NCBI GenBank assembly: GCA_031549025.1
Contig: JAVBQN010000061.1
Span: 6,882 to 70,881, forward strand
Reading direction: 5' to 3'
From: Candidatus Adiutrix sp.
Lineage (GTDB): Bacteria; Desulfobacterota; Desulfarculia; Adiutricales; Adiutricaceae
DNA length: 64,000 nucleotides
Numbering within the stretch: position 1 is the first letter of the stretch; every line of letters starts with the position of its first letter. The notes under the pieces were generated by a model. That model worked only from the letters and a program-made list of their open reading frames with translations. It was not told the DNA's origin and ran no database searches. Both the position numbers and the translations under genes were made by a program. This document shows positions 1-64,000 of the stretch, in pieces.

Positions 1-661
1 CGTCGAGCACCTCGGCCAGGGCCCGGGCGCCCCCGGTCCGGTTCTGGAGTTCGTCGGCCTTGTTCAGCAGCGCCACCTGGGCCCCGGAGGCCATCAGCCG
101 CCGGACCCGGGCCATGACCTCGTACAGCCGGCGGTCGGCGTATTTGTGAAGGTCGGTCACCCAGACCACCAGGTCCAGCTCGGGCAGCCGGTCCAGGACC
201 AGCTGGCCGTGGGCCGTCTCTAAACTGTCAAAATCGGGGAAGTCGATGATGGCCACCCCCCGGAGGCTTTCCAGGTCGTGGACCGCCTCGATGGCATCCA
301 GCCCGGCCAAAGGCGGGAAGGACTGGTGGCGGTACACCACCGGCCGGGACGTGGTGGGCCGCACCGGGCTGGCCGGGGATATCTCCCGACCGGCCAGGGC
401 CGAGATGAGGGTGGACTTGCCCACCCCCGTCCCGCCCAGAAGGCCCAGAACCAGGCGGCCGTCGAGGCTGGAGGCGGCCCGGTCCAGATCGTCCAGCATC
501 GCGGCCAGGGCGGCCTGGTCGGCCGCGCCGCCCCGCCAGTCCGGCGCCAGGGCCAACAATTCCCGCCCCAGAGCCGCCAGGCGGCGGCTTTCGGCCACCA
601 TGGCCGCTTCCGGACCGCTGAGCCCGCCCCCCAGGCGTCCGGCCAAGTCGTTCAGGCCCAT
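1..661 (-). CDS. Dynamin-like/large GTPase, second of a tandem pair (3' end lies outside the window)
   Basis: My own reverse-strand translation from the ATG at 661 stays open to the window edge: MGLNDLAGRL...LGLLGGTGVGKSTLISALAG (Walker A), IIDFPDFDS, LLNKADEL (NKxD). It is absent from the ORF track because its stop is off-window. The start overlaps the stop of the upstream GTPase by 10 nt. Confidence 0.75.
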   Translation of the reverse strand, partial: MGLNDLAGRLGGGLSGPEAAMVAESRRLAALGRELLALAPDWRGGAADQAALAAMLDDLDRAASSLDGRLVLGLLGGTGVGKSTLISALAGREISPASPVRPTTSRPVVYRHQSFPPLAGLDAIEAVHDLESLRGVAIIDFPDFDSLETAHGQLVLDRLPELDLVVWVTDLHKYADRRLYEVMARVRRLMASGAQVALLNKADELQNRTGGARALAEVLD

Positions 662-2391
662 AGCCGCGCCGCCTCCCGTTCGATGACCGCGAGGCCCTCT
701 TCCAGCGCCCGCCCGGCGGCCAGCCGCCCGGCCTCCCCGGCCAGGCGGTCCTGATAGCGGCGGCCCTGTTCCCCGAAGATGCGGGCCAGTTCCTGGTGGT
801 GGTAGGCGGCGGCCCGTTCCTCGAAGGCGGCCAGAGTCTCGCGGGAGATGACCGCGCCGGTGAGCTTGCTGACCACCGGCCCCAAGGCCCCGCCCAGGAG
901 AACCTCGGTGCCCGGCACCCCGCCGGTCTGGAACCACAGGCCGGCCACCAGGCCCAGGTGGAGGAACTGGACCAGGTAGAAAGCCGCTTTCTGGCCCAGG
1001 GGGAGGCCGGCCAGGAGCCGCTCGGTCTCCCCGCGCAGCCAGTGGTCGAGGCGGCCACTGAGGTCGGTGTAGAAATCGCGGATTTCGTCCGGGGTGAAAT
1101 CCAGGGCGGCCGGAGCCGGCTCGCCGGGCCGGTCCGGGGCCGGGGCGGAGACGGGCCGGCCGGCGGCCTCGGCCAGGGCCCGTGCCTGGTCCCGCACGGC
1201 GGCCACCAGGGCTTCACGGCCGGCCTCGGCCAGGCGGTCGGCCAGTTTCTGTTCCGGCTCGGAGAGTTTGGGCGTCGTCTCGCCAAACAAACGTCTGATT
1301 TTCTCGCCGGCCAGAGCCAGCGGCTTTATCAGGAAGTGCCGGGGCTTGGCCCAGATGTCCGAGCGGCGCACCACTTCGGACAGATTCTTCATCAAACTTT
1401 CCCGGGTTTCGCCGGGCAGATTCAACAGCACCCGGTCGCGGGAGGCGGCCATCCACTCCCGGGTGATGCGGGTCACCGCCGCCGCGCCCCGGTCCACATC
1501 GGCCTGGTGCCGGGCCAGGGGCGGGGCCAGTTCCGACCGCCACAGACGGCCCAGTTCGGCCACGGCCCGCCGGCCGCTTTCCGTCGCCAGCCGAGACCCG
1601 CGCCGGCCCAGATCCTCCAGCCAGGCGGTCAGTTCCCGCCGGGCCGCGTTGATGCCGACTTGCCCCACGGCCATCTCCTCGGGCCAGGAGATCATGGGCG
1701 CGGCCAGGCCGGCCCGATTCAGGCGGGCCTGAAAATCATCCCGGGCGGCGGCCGCCGTGACCCGGTTGAACACCAGCAGGAGGGGGCGGCCCAGAGGCGC
1801 CTCGGCGGACAGGAAGTCCCAGGTGCTCTGGTCGGCGTATTTGGCCTGGTGGGCCACCAGGATCACCGCGTCGGCCCGGCGGGCCAGTTCCTCGGCCTGG
1901 GCCTGATTGGCGGTGAGGACGCTGTCGAAGTCCGGGGTGTCGATGACGGCCAGGTTTTCGGGCCAGGCCCAGGGGGGAGTGTCCAGGGGCACCAGGTAGA
2001 GACGGGCGTCCGGCCCGGGGGAGTCCGGCGCGGGGGCTTCGAAGACCGCTCCGCCCGGGGCCTCCACCGGGGTATAGCGCGGCAGAAAGCCGCCGGTGGC
2101 CAGGTCGGCCGTCACGGCCGCCGGGGCCGCCAGGACCGGGGCCAGGGTGCTGGGCCGACGATAGCCGGAGGGGCTGACGGGTTTGCCGGCCAGGAAATTG
2201 ACGATATGGGATTTTCCGGCCCCGGTGGGCCCACAGACGGCCACGACCCAGGGCGAGGCCGGCCGCCGGAAGCGGTCGGCCAGCACGTCCAGCCATTCGC
2301 CGGCCCGGGCCAGGGCCGGGGCCAGATCGGACACCGGCGCCAGCCGCGTCAGGGCCTCCCGCATGTTCCGGATGGTGTCTTGGCTGTCCAT
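652..2391 (-). CDS. Dynamin-like/large GTPase, first of a tandem pair
   Basis: ORF 652..2559 trimmed to MDSQDTIRNM. It has the P-loop VAVCGPTGAGKSHIVNF and VIDTPDFDS, a long helical C-terminal half, and a hydrophobic segment FYLVQFLHLGLVAGLWF resembling a membrane paddle. Confidence 0.8.
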   Translation of the reverse strand: MDSQDTIRNMREALTRLAPVSDLAPALARAGEWLDVLADRFRRPASPWVVAVCGPTGAGKSHIVNFLAGKPVSPSGYRRPSTLAPVLAAPAAVTADLATGGFLPRYTPVEAPGGAVFEAPAPDSPGPDARLYLVPLDTPPWAWPENLAVIDTPDFDSVLTANQAQAEELARRADAVILVAHQAKYADQSTWDFLSAEAPLGRPLLLVFNRVTAAAARDDFQARLNRAGLAAPMISWPEEMAVGQVGINAARRELTAWLEDLGRRGSRLATESGRRAVAELGRLWRSELAPPLARHQADVDRGAAAVTRITREWMAASRDRVLLNLPGETRESLMKNLSEVVRRSDIWAKPRHFLIKPLALAGEKIRRLFGETTPKLSEPEQKLADRLAEAGREALVAAVRDQARALAEAAGRPVSAPAPDRPGEPAPAALDFTPDEIRDFYTDLSGRLDHWLRGETERLLAGLPLGQKAAFYLVQFLHLGLVAGLWFQTGGVPGTEVLLGGALGPVVSKLTGAVISRETLAAFEERAAAYHHQELARIFGEQGRRYQDRLAGEAGRLAAGRALEEGLAVIEREAARLWA

Positions 2392-2491
2392 GGTCCCCCT
2401 TGCGTACGCCCACTTGAGGCCGGGAGATATTATAACGTAAGTTGGCCCGGAATGGAAAGGCGACGTGAAGGCGCCAAGGGTTCGGACCGGC

Positions 2492-2607
2492 CTGGCGGGG
2501 CGAAAGTTTCCTCCGGTCGCCCGGGATTTCAGGGGCCAGAACTCGCTTCGCTCAAACATCTGGCCCCTGAAATCCCGGCTCTCTCCGGAAAATTTCGCCC
2601 CCGCCAG
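2492..2607. repeat. Nested imperfect palindrome of about 115 nt (long hairpin or bidirectional terminator-like element)
   Basis: The inner perfect arms are cccgggatttcaggggccaga (2520-2540) and tctggcccctgaaatcccgg (2559-2578). The outer arms are ctggcggggcgaaagtttcc..ccgg and ccggaaaatttcgcccccgccag. It lies between the stop of the RnfB-like gene and the start of the GTPase gene. Confidence 0.75.
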
Positions 2608-2659
2608 GCCTCGCTGTTCGTAACATTTCTCTAAAAATTCAAGTGGACATGGGCGTCGT

Positions 2660-4108
2660 TCAGTCCCCGAAGAGGCGGCGGGGACAGGCGGCGGCGCAGG
2701 CCCGGCCGCACGAGGGGCCGAAGGATTGGCAGAGGTCCTGGTCCACGCGCAGGGCCCCGGGGTGGCCCTCCCGGCCGATGGCCCCGGCCGGGCAGGCCTT
2801 GCGGCAGCGGCCGCAGCCGAGGCAGCCCCGGGGGCAGTAGTCCGCGTTCTTTTTCAGGGGCGAAGCCGACAGGCAGGGGATGAAGGCCCGGACGGCCCCT
2901 TCGGTCGGTTCGAACAGGGATTTGGGGCAAACCTCCCGGCAGCGGCCGCAGCCCTGGCAGAGGCTTTCGTCGATGGCCGGAAAGCCGCTGTCCTCCAAGC
3001 GGACGGCACCGTGCGGGCAGGCCCGGACGCAGTCCCCCAATCCCAGGCAGCCGTAGGGACACAGCAGAAAACCGTCGTCGTGGGCCGCGGCCAGGCGGCA
3101 ACTGGCCAGCCCCGCCCATTCGGCCAGTTGGGCGGCCCGGCCCCGGTGCCCGCACAAAAGGCGCGGCCGGGCCGGGGTGGCGGGCGGAGCGGAAGCTGGT
3201 GTAGCGGGCCGTGTGCTCCGATCCCGCCAGGAAGGCCAGATTTCCGGCAGGGCTATGACCAGCACCGCCGCAAAAGGACGCGGGTCGAAAAAAATGAACA
3301 TCCCCAGCCACGAACTCAATTGAAACGACGGCGAAAGCAGGAAAAGCCCGATCAGCGCCTCACGGGCGACCAATCCCCCAAAACTTCTTGACAGGTAGGG
3401 GGCGACCAGGCCAGCGGCCACAATCAAGCCGGGCATGTGTCCCCAAAGAACCGGTTTCGTTTGGGAAAAAAGTAAACCGGCTATCAGCCAAGGCCCCAGA
3501 AGATACAGCCGTGATCGGGGCTTGGCCGCGTGCCCCAGGCCGGCCGACAAAAGAACGAGGCTGACGGGCACGGCCGCGCGTCCCCAACCGCCCCAAAACC
3601 AAGGTACGAAAATATGCGGCGTCCAGGCCTCAGGAATAGGATTCACCCGGCTGGGCAACAGACTGAGCATGGAAAAAACAGCCATTATTCCCAAGGCCAG
3701 AAAAGGAATAAGCGCCGGGGCGGCCAACAGGGTCCGCCATCGCGGCCGGGCGGCCAACAATCCGCACAGGAGACCTCCGAAAGGAGCATATTCCAGGCTG
3801 GGCTCAGTAGAAAGATTATGAAAACTTATGAGCAGCCAAAACACCGCCCCCGCCGCCGCCCAATCCAGCTCGCGGAGAGCCCGCCGACGAGAAGGGGCGG
3901 TCAGAATGCCGATGCCGGCGGCGGCCAGGGTGGCGATGAAATCCAGGCTGTTTTCCTGATAATTTTCAAGCCACTCGCTCCGGGCCAGGATCGTCAGAAT
4001 GACCGCCGGCAAAAGCATGAACAAAAGCTCGGCGTTGCGGCGGGCCGGGCCGGGGGGGGGGAGATAGGGTCCCTCGCGCAGGATCGGGTGGGCGGAAGCG
4101 GTGGGCAT
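2660..4108 (-). CDS. Polytopic membrane domain fused to an RnfB-type Fe-S/polyferredoxin domain
   Basis: 482-aa ORF. The N-terminal ~290 aa are hydrophobic with multiple predicted TM segments. The C-terminus carries CPYGCLGLGDCVRACP (RnfB-like Fe-S motif) plus CQGCGRCREVCP and CLGCGRCRKACP ferredoxin motifs. The start shares 1 nt with the stop of the RnfC-like gene. Confidence 0.75.
   Translation of the reverse strand: MPTASAHPILREGPYLPPPGPARRNAELLFMLLPAVILTILARSEWLENYQENSLDFIATLAAAGIGILTAPSRRRALRELDWAAAGAVFWLLISFHNLSTEPSLEYAPFGGLLCGLLAARPRWRTLLAAPALIPFLALGIMAVFSMLSLLPSRVNPIPEAWTPHIFVPWFWGGWGRAAVPVSLVLLSAGLGHAAKPRSRLYLLGPWLIAGLLFSQTKPVLWGHMPGLIVAAGLVAPYLSRSFGGLVAREALIGLFLLSPSFQLSSWLGMFIFFDPRPFAAVLVIALPEIWPSWRDRSTRPATPASAPPATPARPRLLCGHRGRAAQLAEWAGLASCRLAAAHDDGFLLCPYGCLGLGDCVRACPHGAVRLEDSGFPAIDESLCQGCGRCREVCPKSLFEPTEGAVRAFIPCLSASPLKKNADYCPRGCLGCGRCRKACPAGAIGREGHPGALRVDQDLCQSFGPSCGRACAAACPRRLFGD
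4062..4071. repeat. G10 (C10 on the coding strand) homopolymer tract inside the 5' end of the RnfB-like CDS
   Basis: The plus strand reads c-gggggggggg-a at 4061-4072. It encodes the PPP of ...GPYLPPPGPARR..., starting about 13 codons from the start codon. Confidence 0.9.
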
Positions 4109-5193
4109 CAGGGCACCATCAGGCGGATCAGGCTCATCAGAGGCCGCCGGGCCGGGCAGGCCAGGGCGCAGGCCCCGCAGAGGAGGCAGCCGTCAAGATA
4201 CGGCCGGAAGCAGTCCGGCGCGGTCAGCCATTCGGAGGGGTCGCGTTCGGCGGCGCGGGATACGGTGAGGCCCGCCGGGCAGGCCCGGTCGCATTCCCGG
4301 CATTTCCGGCAGGGCTGGAAGGCGACGTCCCGGGCCCCCCGAAGCAGATGGAGGCCGGCGGCGTTCCGGTCCAGCCCCCGCTCCAGGCGGGAAAGGGTGG
4401 TCCCCCGGGCCAGCCCGCCCCGGATCACCGCGTCGCCCGGGCCGGGCACCAGGTTGGCGAAAGTCAGAAGGTCAATCACCCGGGCCCCCACGGGCGCCAG
4501 GTAGACGGCCTCCCCCAAAGTCAGGATTGTTTTCGTCAACGGCAGACCCGTGCGCCAGGCCCGGCCCAGGGCGTAGAGGGCGCGGCCGTCCAGGACGCCG
4601 GCGGCCTTCGGATCGGAACGGCCGGTGATCCGTTTTTTGAGGACGGCCGGAAGCGCGGCCGGGTACGGGCCCGACCCGGCGACCACCCGCCCGGCCTCCG
4701 GCGGGGCCTGGTCCGGGTCGGCGGCGACCCAGACGAGGCGGCGCCCGGGCCACAGCCGGAGGGCCGCCTCCAGCCCGGCCAGGATGGTCTCCCGCTGCTC
4801 GCCGAACAGGGCCGGGGCCCAGGTGAGGCCCGGCTCGGGATCAAGCGTGGTGACGATGAGGGCATCGCCGAACGGCACCTCCGGTCGGTCGAGGCCCAGT
4901 TCCTTCAGGACCCGGTCCAGGTCGGCCGGGCCCAGGCCGGCGAGGGCGCGCGGCCGGGGCGGCTCGCCCACGGCCGCGTCGTCGCGCCGGATGACGATCT
5001 CCCGCTCGGTGATCTCCCCGATCCAGCCGGAGACCGGGGCGTGGACGTCGCCGAGGCGGGGATCGGGGTGGCGGGCCAGAAGTTCCCCGGCCGAGACCCG
5101 CCGGCCCTTCTTCAGCCCCTTGACCGATTCCGCGCCGCCCAGCGGCGGGGCCGCGACCTGGAAGGCGTCCCAATCCTTGACGACCCGGGCCAC
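4108..5193 (-). CDS. RnfC-like protein (barrel-sandwich N-terminus plus 2x[4Fe-4S] C-terminus)
   Basis: 361 aa with HAPVSGWIGEI (RnfC_N-like lipoyl/barrel fold), IVTTLDPEPGLT (compare the RnfC segment NGAECEPYLT), CRKCRECDRACP and CLLCGACALACP. It is shorter than canonical RnfC, and I did not recognise a clear NADH/FMN-binding signature. Confidence 0.65.
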   Translation of the reverse strand: MARVVKDWDAFQVAAPPLGGAESVKGLKKGRRVSAGELLARHPDPRLGDVHAPVSGWIGEITEREIVIRRDDAAVGEPPRPRALAGLGPADLDRVLKELGLDRPEVPFGDALIVTTLDPEPGLTWAPALFGEQRETILAGLEAALRLWPGRRLVWVAADPDQAPPEAGRVVAGSGPYPAALPAVLKKRITGRSDPKAAGVLDGRALYALGRAWRTGLPLTKTILTLGEAVYLAPVGARVIDLLTFANLVPGPGDAVIRGGLARGTTLSRLERGLDRNAAGLHLLRGARDVAFQPCRKCRECDRACPAGLTVSRAAERDPSEWLTAPDCFRPYLDGCLLCGACALACPARRPLMSLIRLMVP

Positions 5194-5196
5194 GCC

Positions 5197-6108
5197 TCAG
5201 TCCTCACCTTCGTCGGGCCGCCGGGCCGCGAGCAGAAGCTGATACAGCTCGCTCCGGCTCCGGCCGGTCTCCCCGGCCAACTGGGCGGCCAGCACCTTGG
5301 TGGGGCGGGGATCGGTGAGGGCCAGGCCCCGGAGAGCCTCCAAATCCAGGGGCGGTTTTTCCGCAGGGCCCCGGCGGCCTTCCACCACAATGGTCATCTC
5401 GCCCTTGCGGGGGTTCTTGGCCGTCTCGGCGGCCAGTTCCGGGAGGGTGCCGGCCAGGTATTCCTCGTGGCGCTTGGTCATTTCCCGGGCGAGCAAAGCC
5501 GGGCGGGGGCCGAAGGCGGCGGCCAGGTCGGCCAGGGATTCGGCCAGGCGGTGGGGGGCCTCAAAAAAGACCAGAGTCCACGGGTGCGCGGCCAGGGAGG
5601 CCAGAAAATCGCGCCGCTCCTTGGCCTTGGCCGGCAAAAAGCCGCCGAAGGTGAAACGGTCCGCGTCGAAACCCGAAGCGGCCAGGGCGCAGATCACCGC
5701 CGACGGACCGGGGAGGGGAATCACGGCAAACCCGGCTTCCCGCGCGGCCCGGGCCAGGGCCGCACCCGGATCGGACACGGCCGGGGACCCGGCGTCGGTG
5801 ACCAGGGCCACCCGGCCGCCCTCGGCCAGGGCCTGGGCCACGCGGGGCCAGGCCTGGCGGTGGTTCTGCTCGCGGTAGCTCTGGAGCGGGCGGCGCAGGC
5901 CGAGGTGGGACAAGAGCTTCAGGGTGCGGCGGGTGTCCTCGGCCAGGACCAGGTCGGCGGCTTTCAGGGTCTCGATGACCCTGAGGGTCAGATCGCCCAG
6001 GTTCCCCAGGGGACTGGGGACCAGGTAGAGCCCGGCGGCCGGGGCGGAACCTTCGGGCCGTGCCTCGTCGTCGGGCCGGGCGTCGCGGGGGTCGGGAAAA
6101 TCCATCAA
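5197..6108 (-). CDS. rsmI: 16S rRNA (cytidine1402-2'-O)-methyltransferase
   Basis: LYLVPSPLGNLGDLTLRVIETLKAADLVLAEDTR, VTDAGSPAVSDPG, FGGFLPAK and FFEAPHRL are typical RsmI tetrapyrrole-methylase-fold motifs. Confidence 0.9.
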   Translation of the reverse strand: MMDFPDPRDARPDDEARPEGSAPAAGLYLVPSPLGNLGDLTLRVIETLKAADLVLAEDTRRTLKLLSHLGLRRPLQSYREQNHRQAWPRVAQALAEGGRVALVTDAGSPAVSDPGAALARAAREAGFAVIPLPGPSAVICALAASGFDADRFTFGGFLPAKAKERRDFLASLAAHPWTLVFFEAPHRLAESLADLAAAFGPRPALLAREMTKRHEEYLAGTLPELAAETAKNPRKGEMTIVVEGRRGPAEKPPLDLEALRGLALTDPRPTKVLAAQLAGETGRSRSELYQLLLAARRPDEGED

Positions 6109-6473
6109 TAGTCCACCGCCTCAAAGGCGTTTTTGATGTGCCGGATGACCGGCGCGGCCCCGGGCGGGCAGATGATCTCCACCACGTCGAAGCGGGCCGG
6201 GCGGCCGTGCCACTTGGGGTCTTTCAGAAACAGGGCGGCGGTCATGGTCAGCTTGCGCTGTTTGCGGAAATCCACCGCTTCGGACGGAGCCCGGCCGGTG
6301 CGGCCCCGGGTCTTTACTTCCACAATCACCACGGTGCGGCCGTCCAAGGCCACCAGGTCCAGTTCGCCGATGGCATTGACCGCATTGCGGGCCGCCACCT
6401 GGTACCCCAGGCTCTCCAGGTGGCGGGCCGCCAGGTCCTCGCCGCGCCGCCCCAATTCGTGTCGCGGGTCCAT
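6105..6473 (-). CDS. YraN family (UPF0102) endonuclease-like protein
   Basis: ORF 6105..6578 trimmed to MDPRHELGRRGEDLAARHLESLGYQV...GELDLVAL...VVIVEVKTR...RFDVV, the classic UPF0102 pattern. It overlaps the rsmI start by 4 nt. Confidence 0.85.
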   Translation of the reverse strand: MDPRHELGRRGEDLAARHLESLGYQVAARNAVNAIGELDLVALDGRTVVIVEVKTRGRTGRAPSEAVDFRKQRKLTMTAALFLKDPKWHGRPARFDVVEIICPPGAAPVIRHIKNAFEAVDY

Positions 6474-6493
6474 AAAAATTCGCTTTCCGGGAT

Positions 6494-7150
6494 TCAGCCG
6501 AAATCCAGTTCGGACTGAACCTCCCCGAGTTGGACCCCGGGCCGCACGCCCCGGAAGCTCAGCCGGTGGATGGGGCACGGGCCGTGGCGCCGCAGGGCCT
6601 CGAGGTGGACCTTGGTGCCGTAGCCCATGTGCCGGTCAAAGCCATATTGGGGGTATTGTGTATGCCAATCCAGCATCATCCGGTCCCGGGTCACTTTGGC
6701 CACGATGGAGGCCGCCGCGATGGAGAGCGACCGGCCGTCGCCCTTGACCAGGGTGTGGGCGGGGACGGGCAGGTCGGGTCGCTGGTTGCCGTCCACCAGC
6801 ACCTGGGCCGGGGCCGGGGTCAGTTGCCCCACGGCCCGGCGCATGGCCAGCAAGGCCGCGCCCAGAGGGTTCAGGCGGTCCACCTCCGGGGCCTCGACGG
6901 CCGCCCAGGCCCAGGCCACGGCCCGGGCCACGATGAGGTCGTAAGCCGCGTCCCGGGCCGCCGGGGTCAGCTTTTTGGAATCGTCCAGCCCGGGGTAGTC
7001 GGCGGCCGGGTCCAGGATCACCGCCGCGGCCACCACCGGCCCGGCCAGGGGGCCGCGCCCGGCCTCGTCGGTGCCGGCCAGGGGCGCGCCGCGCGCCCGG
7101 TACAGCGCATCGAGAGCCGCCGGGCCCAAAGATTCCCTAATGTTCAGCAC
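6494..7150 (-). CDS. rnhB: Ribonuclease HII
   Basis: GTDEAGRGPLAGPVVAAAVIL, DDSKKLT, ASIVAKVTRDRMM and GYGTKVH are conserved RNase HII motifs. Confidence 0.93.
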   Translation of the reverse strand: MLNIRESLGPAALDALYRARGAPLAGTDEAGRGPLAGPVVAAAVILDPAADYPGLDDSKKLTPAARDAAYDLIVARAVAWAWAAVEAPEVDRLNPLGAALLAMRRAVGQLTPAPAQVLVDGNQRPDLPVPAHTLVKGDGRSLSIAAASIVAKVTRDRMMLDWHTQYPQYGFDRHMGYGTKVHLEALRRHGPCPIHRLSFRGVRPGVQLGEVQSELDFG

Positions 7151-7163
7151 GGCTCTCCCTCAT

Positions 7164-7192
7164 TTGACAAACCGTTTGTATTATACAATAAT
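7164..7192 (+). promoter_or_regulatory. Candidate sigma70-type promoter (TTGACA-17 nt-AATAAT) for the S58 peptidase/xerD unit
   Basis: ttgaca at 7164-7169, a 17-nt spacer and aataat at 7187-7192, about 33 nt upstream of the ATG at 7225, which is preceded by AGGAGGGGAAGG. Confidence 0.4.
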
Positions 7193-7224
7193 TCTTATAC
7201 CACAAAGTGCCGAGGAGGGGAAGG

Positions 7225-8175
7225 ATGGCGGTCGGGATCAGCATCAGTCAACTGGACGGCTTTTCCGTGGGCCACGCCGAGGACCGCACGGCCGGGACCG
7301 GCTGCACGGCCATCCTGACCCCGGGCGGCGCGACCGCCTCGGGCTTCACCCCCGGCTTCGCCCCGGGCAGCCGGGAGATGGATCTTTTGCGGCCCGAGAA
7401 CACGGTGCCGGCCATCCACGGTCTTTTGCTGACCGGCGGCAGCGCCTTCGGTTTGGCCGCCGCCGCCGGGGTGGTGCGCTTTCTGCTCGAGCAAGGCGCG
7501 GGCTTCGACACCGGCCTGGTCCGGGTGCCGCTGGTGCCGGCGGCCGTCATCTTCGATTATCCCCGAAACCAATCGGCCGGCCTCCTGCCCGACGAGGCCA
7601 TGGGCTACGCCGCCGCCCGGAACGCCACGCGCGACCCGGTGGGGAGCGGCCCCTTCGGGGCCGGGCTCTCGGCCACCTGCGGCAAGGCGGCCGGGATGGA
7701 ATACGCCAGCCCTTCGGGGCTGGGATCATACGGCGTCATCGAATCCGGCGTGGCCATGACCGCGCTGGCGGTGAACAACGCGCTCGGCAGCATTGTCGAT
7801 CCCGACACGGGCACCGTCATCTCCGGCCTCCGCCGGGCCGACGGCTCCGTGGCCGGCCGGGCCGAAATACTGGAGGCTCTGCGCCGCCGCTCCCCGGCCC
7901 TGTCCGGGACCGACCCCGGCCACACGGTCCTGGCGGCGGTGGCCACCAACGCCCGCCTCGACAAGCTCGGGGCGTATCGCCTGGCCCGCATGGCGGCCGT
8001 GGGCCTCGGCCGGGCCGTGTATCCGGCCCACCTGACGCTCGACGGCGACACGGTCTTCGCCCTGAGCTCCAACACCGGGCCCGAGGCGGACTTGAACTGG
8101 CTGGGCGCTCTGGCCGCCGAGGTGTTGGCCCGGGCCATCGTCGCCTCCGTGCCCGGTCAAGGGGCGGCCGCATGA
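7225..8175 (+). CDS. Peptidase family S58 (DmpA/BapA-type aminopeptidase)
   Basis: ORF 7207..8175 trimmed to the ATG after a strong RBS. Contains GFSVGHAEDRTAGTGCTAIL, LLLTGGSAFGL, VPLVPAAVIFD and GHTVLAAVATNARL (S58 self-processing family pattern). Confidence 0.8.
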   Translation: MAVGISISQLDGFSVGHAEDRTAGTGCTAILTPGGATASGFTPGFAPGSREMDLLRPENTVPAIHGLLLTGGSAFGLAAAAGVVRFLLEQGAGFDTGLVRVPLVPAAVIFDYPRNQSAGLLPDEAMGYAAARNATRDPVGSGPFGAGLSATCGKAAGMEYASPSGLGSYGVIESGVAMTALAVNNALGSIVDPDTGTVISGLRRADGSVAGRAEILEALRRRSPALSGTDPGHTVLAAVATNARLDKLGAYRLARMAAVGLGRAVYPAHLTLDGDTVFALSSNTGPEADLNWLGALAAEVLARAIVASVPGQGAAA

Positions 8176-9158
8176 CCGCTGAAACCCGCTCCGTCCCGTC
8201 AGCCGCCTTCGAGAACGCGCTGGACCTCTACCTGGGGCACCTGCGGGTGGAACGCAACCTTTCGGGCCACACCCTGGCCGCCTACGGCCGCGACCTGTCC
8301 GCCTTCCTGACCTGGCTGGAACAGGCCGGCGTGACCACCTGGGAAAGGGTGGACCGCAACCGCCTCATGGGCTATATGCTTACGTTGTCCGACCGCCTTT
8401 CGGCCCGCAGCCGGGCCCGGGCCCTGTCGGCCATCCGGGCCTTTTTTCGCTTTCTGGAGAGCGAAAAAATCCTGGGCCACAACCCGGCCCATAATTTCGA
8501 AAGCCCCAAGCTGCCCCAATCCCTCCCGAAAGCCCTGGGGACGGAGGACATGCGCCGCCTGGTCACGGCCCCGGAGACGGACAGCCCCTTGGGGCTCCGC
8601 AACCGGGCCATGTTCGAGCTGATGTATTCGGCGGGGCTGCGGGTTTCGGAACTGCTGGGCCTGACCCTCTCCCAGGTGAATGTCGAGGAAGCCTTCCTGC
8701 GGGTGCGCGGCAAGGGCGACAAAGAGCGCCTGGCCCCGGTGGGCGAGGAGGCCCTGAACCTCCTGGTCCGGTGGCTGAAATTGGGCCGCCCCCACCTGGC
8801 CACGCCGAAGAGCGGGGGGCTGGTCTTTCTCAACAAGCGCGGGGGGCGGCTGTCGCGGCAGTTTTTCTGGCGGGTCCTGGGCCAGTACGCGGCCGAGCTG
8901 GGCCTGAAAGGGGTCACGCCCCACGTGCTGCGTCACTCCTTCGCCACCCACCTGGTGGAGGGCGGGGCCGACCTCCGGGCCGTGCAGATGATGCTGGGCC
9001 ATGCCAGCCTGGCCACCACCGAAATTTACATCAAAGTCGAAACCGAGCGCCTGAGCCGGGTGCACCGCCAATACCATCCCCGGGCCGAGCGGACGGCCGC
9101 CGCCCCATCCGGGAATCCCCAAGTGGATCATGAACCAGAAGACACCGAAAAAGCGTAA
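8172..9158 (+). CDS. xerD: Site-specific tyrosine recombinase XerD
   Basis: The in-frame ATG at 8172 overlaps the peptidase stop (ATGA). SPKLPQSLPKAL, GLRVSELLGL, GKGDKERLAPVG, PHVLRHSFATHL, LGHASLATTEIY and ERLSRVHRQYHPRA closely track E. coli XerD. Confidence 0.88.
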   Translation: MTAETRSVPSAAFENALDLYLGHLRVERNLSGHTLAAYGRDLSAFLTWLEQAGVTTWERVDRNRLMGYMLTLSDRLSARSRARALSAIRAFFRFLESEKILGHNPAHNFESPKLPQSLPKALGTEDMRRLVTAPETDSPLGLRNRAMFELMYSAGLRVSELLGLTLSQVNVEEAFLRVRGKGDKERLAPVGEEALNLLVRWLKLGRPHLATPKSGGLVFLNKRGGRLSRQFFWRVLGQYAAELGLKGVTPHVLRHSFATHLVEGGADLRAVQMMLGHASLATTEIYIKVETERLSRVHRQYHPRAERTAAAPSGNPQVDHEPEDTEKA

Positions 9159-11931
9159 AGAGCCCCTGACCATCATCACCACCCACTTCAACCCCGACTA
9201 TGACGCGGTGGGCTCCATGGTGGCGGCGCGCAAGCTCTATCCCGAGGCTTTGCTGGTCTTTCCCGGCGGGTCGGAGAAAAACCTGCGCCATTTTTTCATC
9301 CAGTCCCTCATCCACCTCATCGACCCGGCCCGGGTGGGCGATGTGGACCTCTCCCGGGTGGGGCGGCTGGTGGTGGTCGATACCCGCCAGCCCTCGCGCC
9401 TGGGCGAGGTGCAGGCCGTCCTGGCCAACCCCGACCTGGACATCCACCTCTACGACCACCACCCCGACGCCCCGGGCGACCTCAAGGGCGAAGTGGAGGT
9501 GGTGGAACCGGTGGGGGCCACGGTGACGGTCCTCACCGAACTCATCAACGACTGCGGCCTGAAACTTCTGCCGGAGGAAGCCACCATGATGGCCGTGGGC
9601 CTCTATGAGGACACGGGCTCCTTCACCTTCAGCTCCACCACCGGGCGCGACTACCTGGCCGCGGCCGAGCTCCTGCGCCAGGGGGCCGACCTGGCCGTGG
9701 TCTCGCAACTGACCGTGCGGGAACTGACCACCGAACAGCTGGCCTTGCTCAACGAACTCATCGACTCCGCCGAGACCCGCCAGGCCCGGGGCCTGAGCTT
9801 CGTCATCGCCACGGCCCAGATCGAACACTACGTCGACGACGTGGCCGTCCTGGCCCACAAGATGATGGAAATCATGGGCCTGTCGATCCTCTTCGTCCTG
9901 GTGGCCATGGACAACAAGGTGCAGCTCATCATCCGCTCCCGCCTGGGCTCCATCAACGCGGCGGCCATCGCCCGGGAATTCGGCGGCGGCGGGCACCCTT
10001 CGGCCGCGGCGGCCAGCATCAAGAACATGAGCCTGAGCCAGGCCAAGAAACGTCTCGACGAAATCCTGTCCGAAACCTTAGGGGCCTTCTACAACGCCCG
10101 GAATCTCATGGTCTATCCGCCCATCACCATCGGCGACTGGCAGACCCTGGAAGAGGCCCGGGAAGTGCTGGTCAAGTTCAGCATCAACGTTCTTCTCGTG
10201 GTGAACCGGGAGGAACAGGTCATCGGCTTCATCTCCGAGCACAACGTGTCCAAAGCCCTGTACCACGGCCTCCTGGACTACCCGGTGAGCGCCTTCATGA
10301 ACACCGAATTCCTGGCCGTGGGCCCGGAGGCCACCTTCATGGAGGTCAAGGAGATCATCGTGGACCGGAAGCAGCGGGTGCTCCCGGTGGTGGAGGGGAA
10401 AAAGCCGGTGGGGGTCATCACCCGCACGGACCTTCTCCAGGTGCTGGCCGGCACCGGCGGCGAGGAAGGCGGCTCCACCGCGGCCCGTTCCGACCCGGGC
10501 CGCCGCAACGTGGCGGCCCTGATGCGGGAGATGATGCCCCCGCCGCTGTTGGCCTTCCTGGAACGCATGGGCCGGACGGCCGACGAGACCGGGGTGAACC
10601 TGTATGCCGTGGGCGGCTGCGTGCGGGACCTCATCATGCGCAAGCCCTCCCATGACGTGGACCTGACCATGGACGGCGACATCGACGACTTCATCGCCCG
10701 GGTCGCCCGGTCCCACCGGGTGACCAAGGTCATCCGCCACCCCCGCTTCAAAACCGCCACCCTGGAGACGGCCGACGGGCTGGTGGTGGACGTCTCCACC
10801 ACCCGGCGCGAATACTACGAGCACCCCGGAGCCCTTCCGGTGGTGCAGACGGGTTCCCTGCACATGGACCTGTATCGGCGCGACTTCACCATCAACAGCC
10901 TGGCCGTGGCCCTCAACTCCGGCAACTTCGGCGAGGTGATGGATTTCTACCGCGGCTACCAGGACATCAAGGACGGCTACATCCGGGTGCTGCACAACCT
11001 CAGTTTCGTCGAGGACCCCACCCGGGCCTTCCGGGCCGTGCGCTTCGAAGCCCGCCTGGGCTTCAAGATCAGCAAGATGACCGCCAGCCTTCTGGAAGGG
11101 GCGGTGCGGAACAAGTTCCTCACCAGCATCGACCGCCGGCGCCTGTTGCACGAACTGAAACTGATCCTGAGCGAGGAGGACCCCGGGCCGGCCATCAAGC
11201 GCCTGAACGATTTCGGCCTCCTGCCCTTCATCCACCCCCAGCTCATCCTGAGCGGAACCCACGCCAAGCTCTTCACCCGCGTCCGCCGGGTGCGCGACTG
11301 GTTGGGGCTCACCTTTCCCGAGCGGCTGGACCAGGCCTGGTTCGTCTATCTCATCGCCCTGACCGACCGCCTCAAGCTCCACGAGCTGGACACCCTGGCC
11401 CGGTCCCTGACGCTGAAGAAAAAAGACGCCCAGATCCTCACCGCCGAGCGCCCCCTGGCCGACGAAATCCTGGCCCATTACAAAAAACCTCTGGGCCCCC
11501 TGGCCGCCAGCCTGACCTACCGCCTCCTGTCGGAACTGAGCTGGCCGACCATCCTTTACATCATGGCCAAAACCGAAAATGAGGAACTGTCCCAGGCCGG
11601 GGTGGGCTTCCTGACCATGTACCGCCAGGTGAAACCCTTGTCCACGGGCCGCGATCTGATCGCCCTGGGCCTGCCCCAGGGGCCGCGCATCCACGAGGCC
11701 TACGAAACGCTGCGCCTGGCCCGGCTCGACGGCCTGGTCCGCACCCGGGTGGACGAAATCGAATACGTGCGGAAGCTCCGAGAGGCCAACTGGCCGCCCT
11801 ACGCGCCACCCAACTCGCCGCCCCTCCCCGCCCGCTTCCTCCGCCCGGACCGCCTCGGCCGAAAACGGGACCACAGCCCGTTGGGCCAAGAGCTGAATGA
11901 GGAACAGACCAGCCACTGCCACCGCCGCTGA
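9130..11931 (+). CDS. DHH/DHHA1 - CBS pair - poly(A) polymerase/CCA-adding nucleotidyltransferase fusion protein
   Basis: 933 aa. The N-terminus has TTHFNPDYDAVGS...DHHP...GGGGHPSAAA (DHH/DHHA1). The middle has two CBS-like repeats. The C-terminus has YAVGGCVRDLIM...DVDL...RRDFTINSLA (PolyA_pol head domain). Confidence 0.85.
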   Translation: MNQKTPKKRKEPLTIITTHFNPDYDAVGSMVAARKLYPEALLVFPGGSEKNLRHFFIQSLIHLIDPARVGDVDLSRVGRLVVVDTRQPSRLGEVQAVLANPDLDIHLYDHHPDAPGDLKGEVEVVEPVGATVTVLTELINDCGLKLLPEEATMMAVGLYEDTGSFTFSSTTGRDYLAAAELLRQGADLAVVSQLTVRELTTEQLALLNELIDSAETRQARGLSFVIATAQIEHYVDDVAVLAHKMMEIMGLSILFVLVAMDNKVQLIIRSRLGSINAAAIAREFGGGGHPSAAAASIKNMSLSQAKKRLDEILSETLGAFYNARNLMVYPPITIGDWQTLEEAREVLVKFSINVLLVVNREEQVIGFISEHNVSKALYHGLLDYPVSAFMNTEFLAVGPEATFMEVKEIIVDRKQRVLPVVEGKKPVGVITRTDLLQVLAGTGGEEGGSTAARSDPGRRNVAALMREMMPPPLLAFLERMGRTADETGVNLYAVGGCVRDLIMRKPSHDVDLTMDGDIDDFIARVARSHRVTKVIRHPRFKTATLETADGLVVDVSTTRREYYEHPGALPVVQTGSLHMDLYRRDFTINSLAVALNSGNFGEVMDFYRGYQDIKDGYIRVLHNLSFVEDPTRAFRAVRFEARLGFKISKMTASLLEGAVRNKFLTSIDRRRLLHELKLILSEEDPGPAIKRLNDFGLLPFIHPQLILSGTHAKLFTRVRRVRDWLGLTFPERLDQAWFVYLIALTDRLKLHELDTLARSLTLKKKDAQILTAERPLADEILAHYKKPLGPLAASLTYRLLSELSWPTILYIMAKTENEELSQAGVGFLTMYRQVKPLSTGRDLIALGLPQGPRIHEAYETLRLARLDGLVRTRVDEIEYVRKLREANWPPYAPPNSPPLPARFLRPDRLGRKRDHSPLGQELNEEQTSHCHRR

Positions 11932-12154
11932 AGATTGGCTGAACTGATGATCCCGAGGCCGTACGCCGTTTTCGACTTTTGCCCCCCCTCCTGGCGCTGC
12001 CGCCGCCCCGGCCCTGGCCGCCGAGACCGCCACGGCCCAGAGCGAGTTTCTGGCCGACCTGGCTTCGGAGTTCCGCTCCGCCGCTCCGCCGGACTATCCG
12101 GCCGCGGCCGCCGCTTAGATGGCGTCCATTATTGACAACCATCTCACCCTGAAC

Positions 12155-12976
12155 CTAATACTCATCCACCTCTATGTTGTAGCTAAACTCCGGAGTCGGG
12201 AAAGCGCCGCTGACGGTTTCGGCATAAAATTTATTGAGCGCTTCGACGACCATCGGTCGCAATTTATTGTATTGCTTGACAAACTTTGGCTTAAAGTCTC
12301 CGAACAGGCCGATCATATCGTAAAGGTTTAGTTCCTGGCAGTCGCAGTGGGGCCCCGCGCCGCAGCCCAATGTGGGAATCTCCAACGTCTCGGTAATCTT
12401 TTTAGAAACGGCGCTGGGAACGCATTCCAGACCAACGGCAAAAGCGCCGGCTTCTTCAACGGCCAGCGCGTCTGCCATCACCTTATCAGCGGCGGCTTTG
12501 GTCGCGCCCTGCACTTTAAAGCCGCCCAAGGCGCTGGCGGACTGCGGGGTAAGGCCGATATGAGCGCATACCGGAATGCCGGCATTGACGATGGCCTTTA
12601 TTTGAGGCGCCATGATGGCGCCGCCTTCCAGCTTGACACAGTCGCAGCCGCCCTCTTTCATAATGCGGTTGGCGGTCTCAATGGCTTGCTCGCAGCTTAC
12701 GTTGTAGGAGCCAAACGGCATATCGCCCACAATGAAGGTGTTGGGCGCCCCCTTTACAACGGCTTTGATATGATGGATCATCATATCGACAGTTACGGGG
12801 ATGGTGGAGCCCATGCCCAGCATAACATGGCCCATTGAGTCGCCAACCAGGATCATATCTGTTTTGCTCTCGTCCACAATACTCGCCATCGTATAGTCAT
12901 AACAGATGACCCAAGTCCATTTTATCCCTTCCTGCTTATACTTTTTAAAGTCCGGAACCGTCATCTTCTTTTTCAT
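12155..12976 (-). CDS. panB: 3-methyl-2-oxobutanoate hydroxymethyltransferase (ketopantoate hydroxymethyltransferase)
   Basis: LVGDSMGHVMLGMGSTIPVTVDMMIHH, VGDMPFGSY, VKLEGG and HIGLTPQS...GGFKVQG are canonical PanB motifs. Confidence 0.88.
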   Translation of the reverse strand: MKKKMTVPDFKKYKQEGIKWTWVICYDYTMASIVDESKTDMILVGDSMGHVMLGMGSTIPVTVDMMIHHIKAVVKGAPNTFIVGDMPFGSYNVSCEQAIETANRIMKEGGCDCVKLEGGAIMAPQIKAIVNAGIPVCAHIGLTPQSASALGGFKVQGATKAAADKVMADALAVEEAGAFAVGLECVPSAVSKKITETLEIPTLGCGAGPHCDCQELNLYDMIGLFGDFKPKFVKQYNKLRPMVVEALNKFYAETVSGAFPTPEFSYNIEVDEY

Positions 12977-13034
12977 AAATAACCCTCTTCTAAAATACTA
13001 TTCCTGGGAAACCGGGGCTGTCCTAAAGAACCGG

Positions 13035-13808
13035 CTATGTCAACCGGGAAATCATCCCGCCGTCCACCACGATGGTAATGCCGTTTAAATAATCTCCGGC
13101 ATGGGAAGCAAGCATAATGGCCAGCCCCTTGAAATCGTCCGGAGTAGCCCAGCAGCCCAGGGGAATTCTCTGTAAGCTCTTTTCGTAGCGCTCCGTATCC
13201 TTCAGGACCGCCTCGGTAATCTGCGTATGCGTAAACCCGGGCGCAATAGCGGTGGTACGAATTCCATACTGGCTCCATTCGTCGGCAAAACACATGGTGA
13301 GCTGGCGCACGGCGGCCTTGGTCGCCTGATAGGCGGGAATATTCTTTACGGTACTGATAAAGGCGGCCAGGGAGGAGTTATGGATTATTTTCCCATAATT
13401 CTTCTTTTTCATGATCTCGGCTGCGCGCCGGCTGATATCGAACAAGGCCGTCATATTGACTTCGACGATTTCGTCCCAGGCTTCAATCGGGAAGACATCG
13501 ATAGGAATTCGTTTGGTGATGCCCGCGTTGTTGACTAAAATATCCAATTCGCCGTTGAGCTTTTCAACACATTCATCGAAAGCGGCGGCGCGCTGTTTTC
13601 TGTCAAGAAGGTTCATTTTGACCGGATGTACCTGGTCGAGCCCTTTTTTTTCGAACTCTTCGCGGGTTTCGTAAATCGCATCGCTGGAACCGGTTATGAC
13701 GACCTCGGCGCCATATTCAAGGTAGCCTTCAGCGATGCTTTTTCCAATTCCTTTTCCGCCGCCGGTTACAATGGCTTTCATGCCTGCCAACGAAAAAATG
13801 TCGCTCAT
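13035..13808 (-). CDS. Short-chain dehydrogenase/reductase (KduD/FabG-like)
   Basis: ORF 13035..13889 trimmed to MSDIFSLAGMKAIVTGGGKGIG (TGxxxGIG). NNAG and YQATKAA (YxxxK) are present. Confidence 0.85.
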   Translation of the reverse strand: MSDIFSLAGMKAIVTGGGKGIGKSIAEGYLEYGAEVVITGSSDAIYETREEFEKKGLDQVHPVKMNLLDRKQRAAAFDECVEKLNGELDILVNNAGITKRIPIDVFPIEAWDEIVEVNMTALFDISRRAAEIMKKKNYGKIIHNSSLAAFISTVKNIPAYQATKAAVRQLTMCFADEWSQYGIRTTAIAPGFTHTQITEAVLKDTERYEKSLQRIPLGCWATPDDFKGLAIMLASHAGDYLNGITIVVDGGMISRLT

Positions 13809-14026
13809 TTTCCTCTCCTGTTTCATTTTTTTGCAAAACCGGCGATGAGGCGGCAGGGAGAATTGCGAGAAAACCAAACGCTGAACCATTACCTGGCCCC
13901 CGTTTCCGCATGCGATAGCGACCGGTTAAAGTTTTTGCTTTTCATTGAGCAATCAGCATCCGGGGCCCCTGGAATTCTTCCTGCCATGCCTATCCGTCCG
14001 GCAATCGATCCAGACTCACAAGCCGT

Positions 14027-14944
14027 TCAGCCGCCGACGCTGATATGAACATTCCCGCAACTAAGCGAGTCCTTAACGCTCCCGAACGCATCCATATCCA
14101 ACGAAACCCGGCCGCTGATTTTCCTGAACGAATATACGTTTCCCATTGCGGTATACTTGTTGCTGCCGTATTCGTGGTAAGGCAGGAAGTTCAGAAGCGT
14201 GACGCCCAGATTATTCGCCAAATCAACGATTCCCTGCAGCGTCGCCTGGTCGTCGTTGATATTCGGGATTACCGGTACGCGTATGATGACGCGGCGTTTT
14301 TGCCTCGCCAGCCACTCAAGATTGCTCAGAATCAACTTATTGTCCACGCCGGTAAACTGCTTGTGCTTCCCGGGGTCCGAATGCTTTACATCATATAGAT
14401 ATGTATCCACATAGGGATCCACCATCCGCAGCGTTTCCAGCGAACAGTGCCCCGCCGTTTCCATGGCGGCGGGAAGTCCTTCCTCCTTTGCCCGTTTAAG
14501 CAGCGCCAACGCGAAGTCCGCCTGCGCCAGCGGTTCCCCCCCGGAAAGCGTCAGACCGCCGCCCGACAACTTGTAAAAGACCGTATCGCGCATGACTTCG
14601 GCAAATACCTCGTCAACCGTCATCGCCAGCCCGCGCATAACCAACGCGTCCGCATAACACACTTCGCAACAGTCGCCGCAGTCCGTGCACCGTTCCCGGT
14701 CACAGGCGATACCCGTGTCATCGCTCCAGCTCAGCGCCTTCCGTCCGCACTTCTCGACACAGGCCTGGCATCCGATGCACTTGTCTTTCCATTGAAAAAG
14801 CTGCCGCTTGATCTCCTTTGACTCCGGATTGCTGCACCACATGCAATCCAACGGACAGCCTTTTAAAAATACAATTGTCCTTATGCCTTTGCCGTCGTGC
14901 AGCGAAAAACGCTGAATGTCGAATACAGTTCCTTCGTGTACCAT
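14027..14944 (-). CDS. Glycyl-radical enzyme activating protein (radical SAM)
   Basis: FDIQRFSLHDGKGIRTIVFLKGCPLDCMWCSNPE (CX3CX2C) plus two ferredoxin-like motifs, CIGCQACVEKC and CTDCGDCCEVC. An alternative start at 14980 would overlap the GRE stop by 8 nt. Confidence 0.9.
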   Translation of the reverse strand: MVHEGTVFDIQRFSLHDGKGIRTIVFLKGCPLDCMWCSNPESKEIKRQLFQWKDKCIGCQACVEKCGRKALSWSDDTGIACDRERCTDCGDCCEVCYADALVMRGLAMTVDEVFAEVMRDTVFYKLSGGGLTLSGGEPLAQADFALALLKRAKEEGLPAAMETAGHCSLETLRMVDPYVDTYLYDVKHSDPGKHKQFTGVDNKLILSNLEWLARQKRRVIIRVPVIPNINDDQATLQGIVDLANNLGVTLLNFLPYHEYGSNKYTAMGNVYSFRKISGRVSLDMDAFGSVKDSLSCGNVHISVGG

Positions 14945-14972
14945 TTCTGTATCCTTTCCGATATACAGTCCA

Positions 14973-17357
14973 TCAGGCATTGGCGCTATGGGCCGTTCTC
15001 CGGATGATCTCTTCCTGAATCTCCTTCTCCAGCCGCGTGAACAACGCACTGTAGCCAGCCACCCGCACGACCAACCCCTTGTATTTCTCAGGGCTGGCCT
15101 GCGCCTTCCGAAGCGTCTCAGTCGTCAGCACATTGTACTGGCATTCCCAGCAGTCAAGCTCGGCTATGCCCCGCATATAGCTGTTAAAGCTATCCGTGGA
15201 GTTTTCTCCCACGAACACGGAAGGATGGAATTTCTGGTTGAGCACACAGCCGTGCAGGATCTCAACGTGATCCAGCTTGCCGACCGATTTCAGGACGGCG
15301 GTCGGGCCTTTTCTGTCCATTCCGTGCGTCGGCGATATGCCGCCGTCATTGAGCGGCCTGGTGGCCCGGCGCCCATCCGGCGTCGCCGCCGTAATCAGGC
15401 CAAAGGGGATGTAGGAGGTCACGTAATACAACCCGCCAATGAAGGGACCATTGCCTCTGTTGCATTTCTGCCGCCCCAGCGCGTCCATATAGATATGCAG
15501 CACCTGGTTGTTCATCCCGTCGGCTTCGTCCGAGTCGTTGCCAAACTTCGGCGCGCGATTGAGCAACATCTGCCGGATCGGCTCGTTTCCCTCAAAGTCG
15601 GCCTCCAGAACCTCCAGAAGCTTGGCCATCGTGAGCCTCTTTTGGTCGAAGACCAGCGTCTTAATGGCCTGAAGCGAATCGCCCGCCGTGATCAGGCCCA
15701 CACCCAACGGGGAGGCCGTGTTGTAGCGCGCCCCGCCCGCGTTGAACTCCACCCCGTCCCTGATGCAGTCCTGCGTTACCACCGAGTAAAGCGGCACCGG
15801 ATAATAGTTTTTTTGGCAGTATTCCAGAACAGCGTCGTAATCCGCGATGGCGTCGGTGAAGTAGTCGACCTGCGCGCGAAATGCGTTCAGCACCACCTCA
15901 AAGCTCTCGGCGTTGGCCATATCGCCGGTCCGGGGGCCCATCTGCTGTCCGGTGAGCATACATTTACCGTGGTTCAGAGCGAGTTCCAGGCATTTGGCCA
16001 GGTTGATTTGTCCCGCGTTGCCCCAGCTGTTCGTTTTCCCGCTGACGACCGCTTCGCTGCAGCCGAAATTGCACCAGTCTTCCGCGTCGCCCGGCTCGGT
16101 GCCCAAGGAACGCATGGCCTCCACGACGACTTCGTCGCCAAACACCTTGATCTTGTTGATACCCTTTTTGACGCCCTCCCCGATCTTGGCCAAAAACTCC
16201 TCAGGGGCGGTCTTGGTGAGGCGCACGGCAATATCCGGCTGAGCCAGACTGGTACGATAATCCGCTTCCAGCAACAGGATGGTCAGGTCGTTCACACAGT
16301 CCTTGCCGTTTCTGTCAACCCCGCCCAGCGTCATGCATCCTATGGCCGGTCCTTGCTGGTGCCGGGTCGCCTCGTTTGAGTAAATCTTGTCGATTTCGTT
16401 ACATTTGAGGAAGAAATATTCTGACAGGAGAAGCGCGTCCTCTCGGCTCATACCTTCATTCCGGGAATTTTGATAATAGGGAAACAACGTCTGGTCCAGC
16501 CGCCCGTAGGCGATTGAAAGGCCGTTGGATTCGAGCTGCATGACCAATTGGATAAAATGCACGAACTGCAGCGCTTCGTGATAGGTGTGGACCGGCTTTG
16601 CGGGCACGTTCCGGCAAACCTCCGCTATCTTTCTCAGATCCTCGGCCCGCTCGGGATCCTGTTCCCGGGCGGCCTCTTCCTCGGCCAGATCCGCATAGCG
16701 TCCGGCAAAGGTGATCATGGCCTCGCAGGTGATGATGCATGCCTCATAAAAGGCGGTCTTCTCAATATAGTTGTAGTCCACCCGGGTTCTGTTCAGATCG
16801 GCCAGCTTTTCGCGGCATTCCTCAATGATGCTTAAAAACCCGCGGGAGAGCATCCGTTCGTAATCCGGGGACATATGGCCTGGACCCGACATGTTGAAGT
16901 TCGTGTTCTTAATGACGCCTAAACGCAATATCGCTCTCAGCGGTTCGGGGGTGAGCGCGTATGACCTGTCGTCCATGCTGTAGCCGGCCCACTTTTCAAG
17001 ACATTTTCGCAATATCTCCTGCTGCTCTTCGGTGATCTTGAATCTGTCACCTATGCGGGTCTCAAAGGTGTGCATCTGATCTCTAATCCACTTGTAGCCG
17101 TATTCTGGGAAGAGGGGCACACTGCGTTTTTTGATCCCCCCCTGATTACCCACGAAAATTTCGTGCTCACGGACCACAACGGTCATTTTCGTCAGGAGAT
17201 CTTTCAGCACCAGCGCGCGCTGCACGATGGGGGGGGACGCAATATGCGTGAAAAAGGATTCGGTTACAATCTCCACGCGTTCCGTATCAACGCAGCGATC
17301 ACAATTAAGGAAATCTTCACGTAAAATCTTGATATTGTCTTTCATGACAGATGCCAC
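14973..17357 (-). CDS. Glycyl radical enzyme, PFL2/glycerol-dehydratase-like family, substrate unknown
   Basis: 794 aa. It has the C-terminal glycine-radical motif VVRVAGYSALF and the Cys loop NFGCSEAVV (Cys-x-Glu, as in the 1,2-eliminase/dehydratase class rather than the PFL Cys-Cys). Confidence 0.9.
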   Translation of the reverse strand: MASVMKDNIKILREDFLNCDRCVDTERVEIVTESFFTHIASPPIVQRALVLKDLLTKMTVVVREHEIFVGNQGGIKKRSVPLFPEYGYKWIRDQMHTFETRIGDRFKITEEQQEILRKCLEKWAGYSMDDRSYALTPEPLRAILRLGVIKNTNFNMSGPGHMSPDYERMLSRGFLSIIEECREKLADLNRTRVDYNYIEKTAFYEACIITCEAMITFAGRYADLAEEEAAREQDPERAEDLRKIAEVCRNVPAKPVHTYHEALQFVHFIQLVMQLESNGLSIAYGRLDQTLFPYYQNSRNEGMSREDALLLSEYFFLKCNEIDKIYSNEATRHQQGPAIGCMTLGGVDRNGKDCVNDLTILLLEADYRTSLAQPDIAVRLTKTAPEEFLAKIGEGVKKGINKIKVFGDEVVVEAMRSLGTEPGDAEDWCNFGCSEAVVSGKTNSWGNAGQINLAKCLELALNHGKCMLTGQQMGPRTGDMANAESFEVVLNAFRAQVDYFTDAIADYDAVLEYCQKNYYPVPLYSVVTQDCIRDGVEFNAGGARYNTASPLGVGLITAGDSLQAIKTLVFDQKRLTMAKLLEVLEADFEGNEPIRQMLLNRAPKFGNDSDEADGMNNQVLHIYMDALGRQKCNRGNGPFIGGLYYVTSYIPFGLITAATPDGRRATRPLNDGGISPTHGMDRKGPTAVLKSVGKLDHVEILHGCVLNQKFHPSVFVGENSTDSFNSYMRGIAELDCWECQYNVLTTETLRKAQASPEKYKGLVVRVAGYSALFTRLEKEIQEEIIRRTAHSANA

Positions 17358-17367
17358 CTTTCCAGGG

Positions 17368-18375
17368 TTATTTGCTCTGACTCAATTGGTAAGCGACATC
17401 GACGATCATGTCTTCCTGTCCGCCAACCATTTTTCGATTGCCAAGCTCCACTAAGATGTTCAGCGGGTTGACGCCGAACTTTTCCGCGGCCCGGTACGTG
17501 TGGAGTAAAAAGCTGGAATATACGCCTGAATATCCGAGCATCATGGAGGCGTTGTCAATGATCTGCGGGCGTTTCATGGCCGGGCCGACGATTTCTTCGG
17601 CCACGTCTAACAAGCGATAAAAGTCAATGTCCGTACCGTATCCCTGACGTTTGAGAATTCCCGCGAGCACCTCGATCTGGCAATTTCCGGCTCCGGCGCC
17701 GAGCCCGCGGCAGGTTCCGTCGATATAGGACGCGCCGGACTCCACGGCGGCTAGCGAGTTGGCTATGGCCAGCCCTAAATTATTGTGCGCGTGGAAGCCC
17801 ACGGGCACGGGAAGCTTTTCCGCCAGATAGTCAATTCTGGTGCGAACGCCATCCGGGAGGAGGTATCCGGCTGAGTCGGCGATGTTGACATAATCGGCTC
17901 CGGCGTCCACAAAAATCATCGCCTGCTCGTAAAGCTGCTCGGGGGAAACCATATGCGCCATCATCAGGAAACCAACCGGCATGATGCCGTTTCGCTTCGC
18001 GTACGAAATGTGCTGGATTCCAATATCCGCTTCCGTACAGTGAGTGGCGACGCGTACGATGCTGGCGCCATTTTCATGCGCCTGCTCCAGATTCTCGATC
18101 GTGCCGATGCCAGGTATCAACAGCACCGCCAGGCGCGCTCTTTCCATTACGGAGACGGCGGCCTGGTGAAGATCGCATTCATTTGACTCCAAAAACCCGT
18201 AATTGATGGATGATCCCGCGATGCCGTCTCCGTGGGCGACTTCAATAATTTGGATTCCCGCCTGGTCAAGCCCGGAAACGATCGCGCGGGCCTGCTCCGG
18301 CGTAAAGCTGTGGCTCACCGCATGGCTTCCGTCACGCAGAGTAGTGTCGACCAAGGTAATTTTTGGATTATTCAT
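17368..18375 (-). CDS. 4-hydroxy-2-oxovalerate (4-hydroxy-2-oxoacid) aldolase, DmpG/MhpE/BphI type
   Basis: ITLVDTTLRDGSHAVSH, GFHAHNNLGLAIANSLAAVESGA and DGTCRGLGAGAGN match the HMGL-like DmpG family including its C-terminal communication domain. Confidence 0.9.
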   Translation of the reverse strand: MNNPKITLVDTTLRDGSHAVSHSFTPEQARAIVSGLDQAGIQIIEVAHGDGIAGSSINYGFLESNECDLHQAAVSVMERARLAVLLIPGIGTIENLEQAHENGASIVRVATHCTEADIGIQHISYAKRNGIMPVGFLMMAHMVSPEQLYEQAMIFVDAGADYVNIADSAGYLLPDGVRTRIDYLAEKLPVPVGFHAHNNLGLAIANSLAAVESGASYIDGTCRGLGAGAGNCQIEVLAGILKRQGYGTDIDFYRLLDVAEEIVGPAMKRPQIIDNASMMLGYSGVYSSFLLHTYRAAEKFGVNPLNILVELGNRKMVGGQEDMIVDVAYQLSQSK

Positions 18376-19244
18376 TATCGTTCCCCCCTTAGTACCCGCC
18401 CGGCGACAATATCCGCGGCCGCGGCCGCCGCCGCGTTATGGATATCGAGATTTCCGGAATACTTCGGCAGATAATCTCCAGCTCCTTCGACCTGAATGAT
18501 TACGGTCACCTTGTTGCCGTCTATGATGGGAGGAACCCGGAGCCGGTAATTGGGCACATATTTTTGCACCTCCTGGACAATGTCGTTTACGGATTCCTCG
18601 ATCGCCTTTTTGTCGGGATCGCGCACAAATGAATGGATGGTGTTGGTCATCAGGAGCGGCGGCTCCGCCGGATTGAGGATGATGATGGCCTTGCTTCGAT
18701 CGGCGCCGGCCACGGTACGCAGCGCTTTGGCCGTCGTCTGCGTAAATTCGTCGATGCTGGAACGGGTACCGGGGCCGGCACTTTTGGAGGCGATGCAGGC
18801 GATGATTTCGGCATATTCCGTATTCGCCGCCCGATTGACGGCGTAGGCAATGGGCACGGTCGCCTGGCCGCCGCAGGTGACCAGATTATAATTGTCCACG
18901 TTTCCAAGGCGACCGAGGTTGACGCAGGGCACCACAAAAGGCCCCACCGCCGCGGGCGTAAGATCAAATACAATCTTCCCGGCCTCTTTCAGCAAGGGGG
19001 CATTTTCCAAATGCCCGGAAGCGCTGGTCGCGTCGAACACGATTTTGATGTCGGTGCGATCGGCCAACACGGAGGCGCCGTGGGGCGACACATCAATTCC
19101 CATATTGGCTGCGCGCTGGAGTCCTTCGGATTTTCTTCTTCCGACCACCATCGCAATTTCCATATGTTGACTACGCTTGATCTTGAAGATCAAATCAGTG
19201 CCGATATTGCCCGGTCCAATGACGGCGGTTTTTATTTTTTCCAC
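18375..19244 (-). CDS. Acetaldehyde/aldehyde dehydrogenase (acylating), DmpF/MhpF/BphJ type
   Basis: [26 protein letters not shown] (catalytic Cys) and [12 protein letters not shown]. The stop/start shares 1 nt with the aldolase gene, as in dmpFG-type pairs. Confidence 0.9.
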
Positions 19245-19265
19245 AATAACCTGCTTCCAGTTGCC

Positions 19266-20351
19266 TTAGCTGTTTGTCTTCGGAAACACGTAGGGGGACA
19301 CGTCAAGGCCTTGCGCTTTGGCCGCATCCAGCATGTCATCCAAGATTTTTTCCGAAATTTTGAGACCTTCCTGCCCGCTTTCCGCTTCCAGCTTCGCCTC
19401 TATCTCGCCGGGATACATAATGCCGGGGGACCCTTCCCGCACAGGCAAGCCATGCAAATATTCGATATACTGATCCACTTTGCCGCGATAGACGTCGATA
19501 TCCTCAAAGATGCCGATGTCTACGGCCAGGAAGCAGTGGCTGGTGGCGAAATCCGCGAAATTGACCGCTGCGGAGGCGTTTTCAGGCAGAGTGTGGAACA
19601 TCGAGCCCGCCAGGATGGAAGTCATCGTTTCCCCAATGACGCCCAATCCAAAGCCCTTATGGTGGCCAAAAGGCATCATGATATATTCAGGCAAGGGGAA
19701 TTTGGTGGAATCCGTCGTCATTACGCCGTCGGGTCCCAGCCAGGCATTTTCCGGGAAGGGCTGGTTGAGGCGCTGATATTCAAAAATTTTGCCCTGCGCC
19801 ATATATCCGACCGCGACATCAAGACAGATGTTGGCATATTCCCCGGCGGGCACGGACCAGGAAAACGGATTACTGCCGATGGCGCGGCTTATGCCGTTCG
19901 GCGCCGCGACCGCAGCGATGGAATTGGTGGTAACGTAGCCGATCATATCCTTTTGAGCCAGCAGCAGCGACCAATAAGCGGCCTCCCCGAAATGATTGCT
20001 GTTACGTACCACGGTCATGGCCATTCCGCTCTGTTTGGCTTTCGCCCGGGTAATTTCGCAGCATTTCTTGCTCACGACGGCACCCGGGGCATTGCCGGCG
20101 TCGATCACGGCGGAAACAGGGGTTTCCTTTATGGTGACAAGGTTCATTTTCGTGCCGAAATCTCCGTCCTTGAACATTTGAATATAGCTTGGGATACGAA
20201 CCACGCCATGGCTTTTCACGCCGCGCGCATCCGCTTTGGTCAGTGTTTCGGCCAGAGTGTGGGCATCCTCCTCGACTAAACCGCAGGTCATAAAAATCCG
20301 TGTGCCAAGCTCTATCAGTTTTTCAAGGCTTACTCGATATGCCGCTTCCAT
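19266..20351 (-). CDS. Ldh2-family (malate/L-lactate/sulfolactate/diketogulonate-type) NAD(P)-dependent dehydrogenase
   Basis: ORF 19266..20573 trimmed to MEAAYRVSLEKL. GVKSHGVVRIPSY, NSNHFGEAAYW, IGSNPFSW and HKGFGLG match the Ldh_2 family. Confidence 0.82.
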   Translation of the reverse strand: MEAAYRVSLEKLIELGTRIFMTCGLVEEDAHTLAETLTKADARGVKSHGVVRIPSYIQMFKDGDFGTKMNLVTIKETPVSAVIDAGNAPGAVVSKKCCEITRAKAKQSGMAMTVVRNSNHFGEAAYWSLLLAQKDMIGYVTTNSIAAVAAPNGISRAIGSNPFSWSVPAGEYANICLDVAVGYMAQGKIFEYQRLNQPFPENAWLGPDGVMTTDSTKFPLPEYIMMPFGHHKGFGLGVIGETMTSILAGSMFHTLPENASAAVNFADFATSHCFLAVDIGIFEDIDVYRGKVDQYIEYLHGLPVREGSPGIMYPGEIEAKLEAESGQEGLKISEKILDDMLDAAKAQGLDVSPYVFPKTNS

Positions 20352-20475
20352 AGCCACGGTCACTCCTTTCCGCGAACAATGCGAGCTTGTATTTTCCCGC
20401 CGGCTTGCACGCGGCTCACCAGCGGGAAAAACCCCGCTCTTCCTTTGACAGGAGGCGCTTGAGTGCAAGGCCGTC

Positions 20476-21516
20476 TCACGACGGGTTTTTCTCAATCCAC
20501 TGAAACACATCTTCGCCGATGATCTTTTTGTTTTTCTCGTGGACAGGAACCAAACGCGCTCTGAATTCCTCAAAATCAGGATACGTCAGATTAACACCCA
20601 ACTTCTTCATCTCTTCAACGGCACCGGTCTGGTTCCATTCCCTGGACCATTCGTTGGTTTCACGAATCGCCGTGACGGCCGCTTCCCGAATGATCTGCTG
20701 ATAATCAGCGGGCAGGGTGTCGAGGATTTTTTTGCTCCCGATAAATATGTGGGTCAATTGGAACCACGGAACCATGGCATAGTTGGGCGCCACTTCATAA
20801 AAACGCATCGACATATACGTGGCCTGCTGGTTGTCCATGCCGTCGATAACACCGGTCTGTAGCGCCTGATAGCACTCGTTGTAAGGCATGGGCGCGGCCA
20901 TGCCGCCCAGAGCCGCTATCCCGTCGACAAACATGGAAGACGGCATCACCCGAATTTTCAGGTTCTTCAAGTCGGCCACGGACTTGATGGAATGCTTCGG
21001 GGAAGTGAGAATATATCGGCCGCCAATCGTCACCCCGCCATAGGCTTCAAGCCCGATATCCGCAAGCGTGTCGAGCCTTTTCCTCGCGACGTCACTCTTG
21101 AGGAAGTTGTCCAGGTGATCAAAGCTTTCGAACAGCATGGGGGTATCCAGAAACAGAAGCTGATCCGTAAAGGTGGCGAAATTCGCACTCGCGCAATTGG
21201 CGAAAGCAAGATCGCCCGTGCGCATCATTTCGATATAGTCTTGTTCGACGCCCAACGAACCGCCAGCGTGCAGAATGAATGTTACATTCCCATTCGTTCT
21301 TTTTTCCACTTCCGCCATAAACTTTTTGAGCGGGATCACAATGGCGTCGCGGTCGTTGTCAACGGTCACCGAAGCGACATGAAGCTTGAATTTTTCCGTG
21401 CTGGTGGCCACCGTCGCGCCGGACGGGTCGGCCGCGCTTACAGTACCGCCGTATCCGGCCATGAGCAAGGACAGCACCGTCACCAACATGGCCCTCGTAA
21501 CTCTCGTATTTTTCAT
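20476..21516 (-). CDS. TRAP transporter substrate-binding protein (DctP family)
   Basis: Signal peptide MKNTRVTRAMLVTVLSLLMAGYGGTVSA, then DctP-like LKIRVMPS..., QALQTGVIDG and FYEV. Confidence 0.85.
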   Translation of the reverse strand: MKNTRVTRAMLVTVLSLLMAGYGGTVSAADPSGATVATSTEKFKLHVASVTVDNDRDAIVIPLKKFMAEVEKRTNGNVTFILHAGGSLGVEQDYIEMMRTGDLAFANCASANFATFTDQLLFLDTPMLFESFDHLDNFLKSDVARKRLDTLADIGLEAYGGVTIGGRYILTSPKHSIKSVADLKNLKIRVMPSSMFVDGIAALGGMAAPMPYNECYQALQTGVIDGMDNQQATYMSMRFYEVAPNYAMVPWFQLTHIFIGSKKILDTLPADYQQIIREAAVTAIRETNEWSREWNQTGAVEEMKKLGVNLTYPDFEEFRARLVPVHEKNKKIIGEDVFQWIEKNPS

Positions 21517-21703
21517 TCCTGACTCTCCTCTCACTATTTCTGACTATTGGCTGCAACAAAACCGAACGATTGTTCCACCTGGCCTGCCATTATTATTGAC
21601 TCACCTCCTGGAAATACGTTTTGCCGAATCTGCCATTTATCCTTGAAGACACTATGGGGCGGCTTTAAAAACAAAGCCGGTACGCCAGCGCCTCCGTTCC
21701 GAA

Positions 21704-23008
21704 TTACCCGATTTTCAATCCCAACAGCCGCGGCAGCCACAGGAAGCTGTCGGGGAAAACCGTCACGATAACTGTAATAATGCAATACAAAATGACGAAA
21801 GGTATGATCGCCACGCAGATCTTCTCCAGCGGCTGCTTCAAAATAAAGCTGGATGAGAAAAGGTAGGTGCCCACCGGAGGCGTGATGCCGCCGGCGAGAT
21901 TGCTGATGAGGAACAGGGCGGCAATATGGAAGGGATTGACGCCCAGCGGAGCCAACGCGGCCACGGCCGTGGGTGCGAGTACGACACACAATGAGATGGT
22001 GTCGATAAAACAGCCGGCAATCATCAGGATCAGCAGCAGGAACAGCAGCCCCCAAACGGGGTTGCCCACGCTGATCGAAACCAGATAATCGATGAACATC
22101 TGGGTGATGCCGGTAAAACTCATAGCATAACTGAGAATGTACGACGTGGATATCAAGAAGAGGATGATGGCCGAGGTGGAGGCGGTGCCGATCATGATAT
22201 CGTAAAAGACGCGAACGGTCAGCTTCCTGTAGGCCATGGCCATCATCAGGGACAACACGGACCCGACCGCCCCCGCCTCGGTCGGCGTAAAGACGCCGCC
22301 GTACATCCCGCCGATGATCACAATCGGCACCAGCATTAACGGGGCGGCTTTTAAAATGGATTTGACCTTTTCTCCGAAGGTATAGGTCTCCGTGGTGCCG
22401 CCATAGCCCCTTCTGGCGGCCACGAAAGAAATAAGGATGGTCAGCCCGATGATGGCCATCAAGCCTATCGCAAAATCCACAATGAACAGGTCGCTGATGG
22501 AAATTCCGGCGGCAACGCCCAGCACGACACAGGCGATGCTGGGCGGGATCAATGATCCCAACGGGGCGGCACTGGCGATGACCGCGGCTGTCCAATTACC
22601 CGGATAGCCTTTTTTCATCATTTCCGGGCCAATCAGATTGCAAAAGGTGACGCAGGTGGCATTGGCGGACCCGGTCAACGCGCCGAACATGGCACTGGCA
22701 TAAACGACCACCAAAGCCAACCCGCCGCGCAGACGGCCGATAATCGGCATGATGGCGTTTACAAGCATGGCGGCCATCCCGGTTCGCTCAAAGATGATCC
22801 CCATGAGGGTAAAAAGGAAAATGGCCAGGAGGGAGTGCGAAATGAAGGGCGCGAATATGCTCTTTAAGATGATCGTGACATTCAAGCCGAACATCAATAG
22901 GGCTATAACGCACGCGCTGCCCATGGAGAAAGTGAGGGGCACGCCCAGGAACAAAAAACCGAAGAAGGAAATGAATAATACCGCAATCACAACAGATTGA
23001 CTTATCAT
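21704..23008 (-). CDS. TRAP transporter large permease (DctM family)
   Basis: ORF trimmed to MISQSVVIAVLF. About 434 aa, highly hydrophobic, DctM-like throughout. It overlaps the dctQ stop by 4 nt (ATGA). Confidence 0.88.
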   Translation of the reverse strand: MISQSVVIAVLFISFFGFLFLGVPLTFSMGSACVIALLMFGLNVTIILKSIFAPFISHSLLAIFLFTLMGIIFERTGMAAMLVNAIMPIIGRLRGGLALVVVYASAMFGALTGSANATCVTFCNLIGPEMMKKGYPGNWTAAVIASAAPLGSLIPPSIACVVLGVAAGISISDLFIVDFAIGLMAIIGLTILISFVAARRGYGGTTETYTFGEKVKSILKAAPLMLVPIVIIGGMYGGVFTPTEAGAVGSVLSLMMAMAYRKLTVRVFYDIMIGTASTSAIILFLISTSYILSYAMSFTGITQMFIDYLVSISVGNPVWGLLFLLLILMIAGCFIDTISLCVVLAPTAVAALAPLGVNPFHIAALFLISNLAGGITPPVGTYLFSSSFILKQPLEKICVAIIPFVILYCIITVIVTVFPDSFLWLPRLLGLKIG

Positions 23009-23547
23009 TGTTCTTCCCCAATCCATACCGTGATAATTTTGAATAGGCAACGGGCACACATAACCAGCAGCACAACCACTCCCACGCCGTATATGAATCC
23101 GTACGATATACCCAGTGAAATGGTTTTCTGGGCGATATACATCGGCATCATCGAAAGCCCTTTGATGCCGGCCAGCCCCGCAAATAAAAGCATGACCCCA
23201 TAGATCAAGGTAAAATAACACTTTCTAAACGCCACATTGGCACTCGTTTTTACCCGGCTTGAAAAAATTTCTATGGCGGGGTGTCCATCTACTCCAATCA
23301 GATAGCTAACCCCCCAAAAGGTCAGCCAAACATAGAGCATGATCGAAAGTTCTTCCGTGTAGGGCGCGGGTATAGAGAACAAATAGCGTGCGGCGACCCC
23401 CCAGGTCATATTGACAAACAGCAGAAGGCTCGCTAAAAACATACAAAATTTTTCAACGCGAACCACCCCGGCGTCAATCAGGTGAATCATTTTCATCACG
23501 CCTTTACACTTTCCAGCCTTAACATCGCTAATAATTTCATTAGGCAT
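23005..23547 (-). CDS. TRAP transporter small permease (DctQ family)
   Basis: ORF trimmed to MPNEIISDV (RBS-like GGAATGGGGAAAC upstream). About 180 aa with 4 hydrophobic segments, positioned immediately upstream of dctM. Confidence 0.75.
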   Translation of the reverse strand: MPNEIISDVKAGKCKGVMKMIHLIDAGVVRVEKFCMFLASLLLFVNMTWGVAARYLFSIPAPYTEELSIMLYVWLTFWGVSYLIGVDGHPAIEIFSSRVKTSANVAFRKCYFTLIYGVMLLFAGLAGIKGLSMMPMYIAQKTISLGISYGFIYGVGVVVLLVMCARCLFKIITVWIGEEQ

Positions 23548-24156
23548 AGTTTCCCCATTCCTGGCCTGACTTTGACCCCTCCGAATATGGGCGCATTCGC
23601 TTCGGTTCAGGAGCCACGCGCGTTCCCCCGGGCAACTGTTTTCGGGTACTTCCCAAACAGCCCCCATTCGAGCCGGGCAAACCTCAGATGGCCCGCTCCC
23701 GTTTTTCACAATCGTCAAGAGACATGCGTTCTCCTTAAGTACGAAAAAATCTGGATAAAAACTCCAACCTCCGGGGGCGGCTTTCTGCGGCCTTAATCTC
23801 GGTCGCTTCTGAGCAATGGCGCGCTTCGGCCGCATAGGATGAGCGTGGCCAAAGCGGGCAGCATCATGCTGGCGGATGGGGATACTTTGACGGTCACATC
23901 GGCCATGGCCAGTTGACTACCCCGCAGGATGTTTGTCATGTGCCCGGCTTCATAGTATGGAGTGTATTCATTGCGCACCAGCCCAGCTTTCCTCGAAGAG
24001 GCAATGTCAGCAGCGGCCAATTCACTCGCCATCGACAAATATCATTTGTTTATTATGTAATACGGAAGGATGATTTTAAAGAACCCCTTTGACAAGTGTT
24101 GTTAGTTGTCAGGGCAAAATCAGTAATATGACCAGAGATTCACCAAAGAGCATTTT

Positions 24157-24181
24157 GTTCGTTATTGCCGAACGTCGTTCG
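24157..24181. promoter_or_regulatory. Candidate operator: GTTCG-N7-CGAACG-T-CGTTCG half-site cluster
   Basis: gttcgttattgccgaacgtcgttcg contains the 6-1-6 palindrome cgaacg-t-cgttcg (24169-24181) plus an upstream inverted half-site. A second inverted repeat, tgacaa-N10-ttgtca, lies at about 24091-24112. Both sit in the 684-bp gap between the IclR gene and dctQ. Confidence 0.3.
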
Positions 24182-24231
24182 TAATGCAAGGTAAAAAATA
24201 TATGAATAACCACTCCCGGTCGAGCCCGGCT

Positions 24232-25011
24232 TCAACGCTTCAGACAGTATCCCAAATACTCCGATACTTTGTTGGTGCATGCCAGCAGACCAGTTTTGAT
24301 TTCATCCATCTGGAATTCCTTTATGCGCCCCAAGGGAAAAGAAACGCTGATCGCCATTTGCGGTTGGGCTAAATGGTTGAACACGGGAGCCGCCACACAA
24401 TCGAGTCCCGGCTCAATTTCCCCCCTGTCAACTGCCACGCCTGCCCGGCGGATCTTCTCCAGCTCCAATCGCAGGATGTCTTTATCGGTGATCGTGTTTT
24501 CCGTCAGCTTGATTAAGGGCACCTCGGTGATGTAGGCATTCACGTAGTCCTCGGGCATATGAGCCAGGATAGCTTTCCCTACGCCAGTGCAGTACATGGG
24601 GGCCCGCTTCCCAATCTGCGAGTAAACGACAAGCGCGTTAGTATTCTCGATTTTGTCGATGTAAATGATCTCGAAATTCGAGGGCACTCCCAAATGGACG
24701 GTGGCCGGATACTTTTGCGCCAGGGTTTGACAGACGACGCTCGCTTCCCGCCTGGCATCCATCCGCGATTGGACCAAATTACCAAATTCAAACAGGCTGA
24801 TTCCTAGTCTGTAACGCTTATTGGTAGGCAACTGTTCAAGAAAAAAGTAAGCTGTCAGGGTGTTGACCATGCCGTATACGGTACTTTTGCTCAACCCCAG
24901 CATGCTGGACAATTCGGATATCCCCAATTCAGCGTTATTAGCGAAGCAGGCCAATATATCCATCGCCCGCGCAACAGATTGAACCTGGACACCTGGTCGC
25001 TCCTTGCGCAT
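24232..25011 (-). CDS. IclR family transcriptional regulator
   Basis: QSVARAMDILACF...LGISELSSMLGLSKSTVYGMVNTL (wHTH), and a C-terminal effector domain with CTGVGKAILA and GLDCVAAPVF. Confidence 0.9.
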   Translation of the reverse strand: MRKERPGVQVQSVARAMDILACFANNAELGISELSSMLGLSKSTVYGMVNTLTAYFFLEQLPTNKRYRLGISLFEFGNLVQSRMDARREASVVCQTLAQKYPATVHLGVPSNFEIIYIDKIENTNALVVYSQIGKRAPMYCTGVGKAILAHMPEDYVNAYITEVPLIKLTENTITDKDILRLELEKIRRAGVAVDRGEIEPGLDCVAAPVFNHLAQPQMAISVSFPLGRIKEFQMDEIKTGLLACTNKVSEYLGYCLKR

Positions 25012-25171
25012 AATTTATTATCCTCACTTTACGGTCTTTATTTTATCTTCAACAGGGGGATTTGTCAATATCTTTCCAATACCATTTGTCGCTTTTTTCA
25101 AAGGCGATGGCGGCGATAACCAAATGCAGTAACGCAATGGGGGCTGAGCGTTCAGGAGACTCGAGTATTAA

Positions 25172-25486
25172 GGGGCTGGCGGGCGTAAAGTGTTTCTGAT
25201 CCTTGACAACCTGAAGGTGCATCGCGCCAAAGTGGTCAAAACCTGGCTGTCGAAGCCGGAGCGGCGCAAGGAAATCGAGGTTTTCTACCTGCCCTCGTAT
25301 TCTCCGGAGTTGAATCCGGACGAATATCTCAACTGCGACTTGAAGTGCGGCGTTCATAGTGGGACGCCGGCCCGAAACAAAGAGCAGTTCTCCAAGAAGA
25401 CCATTGGTCACATGCGGATGCTTCAGAAAAAACCAAATCGCGTCCGCAAGTACTTCAAATATTCCAAGATCGGTTATGCCACATAA
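25172..25486 (+). pseudogene. IS630-family transposase, C-terminal fragment only
   Basis: The open frame starts right after a TAA at 25169. VFLILDNLKVHRAK...VFYLPSYSPELNPDEYLN is the IS630/Tc1-like DDE C-terminal signature. The N-terminal two-thirds (HTH and the first Asp) are absent. Confidence 0.8.
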
Positions 25487-25512
25487 CAGATATACTCAAT
25501 GGCCGGGTCAAT

Positions 25513-25542
25513 AAAACCCCCGGCGAAGCGGATCGCCGGGGG
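25513..25542 (-). terminator. Rho-independent terminator downstream of flgE
   Basis: The minus strand reads cccccggcg-atccgctt-cgccggggg followed by tttt, about 40 nt after the flgE stop. Confidence 0.8.
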
Positions 25543-25582
25543 CCGCTTGTGAGTGGAGGAACTCACGGGGAAGCGTTACTCA

Positions 25583-28153
25583 TTAACGTTTCATTTCAAT
25601 GACTTCCGCCAACATGGTGTCGGTGGTGGTGACAGTTTTGGAGTTGGCCTGGAAACCGCGCTGGGTGACGATCATGTTGACGATCTCCTCGGCCAGGTCC
25701 ACGTTGGACTGTTCGAGGAAGTTGGCCAGAATCGTGCCCGTGCCGCCGTATCCCGGAGGATTGAGGGCGCCCGAGCCGGAGTAGCGGGTTTCCGAGAACA
25801 GGTTGTCGCCTTCCTTGGAAAGGCCCCAGGGGTTGAGGAAGCGGGTCAGGCCGATCTGGTAGAGGGCCTGGTGCCGGCCGTTGGAATAGATGCCCGTGAC
25901 CACGCCGTCCTCGCCGATGGAGACCCTCTGCAAGGACCCGGCCGGAAAGCCGTCCTGGCCGGAGAAGGCGGTGGAGGTTTCGCCCGCATACTGGGTGGTG
26001 CTCATCTCGTCCAGCACCCACTTGGGGTTGGAGCCGTTGTATTTGGCGCCCATGTCGAAGGAGATGTGCTGGGACAGGGTGGGCATGCCCGACGGATACG
26101 GGGGATGGAGAGCCATGGAGGCCGACTGGACAAAGGCCACGTCAAAACCGAACAATCCGTCCTGCATGTCTTTGGGCTTCAGGTCGGTCCAGGCCGTCTG
26201 CTCGCTGGAGGTGGAAACCTTGATTTTATCCACACCCGGAGTGCCGAAGCTCAGGGGCAGCATGTCCTGGTCGAAGGTGATGGTCAGGCCGCTGCCGAAC
26301 TGGTAGGGGCCGGCGTAGTTGACATCGTTGATCGGAATATAGGAGATGTTGCCCAGCGAATCCACCACGGTGAAGCCGGAGGTGGGCGGGTTGCCCGGCA
26401 CCAGATTGCTCCAGTCGTTGGCAGTGGGCATGGGGTCGGGCGTGCCGGCGGCGGCCATGGCGGCCTCATAGTCGGTGATATTTTGGGCGCGTGTGATGCT
26501 GTCGGGGCCTTCGGGATCCCTGACCGGAACTTGAGTCGAGCACCAACTGGCATAACGGGTTGTCCACGCGTTGAGACGGGCCTGGGTGGAGCCCCAGGTG
26601 ATGGTGTAGGTGCGCGAGGTGGCCTCGTACATGATGCCGCTGTTCTTCAGCGCGGTGGGGTCGATGCTGGGCGAGCCGTTGTAGTAGCCGCCGATGGCGG
26701 CGGTCTGCGTGAGTTGGCTCTCGGCGCTTTTGGTGTCCGGCTTCTGGATGACGGACATTTTGCTGAGCCCCAAATTCAGGTTCTGGGCCTCGATGTCCTT
26801 GATGACCCCGCCGTGGCGGTCGTCGCCGTCGCCGGAGAAGGTGATCTTGCCCTTCTGGATGAGACCGGAGAACGAGGCCGTCTCGCTGAACAGCAGGGCC
26901 AGGTTCCCGTCCTTCCGAGCATCCTCCGTGGGGTCGCAGGTGATGATGTAATCCCAGACGTTTTCCATGACCGGGTTTTTCTGGTAATAGATCATCAGCT
27001 TGTGTTCGGAACCCAGGGAGTCGTAGATGACCCGGGCTTCGGCGTGGATGTCGTTGTTGGTGTCGATGGGCGGGTTGTTCTGGGCGTTCCAGGCCGCGGC
27101 GAAGCCGTCGCCTTCAATCTGCCATTGCTCTTGGACGCTGCCGCTGAGTTCCTTGTAATAGAGAGGATATTTCTCATTATAGGCCCTGGTGTAGGCGGCT
27201 TCCCCTTGGGCCGCGGCCAGGGATTCCATCTGCCCGGTGGCCTGAGTCACCAAGGCGTTGTAGTCCGTCTGGGTCATCCAGCCTTGCGCCCGGGCCGCGG
27301 GAGAAACTGGCCCATCCGCGTCCAGGATCACCCGCATGTTGGTGATGAGATTGCTATAGCCGGTGCCGTCAACGCCGAAGGTCGTCTTGAAGGCGTCCAT
27401 GAAAAATTGATCGAATTCCGGTTTGCTGGACTCGGCCAGGGTGGTTCCGGTAGGAGACGGGATCGGGTCAGTCGACGGCTTGGCGGGGTAGTCCGGCCCG
27501 GCGGGCTCGGGGTACCAGACAGCCCGGGCGGAGGTGAGGCGAGCCGCTTCCGCATCGATTTTGGCTTTGGCGGTGGCGTAGTCCACGGCCAACTGATCCT
27601 GCTTATACTTATAGGCCGTCTTGTCGTCGGCGTTGAGGTTGGTGACGATCTTGATCTGGGAAGTTTTCACCGGGGGCGCGTTCAGGACCGTGATCTTGAT
27701 GTCCATGGGGGCCCCGATGCGCACCGGGTCCTGCCCCGGCTTGGGAATGGACATCTGCCAGCCCTGGAGGATGTTGCCCGACGGGTCCTGCATGTAGCCG
27801 TCTTTGTTGAGGGTGAAAACCCCGGCCCGGGTATACTGGACGGCGTTGGTGACGTTGTTGCGGACGCTGAAAAATCCTTCGCCGGCGATGGCCATGTCGG
27901 TGTCCTGGGCCGAGCTCATGAAGGCCCCCTGGGTGAACATGGACTGGATGCTGGAAACCTTGACCCCGCAGCCGCGCTGGTTGACCTGGCCGCCGGAGAA
28001 ATAATTCTGGGAGATCAGGTCCTCGTAGTTGGTGCGGCCGGCCTTGAAGCCGACGGTGTTGACGTTGGCGATATTGTTGCTGATGGTCTGCATCCCGGTT
28101 CCGAGAGCCGACAGACCCGTTACGGCCGCGTACAGTGCGCTGCTCAAGGCCAT
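25583..28153 (-). CDS. flgE: Flagellar hook protein FlgE (long form, 856 aa)
   Basis: The N-terminus SALYAAVTGLSALGTGMQTISNNIANVNTVGFK and the C-terminus NFLEQSNVDLAEEIVNMIVTQRGFQANSKTVTTTDTMLAEVIEMKR are the conserved rod/hook D0-D1 segments. A large central insertion separates them. Confidence 0.92.
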   Translation of the reverse strand: MALSSALYAAVTGLSALGTGMQTISNNIANVNTVGFKAGRTNYEDLISQNYFSGGQVNQRGCGVKVSSIQSMFTQGAFMSSAQDTDMAIAGEGFFSVRNNVTNAVQYTRAGVFTLNKDGYMQDPSGNILQGWQMSIPKPGQDPVRIGAPMDIKITVLNAPPVKTSQIKIVTNLNADDKTAYKYKQDQLAVDYATAKAKIDAEAARLTSARAVWYPEPAGPDYPAKPSTDPIPSPTGTTLAESSKPEFDQFFMDAFKTTFGVDGTGYSNLITNMRVILDADGPVSPAARAQGWMTQTDYNALVTQATGQMESLAAAQGEAAYTRAYNEKYPLYYKELSGSVQEQWQIEGDGFAAAWNAQNNPPIDTNNDIHAEARVIYDSLGSEHKLMIYYQKNPVMENVWDYIITCDPTEDARKDGNLALLFSETASFSGLIQKGKITFSGDGDDRHGGVIKDIEAQNLNLGLSKMSVIQKPDTKSAESQLTQTAAIGGYYNGSPSIDPTALKNSGIMYEATSRTYTITWGSTQARLNAWTTRYASWCSTQVPVRDPEGPDSITRAQNITDYEAAMAAAGTPDPMPTANDWSNLVPGNPPTSGFTVVDSLGNISYIPINDVNYAGPYQFGSGLTITFDQDMLPLSFGTPGVDKIKVSTSSEQTAWTDLKPKDMQDGLFGFDVAFVQSASMALHPPYPSGMPTLSQHISFDMGAKYNGSNPKWVLDEMSTTQYAGETSTAFSGQDGFPAGSLQRVSIGEDGVVTGIYSNGRHQALYQIGLTRFLNPWGLSKEGDNLFSETRYSGSGALNPPGYGGTGTILANFLEQSNVDLAEEIVNMIVTQRGFQANSKTVTTTDTMLAEVIEMKR

Positions 28154-28226
28154 GATTTCCTCCTGCCCGTGTGTGCTGCTATATTTTCTTCGGCGGTCCG
28201 CCCCGCCTGGTGATTTCTTGAGTGGG

Positions 28227-28964
28227 TCAGCCGTTGTCGGTGGTTTTGTCGCCGGCCTGGCCGCCTTGCAGGATCTGGATGACCTGGCTCAGGCTCAGCG
28301 CGGCGTGGCCCATGTGGACGATGGGCTGGCCCGAGGAACTGAAGGAGACGCTGGTGATTTTGCCGGACACCTGCGGGTAGACCCCGTCTTCCAGGACTTC
28401 GCCGTTCATGCTGGTGGCCGTGACCTGGAATTTGTAGGCCCCGTCCTCGACCTTCTTGCCGCTGTTGTTCAGGCCGTCCCAGCCGATATTGTGTTCGCCG
28501 GCCGCCACGGTTCCCAGGTCGAGCGACCGCACCTGGTTGCCCTTGAGGTCGGTGATGTAGACGATGACCCGGGCCGCCTCGGTGGTGATGACGCTGGCGT
28601 TCACATCGGTCCGGCCGTCGGTGACGCTGAGCTGGTCGTTTTCGGCCAACACTTCCTTGCCGATCATGGTCAGGGTCTGGAATTGGTTCTGGGCCTGGAT
28701 GTAGCCGGTCATGGTCTCGATGGACGAGTTCATGTTGGCCAACTGTTCCAACTGGGAGAACTGGGCCAGTTGGGCCGTCATCTCGGTGTTCTCCATGGGG
28801 TTGGTGGGATCCTGGTTCTGAAGCTGGGTCAGGAGAAGCGTGAGGAAGGCGTCCTTGCCCAACTGCCGTTCAGAACCGTCCGTGACCGGAATCGTATCTT
28901 TGGTCCAGGCCTTCTGCGGCGTGATGTGGCCCGAAGGGGGATTGTTGGCGGCGTAGATGGTCAT
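28227..28964 (-). CDS. flgD: Flagellar hook assembly/capping protein FlgD
   Basis: LGKDAFLTLLLTQLQNQDPTNPM and AQLAQFSQLEQL (FlgD N-domain), plus a FLgD_ig-like C-terminal half (GEHNIGWDGLNNSGKKVEDGAYKF). Confidence 0.92.
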   Translation of the reverse strand: MTIYAANNPPSGHITPQKAWTKDTIPVTDGSERQLGKDAFLTLLLTQLQNQDPTNPMENTEMTAQLAQFSQLEQLANMNSSIETMTGYIQAQNQFQTLTMIGKEVLAENDQLSVTDGRTDVNASVITTEAARVIVYITDLKGNQVRSLDLGTVAAGEHNIGWDGLNNSGKKVEDGAYKFQVTATSMNGEVLEDGVYPQVSGKITSVSFSSSGQPIVHMGHAALSLSQVIQILQGGQAGDKTTDNG

Positions 28965-29009
28965 GATCGTCTCTCCTCGATAAATTGGAAAACTTCGCTC
29001 GAAATCGGG

Positions 29010-30725
29010 TCAGACCACCCGGTAGAGTTCGCCCTGGTGCGCGGCGGCGCCGTCGGACGCGGCCGGGCCGGTTTCCTGAATCCGGCCGGCTTTCCGGGCC
29101 CGGGCTTCGGCCATCCCGAGGTCCGCGAATTCGCGGTTCCCGGTGGCCTGGTCGTCATAGGACAGGGTGAGGTTGCCGATCGAGAGGCCCCCGTCGGCCA
29201 GGGCCTGTTTCAGGTCGTCGATTTCATTGGCCAGGGCCTCGTAGGCTTCCCGGTTCTCGGCCCGGATGTGGGCCACCAGTTCGCCGCCCTTGACTTTCAG
29301 TTCGATATCCAGCCGCCCCATGTCCACGGGGTTGAGGTTCATCTTCAGGCGGTGCAGGCCCCGGCGGTGGCTGTAGACCATTTTCTGCGAAATCTGCCGG
29401 GCCAGGCTCTCCTGCCCGCCGTAGCCGGCAAAAGTTTCCGCCGCCTCTATGGCCGCGGCCGGGGTCGGCTCGGCGCCCTGGGCCTGGTGGAGCATCTGGC
29501 GGTAGTGTTCCTTGCTCTCGTGGTCCTGGTGCTGGGCGTTCTGGCCGCCCAAACCGCCCTGGCCGGGGTGGCCGCCCGGCGAGGCGTTCTGGCTCATGGC
29601 CGAAACGCCGCCCCGGAGGGCCTGGAGGGCCGGGGAGAGTTTTGTGAAATTATCGTCGATATCGCGGTCGCCGAGGGCCTGGATCTTGGTGAGGACTTCG
29701 TTGAAAACCGGGGTCTTCACCAGTTCCTGCTCGCGGGAGATGTTTTCCATGATCGCCTTGACCATCTCCAGCTCCTTGCCGGTGACGGTTTTGGTCGGGG
29801 TGGTCTCCATCCCTTCGATGAAGCCCAGGAAATCGTCCATGGACATCTGCCCCTGGGTCTTGGCCAAGAGGGTGGAGAGGCCGTTCAATTGGTCGTCGGT
29901 GGCGCCCATGGATTTGAGCATGGAGGCCAGGTTCCGGGCGTCGGCCTCGGAAAGGGTGGAGGCGAGGAGGCCGTCGTCGCCCGAGCCGATGATCTGCCGC
30001 AGGGCCGCCGCGGTGACTTTGTCGCCGGGCTGGAAGCCGCTGGTCACTTTTCCCATGATGTCCGTGGAGGCGCCGAGGCTGCCGAAGAACTGTCCCAGGG
30101 CCGGGAGGCCGTCCGCGGTGGCGGTGAGGCCGCCGGTGGCGCCGGTGGGGAAATTGAGCTGGGAAAGGCCGAAGAATATCCGGTCCAGGGTCATGTCGCC
30201 CTTGGCCAGGTCGGAGAGGAACTTGTTGATGCTTTCGTCGTCCAGCCCACTGTCGGCCAGCACCTGGCCCAGGGCCGGGAGGGCGCTCTTGTCAAGCTTC
30301 ATGACGCCGCGTTCGGCGCCCAGGCTGTTCAGGATGCCCTTCAGGGCTTCCGCCGAGGAATGGCAGCCCATCAGGCCCGCGCCGGCGGCCATGGAATCGG
30401 CCGAGGAGCCGGTCTGGCCCATGGCCACCAGGCCCAGGCCCACCTGCTTTTTATAGGAGGACGGCAGGCCCGCGCGGGCCAGTTCGAGGCCTTCGGCCAC
30501 TTCCGAGGCTCCCCCGACGCCCTTTTTGAAAGACAGGGGGCCGTTCAGGGTGGCGCGGTTGGCCAGCTTCCGGTTCCGCAGGACTTTTTCACGGATTTTA
30601 TCGTTTTCCCGGGCCTTTTCCAGCATCCGCTCGAAGCTGTCATCCCGGCCGCGGTCGGCATAAAGCGAGCCGGCTTTCGAGCTTGAGGTCTTGGTGTCGT
30701 TGAGGAGGGTGCTGATGGCGTCCAC
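29010..30725 (-). CDS. fliK: Flagellar hook-length control protein FliK
   Basis: GTG start with AGGAG 8 nt upstream. The N-terminal region is low-complexity. The C-terminal Flg_hook domain has LKMNLNPVDMGRLDIELKVKGGELVAHIRAENREAYEAL. Gene order is fliK-flgD-flgE. Confidence 0.85.
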   Translation of the reverse strand: MDAISTLLNDTKTSSSKAGSLYADRGRDDSFERMLEKARENDKIREKVLRNRKLANRATLNGPLSFKKGVGGASEVAEGLELARAGLPSSYKKQVGLGLVAMGQTGSSADSMAAGAGLMGCHSSAEALKGILNSLGAERGVMKLDKSALPALGQVLADSGLDDESINKFLSDLAKGDMTLDRIFFGLSQLNFPTGATGGLTATADGLPALGQFFGSLGASTDIMGKVTSGFQPGDKVTAAALRQIIGSGDDGLLASTLSEADARNLASMLKSMGATDDQLNGLSTLLAKTQGQMSMDDFLGFIEGMETTPTKTVTGKELEMVKAIMENISREQELVKTPVFNEVLTKIQALGDRDIDDNFTKLSPALQALRGGVSAMSQNASPGGHPGQGGLGGQNAQHQDHESKEHYRQMLHQAQGAEPTPAAAIEAAETFAGYGGQESLARQISQKMVYSHRRGLHRLKMNLNPVDMGRLDIELKVKGGELVAHIRAENREAYEALANEIDDLKQALADGGLSIGNLTLSYDDQATGNREFADLGMAEARARKAGRIQETGPAASDGAAAHQGELYRVV

Positions 30726-30778
30726 TTTGGAATCTCCTGTCTGTTTCCGGCGGTTTCTTTTTCCGCGCCATCGAATAA

Positions 30779-30794
30779 TGCAACCCGTGTGCCA
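30779..30794 (-). promoter_or_regulatory. Sigma54 (-24/-12) promoter for fliK-flgD-flgE
   Basis: The minus strand reads TGGCAC-ACGGG-TTGCA (GG-N10-GC spacing exact). The -12 element is about 55 nt upstream of the fliK GTG. Confidence 0.7.
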
Positions 30795-30962
30795 AGGTGT
30801 GAACCTTGTATTATCACTATGTTAACTTGCAAAGAGCTAGGCAAAAACGGCCCGGGCCCCCTGCCCGGGGCAGGATTTGCCTTCCCCCGGGATCGGACTT
30901 GCCTCATGGCCGGCCCCATGTTACAGTGAACCCGGAAATTAGGTTTACCGGAGTGAAGACCC

Positions 30963-31709
30963 ATGCGCGAGGATGTTGAGGATACTTTGGAAACGCCTGG
31001 AATGCGGAAGAGTTCGGTGGCCATCCGGAACATGTTCTCCAGTGTGGCCCGGCGCTATGACCTGGCCAACCGGGTCATGAGCCTGGGCCGCGATCTCTTC
31101 TGGCGCCGGGCCCTGGCCCGCCGGATCAGAATCCTGGAGGGCGGGGGCCATCTCCTGGATTTGGCCGCGGGCACGGGCGACCAGATCGTGGCCGCCAAAC
31201 AGTGCTGGCCGGGCCTGGCCGTCACCGGGCTGGACCTCTCCCCGGCCATGATGGACCTGGCCGCCCCGAAATTCGCCCGCCTGGCTCCGCCCCGGCCGGA
31301 GATGGTGACGGGCGACGCCCTGGACCTGCCGTTCGCCGACGGGAGCTTCGACTCCGTGTCCATCGCCTTCGGTTTGCGCAACATCCCCGACCGGGCCGGG
31401 GTCTACCGGGAGGTTCTGCGGGTTTTGAAGCCCGGCGGCCGCTTCCTGGTGCTGGAGATGTTCCACGACCGGGCCTCCCTCTGGGCCCCGGCGATCAACC
31501 TGTATCTGCGCCGGCTGGTGCCCTTCCTGGGCGGCCGCCTGGTCAGCCGGGAGCGCGAGGCCTACCGCTACCTGGTATCCTCCATCCTGGCCTTCCCCCG
31601 GCCGGAGGTTCTGGCCCGGGAGATGAGCCAGGCCGGCTTCATCGACCTGGCCGGCCGCGCCTATACTTTCAATACCACCATGCTGGTGTGGGGCCATAAA
31701 CCGCAATGA
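30963..31709 (+). CDS. ubiE: Demethylmenaquinone/ubiquinone C-methyltransferase
   Basis: MFSSVARRYDLANRVMSLG, LLDLAAGTGD, FGLRNIPD, LKPGGRFLVLE and VWGHK match the UbiE/MenG family. An alternative start is at 31002. Confidence 0.88.
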   Translation: MREDVEDTLETPGMRKSSVAIRNMFSSVARRYDLANRVMSLGRDLFWRRALARRIRILEGGGHLLDLAAGTGDQIVAAKQCWPGLAVTGLDLSPAMMDLAAPKFARLAPPRPEMVTGDALDLPFADGSFDSVSIAFGLRNIPDRAGVYREVLRVLKPGGRFLVLEMFHDRASLWAPAINLYLRRLVPFLGGRLVSREREAYRYLVSSILAFPRPEVLAREMSQAGFIDLAGRAYTFNTTMLVWGHKPQ

Positions 31710-31747
31710 CTGAGGGGAATCTCTAAAAAGAAAGGACGCGCCGGCTC

Positions 31748-32314
31748 ATGAACGAAGTGATCAAGGCCTTGCTGGAACGCCGCAGCATTCGTCAGTACCG
31801 TCCCGACCCGGTGGAGGAAAAGGACCTGGAGGCCATCCTCAACGCCGGACTGTACGCCCCGTCGTCGCGGAGCACGCAGGCCGTGCATCTGACGGCCATC
31901 GTCAACCCCGACCTCATCGCCGGCCTGGATACGGCCCTGAAAAAGGCCTCGGTCAAGCCGGGTTTCGACAAATACGCGGCCATGGTCGGATCGTCGGCCT
32001 ACACCATCAATTTCAGGAACGCCCCGGTCTTCATCGTCGCCTCGGTGGATCCCACGCGCACCGCCTGTCCGGGCGAGGACGCGGCCCTGGTGCTGGGCAA
32101 CATTTTTCTGGCGGCCCACAGCCTGGGCTATGGCACCTGCTGGGTCAACCAGCTGGGCCCGGCGGCCGACGAGCCGGAATTCCGCCGCTTCCTCACCCAA
32201 CTGGGCGTGCCCGAGGGGTACCGGGTCATCGGCAGCACGGCCCTGGGCCGCCCGGCCGGGGGCCACCCCCGGGCCCCGTCCCGCCGGGCCGGCCGGGTGC
32301 ACATCGTCCGGTGA
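31748..32314 (+). CDS. Nitroreductase family protein
   Basis: LLERRSIRQYRPDPV, LNAGLYAPSS and GYGTCWV are nitroreductase-fold motifs. Confidence 0.85.
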   Translation: MNEVIKALLERRSIRQYRPDPVEEKDLEAILNAGLYAPSSRSTQAVHLTAIVNPDLIAGLDTALKKASVKPGFDKYAAMVGSSAYTINFRNAPVFIVASVDPTRTACPGEDAALVLGNIFLAAHSLGYGTCWVNQLGPAADEPEFRRFLTQLGVPEGYRVIGSTALGRPAGGHPRAPSRRAGRVHIVR

Positions 32315-32316
32315 CC

Positions 32317-33393
32317 ATGGCCAAGCGGGTTTTGTTGGGTTTGTCGGGGGGCGTGGATTCGGCCGTTTCGGCCCTCATGCTCCAGGAGCGCGGCTATGAG
32401 GTGACGGCGGCGCGGATGAGCGTCTACGCCGGCCCGGACGCCCCCGGCCTCACGGCCGGCTGCTACGGCCGTTCGGCCGGGGAGGACACGGCCTCGGCCG
32501 AGGCCCTGGCCCGGCGGCTAAACATCCCCTTCCATGTGCTCGACTGCGCCGAAGCGTATGAGGAACTGGTGCTGGGGTATTTCCGGCGGGAATACCTGGC
32601 CGGCCGCACGCCCAACCCCTGCGTCCGTTGCAATCAGACGATCAAGTTCGGGGCCCTGTGGCGGGCGGCCGAAGCGGCCGGGATCGCCTTCGATTTCTTC
32701 GCCACCGGCCACTACGCCCGGATCGAGCGCTCCGCCGAAACCGGCCGGCCCCTCCTCAAGCGGGGCCTGGACCCACGCAAGGACCAGTCCTACTTCCTCT
32801 ACCGCCTCAGCCGTGAACAGTTGGCCCGCACCCTCTTCCCCCTGGGGGAACTGACCAAGGACGAGGTGCGCCGCCGGGCCGCCGCCTATGGCCTGGCCGT
32901 GCACGACCGCCCCGACAGCCAGGATTTCTACGGCGGCGATTACGTGGAGCTCTTGGGTGCGGCGGATAGGGAAGGGGCGATCGTGGATACGGCCGGGCGG
33001 GTGCTCGGCCGGCACCAGGGCTTCTGGCGCTACACCCCGGGCCAGCGCAGGGGCCTGGGCGTGGCCGGGGGCGTGCCGCTGTACGTGTTGCGGGTGATTC
33101 CGGAGCGGAACGAAGTGGTGGTCGGGGCGGCCGAGGAAAACGCTTCGTCCGGCTGCCTTCTGGACGATTTGAGTTTTTTGGCCCCCGAGCCGGCCCCGGG
33201 GACGAACCTCCGAGCCCGGCTGCGGTCCTCCCAGCCTTTGCAGGACGTGACCGCGGCCGGCCGGGACGGTTCCGGCCGCCTGCGGGTGAATTTTTGGAAA
33301 AAGCTGTCCGGGCTGGCCCCGGGCCAGTCGCTGGTCCTGTATCAGGACGACGTGGTGGTCGGCGGCGGAATCATTCTGGAGGGAGTGGAATAG
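32317..33393 (+). CDS. mnmA: tRNA-specific 2-thiouridylase MnmA
   Basis: MAKRVLLGLSGGVDSAVSA (PP-loop), NPCVRCNQTIKF, ATGHYAR and DQSYFL. The ORF track starts at GTG 32311; the ATG at 32317 is preferred. Confidence 0.92.
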   Translation: MAKRVLLGLSGGVDSAVSALMLQERGYEVTAARMSVYAGPDAPGLTAGCYGRSAGEDTASAEALARRLNIPFHVLDCAEAYEELVLGYFRREYLAGRTPNPCVRCNQTIKFGALWRAAEAAGIAFDFFATGHYARIERSAETGRPLLKRGLDPRKDQSYFLYRLSREQLARTLFPLGELTKDEVRRRAAAYGLAVHDRPDSQDFYGGDYVELLGAADREGAIVDTAGRVLGRHQGFWRYTPGQRRGLGVAGGVPLYVLRVIPERNEVVVGAAEENASSGCLLDDLSFLAPEPAPGTNLRARLRSSQPLQDVTAAGRDGSGRLRVNFWKKLSGLAPGQSLVLYQDDVVVGGGIILEGVE

Positions 33394-34654
33394 CGGGTTT
33401 CGGCGCCCGGAACACCACGTGCTCCAGGAAGATGGCCGTAACCAGCCCCATGACGAAGCCGTTGGCCGCCAGGGGCCGGATGAGTTCCGGAAAGCCGGTG
33501 AAAGCGGCCGGCGGAGCGAAGGAAACCACCAGCCCCACCATCAGCGGCAGGCCTACGGTCAGCCCGCCGGAAAACTCGGCCACGCCCCGGTCCGACAACA
33601 GCACGGCCAGGCTGCTGGCCAGCTGCCCGGCCATGAGGTAGAGCATCAAGGCGCCCATCACCGTTTCCGGCAAAAGCGTGAACAGCATCACCGCCCGGGG
33701 GAAGAAAGCGCAGACGAAGAGCCCGATCCCGGCCGGAATCATGGTGCGGCGCGCGGCGCAGCCCGTGCCGGCGATGACCCCGGCGCTCAGGGCGAAGCTC
33801 ACCGGCCCGATCACCCCCAGGGCTCCGGCGGCCAGGTTGGCCAGCCCCTGGCTGAACATGCCCCGCCGGACCCGGCCGGGCATGTCGTCGGCTTTGAGCA
33901 TGTGCCCGACGGCCTCGATGGAGCTCAGTTCGTTAAGGGCCAGGGCCACCAGGCAAAAGAGGAAGGCCAGGACCGGCCCGGCCTGGAAAGCCAGCCGGTC
34001 CGGGAAAAGGGGGCCGGCCGCACTCGGGATCGGCCCCGGCACTTCGGGCCAGCCGAAGACCAGGAAGTAGGCCAGGCTCCCCCCGGCCAGACCCAGAAGA
34101 ACCGTGAGGGATTTCCACACCCCCGGCAGCCGGCGGTTCAGGATGACGAGGATCAGCACCAGGACCCCGGTGAAGACCAGGCGGGCCGAGGCCCGGTCCC
34201 CGGTGGACAAGGTCAGCCGGAGGATGGTGGGGGCCAGGGTCAGGGCGATGAGGAGCAGCACCACGGCCACCAGGCGCGTGGTGAAAAAGACGCGCAGCCG
34301 GGCCACCAGCCCCGTGGCCGCGGCCAGGGCCATCAGTCCGCCGCCCACCATGAGCGCGGTCCGCACCGCCAGGGGGTCCGTGGCCAGGGAGGCCGTCAGC
34401 CCCACCAGGAGCACCGTGGCCGGCCCCACCACCAGCGGCAGGCGGTGCCCCAGAATGACCTGGATCACCGTGATCAGCCCGGTCAGGGCGAAAAGTTTCT
34501 GGAGATAAAACGCCTGTTCGCCCAAGCCCTGGTGGTGCAGCCGGCTGGCCACCACCCCCATGATCACCAGGCACGGCAGCGAAATGGCCCACCACTGGAG
34601 GCCGTAGAGAAGCATCGGCCCCGCCCCGGGCCGGTCGTTCAGCTCGTATTTCAT
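33371..34654 (-). CDS. Nucleobase:cation symporter (NCS2/xanthine-uracil permease family)
   Basis: The ATG at 34654 (MKYELNDRPG) lies within the long ORF 33371..35506. It encodes 427 aa (428 codons including the stop) with about 12 hydrophobic segments, and LLYGLQWW and GPATVLLVG are NCS2-like. Confidence 0.75.
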   Translation of the reverse strand: MKYELNDRPGAGPMLLYGLQWWAISLPCLVIMGVVASRLHHQGLGEQAFYLQKLFALTGLITVIQVILGHRLPLVVGPATVLLVGLTASLATDPLAVRTALMVGGGLMALAAATGLVARLRVFFTTRLVAVVLLLIALTLAPTILRLTLSTGDRASARLVFTGVLVLILVILNRRLPGVWKSLTVLLGLAGGSLAYFLVFGWPEVPGPIPSAAGPLFPDRLAFQAGPVLAFLFCLVALALNELSSIEAVGHMLKADDMPGRVRRGMFSQGLANLAAGALGVIGPVSFALSAGVIAGTGCAARRTMIPAGIGLFVCAFFPRAVMLFTLLPETVMGALMLYLMAGQLASSLAVLLSDRGVAEFSGGLTVGLPLMVGLVVSFAPPAAFTGFPELIRPLAANGFVMGLVTAIFLEHVVFRAPKPAIPLPPE

Positions 34655-34699
34655 CGTCGCCCCCTTCGCCCATATCCCATATTCCGACCGGAGGAAATC

Positions 34700-35476
34700 A
34701 TGAAACTCAACGCTGTGCACACCATTGTCCTCAGCCCGTGCGGCGGCACCCTGAAGGCGGCCGAAGCCGTGGCCCGGGGCATCCCCCTGGAGCGGCGCGT
34801 CCACAACCACACCCGGCCCGACAAGCGGCGGGCCCTGTCCTGCGGGCCGGAGGAGCTGGTGATTTTCGGCTTCCCCGTGTATGCCGGCCGGGTGCCCGGC
34901 GTGGCCGAGGCCGTGTTCCGGAACCTGTCCGGCCGCCATACCCCGGCCGTCTTGGTGGCGGTCTACGGCAACCGGGAATTCGAAGGGGCCCTGCTGGACC
35001 TCGACCGCCTGGCCCGGGAGCGGGGCTTTCAGCCCGTGGCCGCCTCGGCCGCCGTGGCCGAGCATTCCCTGGATTCGGCCGTGGCCGCCGGCCGGCCCGA
35101 CGCGGCGGACGCGGCCGCGCTGGCGGATTTCGGCCGTCAGATCTACGAGCGCCTCCTGGCCCAGCCCGATCTGGAAGCCTTTCCCTTCGAGGCCCCCGGA
35201 GCCTATCCCGAGCCCCGGCCGTCCGGCGGCGGCTTCCGGCCCGTGGCCGATCCCGAACGCTGCACCGCCTGCGGCCAGTGCGTCCCGGCCTGCCCGGTAT
35301 CCGCCATCCCCGAGGACGATCCCCTCCAGACCGCCGAAACATGCATAGCCTGCGCCGCCTGCCTCAAGGTCTGCCCGGAAGAGGCCCGGGCCTTTCCGCC
35401 GGCCCAGGCCGAGCCCCTCCAGGCCTGGCTTCGCGGCGTCACCGCCGAGCGCAAGAATCCCCAGTTCTTTTTCTGA
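34700..35476 (+). CDS. Flavodoxin-like domain fused to a 2x[4Fe-4S] ferredoxin (EFR1-type)
   Basis: The ATG at 34700 follows GGAGGAAATC. VIFGFPVYAGRVP (flavodoxin-like), then CTACGQCVPACP and CIACAACLKVCP. Confidence 0.75.
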   Translation: MKLNAVHTIVLSPCGGTLKAAEAVARGIPLERRVHNHTRPDKRRALSCGPEELVIFGFPVYAGRVPGVAEAVFRNLSGRHTPAVLVAVYGNREFEGALLDLDRLARERGFQPVAASAAVAEHSLDSAVAAGRPDAADAAALADFGRQIYERLLAQPDLEAFPFEAPGAYPEPRPSGGGFRPVADPERCTACGQCVPACPVSAIPEDDPLQTAETCIACAACLKVCPEEARAFPPAQAEPLQAWLRGVTAERKNPQFFF

Positions 35477-35518
35477 AACCTCGGGGCGCTCCGTCACCGC
35501 GTACAAAGCCCTTGATTG

Positions 35519-37393
35519 TCAGGGGCTTTCGTTTTCCCGCAGAATGGCCAGGAACAGTTCGTCCAGTTCCCCGGGCCGCAGACGCTCCCGCCGGTCCCAG
35601 GCGGGCGGCGCCGCCTCCAGGCGGGCCAGTTCCTCCTGCACGAGAACGACCACCGAGGCGGGCGGGGACAGGTCCGCCCGTTCCCGGGCCCGGCTTTTCA
35701 ACCGCACCAGGCGGCGCAGGTCGTCCCGCACGGCCGGGTCGTCGACCGTGGCGTTCACCAGGTGGTCGAAACGCATGGGCGCCGGGCCCCGGTCCTGTTC
35801 CAGCCACCTCATGGCCAGGAGGGGGCGGATGATGTAGAACCAGTCCTTGATGCTCCGCCCGCCCGGGGCGGTGGCCTTCAACCGCTGACGCATCATGCTT
35901 TGGTAATTGTGCCAGCTCTTGACCGGCGACAGGGCCCGGGGCGCCAGGTCGCGCAGCCGCTCCCGCAGGCGCCCCGCGTCCCGGTACGCCAGCGGGGACG
36001 ACAGCCATTCCAGCAGGGTGGAATGGCCGTTTTGAAACAGGCGCAGGGCCTTGCGCAGGTCCCAGCCGCTGAGATCGAACAGGCCGTCCCCGGTTTCCTC
36101 CAGGCCGGGTTCGATGACGTCGCGCGGCTCGGTGAGGCGCAGATACCAGTCGCGGGGACGGACGTACACGAACCGGACGTCATAGTCGGAATCGGGCGAG
36201 GCGAAGCCCCAGCCCCGGCTGCCGGATTCGCAGGCGTACAGGATGCGGACCCCGTGTTCGGCCTCGACGGCCGCCAGACGCTGCGCGATGGCCCGGCGGG
36301 CCGCCTCGGGGATGGCGAAGCCGGCCTCGTCGGGCGGGCCGCCGGCCGCTTCGGATTCGACGATTGCGGGGGGAGGCCTGAGCCCGTAGCAGGACAAAAG
36401 GGCCTGCCGGGCGAAGTCCGCATTATGCCGGCCCTGGTGCCGGGCGTTTTGCCTTCGCTCGTCCACCAGCCGCAACCGCTCCAGGATCAACGGTTCCAAT
36501 TCGGGCCAGGCATATCGGCCCTCCTTGATGGCCAGGAGTTCCGCCCGGTTTCGAAGGGGAAACCGCACCCGGCCGGTCTCGAATATCTCCAGCATCTGGT
36601 CCAGCGCCCGAACCGCGTGGGAGAGGGCCTTGAAGTCGAGGCCCTGGTTGGCCTCCGCCTCCCGGGCCCGCTCGCCGTAACGCTCCATCTCCGTCTCGAC
36701 CCGGGCGGCGAATTCGGCCAGCTTCATTCGTCCGGAGAAAAGCTTACCCCCCAGGTTCAGCCCCGGGCGGTCCCGGATCGTTTCCCGGCGGCAGAATCGT
36801 TCGTCGTCGCACAGGGCGGCCAGGGCGTCCAGGTGCGGCTCCAGGCGCTCGTCAGGGGCGGTCGGCCGATCCTCCAGCCAGCGTTGCACCGCCTTCACCG
36901 CGCCCAGGCGGGAGCCTTTGATGCCGTATTTTTTGGCCTGGGACAGGCTGTATTCGGCATAGGCCCGGCTCTCGACCGTATCCAGCAGTTCCAGGGGGGC
37001 GCCGAAGAAGACGTCCAGCCGGGAGTCTTGCCAGATCACGGCCTCGGCGTTGGACGGGGCGAAGATCAGATCCAGGGCCCCGATATCGCCGGCAGCCAGG
37101 AGTTTCAGCCAGTGCCCCACGGACCACAGGTCGATGTCCACGTCTTCGACCTGGTTGCGCCGGTCATTTCCGCCGGTGCTGAAATGGAGGCTTTTCGGGA
37201 CCGGGCCGAGAACCAGGGCGGACGTCTCCGGCAGGAACAGGCCCCGCACATCCAGGTCGGATTTGTCGGATCGCCTGGTGCCGTACAGGTCCGCGCCGAA
37301 CAGGGTCAAAAAGACCAGTTCCGCCCCGTTTTGCCGGCACAGCTCCCGGGCCCGGGCCAGGAGGACCGCCTGGTCGGCTGACATGGTCATCAC
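35519..37393 (-). CDS. Tandem-duplicated PolBeta-type nucleotidyltransferase (two RlaP/YcgL-like domains in one polypeptide)
   Basis: Domain 1 has LFGADLYGTRRSDKSDLDVRGLF. Domain 2 has ACESGSRGWGFASPDSDYDVRFVY. Both carry the G[SA]-x(9-10)-D-x-D minimal NTase signature, and each is followed by a helical region. Alternative starts are at 37390 and 37384. Confidence 0.65.
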   Translation of the reverse strand: MMTMSADQAVLLARARELCRQNGAELVFLTLFGADLYGTRRSDKSDLDVRGLFLPETSALVLGPVPKSLHFSTGGNDRRNQVEDVDIDLWSVGHWLKLLAAGDIGALDLIFAPSNAEAVIWQDSRLDVFFGAPLELLDTVESRAYAEYSLSQAKKYGIKGSRLGAVKAVQRWLEDRPTAPDERLEPHLDALAALCDDERFCRRETIRDRPGLNLGGKLFSGRMKLAEFAARVETEMERYGERAREAEANQGLDFKALSHAVRALDQMLEIFETGRVRFPLRNRAELLAIKEGRYAWPELEPLILERLRLVDERRQNARHQGRHNADFARQALLSCYGLRPPPAIVESEAAGGPPDEAGFAIPEAARRAIAQRLAAVEAEHGVRILYACESGSRGWGFASPDSDYDVRFVYVRPRDWYLRLTEPRDVIEPGLEETGDGLFDLSGWDLRKALRLFQNGHSTLLEWLSSPLAYRDAGRLRERLRDLAPRALSPVKSWHNYQSMMRQRLKATAPGGRSIKDWFYIIRPLLAMRWLEQDRGPAPMRFDHLVNATVDDPAVRDDLRRLVRLKSRARERADLSPPASVVVLVQEELARLEAAPPAWDRRERLRPGELDELFLAILRENESP

Positions 37394-37414
37394 CCCCGCC
37401 GTTCGATTTCACGG

Positions 37415-37440
37415 CCGGGGCCGGCAAACGCCGGCCCCGG
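37415..37440. repeat. Perfect 11-bp GC hairpin in a divergent intergenic region
   Basis: ccggggccggc-aaac-gccggccccgg, located 22 nt upstream of the NTase gene start. No flanking T-tract on either strand. Confidence 0.8.
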
Positions 37441-37717
37441 AACGGATTGAGGGTGTAGTATACCATAATTATACGTAGGTTTGGCGATCGCTCAACGTGC
37501 CTGTGAGACGGTCCTCGTCCAGTTCGATACCAGGCCCGGCCCCCCCCACGGAGGTGCCCGGGCCAAGGCCAGGATGATGACGCAGGAACTGGCCGCCACG
37601 ACCCAGCTTAAAATGTCGCGGCCGAATTTGCCGGGGCCCAGGAGGTGATCCGGGCTCGGGCCCTGTAACCGGACCAGACCGAAGCTTTGACGCGAGGGTC
37701 TCTCGTGCTGGGCTTCT

Positions 37718-38638
37718 GTGACGACGACCGCCGCCGGTCGGGATTGGTGCTCCCTGGCCCTGATCTTGGACGGGCTGGACCTTGAAGCCGTAATCGGCGG
37801 TGATCGCCGGGCGGCGGAGGAGGCCCGAAGCTGTCTGGCCCGGCATCGAAGCCTGGCCGCCAATAAATTGTTTCTCAAGTCCCTGGATGTGGTCATCACT
37901 GAACGGTGTTCTCTGCGGTGCCGGGACTGCTCCAACCTCATGCAATACTATCGCCGGCCGGCTGACTGTGACCCCGAGGCTGTGGTGGCCGAAACGGCCG
38001 CCGTTCTGGATTTGGTGGACGGCCTCGACGAATTGCGGGTTATCGGGGGGGAGCCTTTGCGGCATCCCGGCTGGCCCCGGATCGTGGAAGGCCTCCTGGA
38101 GCTTCCGGTGGGGCGGATCACGGTCTATTCCAACGGGACCCTTGATCCCGGCCCCGTCTTTCGGCCCGGCCCGGCTCACGAGCGGCTGTTCTTCATGTTC
38201 ACCGACTACGGCCCGTTGTCGCGTCATTTGTCGACCATCGCCGCCCGTTTTGACCGGGAGGGGGTCCGTTACCGTATCGAGCCTGTGGAAAGCTGGACCG
38301 ACTGTGCCGCTATCGGACCTCGGCGCCGTTCCCCCGAAGCGGCCCGGACCGTTCTGGGCGAATGCTGTGCCCGAAATTTGACCACGCTTTTGCGAGGCGC
38401 TTTGTATCGTTGTCCCTTTTTGGCCCACGCCATGAATCTCCAGGCTATCCCTCGGCTGGAGAAAGACCGCGTCCGGCTGTCCGGCCAGGATCGGGGGGCC
38501 GCCAGGGCCGCCCTGGCCGAGATGTTGACCAGGGACGTACTGGCCTCCTGTGATTATTGCCCCGGCCGATCCTTTGCGGCCGACCCTATTGTCCCGGCCG
38601 TCCAGATTCGGGAACCGAGACCTTATGCCGAAGTGTGA
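37718..38638 (+). CDS. Radical SAM enzyme (small, twitch/SPASM-like C-terminus)
   Basis: GTG start. VVITERCSLRCRDCSN (CX3CX2C), VIGGEPLRHP and C-terminal cysteines CCARN...YRCPF...SCDYCPG. The overlapping minus-strand ORF 37469..38746 is an RPG-rich shadow ORF. Confidence 0.8.
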   Translation: MTTTAAGRDWCSLALILDGLDLEAVIGGDRRAAEEARSCLARHRSLAANKLFLKSLDVVITERCSLRCRDCSNLMQYYRRPADCDPEAVVAETAAVLDLVDGLDELRVIGGEPLRHPGWPRIVEGLLELPVGRITVYSNGTLDPGPVFRPGPAHERLFFMFTDYGPLSRHLSTIAARFDREGVRYRIEPVESWTDCAAIGPRRRSPEAARTVLGECCARNLTTLLRGALYRCPFLAHAMNLQAIPRLEKDRVRLSGQDRGAARAALAEMLTRDVLASCDYCPGRSFAADPIVPAVQIREPRPYAEV

Positions 38639-38653
38639 CCGGCCGAGTCGCCG

Positions 38654-39733
38654 ATGGAAAGGGTGGCCATGCCCCTGATCAGCGTCGTGATTCCCGTCTA
38701 CAATGCCCAAAGCTATTTGGAGCGCTGCTTCCGCAGTCTCGAACATCAGACCGTGTCGGATCTGGAAGTCATTTTGGTGGACGATGGTTCGACGGACTCG
38801 AGTTTACCCCTGGCCCGGGATCAGGCCCGGCGGGACTCCCGTTTCCGGGCCCTGGCCCGACCCCACCAGGGCCAGTCCGCGGCCCGTAACGCCGGGCTGG
38901 GTGAAGCCGCGGGCGAATACGTCTTCTTCATGGATGCTGACGACGAGTTGCCTCCCGGAGCCCTTGAGGCCCTGCTCCGGGGTCGGGAACGATCCGGGGC
39001 TGATCTGGTGCTGGGCGACTACCGATGGTTTTTTTATGACGGCCGGGGGACTGTGGCGACTTGGAGGGATCGGGAGCGTCTGGTGTCCGGGGCTGATGCC
39101 CTGGAGGACATTTTTGTTGATTTCCTTGGTAATATTAAGAATATGAGGAACTTTTACACCGTTTGGGGCAAGCTCTACCGTCGAGATCTCCTCAACGAGC
39201 GAAACATCCGTTTTGATGAAACTTTGGCCGCGGCCGAGGATAATCTTTTCGTCTTTCAATACCTGGCTGCCTGCCGGTCCATATTGTACATCAAGGATGT
39301 GGTCTATATCTACTACCATCGGGACAACAGCTTCGCCTCCGCCCGGCTCTACCAGAACCACACCTTCGACTTCAAAAAGCCCTATGCTTTTCTGTGCGGC
39401 CATCTTCTCAGCCGGGGGCATCCCCGGGCTTTGGCCCTTCATGGCAACGCCCTGGCTGAACAAGCCCTGGTCGGATCCTTTCACATTACCCGGCGGGCGA
39501 ACTGGCTGAGCTTCAGAAGTTTGGCCGAGGCCCGGCAAAAAATCGCCCGTCTCTGGGCTGACGAAGAAATCCATCGCGGTCTTCTGTACTATCGGGCCAC
39601 GGTCGATGACAACTTTTTTTTCATTCCCGGCCTGGCCGCGAAGCGGCAGATCCGGCGTCTGATGCTGGCCTTTAAACTGCAAATTATGTTGAAGGCCTTC
39701 TTCAAACCGGCCGGGAAGGAGTCCCGTCCATGA
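38654..39733 (+). CDS. Glycosyltransferase family 2
   Basis: ISVVIPVYNAQSYLERC, VILVDDGSTD, ARNAGL and FFMDADDEL (DxD). An alternative start is at 38669. Confidence 0.9.
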   Translation: MERVAMPLISVVIPVYNAQSYLERCFRSLEHQTVSDLEVILVDDGSTDSSLPLARDQARRDSRFRALARPHQGQSAARNAGLGEAAGEYVFFMDADDELPPGALEALLRGRERSGADLVLGDYRWFFYDGRGTVATWRDRERLVSGADALEDIFVDFLGNIKNMRNFYTVWGKLYRRDLLNERNIRFDETLAAAEDNLFVFQYLAACRSILYIKDVVYIYYHRDNSFASARLYQNHTFDFKKPYAFLCGHLLSRGHPRALALHGNALAEQALVGSFHITRRANWLSFRSLAEARQKIARLWADEEIHRGLLYYRATVDDNFFFIPGLAAKRQIRRLMLAFKLQIMLKAFFKPAGKESRP

Positions 39734-40797
39734 GTGACCGTTTCGCTATTGATGGACATAAGCTGCACCTGCACCCGGAACGGGTGGCCGCCTGGTTGTC
39801 CGGCCGGGATATTGCCCCGATCTATGTTGAGATCAGTTCATCCGGGGCCTGTAACCACCGCTGTCGGTTCTGTAGTCTGGACTTCATGGGCTATCAGAAA
39901 CGCTTTCTGCCAAAGGAATTGCTTTCGCGGCGGCTTTTGGAGATGGGGGCGGCCGGGGTCAAAGCCGTCATGTATGCCGGCGATGGCGAGCCGCTGCTGC
40001 ATCCCGATATGCCCGCCTTGACCGTGGCCGCCAAGGAGGCCGGCCTGGATGTGGCGTTTACGACCAACGGGGTCTTTCTGTCTCCGGATAAAGCGGGGAT
40101 CATGCTGCCGCATACCAGTTGGATCAAGATCAGCTGCAACGCCGGGACGCCTGGAACCTACGCCGGAATCCACGGCTGCCGGGCTGAAGACTTCGGGACT
40201 GTGCTCGATAACGCGGCCCGGGCCGTGCGCCTGCGGGATCAGAGGCGGGGGGGCTGCGCCATCGGTTTTCAACTGGTGCTGTTGCCGGAGAATCAGGCCG
40301 AGGCCGTGACCCTGGCCCGGCTCGTTCGCGATTTGGGGGCCGACTATCTGGTGATCAAGCCGCACTCCCAGCACCGTTTGAGCGGGAAGACCGCCTACCG
40401 GGATCTGCGCTACGGGGAATGCGAACCTCTGGCGGAGGAATTGGCCGCCTTGGACACGCCATCGTTTAAAACCGTTTTCCGCCGGGAGGCCATGCGGCGG
40501 CGCGATGCTGGCCGGGCCTCCTACGAACGGTGTCTGGCCTTGCCCTTCTGGGCTTATGTGGACGGCGGCGGCCAGGTCTGGACCTGCAGCCGTCATATGG
40601 GCGAGAAGGATTTCCTGTGCGGGAACCTCCTGGATTCACCCATGTCCGAAATATTCGGTGAAGCGCGGCGGGCGGGAATACGCCGTTGCGCGGAGACTTT
40701 GGATATTGCCGACTGCCATGTGGATTGCCGCATGGATGCCATCAACGCCTGGCTCTGGGAACTGGCCCGCCCGGGGCCGCATGTGAATTTCATCTGA
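39730..40797 (+). CDS. Radical SAM enzyme (SPASM/twitch-like C-terminus), paralogue-like to 43152..44216
   Basis: SSSGACNHRCRFCS (CX3CX2C), YAGDGEPLLHP, FTTNG and C-terminal CLALPFWAYVDGGGQVWTCS...CGNL...CHVDC. 4-nt overlap with the GT2 stop. Confidence 0.85.
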   Translation: MSDRFAIDGHKLHLHPERVAAWLSGRDIAPIYVEISSSGACNHRCRFCSLDFMGYQKRFLPKELLSRRLLEMGAAGVKAVMYAGDGEPLLHPDMPALTVAAKEAGLDVAFTTNGVFLSPDKAGIMLPHTSWIKISCNAGTPGTYAGIHGCRAEDFGTVLDNAARAVRLRDQRRGGCAIGFQLVLLPENQAEAVTLARLVRDLGADYLVIKPHSQHRLSGKTAYRDLRYGECEPLAEELAALDTPSFKTVFRREAMRRRDAGRASYERCLALPFWAYVDGGGQVWTCSRHMGEKDFLCGNLLDSPMSEIFGEARRAGIRRCAETLDIADCHVDCRMDAINAWLWELARPGPHVNFI

Positions 40798-40804
40798 GGC
40801 CGGC

Positions 40805-41413
40805 ATGATCATCGGTCTTGACTTGGATAACACCCTCATCTGCTATGACAGGCTTTTTCATCGCCTGGCCCGGGAACGGAGCCTCATCGGGCCCGTGGTG
40901 CCGGCTCGGAAAGTCCCGGTCCGCGATGCTATCCGGGCCGTCCACGGGGATGAAGCCTGGCAGGAACTCCAGGGGCTGGCCTACGGACCCCGGCTGTCTG
41001 AGGCCGAACTGTTTCCCGGCGCCCGGGAGGCCCTGACCGGTTGGCGGGCGGCCGGGTGGCGGCCGATCGTCATCAGCCATAAAACCCGGTGTCCGGCCCG
41101 GGGCGACTGGGAACTTAGAGCCGCGGCCTTGGTCTTTCTGGAGCGCGGGGGTCTGGTCCCCGATCTTATTGCCGGGGGCGACGTCTTTTTCACCGACGAT
41201 CTGGCGGCTAAAGTCCGGCTGGTGGGCGAACTGGGTTGCCGGGCCATGATCGACGACCTGCCGGAAGTTTTCCGGCACCCGTTGTTCCCGGCCGGAGTCG
41301 CCCGTCTGTGGTTCGACCCCGGCCTGGCCTCCCCTCCGGAACCCGGCCTGACCGTTTGCGGTGGCTGGGCTGATCTCGACCAGGAGATACGAAACTGTGC
41401 CTTCCGTTCTTGA
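40805..41413 (+). CDS. HAD-superfamily hydrolase (sugar-phosphate phosphatase candidate)
   Basis: MIIGLDLDNTL (DxDxT), VISHKT and MIDDLPEV. Confidence 0.7.
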   Translation: MIIGLDLDNTLICYDRLFHRLARERSLIGPVVPARKVPVRDAIRAVHGDEAWQELQGLAYGPRLSEAELFPGAREALTGWRAAGWRPIVISHKTRCPARGDWELRAAALVFLERGGLVPDLIAGGDVFFTDDLAAKVRLVGELGCRAMIDDLPEVFRHPLFPAGVARLWFDPGLASPPEPGLTVCGGWADLDQEIRNCAFRS

Positions 41414-42212
41414 CCATCGTTCCCGGCGGCTGCGTCGGGTCATGCTGGACGCCCTGTACCACGGCGGCCGGGGCCACCTGCCCTCGGCCTGTTCCTGCGT
41501 CGAAATTCTGCGGGTCCTGTACGATTCCGTGCTGCGGGTGAGCCCCGAAGAACCGGATCGGCCCGGGGACGACCACTTCATCCTGTCCAAGGGGCACGGC
41601 TGTCTGGCCCTGTATGTCCTTTTGGCGGAAAAGGGCTTTTTCCCGGCGGCGGAACTGGGCGGCTTCTGCGCCTTTGATTCGCTTCTGGGCGGGCATCCCG
41701 ACCGCCGCATCCCGGGCGTGGCCGCCTCCAGCGGCAGCCTGGGCCATGGGCCGGCCGTGGGCGTGGGGTTGGCCCAGGCCGCCCGCCTAGACGGCCTTGA
41801 TTCCCGGGTTTTCGTCCTCTGCGGCGACGGGGAGACGGACGAGGGCAGCGTCTGGGAGGCCCTCTTGATGGCGGCCAAGCACCGGCTGGACCGTTTCAGC
41901 CTGATAGTGGATTACAACCGGATGCAATCCTGGGACGCGGTGGCCGAAATCCTGCCCCTGGAACCGTATGCCGACAAGTTCCGGGCCTTTGGCGCGGCCG
42001 TGCGGGAAGTGGACGGCCACGACCCGGCAGCCCTTTTGGCGGCCTTTGAAAGCCTGCCCTTCGAACCGGGCCGGCCTTCGGTATTGGTGGCCCACACGGT
42101 CAAGGGCCGGGGCTTTCCCAGCCTGGAAAACAACCTGGCCTGGCACCACCGCTCCCGGGTGACCGAGGCGGAATATCAAGCCCTGATGGCCGAACTGGAG
42201 AGCCGATCATGA
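41397..42212 (+). CDS. Transketolase, N-terminal (ThDP/PP-binding) subunit
   Basis: GTG at 41397 preceded by AGGAGA. GGRGHLPSACSCVEIL, ILSKGHGCLALY, SGSLGHG and CGDGETDEGSVWEA (GDG-x-NE-like ThDP motif). Confidence 0.88.
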   Translation: MPSVLDHRSRRLRRVMLDALYHGGRGHLPSACSCVEILRVLYDSVLRVSPEEPDRPGDDHFILSKGHGCLALYVLLAEKGFFPAAELGGFCAFDSLLGGHPDRRIPGVAASSGSLGHGPAVGVGLAQAARLDGLDSRVFVLCGDGETDEGSVWEALLMAAKHRLDRFSLIVDYNRMQSWDAVAEILPLEPYADKFRAFGAAVREVDGHDPAALLAAFESLPFEPGRPSVLVAHTVKGRGFPSLENNLAWHHRSRVTEAEYQALMAELESRS

Positions 42213-43150
42213 GAAAAACCGCTCTGAACGGCGCTCTGGAACTGGCCCGGCGCGACCCCCGGGTCTGCCTCATCGCCTCGGACCTGGGCTTCGGCTCCCT
42301 GGACGACTTCCGGGCCGAAATGCCGGATCGTCTGTTCCGCGAGGGCATCAGCGAACAGGCCATCCTCGGCCAGGCCGCGGGCCTGGCCCTGGGCGGCAAG
42401 ATCGTCTACGTCAACGCCATAGCCGCCTTCCTGGTCCGTCGGGCCCTGGAGCAGCTCATCCTGGATCTGGGCCTCAACCAGGCTCGGGTGCGGCTTATCG
42501 GTTCCGGCGGCGGCCTGGTCTATGCCCCCCTGGGGCCCACCCACCTGGCCGTGGAGGATTTGGCTTTGCTGCGCCCCGTTCCGGGTCTGACCATCCTCAC
42601 CCCGGGCGACGCCGGGGAAATGGCCCAGCTTCTGCCCCAGACCCTGGAGTTGGACGGCCCGGTCTACATCCGCCTGGCCAAGGGCGGGGACCCTGACTTC
42701 AGTTCCGGCGGGGAACCCCGGCGACTGGGTCGGGCTGTGCGGCTCCTGGGCGTTTCCGGGGCTCTGGACATCCTTTTCGTCACCTGTGGGATAACCGCTC
42801 AAATGGCCTTGGGCGCGGCGGCCGAACTGCGGGCCGAGGGCCGGGCTGTGGAGGCGCTCCACTGCCACACCTTCAAGCCTCTTGACGAGGAGGCCGTGCT
42901 GGAGGCCGCCGGCCGGGCCCGGCTGGTGGTCACTGTCGAGGAGCACGTGCGATACGGCGGCCTGGGCTCGGCGGTGGCCGAGCTTCTGGCCGAGTCCGGC
43001 GCCCCGTCCCGCCCCCGTCTGATCCGGGCGGCCCTGCCGGACGCCTTTTTTCACGAACATGGTTCCCAGAACCAGATTCTGCGCCACCACGGATTGTCGG
43101 CCGAAAACCTGGCCCGTCTGGTCCGGGAAGCGCCCGAAGTCGGAGCCTGA
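42209..43150 (+). CDS. Transketolase, C-terminal (Pyr/TKC) subunit
   Basis: FREGISEQAILGQAAGLALGG, GPTHLAVEDLALLRPVPGLTIL and YIRL. 4-nt overlap with the N-terminal subunit gene. Confidence 0.88.
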   Translation: MRKTALNGALELARRDPRVCLIASDLGFGSLDDFRAEMPDRLFREGISEQAILGQAAGLALGGKIVYVNAIAAFLVRRALEQLILDLGLNQARVRLIGSGGGLVYAPLGPTHLAVEDLALLRPVPGLTILTPGDAGEMAQLLPQTLELDGPVYIRLAKGGDPDFSSGGEPRRLGRAVRLLGVSGALDILFVTCGITAQMALGAAAELRAEGRAVEALHCHTFKPLDEEAVLEAAGRARLVVTVEEHVRYGGLGSAVAELLAESGAPSRPRLIRAALPDAFFHEHGSQNQILRHHGLSAENLARLVREAPEVGA

Positions 43151-43151
43151 C

Positions 43152-44216
43152 ATGGGGCTGCTCTATTCCCAACTGAAAATGTTCCGTTTCCCGGAAAAAC
43201 TGGCCAGCCTTCCGGCCGGCCGGCCCATGGCCCCGCCGCTCCATATCCGGCTGAAGCCCACCAACGCCTGCAATCACCACTGCCACTACTGCGCCTATCG
43301 CCAGCCCGGGCTCCAGCTCGGCCAGGACATGCGGGTGGCCGACACCATCGGCCGCGATAAAATGCTGGAAATCGCCCGCGACCTGGTGGGCATGGGAGTT
43401 AAGGCCGTGACCTACAGCGGGGGCGGGGAGCCGCTGATGTACCCCCACCTTCTGGAGGCCTCGCGGATTCTGGCCGAGGGCGGGGTGCGGCTGGCCTGCC
43501 TGACCAATGGCAGCCGCCTGCGCGGGGAAGCGGCCGAGTTCTTCGCCCACCGGGCCACTTGGCTGCGAGTCTCCATGGACGGCTGGGACGATGAGTCCTA
43601 TACCCGCTTCCGGGGCGTGCCGGAGGGGGAATACGGCCGGATCATGAACAATCTGGCCGCGTTCGCCAAGCTCGGCGGCCCCTGCGCCCTGGGGGTTTTC
43701 TACGCCGTCCACGCCCACAACTGGCGGCCCCTGCCCGAGGTGCTGGCTCGGCTGAAATCGGCCGGGGTGCGGGCCGTGAAGGTTTCGGGCATCGTGGTTT
43801 CCAACCGCGGGAGCGAGAACGACGCCTACCACGCCCCTCATTTCGAGGCCGTGCGGGAGCTTCTGGCCCGGGCCCGGGCCGATCTGGCGGACGACCGATT
43901 TGAAATCCAGGACGCCTGGCATAATCAGGGTGACAGGTTCGCCAAGGAGTATCACTGGTGCCCCTATTCCCAGGTTCTGGCCGTCATCGGGGCTGATCTG
44001 GGAGTCTACCCCTGCCAGGACAAGGCCTACAACGACCAGGCCCGGCTTGGGGACCTTGGCGCCCAATCTTTTTGGGAGTTCTGGGAAAATAACAAAGCGG
44101 CTTTTTTCCGTCTCGATCCGGCCCGGGATTGCGGTCATCATTGCGTGTCCAACGCGCGCAACCGGCTTTTGCTTGAATACCTGGATCTTGATCCCGAACA
44201 CGGATTCTTCATTTGA
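43152..44216 (+). CDS. Radical SAM enzyme (SPASM/twitch-like C-terminus)
   Basis: The ATG is 1 nt after the transketolase stop. KPTNACNHHCHYCA (CX3CX2C), YSGGGEPLMYP, LTNG and C-terminal WCPYSQVLAVIGADLGVYPC...CGHHC. Confidence 0.85.
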   Translation: MGLLYSQLKMFRFPEKLASLPAGRPMAPPLHIRLKPTNACNHHCHYCAYRQPGLQLGQDMRVADTIGRDKMLEIARDLVGMGVKAVTYSGGGEPLMYPHLLEASRILAEGGVRLACLTNGSRLRGEAAEFFAHRATWLRVSMDGWDDESYTRFRGVPEGEYGRIMNNLAAFAKLGGPCALGVFYAVHAHNWRPLPEVLARLKSAGVRAVKVSGIVVSNRGSENDAYHAPHFEAVRELLARARADLADDRFEIQDAWHNQGDRFAKEYHWCPYSQVLAVIGADLGVYPCQDKAYNDQARLGDLGAQSFWEFWENNKAAFFRLDPARDCGHHCVSNARNRLLLEYLDLDPEHGFFI

Positions 44217-44246
44217 CCGTCACAGCGAATCAGGGAGAAAAGCGGC

Positions 44247-45158
44247 ATGGGTAAAGTGCTGGTCACGGGGGCCGGCGGTTTTGTCGGAGGGTTTATAGCC
44301 GCCGAACTGGCCCGGGACGGGTGGGATGTGATGGGATTGGCCCGTCGGCCGGGGGACCGGAAGGTCCCCTTTCCGGTGGTGGTCCATGATTTGACCGAGC
44401 CCCTCCCGCGTATCCCGGATGTCATCGCCGTGATCCATGCCGCGGCGGCCGTCCGGCGTCTGCGTGGCCTGTCGGCTGAGGAACATCGCGCCGACAGCCA
44501 AGGACTTGTTCTCGCTGATTTTCTGCGGCACAATGTTTTGGCCACAGCCAACGTGGCCTGTTTCGCCCGGGAGAATGGGGTGGAAAAAGTCTTCTACACT
44601 TCGTCGGTGAGCGTTTACGGTGATTGCCGCTCATCGGTTATGGACGAGGGTGGAGACATCATAAATCCCGACTCGTACGCTTTGACCAAATACGCTGGAG
44701 AGCTCCTCCTGGCCGACGAAACGATTTTTAAAAGCCTCAGGCTGCGCCTGCCCGGAGTCGTCGGTCCGGGATCCGAGGGCCATTGGCTGGCCAATCTCAC
44801 GACTCGGCTGCTGGCGGGAGAGCGGGTGGTCATCTACGAGCCGGATTTCGAGATCAACAACTTTGTCCCGGTGCGCTCCCTGGCCGAATTCGTCTCCAAG
44901 ATGATCGGCCGTGATGACTGGGAGTCCCAGACCGCGCTTCTGGGCTGCGCCCGGGGGGCCAAAATAAGGGACATCGCCGAACGCGCGAAGGCCGCCCTGG
45001 GTTCGACCTCGGAAATAGCGGTGGGCCGCCCGGTCAAACCCCCTTTCCGTCTCGACGTGTCCCGGGCCGTGGCTCTGGGGTACCAATCCCCGGATCCGCT
45101 GGAGATCGTCGAGAATTACTGCGCGGCCCTCTTGGCCGCCGGCCGTCGGCCGGCCTGA
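44247..45158 (+). CDS. NAD-dependent sugar epimerase/dehydratase (extended SDR)
   Basis: KVLVTGAGGFVGG (Rossmann GxxGxxG) and YALTKYAGE (YxxxK). Confidence 0.85.
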   Translation: MGKVLVTGAGGFVGGFIAAELARDGWDVMGLARRPGDRKVPFPVVVHDLTEPLPRIPDVIAVIHAAAAVRRLRGLSAEEHRADSQGLVLADFLRHNVLATANVACFARENGVEKVFYTSSVSVYGDCRSSVMDEGGDIINPDSYALTKYAGELLLADETIFKSLRLRLPGVVGPGSEGHWLANLTTRLLAGERVVIYEPDFEINNFVPVRSLAEFVSKMIGRDDWESQTALLGCARGAKIRDIAERAKAALGSTSEIAVGRPVKPPFRLDVSRAVALGYQSPDPLEIVENYCAALLAAGRRPA

Positions 45159-45166
45159 GCCCGTCC

Positions 45167-46177
45167 ATGGCCGCTCCGGGGGACTCCGCCGCCCTGGTTG
45201 CCCGTATCCAAGCCCTTCTGGGCGCGGGGATAAGCGGCTTGGCGCGTCTCGGCGGAGGCCGCAACAGCCAAGTTTGGCTGACTGTTTCCGATGCGGGCCG
45301 GCGGTATGTCGTCAAATGGTATTATACCGTACCTGGAGCCGGGCGCGACCGCTTGGACGCGGAATGGCGGGCTCTGGTTTTTTTGCGGGCCCGCGGCCTG
45401 GATTGTGTGCCCCGGCCTGTGACCCGGGATGCTTCGGCCAATCTGGCGGTCTTTGAGTATATCGCGGGGCGCGTTCCCGACGCCGAAACCGGGCGGGTCG
45501 AATCGCTGTTGGGTTTTATGGGGCGATTGCTTCGGCTGCGTCAGGCTCCCGGGGCCTCGGAACTGCCCCCGGCCGCCGACTCTCTGCCGCGGCCGGCCAC
45601 GGTGATCGGCCAGATCCAAGCCCGCCTGGACCGGCTGCGGCTCGTGCCGGAACCGTCTCTGGAGCGTTTTCTGCGCGATGAGTTCGATCCGGCTTGGAGG
45701 CGCTTGCGGAGCGAGGCGCCGAAAGTCTGGCCGGACGGAGGCCCAGCCATCCTCAGTCCGTCGGACTTCGGATTTCACAACGCCATCTTGAGCCCCGACG
45801 GCCGGATGTATTTTGTGGATTTCGAATATTTCGGCTGGGACGATCCGGCCAAGCTCATTGGAGACACGATCCTGCATCCCCATGAAAACATGGGGCTGTC
45901 GGAGGCTCAGAGTCGCTCCTGGCTTGACGGCATGCTCGAGCTGCACCGGGACGACGCCGGCCTTTCCCGGCGGGCGCGATTGCTTCTGCCCTTTCTGGCT
46001 TTGAAGTGGAGCCTGATTTTGCTGAATGAATTCCTGCCCCTAGACGCCGGCCGACGGGCTTTTGCCGGGCGCGTCCCCGGGCCGGAAGTTTTCACGCATC
46101 AGTTGGAAAAGGCCCAACGGATGCTGGAAAAGGGGGCCGAAATGGAGAGGGCCCTCTTCCCCGGCCGACTCTCCTGA
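45167..46177 (+). CDS. Aminoglycoside/choline-kinase-like phosphotransferase (APH fold)
   Basis: YVVKWY (Lys), SPSDFGFHNAIL (D-x4-N catalytic loop) and YFVDFEYFGWDDP (DFE metal-binding). Confidence 0.75.
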   Translation: MAAPGDSAALVARIQALLGAGISGLARLGGGRNSQVWLTVSDAGRRYVVKWYYTVPGAGRDRLDAEWRALVFLRARGLDCVPRPVTRDASANLAVFEYIAGRVPDAETGRVESLLGFMGRLLRLRQAPGASELPPAADSLPRPATVIGQIQARLDRLRLVPEPSLERFLRDEFDPAWRRLRSEAPKVWPDGGPAILSPSDFGFHNAILSPDGRMYFVDFEYFGWDDPAKLIGDTILHPHENMGLSEAQSRSWLDGMLELHRDDAGLSRRARLLLPFLALKWSLILLNEFLPLDAGRRAFAGRVPGPEVFTHQLEKAQRMLEKGAEMERALFPGRLS

Positions 46178-46352
46178 TTTGCAGCCGATGGAATTGAAAT
46201 TGCGTTGTATTCCTGATGGGCGCCTGAAGGCGGCAGTTGTGACCTGATGTTGGATGTTTTTTGGTAAGAGGCCGTATCGTTTGACCAGTCGCCACCCACT
46301 TTTTGATCGCCGTAAGCTGACTCTGCGTCCCCTCAGGGAGCGGGAGCATGAT

Positions 46353-47240
46353 ATGGACCTGTCTATCGTCCGGCCGCTGCTTCCGGTGGCGGGCGCCGTT
46401 CCGAAACCCGTCCGCCTGGCGGCCCGGGCCATGGTCGAGGCCAAGCGGCGAGGGGCGCCGGTGATCTTCATGATGGGCGCCCATGTTCTGCGTTCCGGGG
46501 TGCAGCGGTATATCATCGACCTGATGGAACGGGGTCTGGTCGCCGGGTTGGCCGGCAACGGGGCCTGCGCCGTCCACGACTTTGAACTGGCTCTGATCGG
46601 GGCCACCACCGAGAGCGTGGCCCGGTATATCCAGGACGGCCGCTTCGGCCTCTGGGCCGAATTGGGCGAGATGAACCGGGCTTTTATCCGCGGCGCGGCC
46701 GAGGGCCTGGGGGCCGGGGAATGCGTCGGCCGCCTCATCACGGAAGGCGGTTTTCCCCACCGGGACATCAGCCTGTTCGCCGCGGCCCACCGGCTGGGAC
46801 GGCCATTCACCGTTCATATCGGCCTCGGACACGATATTCTCCACGAGCACCCCACCTGTGACGGATCAGCTTTGGGTGCGGTCAGTTATACTGATTTCCT
46901 GATTTTTACCCAACTCCTTTCCGGGCTCGAAGGCGGAGTTTTCGCCAATTTCGGCAGCGCGGTCACCGGACCGGAGGTCTTTTTGAAAGCCCTGGCCATG
47001 AGCCGCAACGCCACCGGCGGCCCCCGACGCTTCACCACCCTGGTCGGCGACCTCCACGAACTGCCGGAAAACGTTTCCGGCGAAGCGGAAAAAACCGCGC
47101 CGATGTATTTTTACCGGCCCTGGAAAACCATTCTGGTCCGGTCGGTTCGTGACGGAGGCCTGGGGCTGTATGCCCAAGGCCGGCATGAATACACTATTCC
47201 CTTCCTGTGGTCGGCGGTCAATGAAGAAGAACAGCGATAA
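46353..47240 (+). CDS. Uncharacterised protein, possibly deoxyhypusine-synthase-like fold
   Basis: The ATG at 46353 follows GGGAGCGGGAG (the ORF track start 46254 is also possible). The weak resemblance to the DHS family (VIFMMGAHVLRSGV...LAGNGACAVHDFE...HIGLGHDI...NFGSAVTGPEVF) is from memory only. Confidence 0.5.
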   Translation: MDLSIVRPLLPVAGAVPKPVRLAARAMVEAKRRGAPVIFMMGAHVLRSGVQRYIIDLMERGLVAGLAGNGACAVHDFELALIGATTESVARYIQDGRFGLWAELGEMNRAFIRGAAEGLGAGECVGRLITEGGFPHRDISLFAAAHRLGRPFTVHIGLGHDILHEHPTCDGSALGAVSYTDFLIFTQLLSGLEGGVFANFGSAVTGPEVFLKALAMSRNATGGPRRFTTLVGDLHELPENVSGEAEKTAPMYFYRPWKTILVRSVRDGGLGLYAQGRHEYTIPFLWSAVNEEEQR

Positions 47241-47841
47241 TGCCAGCCCCTTGTTCGCCTGGGACGATCAACTCGCCGCCATGGGCCGGACTCTGGCTGG
47301 TCTGGAAGCCTGGGGCCGGGATGGCCTGCCCCAGGCTCCCGACGCGGCCTTCGCCGAGCTCCTCGCGCACACGGAGCGGCTGCGGAGCCGGGACGGCACG
47401 CTTTTTCTGGCCGGCAACGGGGCCAGCGCCAGCCTGGCCAGCCACAGCGCCGTGGATCTGATGAAAAATGCCGGCCTCAAGGCGGTGGTGCTCACCGATC
47501 CGGCCCTGATGACGGCCTGGGCCAACGACCTGTCTTATGAGGAAGTTTTTGCCGCGCCCTTGGATATCTGCCTGCGTCGGCGTGATCTTTTGGTCCTGAT
47601 CAGCAGTTCCGGTCAATCCCCCAACATCCTCGCCGCCGCCCGGGCCAGGGGGGCCTGGCTTATGACGCTTTCGGCCATGCGCCCGGACAATCCCCTCCGG
47701 GGTCTCGGGGACCTGAACTTCTACCTGCCCGCCGGCACCTACGGATTGGCGGAATCCGCCCATGCCGTGGTTCTGCACCACTGGATAGATCTGGAGGCCG
47801 CCCGGAGCCGCCGCCAACCAAAGGAGGACGGCTGTGGGTGA
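47221..47841 (+). CDS. SIS-domain sugar-phosphate isomerase (GmhA-like)
   Basis: FLAGNGASASLASHSAVDL and LLVLISSSGQSPNIL match the GmhA/DiaA SIS pattern. It overlaps the upstream gene by 20 nt. Confidence 0.8.
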   Translation: MKKNSDNASPLFAWDDQLAAMGRTLAGLEAWGRDGLPQAPDAAFAELLAHTERLRSRDGTLFLAGNGASASLASHSAVDLMKNAGLKAVVLTDPALMTAWANDLSYEEVFAAPLDICLRRRDLLVLISSSGQSPNILAAARARGAWLMTLSAMRPDNPLRGLGDLNFYLPAGTYGLAESAHAVVLHHWIDLEAARSRRQPKEDGCG

Positions 47842-49348
47842 AATCCTGGCCTTTGACCGCTTGTCCGAAGAGGTGAGCCGCCATCGGGGGGAGGGCCGCC
47901 GGGTGGTGCTTTGCCACGGTGTGTTCGACCTGCTCCATATCGGTCATATCCGGTATTTGCAAGGCGCCAAAGAGTACGGCGACGTCCTGGTGGTCACCCT
48001 GACGCCGGACCGGTATGTGGACAAGGGGCCGGGCCGGCCGGCCTTCGCGGAGTCGCTGCGGGCGGAAATGCTGGCTTCGCTGGGTTTTGTCGACCATGTG
48101 GCCGTCAACTTGTGGCCCACCGCGGAGGACACTCTCAGAGCCCTGCGGCCGGATGTCTACGCCAAAGGCGCCGAGTTCAAGAACATCGCCGACGATCCCA
48201 CCGGCAAGATCGCCCTGGAGGCGAAGGTGGCCGAAGCGACCGGCACCCGCCTGGTTTTCATCGACGACATCACGTTCAGCTCTTCCAACCTTATCAACCG
48301 ATACCTGAATGTCTATTCGGAAGAGCTGGCCATGTATCTCAGCCTGCTTCGGCAACGCTACCGGTTGTCCGAGGTTATGGAGCTGATCGACAGCCTGTCT
48401 CGACTGAAAGTGCTGGTCCTGGGGGAAGTCATCATCGACCAGTATGCGTATTGCTCACCCTTGGGGTTGTCGTCGAAAGACCCGACCATGGCCCTGCGCC
48501 AGAATTCCTGCGAAAGCTTTGCCGGGGGGGCGGCGGCTGTGGCCCGACACGCCGCCGGATTGGCCGGCCAGGTTGATTTTTTAACTGTCTTCGGCCGGGA
48601 ATGTCCGTATTTGGACCTCGTGCGGGAGAGCCTGCCGTCGAATGTGCGCCTTATGTACGAGGAGGCGCCGGCCTCTCCCACGGTCCGCAAGCTGCGCTAT
48701 GTGGACCACTATTCGATGGCCAAGCTTTTAGAGATTTACCACATGTCCGACCAGCCGTTGCCGGAGGAACTGATCCAGGGTTTAACCGGCCGCCTGGCGG
48801 GCTTGGTGGGGGACTACGATCTCGTTCTGGTCGCGGACTACGGCCATGGCCTGATCGCCAAGCCGCTGATAGACCTGCTCTGCGGCCGGGCGCCCTACCT
48901 GGCGGTCAACACCCAGGCCAACGCCGGCAACCGGGGCTACCACACCATCTGGCGCTATCCCCGGGCCGACTTCATTTCCCTGGCCCGTCATGAGATAAAT
49001 CTGGCCTTCCAGGACCGCCAATCCCCGGTGCGGGAGCTCATGGTGGAACTGAAACAGAAACTCCGGCCCGCCACGCTCATCGTGACCTGCGGGTCGGACG
49101 GCCTGAAGGCGTTGACCGATGATGAATATATCCAGACGCCGGCTTTGGCCACCCGGGTCATTGACCGGGTGGGGGCCGGCGACGCCCTGTTCGCCGTCGC
49201 CGCCCTGTCCTGCCGCCTGGGATTCCCCCTGGAAATAACCGGGCTTCTGGGCAACGTCGCCGGCGCGATCATGGTGGAGACGGCCGGGACCAATCAGTCC
49301 ATCACCCGCAACGGGCTCCGGAAGGCTTTCACCGCCATGCTGAAATAG
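47834..49348 (+). CDS. Bifunctional cytidylyltransferase-like nucleotidyltransferase (N-terminal) + PfkB sugar kinase (C-terminal); HldE/RfaE-like with swapped domain order
   Basis: The GTG follows AAGGAGGA. The N-terminus has VVLCHGVFDLLHIGHIRYL (HxGH). The C-terminus has VLVLGEVIIDQY, FAGGAAAVA and DRVGAGDALFA (PfkB). Confidence 0.85.
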   Translation: MGEILAFDRLSEEVSRHRGEGRRVVLCHGVFDLLHIGHIRYLQGAKEYGDVLVVTLTPDRYVDKGPGRPAFAESLRAEMLASLGFVDHVAVNLWPTAEDTLRALRPDVYAKGAEFKNIADDPTGKIALEAKVAEATGTRLVFIDDITFSSSNLINRYLNVYSEELAMYLSLLRQRYRLSEVMELIDSLSRLKVLVLGEVIIDQYAYCSPLGLSSKDPTMALRQNSCESFAGGAAAVARHAAGLAGQVDFLTVFGRECPYLDLVRESLPSNVRLMYEEAPASPTVRKLRYVDHYSMAKLLEIYHMSDQPLPEELIQGLTGRLAGLVGDYDLVLVADYGHGLIAKPLIDLLCGRAPYLAVNTQANAGNRGYHTIWRYPRADFISLARHEINLAFQDRQSPVRELMVELKQKLRPATLIVTCGSDGLKALTDDEYIQTPALATRVIDRVGAGDALFAVAALSCRLGFPLEITGLLGNVAGAIMVETAGTNQSITRNGLRKAFTAMLK

Positions 49349-49410
49349 GGGCCCGTTTATCCGGGCTGGAAGAGCTCCCGGCGGACTTCCGGGCCTGAGG
49401 GCCATTCAGA

Positions 49411-51138
49411 TCAGAGCGGCGTTTTCACCGCGTCCGTCAGGCGGACTAAAATTTTATTCGGCGTCAGGGCCGGGGCGGACGCGCGCTGAAGCCCGAGGCG
49501 CTCCAGGAGGAGGCCCCCCTCGGCAAACAATTCCGACGCGGGGCGTTCCGTGGCCAGGCGCCGGGCCAGATCCGTACGGAAGAGGGTGCGGCCCGGGCCG
49601 GGGGGCAGGGCCTCCAGGAGTTCCCGGGCGCGCGAAGGGGGGGCCATCTCCCGGTCGTCGAAGGGGCGGCGCTTGAATTCGGGGGTGAAGAGGGTCGCCC
49701 AGGGTTCGGGGTCCCGTTCCTCGAGGTGGCCGTCCCGGTCGGCCCGGTCGAAATCGGCCTTCACCAGGTCGGCCCCTTCCATCAGGGCCGTGCCCAGAAG
49801 CTTTTTCAGCGCGAAACTCCTCAGCCAGGTTCCCGGTTCCAGAAAACAGACATACTCGCCTTGGGCCAGTTCCAGGCCCCGGGCCCAGGCCCGGGCTTGA
49901 TCTTCATCGGTCCCGGCCGGCACGGTGAACCGGGAATCGTTTCGGGACAAGGCCCGGCACAAATCCCGGTTCGCGCCCCGATCGGCCCGCCCGGTCAGGA
50001 GCACCTCATAGTGCTCTGAGGCCAGGTCGTCCTGGCGGGCCAGGGTCCTCAGAGCCGGGAGCAGGGTGTCGTCGAATTCCTCCCGCACGGGCAGGATCAC
50101 GGTCAAAAGCGGCTTTCCGCCGTTTCCCTGAAAGCGGCCGGCGATGGCGCGGTCGAAAAGGTAGTTGGCGGCCCCCGGGTCATAGTTGTCCAGCAGGCTC
50201 TGCCGCCACAGGTCCTGAAGCTCGGCGAAGGTGAAGCGGCGGATGAAGCCGTCGGCCAGCGTCTTGATTTGAGGCTTGAGGTCGGGGCGGATCAGGCGGA
50301 AGGATTCGAAGAGAAACCGCAGCTGCTGATCCCAGATGTGCACCAGAGCCTCCCGGCTCACCGACCGCTCGCGGCACAAGGCGTCGCACTGCTCGTAGAC
50401 CGCCCGCAGGTCCAGGCGGCGTTCGTCCCACATGCCGTAGGCCTGACCCTCCGGCCGCTTCCACATGTACAGATACAGGGTTTCCGGCAGAACCTCGATG
50501 CGCCGGGCCGAAACCATGGCCCCGATCACGAACGGCATGTCTTCGTTGACCCGGGTGGGGGCGAAACGTATTCCGTTCTCCTCGATGAATTCCCGGCGGT
50601 AGAGGCGGAACCAGGGGTAGAACGTGACGTTCAGCAGCTCGGGCATCTCCTCCACGGAGACCGGCCCCCGGGCGCGGGCCCGGGCCAGGAGGTTCCGGTC
50701 TATTTCCCACATGGGTTTCCGCTGCCCGGTTCCGGTTTCGATGATGGTGTATTGGAACAGGAGCACGTCCGGCGGATCCGGGGCGCTCAACACCGGCCAG
50801 AGCTTGAGGAAGGCGTCTGAGGTGAGCCGGTCGTCACTGTCCACGAACCAGACAAAGCGCCCCCGGGCCGCCGCCAGGCCCGTATTGCGGGCCACGCCCA
50901 CCCCGGCGTTGGGCTGGGTGAGCACCTTGACGTTGGGGAACCGCCCGGCATAGTTTCGGGCCAGAGCCAGGGATTGGTCCGTTGACCCGTCATCGACGAC
51001 GAGAACCTCAAAGGACAGCGGCGCGCACTGGAACAGGATGGAATCGAGGCAGACGGCCAGGAGCCGTTCCAGGTTGTACACCGGGATGATAAGGCTCAGG
51101 TCCGGCCGATCCGGTTGAAGCGGCATTTCGGCGCTCAT
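49411..51138 (-). CDS. Two-domain glycosyltransferase (GT2 + degenerate GT2-like)
   Basis: Domain 1 has LSLIIPVYNLERLL, VLVVDDGSTD and FVDSDDRL. Domain 2 has LLTVILPVRE...YVCFLEPGTW (the DxD is replaced). Confidence 0.85.
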   Translation of the reverse strand: MSAEMPLQPDRPDLSLIIPVYNLERLLAVCLDSILFQCAPLSFEVLVVDDGSTDQSLALARNYAGRFPNVKVLTQPNAGVGVARNTGLAAARGRFVWFVDSDDRLTSDAFLKLWPVLSAPDPPDVLLFQYTIIETGTGQRKPMWEIDRNLLARARARGPVSVEEMPELLNVTFYPWFRLYRREFIEENGIRFAPTRVNEDMPFVIGAMVSARRIEVLPETLYLYMWKRPEGQAYGMWDERRLDLRAVYEQCDALCRERSVSREALVHIWDQQLRFLFESFRLIRPDLKPQIKTLADGFIRRFTFAELQDLWRQSLLDNYDPGAANYLFDRAIAGRFQGNGGKPLLTVILPVREEFDDTLLPALRTLARQDDLASEHYEVLLTGRADRGANRDLCRALSRNDSRFTVPAGTDEDQARAWARGLELAQGEYVCFLEPGTWLRSFALKKLLGTALMEGADLVKADFDRADRDGHLEERDPEPWATLFTPEFKRRPFDDREMAPPSRARELLEALPPGPGRTLFRTDLARRLATERPASELFAEGGLLLERLGLQRASAPALTPNKILVRLTDAVKTPL

Positions 51139-54110
51139 GCGGGCCGGTCCGTGACCGCCGCGCCGCAGCGGCGCCGCAGAGAGGGGGCTTCCGTGCCCGC
51201 CCGCGGTTCATCCGGCAGGCGACAGGCCGCCCGGGGCCGCGCCGGAACATTCCACCCCGGCTCCAAGAGGGTCACCCGGCCGGCCGCCCCGCAGTTGACC
51301 GCGTCGGCGAAAGCTTGAGGGGAAAGCTCTTCCAGATACAGGTCGAAGATGATGTCCGGCAAGCCCAGTTTGCGCCACTGGACCAGGTCCATGAGGAGCA
51401 AATCGGGGTGGAGGTATTTTTCCCCCAGGTTCGGCGGGTAGGGCGGCCGCTCCCAGCTCGCGGGGAGGCCCCGGCCGGGGTTCGCTGCCCGGTGCTCCTC
51501 CAGGGTTTCCCAGTCCAGCGCGCCGCCCAGGGCGGCGCCGGCGAGGTCGTGTTGAAAGGCCGGAGCCGGGTCCCGCTCGAAAAGGCTGTCGGGCTCGACA
51601 TAGAGCACCCGGCGATGGTGAGGAAGGAAAAGGGGCAGAAAGAGCCGCAAAAGGGGGCGCCGCGCCAGCTTCCGGGGTTCCTCGCCGGGAAGCGGCGGGG
51701 GGAGCGGCAGGTCGAAGGATTCGGTCTCGATGATCCGCAGGTCGAGGTGGGGGTGCTTTTCAACTTCAGCCGTCAGTTCCCGCCGGCTTTCCGCCGTCAG
51801 GCCGTCGGCCAGGACCGTCACCTCATAGATCCGGGCCGGATCGCCCTGGGCCCCGATGGAGGCCAGGAGAGCCCGGGCGGCCGGCCCGGCCTTTTCATCC
51901 ACGGCCGTGGCCAGACAGACGGCCTCGGGGTTCGGCGGCGGCAGGGGACCGAGCCGGGTTTCCAGTCGGCCCACCCGGAGGAAGGGGACTTCCCGGACCG
52001 AGTCGCCCCGGTCCCGCAGCCGGGCGGCAAACAAGGCCATGATAACCGCGCCGAGGGTTTCTCCGGGCCGGCGCGTCCGGCCGTCCCATTCGGGGCGGAG
52101 CGCTTCCAGGAGCGGGAAGGCCAGATCGCGGAATTCCTCCCAGAATTCCCGGCGCATCGCGAAGGCCAGGGCCGGAGACCGGCGGTCGCCGGAAAGATAA
52201 TCCTCCATGTAGGGGGCCAGGGGACTCCGGGCCAATTCCCGGCGCAGGGCGGCCAGGAGACCCGGCCCATACAGGGATGAGAGCCATTCGGCGACGGAAA
52301 GCCGGCGACTGGCCTCTTCCGGGGTCGGCTCCGGACAGGGCAGCAGCATTTCCGCCCGCCACACCAGGTTGTCGTGCGGCAGGTAGACCTGCCCCCGCCC
52401 CAGGGCCAGGCGGGCCTGACCGGCATCCAGTTTGTAATAGTCCAGGGTCCCGGCATCCAGGCGGTCACAGCAGAAGTTTTCAGTCCGGTCCCAGGTGCCG
52501 AGTCGGAAGACGGGCAGGAAATCGGCCCGGGCCAGGCCCACGAAGAGGCTGTCCGGGTCTTCGGCCTCCAAACCGCGCATCAAGGCCAGGTCGCCCAGAA
52601 AATCGTCCGCCGCCAGAGCTATGGGGCGGAAGACCAGATCCCGGGGCACCCGGGCATCTTCCGGTCCGGCCACTAGAATGTGGATGGTCCGGGCGAAATC
52701 CTCATCGAGCATCTGCAATTTGGTGGCCGGATAATAGTCATCGAGCCGGGCGCGGATGAACCCAGCGGCCAGGGAGGAGGCCCGGAGGTTGAAAAAATCG
52801 AAACGCCGGGCCTCTCCCGGGGCGTCCGTCACCCCCGCATACAGGACGCCGGGGTTGAACACCAGCCGGCGGAAACGCTCCAGCCCCCCGGCCGAAGGCA
52901 CATAATCGCGGAGCAGCAGCACCCAGTCGCGGGCTCCCCACTCCCGCAGCCGGGGGCCCAGGGCGGAGAAGTCGTCGCCGTCGAGATCGAAGGCGGCCAG
53001 GCCCCTCTCGGCCGCCAGCCGCCGCGATTCCGCTGAAGAGCTGACGATTTTGATTCCGGGATCGAGGGCGGCGGCCCGGTCCAGGAGCCGTCCGGCTTCA
53101 TCCGGCGGGCAGGCGCCGGCCAGAGAGAGGATTACGGCGATATCGGCGCCCGGAGCCAGGAGTTCGTTGATTTCCTTGGCCCTTTTGCTGTTGTCCGAAA
53201 GATAGGGCTGGAACCGGCGGGTAATCTCGCCGGCCCCCTCGGCATAACGGCGGCCGTCGAAAACTATGGTGCGTCCGGCCAGGTGCTTCGGGCTGGGCAG
53301 ATCCCGCAGCCGCGTTTCCCAACTGGGGGAGATGTAGTCGGTTTCCAGGTTGGCGTATTGCCAGGGCAGGCTCAGAGCCGCCCCGCAGATTTCGCACCAG
53401 TGGAGCTGGTCCTTGAAATCCCGGGGAGTCCGTCGCCACCAGCCGGACTCCACGGGCCAGCCGCCGGGGCCGTCCAGCAACATGTCCAGGGCGGCGGCCA
53501 CCTCGCAGAAAAAGGCCCCCTTGGGAGTGATGCTGGCCGACCAGAGGTTCTGTATCCAGCAGGCGTCCCGCAAGGGGAACCATTGGGAATCGGGTATGCC
53601 CAGATCGTGGCGGGAGACCATCAGGGTTCCGTGGCGGGAAGGGTAGGAGTGGTCGTTGAGGTACTGGAGGCCGAAGACGTCCTGAATCAGCTCGAAATGC
53701 TTTTTGAAAGGCCGCCCCACGCAGGTGAAGAGGGTGTGCTGCCGCTTGGCCGCGGTGGGGGTCAGGTGGGCGCTGAGGGTGATGTGGCTGTCGGTGATCT
53801 GCCAAAGGGTGTGTTTCAGAAAATTGTCGGTGGGGTACATCAGCCCGGCGCCGGGATCGTCGTGGCCCACGGACCGGCGGTAATACTCCATCAACTCCGG
53901 AAACCGGGGATGGAGGAGAGGCTCCCCGCCCATGACGCTCGCGGACCGGGAAAAGCCGCGCAGGGAATCCACCGCCGCTTTGAACGTCGGGAGATCCATG
54001 AAAAATGGCCGCCGATGATGCCCGCAGAACCGGGTGCAGTGCGAGCACTGGTTGGGACAGGCATTGGTGATGTCTATCTGGATGTATTTCATGTCGGCGG
54101 GGCTGCGCAT
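51135..54110 (-). CDS. Radical SAM domain - central unknown region - GT8-like glycosyltransferase fusion (991 aa)
   Basis: The N-terminus has IDITNACPNQCSHCTRFC (CX3CX2C) and VMGGEPLLHP. The C-terminus has RLFLPLFLP...RVLYVEPDSLF and YLHPDLLLMDLVQWRKL, resembling GT8 (YLDxD / FNxGVxxxNLxxWR). An alternative start is at 54092. Confidence 0.75.
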   Translation of the reverse strand: MRSPADMKYIQIDITNACPNQCSHCTRFCGHHRRPFFMDLPTFKAAVDSLRGFSRSASVMGGEPLLHPRFPELMEYYRRSVGHDDPGAGLMYPTDNFLKHTLWQITDSHITLSAHLTPTAAKRQHTLFTCVGRPFKKHFELIQDVFGLQYLNDHSYPSRHGTLMVSRHDLGIPDSQWFPLRDACWIQNLWSASITPKGAFFCEVAAALDMLLDGPGGWPVESGWWRRTPRDFKDQLHWCEICGAALSLPWQYANLETDYISPSWETRLRDLPSPKHLAGRTIVFDGRRYAEGAGEITRRFQPYLSDNSKRAKEINELLAPGADIAVILSLAGACPPDEAGRLLDRAAALDPGIKIVSSSAESRRLAAERGLAAFDLDGDDFSALGPRLREWGARDWVLLLRDYVPSAGGLERFRRLVFNPGVLYAGVTDAPGEARRFDFFNLRASSLAAGFIRARLDDYYPATKLQMLDEDFARTIHILVAGPEDARVPRDLVFRPIALAADDFLGDLALMRGLEAEDPDSLFVGLARADFLPVFRLGTWDRTENFCCDRLDAGTLDYYKLDAGQARLALGRGQVYLPHDNLVWRAEMLLPCPEPTPEEASRRLSVAEWLSSLYGPGLLAALRRELARSPLAPYMEDYLSGDRRSPALAFAMRREFWEEFRDLAFPLLEALRPEWDGRTRRPGETLGAVIMALFAARLRDRGDSVREVPFLRVGRLETRLGPLPPPNPEAVCLATAVDEKAGPAARALLASIGAQGDPARIYEVTVLADGLTAESRRELTAEVEKHPHLDLRIIETESFDLPLPPPLPGEEPRKLARRPLLRLFLPLFLPHHRRVLYVEPDSLFERDPAPAFQHDLAGAALGGALDWETLEEHRAANPGRGLPASWERPPYPPNLGEKYLHPDLLLMDLVQWRKLGLPDIIFDLYLEELSPQAFADAVNCGAAGRVTLLEPGWNVPARPRAACRLPDEPRAGTEAPSLRRRCGAAVTDRPA

Positions 54111-54260
54111 CGCTTCTCCTTCACTCGAGACGGGTGTCCATCATACATTCAAAAGGCGTCATCGTCCAGCGCGGTTTTGCGGTCGCCCAGACGCTTGAAG
54201 ATCGTATCGGCCTGGGGTATGATTGACGCAAGCAATATTTCAGCCAAAGGCGGTTCCGGC

Positions 54261-55292
54261 ATGAAACTGAGCGTCTTGATAACTTTTTACCAGGAAGCGG
54301 AATATGTTGATCAGGCTTTGGCCAGCGTTCTGGGGCAGGAGACCGATTTCGAATGGGAAATCCTCATCGGCGACGACGGCTCCACTGACGGCACCCGGGA
54401 AAAGCTGGAGGCCTGGCGGCGCCGATATCCCGATAAGATTCAGCTCTTCGTCCGGGAGCGCGGGCCCCAGCCGGCCGACGGCAGCTATGCCAGCCACGCC
54501 CTGGCCCGGGTCACCGCCAACCGCCTGGACCTCCTGGCCCGGGCCCGGGGCGAATATTTTATCTTTCTCGACGGCGATGATTTCTACACCGACCCCTGGA
54601 AGCTTACAAAGCAGGCGGCCGTCCTCGACGATCCGGCCAACGCCGGCTGCGTGGGCTGCGCCCACAACGTCATTCTCTTCTGGGACGATCCGGACCGTGA
54701 CCGGCCCATGCACAACCCGGCCATGCGGGCCCAGACCTTCCGCGCGGAACGGTACGCGGCGGTCATTTATTTTCATCCCAATTCCATGATGTTCCGTAAC
54801 GTTTTTCAGGGACGGACCCCGGACATCTTCCGCCGCCTCCATTTTGAAGACCAGCACATCACGTTTTATATGCTCAATTTCGGCGATATCCACTATCTGC
54901 CGGACCTCATGGCCGTTTACCGGCAGAATTCGGAGGGCATCTGGAACGTCTTGGACGACGCCGAACAGAACGTCATGGTGGCCGTGGCCGGCGAAATCGG
55001 CCGCCAGCTCAGCCCGCGCTTCAAGTGGGCCTATATCCACCGCCACTTCCAGACCCGGCCCGTCACCCCCTGGCTGCGGGAACATTACCGGGAACTGGCC
55101 TCCCCCCGCTTCGACCGGGGCCGAGCCCACGCCGAGCGGATGGGGGCCCGGGAAACCCTGCGCTGGCTGAACTATGGCCGGCTCCCGCTTCTGGAAAAGG
55201 TGAAAGCCCAGCTTCTGTTCCAGCGGGACCGGCTCGTCTCCCGGCTCTTCCGCCGCCGGCACCCGGAGTATTTCCGACCCGGCGGCGTTTAA
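54261..55292 (+). CDS. Glycosyltransferase family 2
   Basis: The ATG at 54261 lies within ORF 53283..55292. KLSVLITFYQEAEYV, ILIGDDGSTDGT and IFLDGDDF. Confidence 0.88.
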   Translation: MKLSVLITFYQEAEYVDQALASVLGQETDFEWEILIGDDGSTDGTREKLEAWRRRYPDKIQLFVRERGPQPADGSYASHALARVTANRLDLLARARGEYFIFLDGDDFYTDPWKLTKQAAVLDDPANAGCVGCAHNVILFWDDPDRDRPMHNPAMRAQTFRAERYAAVIYFHPNSMMFRNVFQGRTPDIFRRLHFEDQHITFYMLNFGDIHYLPDLMAVYRQNSEGIWNVLDDAEQNVMVAVAGEIGRQLSPRFKWAYIHRHFQTRPVTPWLREHYRELASPRFDRGRAHAERMGARETLRWLNYGRLPLLEKVKAQLLFQRDRLVSRLFRRRHPEYFRPGGV

Positions 55293-56353
55293 GCCGGGGC
55301 GTCGGGCTTGGTGGGGTCCAGATTCCGCGACAGGGGCTGATTCAGCCCGTCGTGGTAGGCCAGGTATTTTTTCCGCCGCCGCCAGACGGCCCGGCCAAAA
55401 AGTTCCAGCACTGTTTCGCGCGTGGCAAAAAATTCCCCCAGGCCGAATTTTTCCACCGACAGCCGCAGCCAGGGCCCCACAGCCAGGCGCTCGATCCGGG
55501 TGGTGCGGTTGGCCAGGAAATTTTTCGCCAAGAGGCGCTCGGCTTCGGTCCCCTCGGCCTCTATGAGTTGCAGTTCCAGGTCGATGGTCTGGGCCAGAGC
55601 CTTGAGCATCACCGCCTTCTTGACCATGGTGGCCCCGGGGTGGCGGCGGTAGGAATAGAGGATTTCAGGAAAAAACTTCAGGCGGTAGCGCCGGGCCAGC
55701 TTCAGGCCCATGTGCCAGTCTTCCAGAATGTAGCGGGCATCGTAGCCGCCCACCGCCTGGTAGGCCGAGCGGCGGATGAGGCTGCTGGAGGGCAGGTAAT
55801 TGCCGTGCAGCAGGCTCCAGTAGCTGCCGAATTCGTCCGATAAGAAATCCGTGCCGTGGCTGATGGACCGGAGAAAATCGGCGTGCCGGGCGTGGGCGGC
55901 CCCGTCGCCTTCCCGCCACAACTGCCCCTCCCGGTTGAGCCGGACAGGTTCGCCGTCCGGGCCGATGAGGTCGGCGTCGCCGGCGGCCAGGGCGTGATCC
56001 GGGTGGCCTTCCAGAAAGCCCAGGAGACGCTCCACCGCCTGCGGCCGGGCCAGGTCGTCCGACCCCAGGAGGAACAGGTATTCCCCCTCGGCCCGCTCGG
56101 CGGCCCAGGCCAGGGCCGGGCTGACCCCCAGGTGCGGACGGCGCCCGAAAACCACCCGGGAAAAGCGGGCCCCGGCCTCGGGCCGGAGGCCTTCCAACAC
56201 TTCAAAGGTGCGGTCGTCGGAGCCGTCGTCCGCCACGATGATTTCCATCGGGCCGTAACTCTGCCCCATCAGGGAGCGGACGGCGGATTCCACGTAACGT
56301 TCGTTGTTCCAGACGGCCATGAGGGCCGAAACCAGGGGGCGGGTTTCCCTCAT
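55289..56353 (-). CDS. Glycosyltransferase family 2
   Basis: The ATG at 56353 overlaps the upstream gene's stop (ATGA). VSALMAVWNNERYV, IIVADDGSDDRT and FLLGSDDL. Confidence 0.88.
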   Translation of the reverse strand: MRETRPLVSALMAVWNNERYVESAVRSLMGQSYGPMEIIVADDGSDDRTFEVLEGLRPEAGARFSRVVFGRRPHLGVSPALAWAAERAEGEYLFLLGSDDLARPQAVERLLGFLEGHPDHALAAGDADLIGPDGEPVRLNREGQLWREGDGAAHARHADFLRSISHGTDFLSDEFGSYWSLLHGNYLPSSSLIRRSAYQAVGGYDARYILEDWHMGLKLARRYRLKFFPEILYSYRRHPGATMVKKAVMLKALAQTIDLELQLIEAEGTEAERLLAKNFLANRTTRIERLAVGPWLRLSVEKFGLGEFFATRETVLELFGRAVWRRRKKYLAYHDGLNQPLSRNLDPTKPDAPA

Positions 56354-57597
56354 GCGGCCGGCTCGTCGGGCGGCCCTGACTTGCCAAACTGCGGGCTTAG
56401 CTTGAATTTCAGCTCCAGGGCCAGGCGGGAGGTGGGGTTCTTCTCCAGTTCGGTCTCGGCCGCGACCAGGGCCTCGCGCGGGCGGCCGATGGCCGCATAG
56501 CAGCAGGCCCGGGCCAGGTTGAGGTTGGGGAGGTCGGGGAGAAAGTAGGACAGAGCGTTGAGGTTCTGCAAGTGGTTGAGGTAATGCCAGTAATTCTGCA
56601 TAAAAAAGGATTTTTCCGGATCGTTCGGGGCGAAGTCGTCTTCCGTGGCCCCCACCCGGCGATACATGTGTCCTTGGCAGACACGCTCCACGGCCTGGGC
56701 GACCTCGGCTTCGAACCGGTCCTTGTAGCGGTCGATCAGAATCTTGATGGCCCCCCGGGCCGCCCGCTCGCGTTCCTCGCCCGGCCGCCAGAGGGGGATC
56801 AGGGCCCCTTCCAGGTGGTGCCATAAAAAATGGGTGAAGCTGTAATCATACCAGGGCGCCTCCAGAGCGTTCATGGCCGCGTTGGCGGTTTTTCGTCCTT
56901 CGATGGTCCGCCCCTGGGCATACGGCATCTCCCGGAAGAACAGGGGTTCCGGGATCTGGAGAAAAAGGCCATATTGAGACAGAAAAGCCAGCATCAAATT
57001 GTCATGGGCCGCCACCTGATAGTTCAGCGCATGCCGCACTCCCGAAGCCATGAAATAATCCATCCGGAAAAGGCCATAGAAAGCGGTGCACATGCCCAAT
57101 TGACCGGTGAGAGTCAGGTATCGTTCCCAGGCCAGCTTCCCGGACATTTCGAAGCCGTCCTTATAGGGCTCGGGGGGGTGGCCCGGACCGAAGATGCTGG
57201 CCGGGTTGCCATTCCGGTCAAAGAACTGGCAATGGCTATAGACCAGGATTACGGCTTTCTCTTTATCCATTTCCCGGACGCATTTCTCCAGGTACTCGGG
57301 GTGCCAGTAGTCGTTATGGCTGGCGTAAATCATGAACTCATAGGACGTGCTGAGATAATACCCCTTGGTGTAACTGGCGAAAAAGCCGATGTTCTGCCGG
57401 TTGCGCATATAGACGAACCGGGGGTCGGCTTCGGCGTATTCCCGGCAGATGAGCGGCGTATCATCGGTGGAGGCGTTGTCGATGAGGTGGACGATGTAGT
57501 CGGGGAAGGTCTGGGCTCTGATCGAATCCAATTGGCGTCTGAGTTTTTCGGCCCCGTTGTAGACGGGCAACACTACCGATACTCTGGGCAGGGTCAT
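56350..57597 (-). CDS. Glycosyltransferase family 2 with helical, TPR-like C-terminal tail
   Basis: VSVVLPVYNGAEKL and HLIDNASTDDT. The C-terminus has LARACCYAAIGRPREALVAAETELEKNP (one TPR-like repeat recognisable). RBS AAGGAGG. Confidence 0.85.
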   Translation of the reverse strand: MTLPRVSVVLPVYNGAEKLRRQLDSIRAQTFPDYIVHLIDNASTDDTPLICREYAEADPRFVYMRNRQNIGFFASYTKGYYLSTSYEFMIYASHNDYWHPEYLEKCVREMDKEKAVILVYSHCQFFDRNGNPASIFGPGHPPEPYKDGFEMSGKLAWERYLTLTGQLGMCTAFYGLFRMDYFMASGVRHALNYQVAAHDNLMLAFLSQYGLFLQIPEPLFFREMPYAQGRTIEGRKTANAAMNALEAPWYDYSFTHFLWHHLEGALIPLWRPGEERERAARGAIKILIDRYKDRFEAEVAQAVERVCQGHMYRRVGATEDDFAPNDPEKSFFMQNYWHYLNHLQNLNALSYFLPDLPNLNLARACCYAAIGRPREALVAAETELEKNPTSRLALELKFKLSPQFGKSGPPDEPAA

Positions 57598-57607
57598 CGG
57601 GCGGCCT

Positions 57608-57780
57608 CCTTGGTTCCAGCAATTCTCATTATGGCTTGAGCGCCTTGACGGGGAACTGGCCGTAGCCGGGCAAAAAATGTGATTTTTACTCGGCGAGCGG
57701 CTTTATGACCATTGCCACCGGTCGCTTCGCTCCGTCTCCCTTCGGTCGACCAGGCAAAATGAGAATTGCTGCCTTGGTTC
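57608..57780. repeat. 14-nt inverted repeat with flanking 9-nt direct repeat bracketing about 127 nt
   Basis: ccttggttc-cagcaattctcatt (57608-57630) and aatgagaattgctg-ccttggttc (57758-57780). The left copy abuts or overlaps the SD (rc CCAAGGAGG) of the GT2-TPR gene. Confidence 0.8.
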
Positions 57781-57789
57781 AGCCGGTTT

Positions 57790-57818
57790 TTGACAAGTAC
57801 ACCGGGGTTTACTATAAT
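57790..57818 (+). promoter_or_regulatory. Consensus sigma70 promoter TTGACA-17 nt-TATAAT
   Basis: ttgaca at 57790-57795, a 17-nt spacer and tataat at 57813-57818. It faces the 932-aa GT gene, whose ATG is at 58002. Confidence 0.65.
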
Positions 57819-58001
57819 CGCAAAAGTCTATTCTGTAAAGCCCGAGGCGGTTTGAGGCCGCCGGTTCCCCTGGAGCGGACCATCATGAATGTGCCTGTTG
57901 TCGCCGACTCCGGCGGCCTGACGGTTTCCCTCGCGGCCGAACCGCTTGGGGATATGGCGGCGAAGGCTCATGAAACCTCGCGGCCCGGGTGTGGTTGAAC
58001 C

Positions 58002-60800
58002 ATGGCGGATACTTTGATACACCGCCCGGTGGTCCTTGATCCCGGCCCGTTCGACTCGGCGGGCGGCGACCGGTCTTGGAACGCGGCCTTTCAAAAAGCC
58101 CTCGAGGCTCGCGGCCTGGACCACGAATTCATCTTTCCCGTGGCCGGCCTCTTCCCGGGCCGTCTGGAATACCGGGCCGCCCGCCGCCAGCATCCCCGCG
58201 CCCGCTTCGTGCTGCGGGACGTGCGGGAGCCGGCCGGGGAACTCGCGGCTGTCGACGCCGAGTTGTTGACCCGCCGAGCCGAGCGGCTGCGGGAAGACCT
58301 CGGCGTCCTCGACGGAACCGACCTCGGCCGCACCCTGATTTTCGGCCATGCTCTGGATCTCAGCCAGGTCCTGGGGCTGGCCCTCTGGACGGCCGCTCTG
58401 CCGGAGGGCCGCAGGCCGCGCCTGGCCCTTGATATCCACCCCTCCTTCGACCCTCCCAACGCCTGGATCGCGGACGGTTATCGACTGGTCATGGCCAATC
58501 TGCCCGATCATTCCCGTGTCCGCTTTTTCAGCGCCACTGCGCGGATGGCTGACTTTTTGAGCCGGGCCACCGGACGCCCGGCCGAACTGCTTCTTCCGAG
58601 TTTCGACCCGCGTGGGCGCCTCGGCCCTTTCAACACCCTGCTGGCGTCCCTGCTCGCCTCGAAAAATTGGCCGTCACCCGGGCGTCGGGAGGAAAAGGCC
58701 GCCGCCCCGTCTGGCGATCCCGATTTGAGCCTGGTCGTTCCAGCCCGCAACGCCGAGGGCCTCCTGGGCCGGTGTCTGGATTCAATAACGCGTCAACAGC
58801 CGTCACTCACCTATGAGTGCCTCGTGGTCGACGACGGCTCCACCGACCGGACGGCCGACCTGATCCGCGTTTATGCGCGGGATTTCCCCCAGATTCGGTT
58901 CATCGCCGGCCCGGCCGGCGGGGCCGGGCCGGCCCGCAACCTGGGGCTGAGTCAGGCCCGAGGCCGCTACTTCTGGTTCGTCGACAGCGACGACGAAATC
59001 GCCCCCGAGGCTTTCAGCCGTCTGGCGCCGTTGATCGGCGGCGGAGCGGACGGACCGGAGGCGCTGGTTTTCTCCTATTGGCGCAAGCTCCCCGGGGGGC
59101 TGCTCCCGGCCTCTTCCGACAACGCCCGGCACCTGTTCGATCGCCCGGAGGAAGAGCCTGGCCCAGCCTTCACCCTGCGGGAGCGGCCGCGGCTCCTGGC
59201 CACCTGCACCTTCCCCTGGAACAAGGTGTTCCGGCGGGATTTCATCGAGCGCCACCAAATCAGATTCGCCGCCGCGCCGGTGCATAACGACGCCTCCTTT
59301 GTCGTGGAAGCCCTGTTGAAGGCCCAAACCATACGCCTTCTGCCGGAGGCCCTGTATCTGTATGCCGAAGAGCGGCCGGACCAGGAGCAGATCAGCCGCA
59401 TCGCCGACGGGCGGCGGCTGGCGGTCAGGGAGGTTTTCGACGTATGCGACGCCTTGATGGAAGCCGCCCGGGCCGACGCGGAACAATGGAAATATTACCT
59501 GGTCAACGAATTCAACGCCCTGATCTGGAACATGTTCCTGGTCGGCCCCGAACTGGGCCGGCCGATCAGGGCGGATGCCGTCCGAAAAGCCCGGCGGCAT
59601 CCCGTGGAACTTCTGGAGCGAATTCTGACGGAAGACCTGCTCTCCCCGGACCGCCGGGCCATGTTCCGTTCCTATCTGCCCGCCCAATTCGACGCCCCCC
59701 GGATATCCGTCATCCTGGACGCGGAAGCTCTCAACGCCGAGGAACTGAAATCGACTCTCGGCTCCCTGTCCGGCCAATCCTGGCCGGAGGAGGCCTATGA
59801 GGTTATCGTCGTGGGCCCGGCCGCCGGTCTGGAGGCCGATATCGGCCCCGGTTCCCGCCGGCCCCATTTTCGCCTCGCTCCCCCGGATGATTCCGCCGTC
59901 TCGCCGTTTGAGCGCGGACTGCGGCTGGCCCGGGGGCGTTACGTCTACCTGCTCAACGGCCCGGCCGTCATGAGGGCCGATTTTCTGATCGACGGTTCTC
60001 TCCGGCTGGAGGACAGCCGCGCGGATATCCTTTTCCATAACTTTGAATATTTTTCTCCATCCTTGAACGGCGTTGTCTACAAAGAGGAAAGGAACTGGCC
60101 GAGGCTCATCGAGGGACGCGTCGGCGAGCGAGCCCTGTCGGCCTGGGACCGGGCAACGCTGTTTTGCGGGCTGGAATCGGTGGGAGGCTTGAAATTCTAC
60201 CGCGCCGAGATGCTGCGGGAAATGCTGGCGGATCGTGAGCTCAAAGGAATTTTCGCCCACCAGGCCCTGGTGGACTGGGCCTGCCTGGCCATGGGCGGGG
60301 AGTTTCAGGTCAGCGAGGGGAAGCTTTTTCATCCGCTCCGGGGGGACGAGCGGCGGGAGCAAGCCAAAAAAACGACCCGCCTGGACCGGATGCTGGCCGC
60401 GGCCGAAGGCATCAGAGACCATCTGGAGCGGCCGGCGGACAGGCCGCTTCGGGCCGTTTTCCTGCGCCTTTTTCTCCAGGACTGGGCCGCGCTGCCGCCG
60501 AAGGTGCGGGCTGAATACGGACGCGGAATTCCCCGCCTTTTCCCGCCGCTGGATTACGCCGACTGCCGCCTCTGTGCCCGGCTGTTCATCGACGCCCGCA
60601 TCAGCGACGCGCTGTACGCGCTGTTCATGTCCCGCTCCCGGCCCCGCCTGGCCCGGCTGGCCCGCGCGGTGGCCGGCTTTATCCTGCCCCGGGTGATTCG
60701 GCCCTGGCGCCGTTGGCGGGCGGCGGATTTTGGCCGCCCTCGAGTGGTCGCCGCCTGGCGGCGCTGGAAGGCGGCGCTGGTCAGACGGGCGGGGCGCTGA
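58002..60800 (+). CDS. Multidomain glycosyltransferase (N-terminal unknown domain + GT2 + degenerate GT2-like + basic C-terminal tail)
   Basis: 932 aa. LSLVVPARNAEGLL, LVVDDGSTDRT and FVDSDDEI. The second module has RISVILDAE...YVYLLNGPAV. The GT2 core resembles 49411..51138 (FPWNKVFRRDFIE vs FYPWFRLYRREFIE). Confidence 0.85.
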   Translation: MADTLIHRPVVLDPGPFDSAGGDRSWNAAFQKALEARGLDHEFIFPVAGLFPGRLEYRAARRQHPRARFVLRDVREPAGELAAVDAELLTRRAERLREDLGVLDGTDLGRTLIFGHALDLSQVLGLALWTAALPEGRRPRLALDIHPSFDPPNAWIADGYRLVMANLPDHSRVRFFSATARMADFLSRATGRPAELLLPSFDPRGRLGPFNTLLASLLASKNWPSPGRREEKAAAPSGDPDLSLVVPARNAEGLLGRCLDSITRQQPSLTYECLVVDDGSTDRTADLIRVYARDFPQIRFIAGPAGGAGPARNLGLSQARGRYFWFVDSDDEIAPEAFSRLAPLIGGGADGPEALVFSYWRKLPGGLLPASSDNARHLFDRPEEEPGPAFTLRERPRLLATCTFPWNKVFRRDFIERHQIRFAAAPVHNDASFVVEALLKAQTIRLLPEALYLYAEERPDQEQISRIADGRRLAVREVFDVCDALMEAARADAEQWKYYLVNEFNALIWNMFLVGPELGRPIRADAVRKARRHPVELLERILTEDLLSPDRRAMFRSYLPAQFDAPRISVILDAEALNAEELKSTLGSLSGQSWPEEAYEVIVVGPAAGLEADIGPGSRRPHFRLAPPDDSAVSPFERGLRLARGRYVYLLNGPAVMRADFLIDGSLRLEDSRADILFHNFEYFSPSLNGVVYKEERNWPRLIEGRVGERALSAWDRATLFCGLESVGGLKFYRAEMLREMLADRELKGIFAHQALVDWACLAMGGEFQVSEGKLFHPLRGDERREQAKKTTRLDRMLAAAEGIRDHLERPADRPLRAVFLRLFLQDWAALPPKVRAEYGRGIPRLFPPLDYADCRLCARLFIDARISDALYALFMSRSRPRLARLARAVAGFILPRVIRPWRRWRAADFGRPRVVAAWRRWKAALVRRAGR

Positions 60801-60956
60801 GACGCCGCCCGGGCGGCCGGAGTTTTTATTTACTACTCCGGCAGCTAAATAAGTCATCCCCGTGATTTCGCCAAAGCTCGAAATCACTGGACTTCAGCGG
60901 CCGGGAACAGACTTCTAAAGTTGCCGGGTTAATATCGCGGCCAGGAGCGGTTGTTC

Positions 60957-62417
60957 ATGGAATATAAACCCCAAGGTGAAATTGTCGGTCATCTGGCCAA
61001 CGCCGCCCAGGGCTGCGGCCGCTTCAAAAGCTGCTGGTGGATCCAGGAAGGCTTGTTTCTGCACTACAGCGGCGAGATTCGCCCCTGCTGCCTGACCATT
61101 CCCGGGCCGGACCGCCATCGGACGGTCCTGTACGGTTTCTATGACGATGAGAATTTCGACCTGATGGCGGCCCGGCGTCGGCTGCAAATCGCCAATCAGG
61201 GCCCGGAGGCTCCGTGCGCCGGGTGCTGTGATCTGGTTGAAGGCGATTGGCGGCACGTCAATTATCGAAGCATGGTCAATATTTTTACGGCCACATTCTG
61301 CAACTACAACTGCAGTTACTGCGGCTGCCACAGTAATTCCCCCCAACCGCCCATAAACGCCGGGGCGGTCATGAACTGGCTGGAGAAATGGCTGGACGGC
61401 GGACTTCTCCACCCCCAATACACGCGTTTGAGCGTCGCGGACGGCGAGCCTCTGCTCAACGCCTTTTTCGGGCCCGGCTCCGAGTTCTGTCTGCGCCACG
61501 GATTCCAGATGGAATTGTTCAGCAATTCCTCCGTGCCCTCCGACCGGGTGGTCGAACTGGCCGAGGCGGGCCTTTTGCGGCTGATCACCAGCCTGGACGC
61601 CGGCACCGCCGAGACCTACGCCCGCATCCGGGGGGCCGACGGCCTGGAGCGGGTCTGGACCAATATCGCCCGCTATTTGGAGGCCGCCCCGGAAGCTTCG
61701 AAAGAAAACATCCATCTCAAATACATTCTATTGGAACCCAATCTGAGTCGCCGGGAAATAGACGCCTTCGCGGAACGGGTGGAGCGGCACGGCTTACGGA
61801 CGGTCCTGCTCAACATCGAGAACCACGCCCTCAATATGTCGAAAATCGGGAACGTCGGCATAGCGAAATATGTGGATGCCGGCGGCTATTTTCTCCATCG
61901 CCTGCGCCGTATTCCCGGCGTGCGGGCCACCCCCGATCTTTACGCCTGGCCGCGGCTGAACGAGGTGCTGGAAAAGCGGGCGGCCGAGTTCGATCAATCC
62001 CCGAACCTCATCGCCGGCCGCGTGCCGGCGGAGGCGCCGCGCAGTCCGCTGCCGATAGTACACAGCGGGTTCGATCAGAAACTCAGCCTGAAAACCATCC
62101 GCCGGGAAATGGTCCGGAAAGACGACTTCTGCGTCTACAGCTTCGGTTTGTGGAGGCCGGAGGAGCAACCGGCGTACTTCTTCGAACTCGCCGGCTATTT
62201 TGTTCAGGATGCTCTGTCGGAACACGTCGCCCGACATCCGCGTCACGGGCGATTATACCGGATGGCGGCCCGGGCCCGTCAAATTCCGGCCACGCTGCCG
62301 CTGGAATTTTTTTCGGAGCTACCGGTCCGTCCGGACGACTATCTGGTGGATTTCATAACCGACGATGACGGTTCCCGGCTTTTTCGGATTGACTTCAAAT
62401 ACCGGCGGTCCGCCTGA
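60957..62417 (+). CDS. Radical SAM enzyme with N-terminal SPASM/twitch-like Cys-rich module
   Basis: The ATG is 9 nt after AGGAG. The N-terminus has CGRFKSCWWIQEGLFLHYSGEIRPCC...CAGCC, followed by the core FTATFCNYNCSYCG (CX3CX2C) and VADGEPLLN. Confidence 0.8.
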   Translation: MEYKPQGEIVGHLANAAQGCGRFKSCWWIQEGLFLHYSGEIRPCCLTIPGPDRHRTVLYGFYDDENFDLMAARRRLQIANQGPEAPCAGCCDLVEGDWRHVNYRSMVNIFTATFCNYNCSYCGCHSNSPQPPINAGAVMNWLEKWLDGGLLHPQYTRLSVADGEPLLNAFFGPGSEFCLRHGFQMELFSNSSVPSDRVVELAEAGLLRLITSLDAGTAETYARIRGADGLERVWTNIARYLEAAPEASKENIHLKYILLEPNLSRREIDAFAERVERHGLRTVLLNIENHALNMSKIGNVGIAKYVDAGGYFLHRLRRIPGVRATPDLYAWPRLNEVLEKRAAEFDQSPNLIAGRVPAEAPRSPLPIVHSGFDQKLSLKTIRREMVRKDDFCVYSFGLWRPEEQPAYFFELAGYFVQDALSEHVARHPRHGRLYRMAARARQIPATLPLEFFSELPVRPDDYLVDFITDDDGSRLFRIDFKYRRSA

Positions 62418-62444
62418 TCTCTCTATGGGCGGCCGCAAATCCCC

Positions 62445-63908
62445 TCAGGATTTTTCCCCGGGAGCCGGCGAATGTTCAGGGGGCCCCGCGAGACCGTCAA
62501 AGAAGACCACATACCGGTTGCCGATGGGGAAGCGTCGGGTCATCATGGGCTGGAACTCCCGGTGGAAATAGCCGGCCAGCGGCGCGGAATCCAGTTCCCG
62601 GCCGTCGACGTCATGGGACACGAAGCCCTCGGGGGGGACCAGGCGAAGAATATGGTATTTTTCCGGCTCCCGGTACATGTCCGTGGCCGGCACCAGGCGG
62701 AAGGAGCCCAGGGCGGCGGCGCTGATGACCTCCCGGTGCTCTTCGATGGCCCGGCAATCGGCGACCATTTCCTCTAAAGTCTGGGAAGGCAGGATGGTCA
62801 TGAACCAGGCGTAGGTTTTTATGCCCGCCTCGGTGAACAGGCGCAGATTGCGCACCGCCTCTTCCGCCGAAATACCCTTGCGGATATGCTTGAGCAAACG
62901 CTGGTTGAAGGTTTCCACGCCCAGCATGACCATCTCGCAGCCCGCGCGGCGCAGCCTGTCCACCAGTTCGGGAGTGTAGACCGGGCTGACCCGGGAATAG
63001 TAAAACCAGCGGAAAGAGCGGGACGGCGGATTTTTCTCCAGGGCGTCCAAAATTTCGGCCAGGAAGTGGGGTTCGATGGCCTCGTCCACAAACTGGACGT
63101 ACTCGACGCCGTAACGGGCAGTGAGGTGGCGGAGATCCTCGGCCACCTGTTCCGGCTTTTTTTTCCGGTAATTGCGGCGGTAGCGCTCGCAGTGGTTACA
63201 GAAGGCGCAATGGCCGTAAAAGCAGCCCCGTGAGGCCTGGTAGGACAGCACCGGCGTAAGGTACAGCGACCAATCCACTCCGTCGTAGTCAGGCGGCTCC
63301 AGACCGGTCACGTCCTCCAGAATTTCCTCGTTACGGATCAGGCGGCCATCCCGCGGCCAGACCAGGTTGGGCACATCGGCCAGGTCTTCCCGGCCATCCC
63401 GCAGCCGTTCCAGAAGAAGCGGCAGACAGGTTTCCCCCTCGCCTGAGCACAGATAGTCGAAGTGGTCGAAGAGTTGGCACAGCAACGGTTCCGAAGCCTG
63501 CCGGATGATCTCGACGGCGCTGCCGCCGGCCAGAATTTGGACGTCCGGCCGGAAGGCCCGCGCCAGTTGGGCCAGAAAAAGGGCCGGATAGACCTGCCCC
63601 AGGGAGGTGATGGAAAGGCCGACCACCGGCGGCAGGTTGAGGAACTGACCCACCAGGCCGCAATGGGCCAAGGCTTCGAGAATGGGGCCGACGTCGTTCC
63701 GGCGGACGCCTTCGGCCAGTTCGAAGCCCTCGCTCAATTCGGGGGCGTGGACGCGCCGGTCTATCAGGGCTGAAAAAATGCCGTCCAGGATGCTCCGCTG
63801 AAAAGTATCCAGCCGGCCGTACATCCGCCGGACGTCGTCGAGGGTGACGGCCTGGCCAAGGAGAGGCGCCAGGCGCTCCAAGTATTCCGCATGGGATTTG
63901 AGGGCCAC
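62445..63908 (-). CDS. B12-binding-domain (class B) radical SAM enzyme; the reading frame stays open to the window edge
   Basis: The N-terminal half is Rossmann-like (VVGLSITS..., ILAGGSAV). The core has SYQASRGCFYGHCAFCNHC and VQFVDEA. The frame upstream of GTG 63908 has no stop up to 64000, so the true start may be off-window. Confidence 0.8.
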   Translation of the reverse strand: MALKSHAEYLERLAPLLGQAVTLDDVRRMYGRLDTFQRSILDGIFSALIDRRVHAPELSEGFELAEGVRRNDVGPILEALAHCGLVGQFLNLPPVVGLSITSLGQVYPALFLAQLARAFRPDVQILAGGSAVEIIRQASEPLLCQLFDHFDYLCSGEGETCLPLLLERLRDGREDLADVPNLVWPRDGRLIRNEEILEDVTGLEPPDYDGVDWSLYLTPVLSYQASRGCFYGHCAFCNHCERYRRNYRKKKPEQVAEDLRHLTARYGVEYVQFVDEAIEPHFLAEILDALEKNPPSRSFRWFYYSRVSPVYTPELVDRLRRAGCEMVMLGVETFNQRLLKHIRKGISAEEAVRNLRLFTEAGIKTYAWFMTILPSQTLEEMVADCRAIEEHREVISAAALGSFRLVPATDMYREPEKYHILRLVPPEGFVSHDVDGRELDSAPLAGYFHREFQPMMTRRFPIGNRYVVFFDGLAGPPEHSPAPGEKS

Positions 63909-64000
63909 ATCATCCCGGGGCCGGATCTGGTCCTCGAAATGCCGCTCGGAGGTGAATTCCTCCCGGACCCGGCGGAAGTCATCGGTCAGGCGGTAGAAGG

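Follow-up and report, generated by a model that had tools for sequence, protein, structure and literature searches.

A glycyl radical enzyme of an uncharacterised family encoded with a DmpFG-type aldolase/dehydrogenase pair in a low-GC gene island of Candidatus Adiutrix sp.

To our knowledge, the assignment of each new glycyl radical enzyme (GRE) has brought to light an anaerobic pathway of gut or sediment microbes that had not been suspected, as for choline, hydroxyproline, isethionate, DHPS, and anhydro-hexitols. The class definition of the Cys-x-Glu GREs and the roles of their Cys, Glu, and His residues are taken from PMC13450708, a review dated June 2026 that covers all characterised members. 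The B12-independent glycerol dehydratase DhaB1 of Clostridium butyricum (1R8W/1R9D) has a 10-strand GRE barrel with a Gly loop, a Cys433-x-Glu435 loop, and the general-acid residue His164. In the 1,2-propanediol dehydratase system of Roseburia inulinivorans (5I2A; 9RCO series), the product aldehyde is passed to an acylating aldehyde dehydrogenase. In the 'anhydroglycolysis' of the anhydro-hexitol-6-phosphate isomerases YbiW/PflD, the deoxy-keto product of a Cys-x-Glu GRE is split by an FSA-type aldolase (PMC13450708). The systems of HpfG/HpsG (DHPS) and IslA/IseG (isethionate) combine a TRAP-imported anion with a GRE and its activase and lead an aldehyde or ketone product into central metabolism. 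On the aldolase side, the closest systems are the DmpFG/BphIJ/MhpEF/HsaFG pairs of aerobic meta-cleavage and steroid pathways, and the non-phosphorylative sugar-acid routes, in which an IlvD/EDD-type dehydratase is followed by a keto-deoxy-acid aldolase, so that pyruvate and an aldehyde-derived product are formed without ATP. DmpG-DmpF pairs normally channel the aldehyde directly, and conventional non-radical sugar-acid dehydratases are widespread.

A sequence-only reading of the DNA studied here had stated that no characterised GRE pathway uses a DmpFG pair. The review (PMC13450708) and full-text literature searches contained none either, and searches on GREs with DmpG, pantoate, sugar acids, or tetronates returned nothing relevant. 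Such a combination, suggestive of a so far undescribed anaerobic conversion of a hydroxy acid to pyruvate and acyl-CoA, is encoded in the window (the whole analysed stretch of 64,000 nt) within a block of 11 genes, all on the minus strand, in the order IclR, DctQ, DctM, DctP, Ldh2, DmpF, DmpG, GRE, activase, SDR, and PanB:

12000-25500, no strand: low-GC island, the whole unit (approximate limits), in GC and GC3 contrast with the flanks
24232-25011, minus strand: KdgR-like regulator of the IclR family (HTH_IclR and IclR_C domains)
23005-23547, minus strand: TRAP small membrane subunit DctQ (PF04290, as annotated beforehand on an identical contig)
21704-23008, minus strand: TRAP large permease DctM (PF06808, 273 bits; TIGR00786, 297 bits, cut-off 268)
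20476-21516, minus strand: TRAP periplasmic solute-binding protein DctP (PF03480, 192 bits)
20421-20438, minus strand: hairpin AGCGGG-loop-CCCGCT within the 124-nt dctP-ldh2 spacer
19266-20351, minus strand: Ldh2-family 2-hydroxyacid dehydrogenase (PF02615, 300 bits)
18375-19244, minus strand: DmpF-type acylating aldehyde dehydrogenase (TIGR03215, 414 bits, cut-off 282)
17368-18375, minus strand: DmpG-type 4-hydroxy-2-oxoacid aldolase (TIGR03217, 489 bits, cut-off 286)
14973-17345, minus strand: GRE of the Cys-x-Glu type (PFL-like and Gly_radical domains)
14027-14944, minus strand: GRE-activating radical SAM enzyme (TIGR02494, 336 bits, cut-off 174)
13035-13808, minus strand: SDR dehydrogenase resembling KduD and gluconate-5-dehydrogenase (adh_short_C2, 170 bits)
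12155-12976, minus strand: PanB, ketopantoate hydroxymethyltransferase (TIGR00222, 302 bits, cut-off 208)

The 13.5-kb island is horizontally acquired, with a GC content of about 0.53 (flanks, 0.63-0.72) and a GC3 of 0.62-0.73 in its genes against 0.84-0.90 in the flanking genes. At its edges, tRNA genes, Rfam families, an integrase, and flanking repeats were looked for and none was found. The Logan contig L005 matches window positions 25320-12325 at 99.99% identity. The flanks themselves point to a high-GC, flagellated, LPS-bearing, and probably anaerobic bacterium.

The block is headed by the IclR gene, which is preceded by a promoter-like site (25068-25040, 11/12 matches). The hairpin upstream of ldh2 is probably no full terminator because it has no T-run. 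Ldh2 and DmpF are separated by 21 nt, DmpF and DmpG share 1 nt where the first gene stops and the second starts (translational coupling), DmpG and the GRE lie 22 or 10 nt apart, depending on whether the GRE starts at the ATG (17345; 790 aa) or the GTG (17357; 794 aa), and the activase follows after 28 nt. The initial reading had singled out the interval 14027-20351 with spacers of 1-22 nt. Its five minus-strand genes lie where they had been placed and the spacer range applies as far as the GRE, but not to the 28 nt before the activase; as a unit the interval is incomplete, since it omits IclR, DctQMP, the SDR, and PanB. A gap of 218 nt separates the activase from the SDR, which may thus be on a separate transcript. 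PanB follows the SDR after 58 nt, still inside the low-GC island.

Both subunits of the DmpFG pair score above their equivalog cut-offs. DmpF contains the dimerisation domain (PF09290, 188 bits) and the catalytic Cys in VTCGGQA, with 7z3s, 4lrs_B, and 1nvm_B as PDB matches. DmpG is predicted to be a 4-hydroxy-2-oxovalerate aldolase by its equivalog score, its HMGL-like and DmpG_comm communication domains (the latter PF07836, 104 bits), and its metal/catalytic motifs LRDGSHA and HAHNN; its PDB matches are 4jn6_A, 4lrs_A, and 1nvm_A. The communication domain, the translational coupling, and the intact motifs are shared with the pairs of the aerobic pathways, whereas the setting here is anaerobic, neither a hydratase (DmpE/MhpD) nor a ring-cleavage gene is present, and it would be the GRE that supplies or modifies the substrate. 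DmpF enzymes are known to prefer small uncharged aldehydes, to which the hydroxylated aldehydes from C5-C6 sugar acids would be a poor fit.

The order DctQMP-Ldh2-DmpF-DmpG recurs in the termite-gut metagenome contig L131 at 76-78% DNA identity, with 78-87% protein identity for TRAP-Ldh2-DmpF-DmpG (83% for Ldh2) and 66% for DctQ, the start of which was set by alignment to Met58 of a long ORF. To extend this contig past DmpG, its DmpG N-terminus was matched against retrieved homologues, none of which fitted. The co-directional 11-gene block, its distinct composition, and this partial recurrence indicate an arrangement beyond chance. The closest IclR-DmpF-DmpG modules (50/65/71% identity) are found in anaerobic Firmicutes (L138, L139), the first value referring to the IclR protein preceding DmpF-DmpG in L138. 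These modules adjoin IlvD/EDD-type dihydroxy-acid (sugar-acid) dehydratases, and the L138 module also adjoins LtnD-like, PdxA2-like, four-carbon-acid-kinase-like, and KdgT genes. In contrast to these routes, the window has no Fe-S dehydratase, and by this comparison the dehydratase slot of the Firmicutes modules appears to be filled by the GRE with its activase.

The GRE combines a PFL-like barrel (PF02901, 621 bits) with a C-terminal glycine-radical domain (PF01228, 98 bits) carrying the RVxG[FWY] loop. The two loops named in the initial reading can be read directly in the translation, GCSE at 432-435 and RVAGYS at 765-770, and the Pfam/NCBIfam scores of the GRE and the adjoining activase agree. 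The activase, encoded directly after the GRE as expected for a cognate enzyme, contains the CX3CX2C motif CPLDCMWC and two ferredoxin-like auxiliary Cys clusters, and it scores below the cut-offs of all substrate-specific activase equivalogs. With G432-C433-S434-E435, the GRE falls into the Cys-x-Glu eliminase/isomerase class, and a role as a 2-oxoacid lyase of the pyruvate-formate-lyase type was rejected since its Cys loop is not Cys-Cys. Across 19 aligned sequences of the GRE family, Cys433 and Glu435 never vary, and Ser434 is conserved to at least 90%. His161, which aligns with the general-acid His164 of glycerol dehydratase, is likewise invariant in the family, and together with Cys433, Glu435, and Gly768 it completes the dehydratase catalytic set. 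The GRE is thus predicted from its residues to be a canonical Cys-x-Glu eliminase.

Its AlphaFold model (pLDDT 87.6) superimposes on 1R8W with a TM score of 0.94 at 36% identity and equally well on the propanediol dehydratases (TM 0.94), and glycerol dehydratase is the best solved relative (36-37% identity, 564 bits). In comparison with DhaB1, however, His281, His446, Asp447, and Val434 are replaced by Leu, Gly, Asn, and Ser, and the Tyr339 loop is remodelled. Instead of the pocket His281-Ser282/Trp-His-Asp447 common to 1R8W, 5I2A, and 9RCO, the GRE has Leu280-Ser281 and Trp-Gly-Asn447; it thus has neither the HS nor the WHD motif of the 1,2-propanediol dehydratase, to which it is 34% identical. 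True glycerol-dehydratase-type sequences share 53-58% identity with 1R8W. On pocket residues and identity, an assignment as glycerol or propanediol dehydratase was rejected.

A diol dehydratase could also act after the aldolase: DmpG would split a keto-deoxy sugar acid, the SDR or Ldh2 would reduce the resulting hydroxy-aldehyde to a neutral polyol, the GRE would dehydrate this polyol, and a PduP-like DmpF would form the acyl-CoA. This order is rather improbable, although no solved enzymes are closer to the GRE, by sequence or by structure, than glycerol and 1,2-propanediol dehydratases, and the position aligning near Tyr339 of glycerol dehydratase carries a hydrophobic residue in the GRE (Ile) just as in propanediol dehydratase (Phe; the alignment is ambiguous by one residue here). 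His281 and Asp447, conserved in both diol dehydratases, are not retained, and the identity is only 34-37%. The island also contains no 1,3-propanediol genes (dhaT), no pdu genes, and no microcompartment shell, its dehydrogenase is of the DmpF and not of the PduP type, the conserved partner of the GRE is an anion-binding TRAP protein, and DmpG-DmpF pairs are established as normally passing the aldehyde on directly.

The orphan status proposed for the GRE was borne out. The curated NCBIfam equivalog models reach about half of their cut-offs with it: 560 and 499 bits for HpfG/HpsG (cut-off 1000; the Klebsiella HpfG model is the highest-scoring one), 550/1100 for HypD, 500/1050 for CutC, and 538/1109 for the YbiW/PflD type (PRK09983). 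The indoleacetate and HPA decarboxylase models yield 358/1100 and 254/1150. Single-linkage clustering at pairwise identities of 38-45% lumped all GREs into one component, and the family was delimited by pocket signatures and by the score gap in a library clustered at 50% identity. There, the GRE forms its own family, with a score drop from 839 to 599 bits at the next one, and does not share a cluster with IslA, HpsG, HypD, or propanediol dehydratase, the outcome that would have spoken against its novelty. This family, with the signature L-[AS]/CSE/WGN, spans over 120 clusters (90% identity), which stem from sediments and guts and from Spirochaetes, Clostridia, and Deltaproteobacteria. Lys402 and Lys404 are invariant in it and absent from other GREs. 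By these features, the GRE belongs to a discrete, populous, and uncharacterised family. A contig scan with the family alignment returned only GREs at 33-40% identity, using motifs that are generic to PFL2 enzymes. The GREs of L133 and L134 are 44-45% identical to the window GRE and share its signature, given for them as L-A/CSE/GGN. In the pocket loop, the window GRE departs from the family consensus (His to Ile and a 1-residue deletion), and the gene contexts of its 68% identical sisters may therefore not transfer to it.

Among these sisters, the GRE of L001 adjoins a 3-oxo-tetronate kinase (406 bits, cut-off 350) and a nickel-pincer isomerase, with a TAL/FSA-family aldolase directly after the activase. 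The sister loci L002 and L122 carry an HMG-CoA-lyase-like protein and an acylating aldehyde dehydrogenase, and would follow the same logic as the window: a GRE, then a C-C lyase, then an acyl-CoA. Further family loci encode GarD/UxaA-like dehydratases, KDG kinases, and KDPG aldolases.

The aldolase of L001 is also in line with a GRE that acts as a ring-opening isomerase like YbiW, PflD, or HplG. Such an enzyme would break a C-O bond inside a cyclic or anhydro sugar acid and form a keto-deoxy acid for DmpG, and the product of the known anhydro-hexitol GRE goes straight to an aldolase (PMC13450708). Isomerisation uses the same Cys-x-Glu apparatus as dehydration, so that sequence cannot tell the two apart. 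Overall this reading is unlikely, as the GRE is only 32-34% identical to YbiW/PflD, which act on phosphorylated neutral sugars with another aldolase class and uptake system, and none of the island genes hints at where an anhydro or cyclic acid would come from.

DmpF, DmpG, Ldh2, or PanB were found in none of the 49 other GRE-family loci sampled, so that the link between the GRE and DmpFG is carried by one complete locus and by L131, which ends before the GRE position. This rarity, the low-GC acquired island, and the KduD-like SDR with PanB are points that go beyond the sequence-only reading. A rival reading is a mosaic, in which GRE and activase (with the TRAP system) belong to one pathway, Ldh2-DmpFG to another, and the SDR and PanB form a pantoate-synthesis pair, all merely co-located. 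The 0/49 count, the Firmicutes DmpFG modules without GREs, the gap before SDR-PanB, and PanB scores typical of the normal biosynthetic enzyme (PF02548, 352 bits; PRK00311, 352 bits, cut-off 272) agree with a mosaic. Against it, Ldh2-DmpF-DmpG has the TRAP genes on one side and the GRE on the other, spacers measure -1 to 28 nt, no site resembles a terminator, TRAP-Ldh2-DmpF-DmpG keeps its order in L131, and a single IclR gene heads the block. A mosaic is accordingly given a low probability, and conserved synteny and short spacers are counted as tight coupling in favour of one route.

The TRAP transporter is complete, with DctP, DctQ, and DctM adjacent. The best solved relatives of DctP include 4N8Y, 4X8R, and 7BBR, which bind galacturonate, glucuronate, and 2-keto-3-deoxygluconate, respectively (PMC11668362). 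DctP orthologues at 49-50% identity adjoin GREs in L133, L134/L135, and L136, and TRAP genes recur next to further family members; by this recurrence, the transporter is tied to the GRE. IclR (KdgR model, 182 bits, cut-off 275) and the SDR (KduD model, 226 bits, cut-off 369) also resemble sugar-acid proteins, a likeness that for all three proteins lies at only ~30% identity or under curated cut-offs.

The sequence-only reading had also considered a sulfonate. In such a pathway, for a substrate like sulfolactate, DHPS, or a sulfo-sugar acid, the GRE would be a C-S lyase or sulfonate dehydratase and Ldh2 a sulfolactate-type dehydrogenase. L-Sulfolactate dehydrogenase is in fact the best named match of Ldh2 (203 bits; PDB 2x06, 168 bits), HpfG is the top GRE equivalog, and isethionate/DHPS systems of sulfate/sulfite reducers share the TRAP and GRE layout (PMC13450708, PMC11668362). 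Ldh2 remains far below the sulfolactate dehydrogenase cut-off of 500, however, as it does for AllD (ureidoglycolate; 144/496) and the YiaK type (2,3-diketogulonate; 124/316), and the GRE models stay at about half of their cut-offs at 30-31% identity to HpfG/HpsG and IslA/IseG. According to PMC6453916, a sulfonate-binding Arg/Gln/Arg triad is specific to the cluster of C-S lyases. In GRE positions 142-170 and 631-655, as mapped by numbering offset and not by a true alignment, no further Arg or Gln is evident; a search of the assembled GRE set for the triad, at fixed offsets from the catalytic Cys, gave no true IslA/HpsG sequence for an alignment. The GRE retains His161, which would act as general acid when a hydroxyl leaves, the nearest solved relatives of DctP bind sugar acids, and the island encodes neither a sulfite exporter nor a sulfite reductase. 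The sulfonate option is thereby weakened and has very little probability left.

From the observed gene identities, catalytic residues, family placement, and synteny, we infer the substrate class, the order of steps, and the roles of the SDR and PanB. With a probability of about one in two, the island serves the anaerobic, ATP-independent breakdown of an anionic hydroxy-carboxylate, for which a short sugar acid (C4-C6) or a keto-deoxy derivative of one is the likeliest candidate. This acid would be imported by the TRAP system, and Ldh2, perhaps together with the SDR, would adjust C2 or an adjacent carbon in its oxidation state or configuration. After the activase has placed a glycyl radical on Gly768, the GRE would catalyze a radical 1,2-elimination of water, in which the thiyl radical on Cys433 takes H from a carbon that bears a hydroxyl, Glu435 removes the proton of this hydroxyl, and His161 protonates the neighbouring leaving hydroxyl. 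The deoxy-keto acid formed would be, or would become, a 4-hydroxy-2-oxo acid, which DmpG would cleave into pyruvate and an aldehyde. Channelling to DmpF would then yield acyl-CoA and NADH, and the KdgR-like IclR protein would control the unit. As judged from gene context, this flow from import via a 2-oxo acid and the GRE step to pyruvate and acyl-CoA is consistent with the comparative data.

It is conceivable, if doubtful, that the members of this family are the first GREs with carboxylate sugar acids as substrates. The window GRE would then replace an Fe-S- or enolase-type dehydratase and feed DmpFG in a new ATP-free anaerobic route, in which a plant- or host-derived C4-C6 acid sugar such as threonate or erythronate is converted into pyruvate and acyl-CoA. 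In the most specific version, the GRE product would be 4-hydroxy-2-oxobutanoate, and either DmpF would capture the C1 unit as formyl-CoA or PanB would do so as methylene-tetrahydrofolate. With an importer, a regulator, two dehydrogenases, and an aldolase-dehydrogenase pair of well-defined substrate type, the window provides the most informative context for the GRE family. It narrows the candidates to hydroxy-carboxylates able to become 4-hydroxy-2-oxo acids, which makes GRE function directly testable.

Speaking against a need for the GRE, non-radical dehydratases are common, and a UxaA-like dehydratase is present besides the GRE in some family loci. Two further undescribed modules are exposed by the comparison: the GRE with an HMG-CoA-lyase-like protein and an acylating aldehyde dehydrogenase, and IclR-DmpFG with an IlvD-like dehydratase, which is very common in gut Firmicutes.

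Between about 12.0 and 25.5 kb, a composition scan shows a GC content of about 53% compared to 63-72% in the flanking sequence, and the GC3 of the genes is 0.62-0.73 versus 0.84-0.90 in the flanking genes. This island consists of 11 genes, all on the minus strand:

24232-25011, minus strand, IclR regulator
23005-23547, minus strand, TRAP transporter protein DctQ
21704-23008, minus strand, TRAP transporter protein DctM
20476-21516, minus strand, TRAP transporter protein DctP
19266-20351, minus strand, Ldh2-family dehydrogenase
18375-19244, minus strand, DmpF-type acylating aldehyde dehydrogenase
17368-18375, minus strand, DmpG-type aldolase
14973-17345, minus strand, glycyl radical enzyme (GRE)
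14027-14944, minus strand, GRE activase
13035-13808, minus strand, KduD-like SDR
12155-12976, minus strand, PanB

The five genes from ldh2 to the activase gene, which the sequence-only reading had proposed as a unit, were identified at their coordinates. Its interval of 14027-20351 holds these central genes and leaves the rest of the island outside. The spacers from ldh2 to the activase gene are, in order, 21, -1, 10-22, and 28 nt long, the SDR gene is preceded by a 218-nt gap, and dctP is separated from ldh2 by 124 nt that include a hairpin. This GC-rich hairpin without a T-run (20421-20438, AGCGGG-GTTTTT-CCCGCT) may stabilize or attenuate the transcript and thereby determine how much binding protein is made relative to the enzymes. 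The independently assembled Logan contig SRR23967709_103575 corresponds to positions 25320-12325 and thus almost exactly to the island, with 99.99% identity. A search of the island edges for tRNAs, Rfam families, integrases, and flanking repeats found none. At one edge, just upstream of the IclR gene, lies an unannotated 120-aa ORF (25049-25411, minus strand, GC3 0.53), which may not be a real gene. All components of the unit are of known kinds, and the system as a whole is not of a new type; the specificity of the GRE and its coupling to DmpFG are undescribed in the literature searched.

The window GRE contains PFL-like and glycine-radical domains with the motifs RVAGYS (residues 765-770) and GCSE (432-435). 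In glycerol dehydratase, Cys433 abstracts hydrogen, the C1 hydroxyl loses its proton to Glu435, and the departing C2 hydroxyl receives one from His164 (PMC13450708, a review of June 2026). All three catalytic residues are kept in the window GRE as Cys433, Glu435, and His161, which equips it to eliminate a hydroxyl or alkoxy substituent beside a carbinol carbon. From sequence, dehydration cannot be told apart from the ring opening of a cyclic or anhydro acid by a YbiW-like isomerase; we consider the latter function rather unlikely.

An identity as glycerol or propanediol dehydratase was rejected, since the window GRE is only 36-37% identical to glycerol dehydratase (1R8W) and 34% to the propanediol enzymes, and the pocket motifs differ: His281-Ser282 and Trp-His-Asp447, common to both dehydratases, are Leu-Ser and Trp-Gly-Asn in the window GRE. 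With the equivalog models for HpfG, HpsG, HypD, CutC, PRK09983, and decarboxylases, it reaches at most about half of each cut-off. The AlphaFold model is of high confidence (pLDDT 87.6) and superimposes on all eliminases with TM scores of 0.90-0.94, none of them being more than 36% identical; confidence is lowest in three loops, around residues 331-340, 641-650, and 671-679.

Action as a sulfonate C-S lyase is improbable. Sulfolactate dehydrogenase is the best named match of the Ldh2 protein, though far under the cut-off, but the GRE models for sulfonates fail their cut-offs and there are no sulfite-handling genes. An Arg/Gln/Arg sulfonate triad has been described as specific to the C-S lyase cluster (PMC6453916); it is not apparent in the window GRE when mapped by numbering offsets only.

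A search of 5.8 billion proteins revealed at least 120 clusters with 46-68% identity to the window GRE, nearly all of which carry the signature PGH / NGL[AS] / GCSE / SWGN / NDGGISP. None of 83 further GREs, comprising 80 drawn from GTDB species, two from contig L136, and glycerol dehydratase, has the combination L[AS] / CSE / [WG]GN. Twenty positions are family-specific, among them Lys402 and Lys404, which are invariant. The network-type check proposed earlier was run on a library clustered at 50% identity and placed the window GRE in a discrete cluster with no characterized member: the family has one full-length representative (839 bits), and the next family follows at 599 bits and 39% identity. 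The characterized Cys-x-Glu enzymes are GD, PD, HpfG, HypD, HpyG, HpzG, CutC, IslA/IseG, HpsG, HplG, YbiW, and PflD (PMC13450708). Structures have been solved for all of them but HpfG, and these are 30-36% identical to the window GRE. At residues 334-341 (about 16330-16360), the window GRE reads QGPAIG-CMTLGG versus the family consensus QGPAHGQ[CT]ITLGG, a His to Ile exchange with a one-residue deletion. This loop aligns near Tyr339 of glycerol dehydratase, which is Phe in propanediol dehydratase. Val or Ile at the His position is also found in the TRAP-linked GREs of contigs L133 and L134, and this difference may determine specificity, following the grouping of the DctP orthologues.

DctP orthologues (49-50% identity) directly adjoin GREs in L133, L134/L135, and L136, and the GREs of L133 and L134 share 44-45% identity and the signature with the window GRE. 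The GRE therefore probably acts on the anion that is imported, or on a compound closely derived from it. The conserved link to an anion importer, together with the changed pocket residues and the absence of microcompartment genes, disfavors a diol dehydratase acting on a neutral polyol from the aldehyde fragment, which is an unlikely reading. In L134 (10001-21068), L135, and L136 (6516-16729), one DctPQM set lies between two different GREs of about 800 aa each; the two GREs of L136 are each paired with an activase of their own and lie outside the family of the window GRE (33-35% identity).

Matches of the window DctP in a structure-library search include 4P9K and 4PAK, which we take to be binders of erythronate and pantoate. 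Its solved best relatives also include 4N8Y, 4X8R, and 7BBR, with galacturonate, glucuronate, and 2-keto-3-deoxygluconate as the respective ligands (PMC11668362). The regulator is KdgR-like and the SDR KduD-like, both under the model cut-offs.

Clostridia and Lachnospiraceae are rich in the nearest DmpG homologues, which are about 70% identical. In the two loci examined, L138 (5646-11008) and L139 (8294-17943) from strictly anaerobic Firmicutes, IclR-DmpF-DmpG units adjoin an IlvD/EDD-type dihydroxy-acid dehydratase; the L138 unit also adjoins LtnD-like, PdxA2-like, four-carbon-acid-kinase-like, and KdgT genes. The window proteins IclR, DmpF, and DmpG are 50, 65, and 71% identical to this module, with the GRE in place of the Fe-S dehydratase. 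P0252, a DmpG of this kind, occurs in 179 indexed blocks of the collection searched, which indicates that the IclR-DmpFG module is very common in gut metagenomes. No explanation of DmpFG in these anaerobic Firmicutes was found in the literature searched.

Within the GRE family, genes beside the L001 enzyme (68% identity) encode an OtnC-like protein, a nickel-pincer isomerase, a TAL/FSA-family aldolase, and a 3-oxo-tetronate kinase scoring above its equivalog cut-off. Downstream of the sister GREs in L002 and L122 (68%) come genes for an HMG-CoA-lyase-family protein, an acylating aldehyde dehydrogenase, and a CoA-transferase. Other family loci encode a GarD/UxaA-like dehydratase, KDG kinase, and KDPG aldolase, or CoA-transferase, MaoC, and crotonase genes. 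The common theme of these neighborhoods is small hydroxy-carboxylates and a C-C lyase after the GRE.

While gene identities, catalytic residues, and synteny are observed, the following route is inferred in its substrate class, step order, and regiochemistry; we assign it a probability of about 0.5. The TRAP system would import a sugar-acid-type hydroxy-carboxylate, which would be adjusted by Ldh2 and possibly also by the SDR. The GRE would dehydrate the product by radical 1,2-elimination, DmpG would split the resulting 4-hydroxy-2-oxo acid into pyruvate and an aldehyde, and DmpF would convert the aldehyde into acyl-CoA. The window GRE may be the first GRE acting on sugar acids, and it offers a well-defined target for testing within a large GRE family of orphans.

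The comparison set comprised 45 metagenome loci found with a clade-specific DNA pattern and four found by protein look-up. DmpF, DmpG, Ldh2, and PanB were near the GRE in none of these 49 loci, many of which are on short contigs. A termite gut contig, L131, matches the window order from DctQ through DctM, DctP, Ldh2, and DmpF into the beginning of DmpG (protein identity 66-87%, DNA identity 76-78%) and stops at the expected GRE position. Taken together, the arrangement is rare in the family, yet no one-off. Its rarity would fit a mosaic of unrelated modules, which is nevertheless quite unlikely because the genes are tightly spaced, there is a single regulator gene, and the synteny recurs in L131.

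L002 (1648-8893) and L122 (1719-8985) contain a second undescribed module around their GREs, consisting of an Fe-S aldo-keto reductase, GRE, activase, HMG-CoA-lyase-family protein, SauS/EutE-like acylating aldehyde dehydrogenase, and succinate-CoA-transferase-family protein. It adjoins genes for acetoin-dehydrogenase-type E1/E2/E3.

The island is closed by the SDR gene and a bona fide panB, which is odd in a catabolic island. One possibility is that PanB acts on a hydroxymethyl 2-oxo acid, for instance 4-hydroxy-2-oxobutanoate, the demethylated analogue of the PanB product ketopantoate. In a speculative version of the route that could account for PanB as well, a tetronate would be dehydrated to 4-hydroxy-2-oxobutanoate, from which the C1 unit would be released as formyl-CoA by DmpFG or as methylene-tetrahydrofolate by PanB. 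Alternatively, SDR and PanB may be an unrelated pantoate-synthesis pair past the 218-nt gap.

Genes for flagellar hook proteins, LPS heptose, and an RnfB-like Fe-S protein lie in the flanks, so the host that acquired the island is a high-GC, flagellated Gram-negative and probably an anaerobe. An unusually long FlgE (856 aa) is encoded with FlgD at 25583-28964 (minus strand). A 933-aa ORF at 9130-11931 (plus strand) resembles, by eye alone, a fusion of DHH, CBS, and nucleotidyltransferase domains, and in a 711-aa protein (33371-35506, minus strand) an NCS2 permease is confined to the C-terminal half.

Follow-up and report, generated by a model that had tools for sequence, protein, structure and literature searches.

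A transketolase-bearing operon built around a reversed nucleotidyltransferase-PfkB fusion: probably a second, specialised NDP-heptose-type pathway in Candidatus Adiutrix

What is made by an operon of Candidatus Adiutrix sp. that combines a split transketolase with a GmhA-like isomerase and an HldE-like enzyme whose two domains stand in reverse order? The operon lies within 64,000 nucleotides of contig JAVBQN010000061.1 (the window, meaning the whole stretch that was analysed), where it occupies positions 37718-49348 of the + strand and comprises 12 tightly packed genes with intergenic gaps of -20 to +76 nt. A preliminary description had placed seven of these genes, and profile searches with Pfam and NCBIfam recovered all seven at or near those positions. 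Five further members were absent from it, namely the radical SAM genes at 37718, 39730 and 43152, the GT2 gene at 38654 and the GSU2086-family gene at 46254. Its inventory stands; its reading of the module missed a conserved GSU2086-family enzyme and two paralogous radical SAM enzymes. The genes are as follows.

37718-38638, + strand: radical SAM protein, 306 aa, first gene of the operon (Pfam Radical_SAM, 33 bits)
38654-39733, + strand: GT2 glycosyltransferase, locus-specific (Pfam Glycos_transf_2, 124 bits)
39730-40797, + strand: radical SAM enzyme "b" of the cassette, 355 aa, paralogue of 43152-44216 (Pfam Radical_SAM, 60 bits)
40805-41413, + strand: C1-capped HAD phosphatase, 202 aa, in the transketolase module (DxDxT motif, AF2 fold)
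41397-42212, + strand: ThDP-binding (N) subunit of the split transketolase (Pfam Transketolase_N, 118 bits)
42209-43150, + strand: pyrimidine-binding/C subunit of the split transketolase (Pfam Transket_pyr and Transketolase_C)
43152-44216, + strand: radical SAM/SPASM enzyme "c" of the cassette, 354 aa (Pfam Radical_SAM, 78 bits, and SPASM)
44247-45158, + strand: extended SDR, 303 aa (Pfam Epimerase, 74 bits)
45167-46177, + strand: kinase of the APH/choline-kinase fold, 336 aa, in the transketolase module (Pfam APH, 48 bits)
46254-47240, + strand: GSU2086-family protein (NF052581, 348 bits against a cut-off of 250)
47221-47841, + strand: GmhA-like SIS sugar-phosphate isomerase, 206 aa (gmhA model TIGR00441, 51 bits against a cut-off of 209)
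47834-49348, + strand: fusion of an HldC-like nucleotidyltransferase (N) and an HldA-like PfkB kinase (C) (Pfam CTP_transf_like and PfkB)

The first two genes are peculiar to this locus: across 82 other fusion loci, the radical SAM gene at 37718 has no homologue adjoining the fusion, and the GT2 gene finds just weak GT2 cross-hits. The two remaining radical SAM enzymes belong to the cassette and fall into one ORF cluster. Homologues of enzyme b (38-73% identical) adjoin the fusion in other loci and track the SIS gene, with both present in 22 loci and b without SIS in 1, and homologues of enzyme c (42-57% identical) also occur in cassette loci. Both paralogues show weak NCBIfam matches to nucleotide-acting enzymes, e.g. 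MoaA and viperin.

These are not the only heptose-pathway and transketolase genes of the genome. A separate canonical set was found on other contigs, consisting of gmhA (174 bits), an hldA-like kinase (289-342 bits), an hldC-like transferase (166 bits), a GmhB-like gene (at C50; 129 bits) and a full-length tktA (838 bits), in a MAG that is 90% complete with 2.9% contamination and whose housekeeping contigs could in principle derive from another organism. For HldD (TIGR02197, cut-off 274.6), the top match genome-wide reaches 119 bits. Identity of the cassette proteins to their housekeeping counterparts in this genome is 24-40%, and to cassette members from other phyla 50-68%; on sequence grounds, they are old paralogues of the housekeeping versions.

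The enzyme that closes the operon had been called a domain-swapped HldE. Pfam bears out the reversed order (CTP_transf_like, residues 27-117; PfkB, residues 376-490), but the closeness was overstated. The protein scores 156 bits against the HldE model (cut-off 521), its kinase half 115-117 bits against TIGR02198 (cut-off 345) and its nucleotidyltransferase half 94.5 bits against TIGR02199 (cut-off 181.5). The kinase half, whose best PDB match is HldA (4e84, 86 bits), is just 22-25% identical to canonical kinases; for the transferase half, identity to HldC or HldE domain II is 35-40%. In the kinase tree, 28 fusion kinases form one clade (SH-aLRT 99) and 31 canonical kinases another (97), placing the PfkB half outside the canonical HldA/HldE clade (SH-aLRT 99). 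By the tree and these identities, the reversed fusion is an old, separate clade rather than a recent domain swap. Together with the separate housekeeping set, this position of the kinase upholds the earlier suggestion that the module is distinct from the housekeeping LPS-core heptose pathway. Active-site motifs are present in both halves, GAGD in the kinase and HxGH (here HIGH) in the transferase. Heptose nucleotidyltransferases (HENases) carry HxGH together with a C-terminal (F/L)xxGxSTT motif (PMC11461863), in place of which the fusion has ITFSSSNLI, which is S-rich, lacks the Gly and bears SSS instead of STT.

The isomerase is likewise a distant relative of the housekeeping enzyme, being a paralogue 39% identical to the genome's own GmhA. 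Its alignment with B. pseudomallei GmhA shows both catalytic/zinc His residues and the phosphate motif (S-x-S-G-x-S, here SSSGQSPN) to be kept, with Asp and Glu at the positions of E68 and Q175. The GSU2086-family gene adjoins the fusion in 53 of 82 loci. An AF2 model of its product (pLDDT 91) finds DHS and the ArgZ/AgrE C-domain as best Foldseek matches (probability 1.0, TM about 0.5), and the predicted fold is deoxyhypusine-synthase-like, of the NAD-type Rossmann kind. A second copy of the family, to which the window copy is 40% identical, lies beside the housekeeping gmhA, and for that reason the family appears to be part of heptose pathways in the host phylum, Desulfobacterota.

The preliminary description took the transketolase to be a source of sedoheptulose-7-P or of an octulose-8-P. 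A plain supply of sedoheptulose-7-P is unlikely, because every one of the 35 cassette enzymes has a remodelled acceptor pocket. The best PDB matches of the N and C subunits are 6yak (196 bits) and 6yaj (164 bits), the split transketolase of C. hydrogenoformans, which has the same two-subunit layout. In E. coli TktA numbering, the cofactor and donor-side residues expected of EC 2.2.1.1 are present: the ThDP/Mg/donor-side equivalents H26, D155 and N185 are kept in 36/36 homologues and H66 and H100 in 35/36, and E411 and H473 in 35/35 cassette enzymes. Of the acceptor and phosphate pocket (R358, S385, H461, D469, R520), only R358 is kept. H461 is replaced by G in 35/35, D469 by L in 33/35, R520 by K in 35/35 and S385 by G in 26/35; 6yaj, in contrast, retains the canonical H and D at the acceptor site where the cassette enzymes have G and L, with K for R520. 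Since R358 is kept and R520 has become K, two cationic residues still stand at the phosphate site.

Two further assignments, of the HAD protein as the GmhB equivalent and of the SDR as HldD, were not sustained. The HAD protein is weakly supported by sequence models (E 1.4e-3) and carries DxDxT near its N-terminus (residues 6-10). Motifs I-IV are invariant in 21 homologues (D6, D8, T10, S91, K136, D150, D151), and the AF2 model (pLDDT 93.8) has a HAD fold. Its best structural matches are 5'(3')-deoxyribonucleotidases (TM 0.70-0.75). Motifs I and II are separated by some 80 inserted residues and the fold is C1-capped, whereas GmhB is of the capless HAD-IIIA type, and no NCBIfam GmhB model matched the protein at E 0.01 or better; across loci, the gene's presence follows that of the transketolase and APH kinase genes instead of that of the fusion. 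The SDR scores 19.6 bits against the HldD model heptose_epim (TIGR02197; cut-off 274.6) and has a homologue in 1 of 82 other loci, so it is not conserved in the cassette; we consider it a putative locus-specific tailoring enzyme rather than HldD. The APH kinase looks catalytically intact, K50, E66, D200, N205, D218 and E220 being the same in all 20 homologues compared.

The cassette is widespread. The reversed fusion is present in at least 582 species representatives from many phyla, and the carriers of the cassette, which number hundreds of species, are mostly anaerobic; the cultivable Maridesulfovibrio hydrothermalis is one of them. In a phylum sample, 4 of 61 genomes have fusion-type kinases, and all four also have a canonical kinase. 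The gene set recurs beside the fusion in dozens of unrelated genomes, so its co-location in the operon is not due to chance. Across phyla it is found amid glycosyltransferases and nucleotide-sugar tailoring genes, the window locus itself being GT2-rich, and the fusion's neighbours elsewhere include SDR dehydratases/epimerases, RmlD-like reductases, DegT aminotransferases, methyltransferases and NeuB-like enzymes. Among 42 complete loci, the transketolase, HAD and APH genes co-vary strictly, with all of them in 23 loci and none in 16-17, and neither HAD nor APH occurs without the transketolase in any. The trio of SIS, GSU2086-family and fusion genes, together with the radical SAM genes, is present without the transketolase in many loci, where the core pathway would have to do without that enzyme. 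The place of the transketolase is taken by an E1-type alpha/beta ThDP pair in 13-14 loci, the nearest relative (L015) among them.

We propose, with a probability of about 0.75, that the operon encodes a specialised, paralogous NDP-heptose-type pathway that runs beside the housekeeping ADP-heptose route. Its output would be a higher-carbon sugar of unusual type, fed to the surrounding GT2-rich glycan locus; given that the cassette recurs in hundreds of mostly anaerobic species, the product is, judging from the genes, probably a surface sugar. In the core, by homology, the GmhA-like isomerase would convert a ketose phosphate to an aldose phosphate, whose anomeric oxygen would be phosphorylated by the PfkB half of the fusion, and the HldC-like half would form the nucleotide sugar, for which we infer product, nucleotide and acceptor alike. 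The GSU2086-family enzyme may carry out a redox-type step, possibly an epimerisation, on the same intermediates. Further modification of the sugar may fall to the paralogous radical SAM enzymes b and c and to the SDR of this locus.

More tentatively, and at somewhat under even odds, we place the transketolase module upstream of this core. It would be a detachable four-gene unit in which the APH-fold kinase phosphorylates a non-standard aldose, the split transketolase, with a pocket that may no longer read a (2R)-hydroxyl or bind phosphate in the normal way, adds a glycolaldehyde unit to yield a non-standard ketose phosphate for the SIS isomerase, and the dedicated HAD enzyme strips the distal phosphate from an unusual bisphosphate. 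The pairing of a kinase with a phosphatase in the module argues for chemistry on free sugar phosphates. Against the account we favour stand, besides the E1-type pair of other loci, two more observations: the closest folds of the HAD enzyme act on nucleotides and not on sugar bisphosphates, and SIS and transketolase do not always co-occur (SIS without transketolase in 10, transketolase without SIS in 8 of the 42 complete loci). Taken whole, with core, upstream module and tailoring, our account is evenly poised between right and wrong.

Several known systems share parts of this logic. With the canonical ADP-heptose pathway, the cassette shares the order of isomerase, anomeric kinase and nucleotidyltransferase as well as the GmhA-type catalytic residues, but its equivalog scores all lie far under the cut-offs, its fusion has the reversed order with a kinase in a separate clade, it has no GmhB-type or HldD-type enzyme, and it adds a transketolase, an APH kinase, radical SAM enzymes and the GSU2086-family enzyme. 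In the lincosamide octose route (LmbR, LmbN, LmbP, LmbK, LmbO), a C-C-forming enzyme builds a ketose phosphate that then passes through isomerase, kinase, phosphatase and nucleotidyltransferase steps. The general logic is common to the cassette, with a ThDP enzyme and a PfkB kinase replacing the transaldolase and the GHMP kinase; indeed, Pfam and NCBIfam searches of the operon proteins found no transaldolase (LmbR) or GHMP kinase (LmbP) domain.

A parallel to the fusion is CBU0678 of Coxiella burnetii, a reversed HldE paralogue with an N-terminal transferase, a C-terminal kinase and a catalytic Asp near residue 455 (PMC5843353; PMC13552124). CBU0678 is required for full-length (phase I) LPS, serving its outer part, with the canonical CBU1655 making the inner-core heptose (PMC5843353), and it lies near the phosphoheptose isomerase CBU0674 (PMC5843353; review PMC13552124). 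Compared with the published description, the window fusion resembles it in domain order, in the catalytic Asp (D450 here against ~455), in coexisting with a canonical HldE/HldA and in sitting in a glycan locus (PMC5843353); the best 80 fusion loci, out of those in at least 582 species representatives, include none from Coxiella. The association of GSU2086-family, isomerase and HldE-type genes recurs in Geobacter sulfurreducens as GSU2085 (hldE), GSU2086 and GSU2087 (gmhA), where disrupting GSU2085-2087 causes a Tn-seq defect of the envelope type (PMC5585712). Those three Geobacter genes seem to represent the housekeeping pathway, whereas the window copy of GSU2086 is tied to the reversed fusion, the transketolase and the radical SAM enzymes.

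The transketolase could instead act after the nucleotide sugar has been made. ThDP-dependent branching enzymes occur in deoxysugar pathways, and by analogy with them the trio would make ordinary NDP-D-glycero-D-manno-heptose from sedoheptulose-7-P, whereupon the ThDP enzyme, assisted by the radical SAM enzymes, would attach a branch of two carbons to an NDP-heptose intermediate that has been oxidised to the keto form. Such a role agrees with a transketolase that lacks the residues reading a normal aldose phosphate and with the loci that hold trio and radical SAM genes but no transketolase, and the substitution by the E1-type pair fits a C2 transfer in tailoring at least as well as a supply of ketose. 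The strict co-variation of transketolase, HAD and APH speaks against it, there being no obvious job for a kinase and a small-molecule phosphatase in NDP-sugar tailoring, and so does the donor-side His for the C1 hydroxyl, which is mostly kept and thus points to a 1-hydroxy-2-ketose product, exactly the substrate type of a GmhA-like isomerase. We regard this alternative as rather unlikely. The first interpretation of the locus, in which a normal transketolase raises the supply of sedoheptulose-7-P or forms octulose-8-P with a hexose phosphate as acceptor, and the HAD and SDR proteins serve as GmhB and HldD, is improbable. The inventory superficially matches GmhA, HldE, GmhB, HldD and a transketolase whose cofactor side appears catalytically intact, but H461, D469, R520 and S385 are substituted family-wide, the HAD protein is capped and tied to the transketolase rather than to the fusion, the SDR is neither HldD-like nor conserved, and the genome has a full tktA elsewhere. 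Least probable of all is a soluble small molecule (a nucleotide-linked metabolite, cofactor or antibiotic-like compound) with the nearby glycosyltransferases unrelated, since the non-glycan substrates also used by cytidylyltransferase-fold and PfkB enzymes, and the weak MoaA and viperin matches, are set against the glycan setting of the cassette across phyla and the Coxiella and Geobacter genetics, which indicate LPS or envelope (PMC5843353, PMC5585712).

A bolder version of our reading, which we hold to be unlikely as it stands, is that the cassette makes a stereoisomer or a deoxy form of a heptose or octose that is beyond the reach of the standard pathway, that the transketolase has been retooled (D469 to Leu) for an aldose phosphate without a (2R)-hydroxyl (2-deoxy, 2-amino or 2-epi), and that the GSU2086 family is an NAD-dependent core enzyme of heptose-nucleotide synthesis. 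If so, the GSU2086 family would fill, so far unrecognised and without homology to HldD, the role of that enzyme in the many phyla that have no HldD.

Twelve genes on the + strand, separated by intergenic spacings of -20 to +76 nt, form an operon at 37718-49348 of the window, which covers positions 6882-70881 of contig C39 in a MAG of 3.29 Mb (90% complete, 2.9% contamination). A preliminary description had read a heptose module here from the sequence alone, and every gene that it listed is real and found among the twelve.

Genes of the operon, with start position in the window and strand
37718, +, radical SAM gene, the first of the operon
38654, +, GT2 gene
39730, +, radical SAM gene 'b'
40805, +, HAD gene
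41397, +, transketolase N subunit
42209, +, transketolase C subunit
43152, +, radical SAM/SPASM gene 'c'
44247, +, SDR gene
45167, +, APH-fold kinase
46254, +, GSU2086-family protein
47221, +, GmhA-like SIS isomerase
47834, +, fusion of a cytidylyltransferase-fold domain and a PfkB kinase

This cassette is a real and conserved variant of the NDP-heptose pathways, so far uncharacterised, and it is shown to be paralogous to the housekeeping set of the same genome. A profile search of the genome's contigs recovered gmhA on C37 (174 bits), a stand-alone HldA-like kinase on C22 (289-342 bits), an HldC-like transferase on C43 (166 bits), a GmhB-like gene on C50 (129 bits) and a full-length tktA on C57 (838 bits), so that the module passes the refutation test set in the preliminary description, which asked whether these were the genome's only heptose-pathway and transketolase genes. 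No canonical HldD was found in the genome, where the top match reached 119 bits (cut-off 274.6). In a sample of 61 genomes drawn evenly from the phylum, almost every genome has a canonical kinase (209-409 bits), and only four have one of the fusion type (109-117 bits; ORF length 511-607 aa). All four possess a canonical kinase as well.

To place the fusion, we compared both of its halves with the canonical enzymes. Identity to HldC or to domain II of HldE is 35-40% for the transferase half, and identity to the canonical HldA and HldE kinases is 22-25% for the kinase half. A maximum-likelihood tree splits the kinases into two clades joined by a long branch, one of 28 fusion kinases drawn from many phyla (SH-aLRT 99) and one of 31 canonical kinases (SH-aLRT 97). 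Judged by this tree, the fusion is an old family. The reversed domain order given in the preliminary description is correct; a recent swap of the genome's own HldE is ruled out because the kinase half belongs to an old, separate clade and is only 24% identical to the genome's own HldA, across a very long branch. The fusion occurs in at least 582 species representatives from more than ten phyla, many of which also hold the full cassette; the carriers include Desulfobacterota-type lineages, Verrucomicrobiota, Planctomycetota, Acidobacteriota, Nitrospirota, Magnetococcales, Dehalococcoidia, Omnitrophota and Melainabacteria, and the nearest named relatives are from Candidatus Adiutrix and Maridesulfovibrio.

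We assessed the conservation of the cassette by searching the window proteins against 82 fusion loci and by clustering all of their ORFs. The GSU2086-family protein (53/82 loci) and the SIS isomerase (51/82) are the most frequent of these partners, followed by the transketolase subunits (35-36 loci), the radical SAM b/c family (33 loci), and the HAD and APH proteins (27 loci each); the SDR, the first radical SAM gene and the GT2 gene of the window are not conserved across the 82 loci. Co-variation was counted in the 42 loci whose flanks reach 8 kb or more on both sides of the fusion. Transketolase, HAD and APH co-vary strictly: all are present in 23 of the 42 and none in 16-17, and neither HAD nor APH is ever found without transketolase (0/42). 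Radical SAM 'b' follows the isomerase in the same loci (both in 22, 'b' alone in one). Other frequent neighbours, for which the M. hydrothermalis locus was used in comparison, are SDR dehydratases or epimerases (41 loci), methyltransferases (32), B12-radical SAM enzymes (21), NeuB-like enzymes (16), RmlD-like reductases and DegT aminotransferases, which is the company typical of nucleotide-sugar pathways.

Among solved structures, the split transketolase is best matched by its split counterpart in Carboxydothermus hydrogenoformans. We aligned the cassette transketolases with the genome's own TktA, numbering residues as in E. coli TktA. H26, D155 and N185 (36/36), H66 and H100 (35/36), and E411, H473 and R358 (35/35) are retained, and four positions are replaced: H461 by Gly (35/35), D469 by Leu (33/35), R520 by Lys (35/35) and S385 by Gly (26/35). 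In transketolases, D469 recognises the acceptor by its (2R)-hydroxyl, and the acceptor phosphate is bound by H461 and R520. At this site the canonical His and Asp are still present in the C. hydrogenoformans enzyme, whereas the cassette enzymes have Gly and Leu. Because D469, H461 and R520 are replaced while the cofactor side is intact, the cassette transketolase has probably kept glycolaldehyde transfer but uses an acceptor different from ribose-5-P. The suggestion that it supplies the ketose phosphate is thus compatible with the cofactor side, but the remodelled acceptor pocket makes ribose-5-P an unlikely acceptor.

The HAD protein is barely detected by sequence models (E 1.4e-3), begins with DxDxT and has all four HAD motifs invariant across 21 homologues. 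Its AF2 model (pLDDT 93.8) is a C1-capped HAD whose closest structural neighbours are 5'(3')-deoxyribonucleotidases (TM 0.70-0.75). Profile searches of the PDB gave remote matches only, to phosphoserine phosphatase for the HAD family (E 0.045) and to corramycin phosphotransferase over about 90 residues for the APH family (E 2e-8), and these matches point to no substrate.

The GSU2086-family protein passes the NF052581 model with 348 bits (cut-off 250), and its AF2 model (pLDDT 91) resembles both the deoxyhypusine synthases and, in ArgZ/AgrE, the NAD-binding C-domain. The recorded gene call (P0122) gives 295 aa against a reading of 328 aa, a difference that lies at 46254-46352; since residues 17-30 of the longer reading are invariant in 31 homologues, the recorded start is probably too late and removes a conserved N-terminus. 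The family is far commoner than the fusion, scoring above cut-off in 41 of the 61 phylum genomes. A second copy in this genome (377 bits, 40% identical to the first) lies outside the window, directly 3' of the housekeeping gmhA (185 bits on PRK13936; locus L135, G000:C37:2803-4447). In Geobacter sulfurreducens, the namesake GSU2086 sits between hldE and gmhA, and disruption of any of the three produces a similar, envelope-type fitness defect (PMC5585712). Canonical HldD occurs in nine of the 61 genomes, six without GSU2086, one with a cassette-type copy only and two with both; the resulting anticorrelation, 3/42 against 6/19 genomes with and without GSU2086 (Fisher p 0.02, uncorrected for relatedness), is suggestive only. 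These observations hint, and no more, that heptose pathways might owe a redox step to this family, perhaps one like that of HldD.

Catalytic residues are conserved in the isomerase, kinase, transferase, HAD and APH kinase and on the cofactor side of the transketolase. In the pathway that we propose, the isomerase would convert a ketose phosphate, the kinase half would phosphorylate the anomeric oxygen, and nucleotide activation would come next; a step of redox type would fall to the GSU2086 enzyme, and tailoring of the sugar to the SDR and the radical SAM enzymes. A serious rival is that the transketolase module places a C2 branch on an NDP-keto-sugar, and in its favour E1-type alpha/beta ThDP pairs take the place of the split transketolase in 13-14 of the 82 fusion loci, as happens beside the nearest homologue of the fusion (67% identity; ENA contig k141_2514194), where an E1_dh-type alpha and a Transket_pyr/C beta subunit lie at 5585-7579. 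We favour a role upstream of the isomerase, because a kinase and a small-molecule phosphatase accompany the module and because the expected product, a 1-hydroxy-2-ketose, is a substrate for a GmhA-type isomerase. Overall, the preliminary description is partly supported: its gene set and the dedicated module stand, the HAD does not match GmhB, the likeness to HldE is more distant than its wording suggests, and sedoheptulose-7-P supply by usual transketolase chemistry is unlikely.

The operon lies 3' of fliK-flgD-flgE genes (25.6-30.7 kb). Divergent from it, a 624-aa protein (35519-37393, minus strand) carries two RlaP-type (PolBeta-like) nucleotidyltransferase modules in a single chain (Pfam RlaP in two stretches, 269 bits). 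A promoter and terminator scan across the operon was uninformative. Beyond it, starting on the opposite strand, further GT2 and radical SAM genes extend to 64 kb: at 49411-64000, at least five GT2 genes continue the glycan locus, together with a 991-aa protein with an N-terminal radical SAM domain and two additional radical SAM genes (60951 and 62445), and no membrane flippase or polymerase was seen among the ORFs scanned there. A low-GC island on the minus strand (12155-25011; 52-56% against about 65-70%) encodes a PFL-like glycyl radical enzyme (794 aa) and its activase, a DmpG-type aldolase, acetaldehyde dehydrogenase, an Ldh_2 dehydrogenase, a TRAP transporter and an IclR regulator. The island resembles a catabolic cluster that was acquired and has no relation to the glycan locus, and was ruled out as a part of it.

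Of the characterised systems, the ADP-heptose pathway comes closest. The cassette works like this pathway, yet is not a member, because it fails every test of score, clade and domain order. A full-text literature search found no paper describing its chemistry and returned Coxiella and Geobacter genetics only; new here are the check for a housekeeping set in the genome, the co-variation of transketolase, HAD and APH, the HAD fold, and the GSU2086 copy beside the housekeeping gmhA. Coxiella burnetii CBU0678, an HldE paralogue distinct from the canonical CBU1655, is described as having reversed domains, an architecture shared with the fusion, and phase I LPS cannot be made without it (PMC5843353); a review of 2026 links it to virenose production (PMC13552124). 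A gene described with this reversed architecture is needed for the full-length, virulence-associated LPS of C. burnetii. The cassette directs interest to the acceptor of a transketolase whose stereo-reading Asp has become Leu, and to a possible role of the GSU2086 family as a missing step of heptose biosynthesis. In anaerobes, it probably specifies an undescribed surface sugar.
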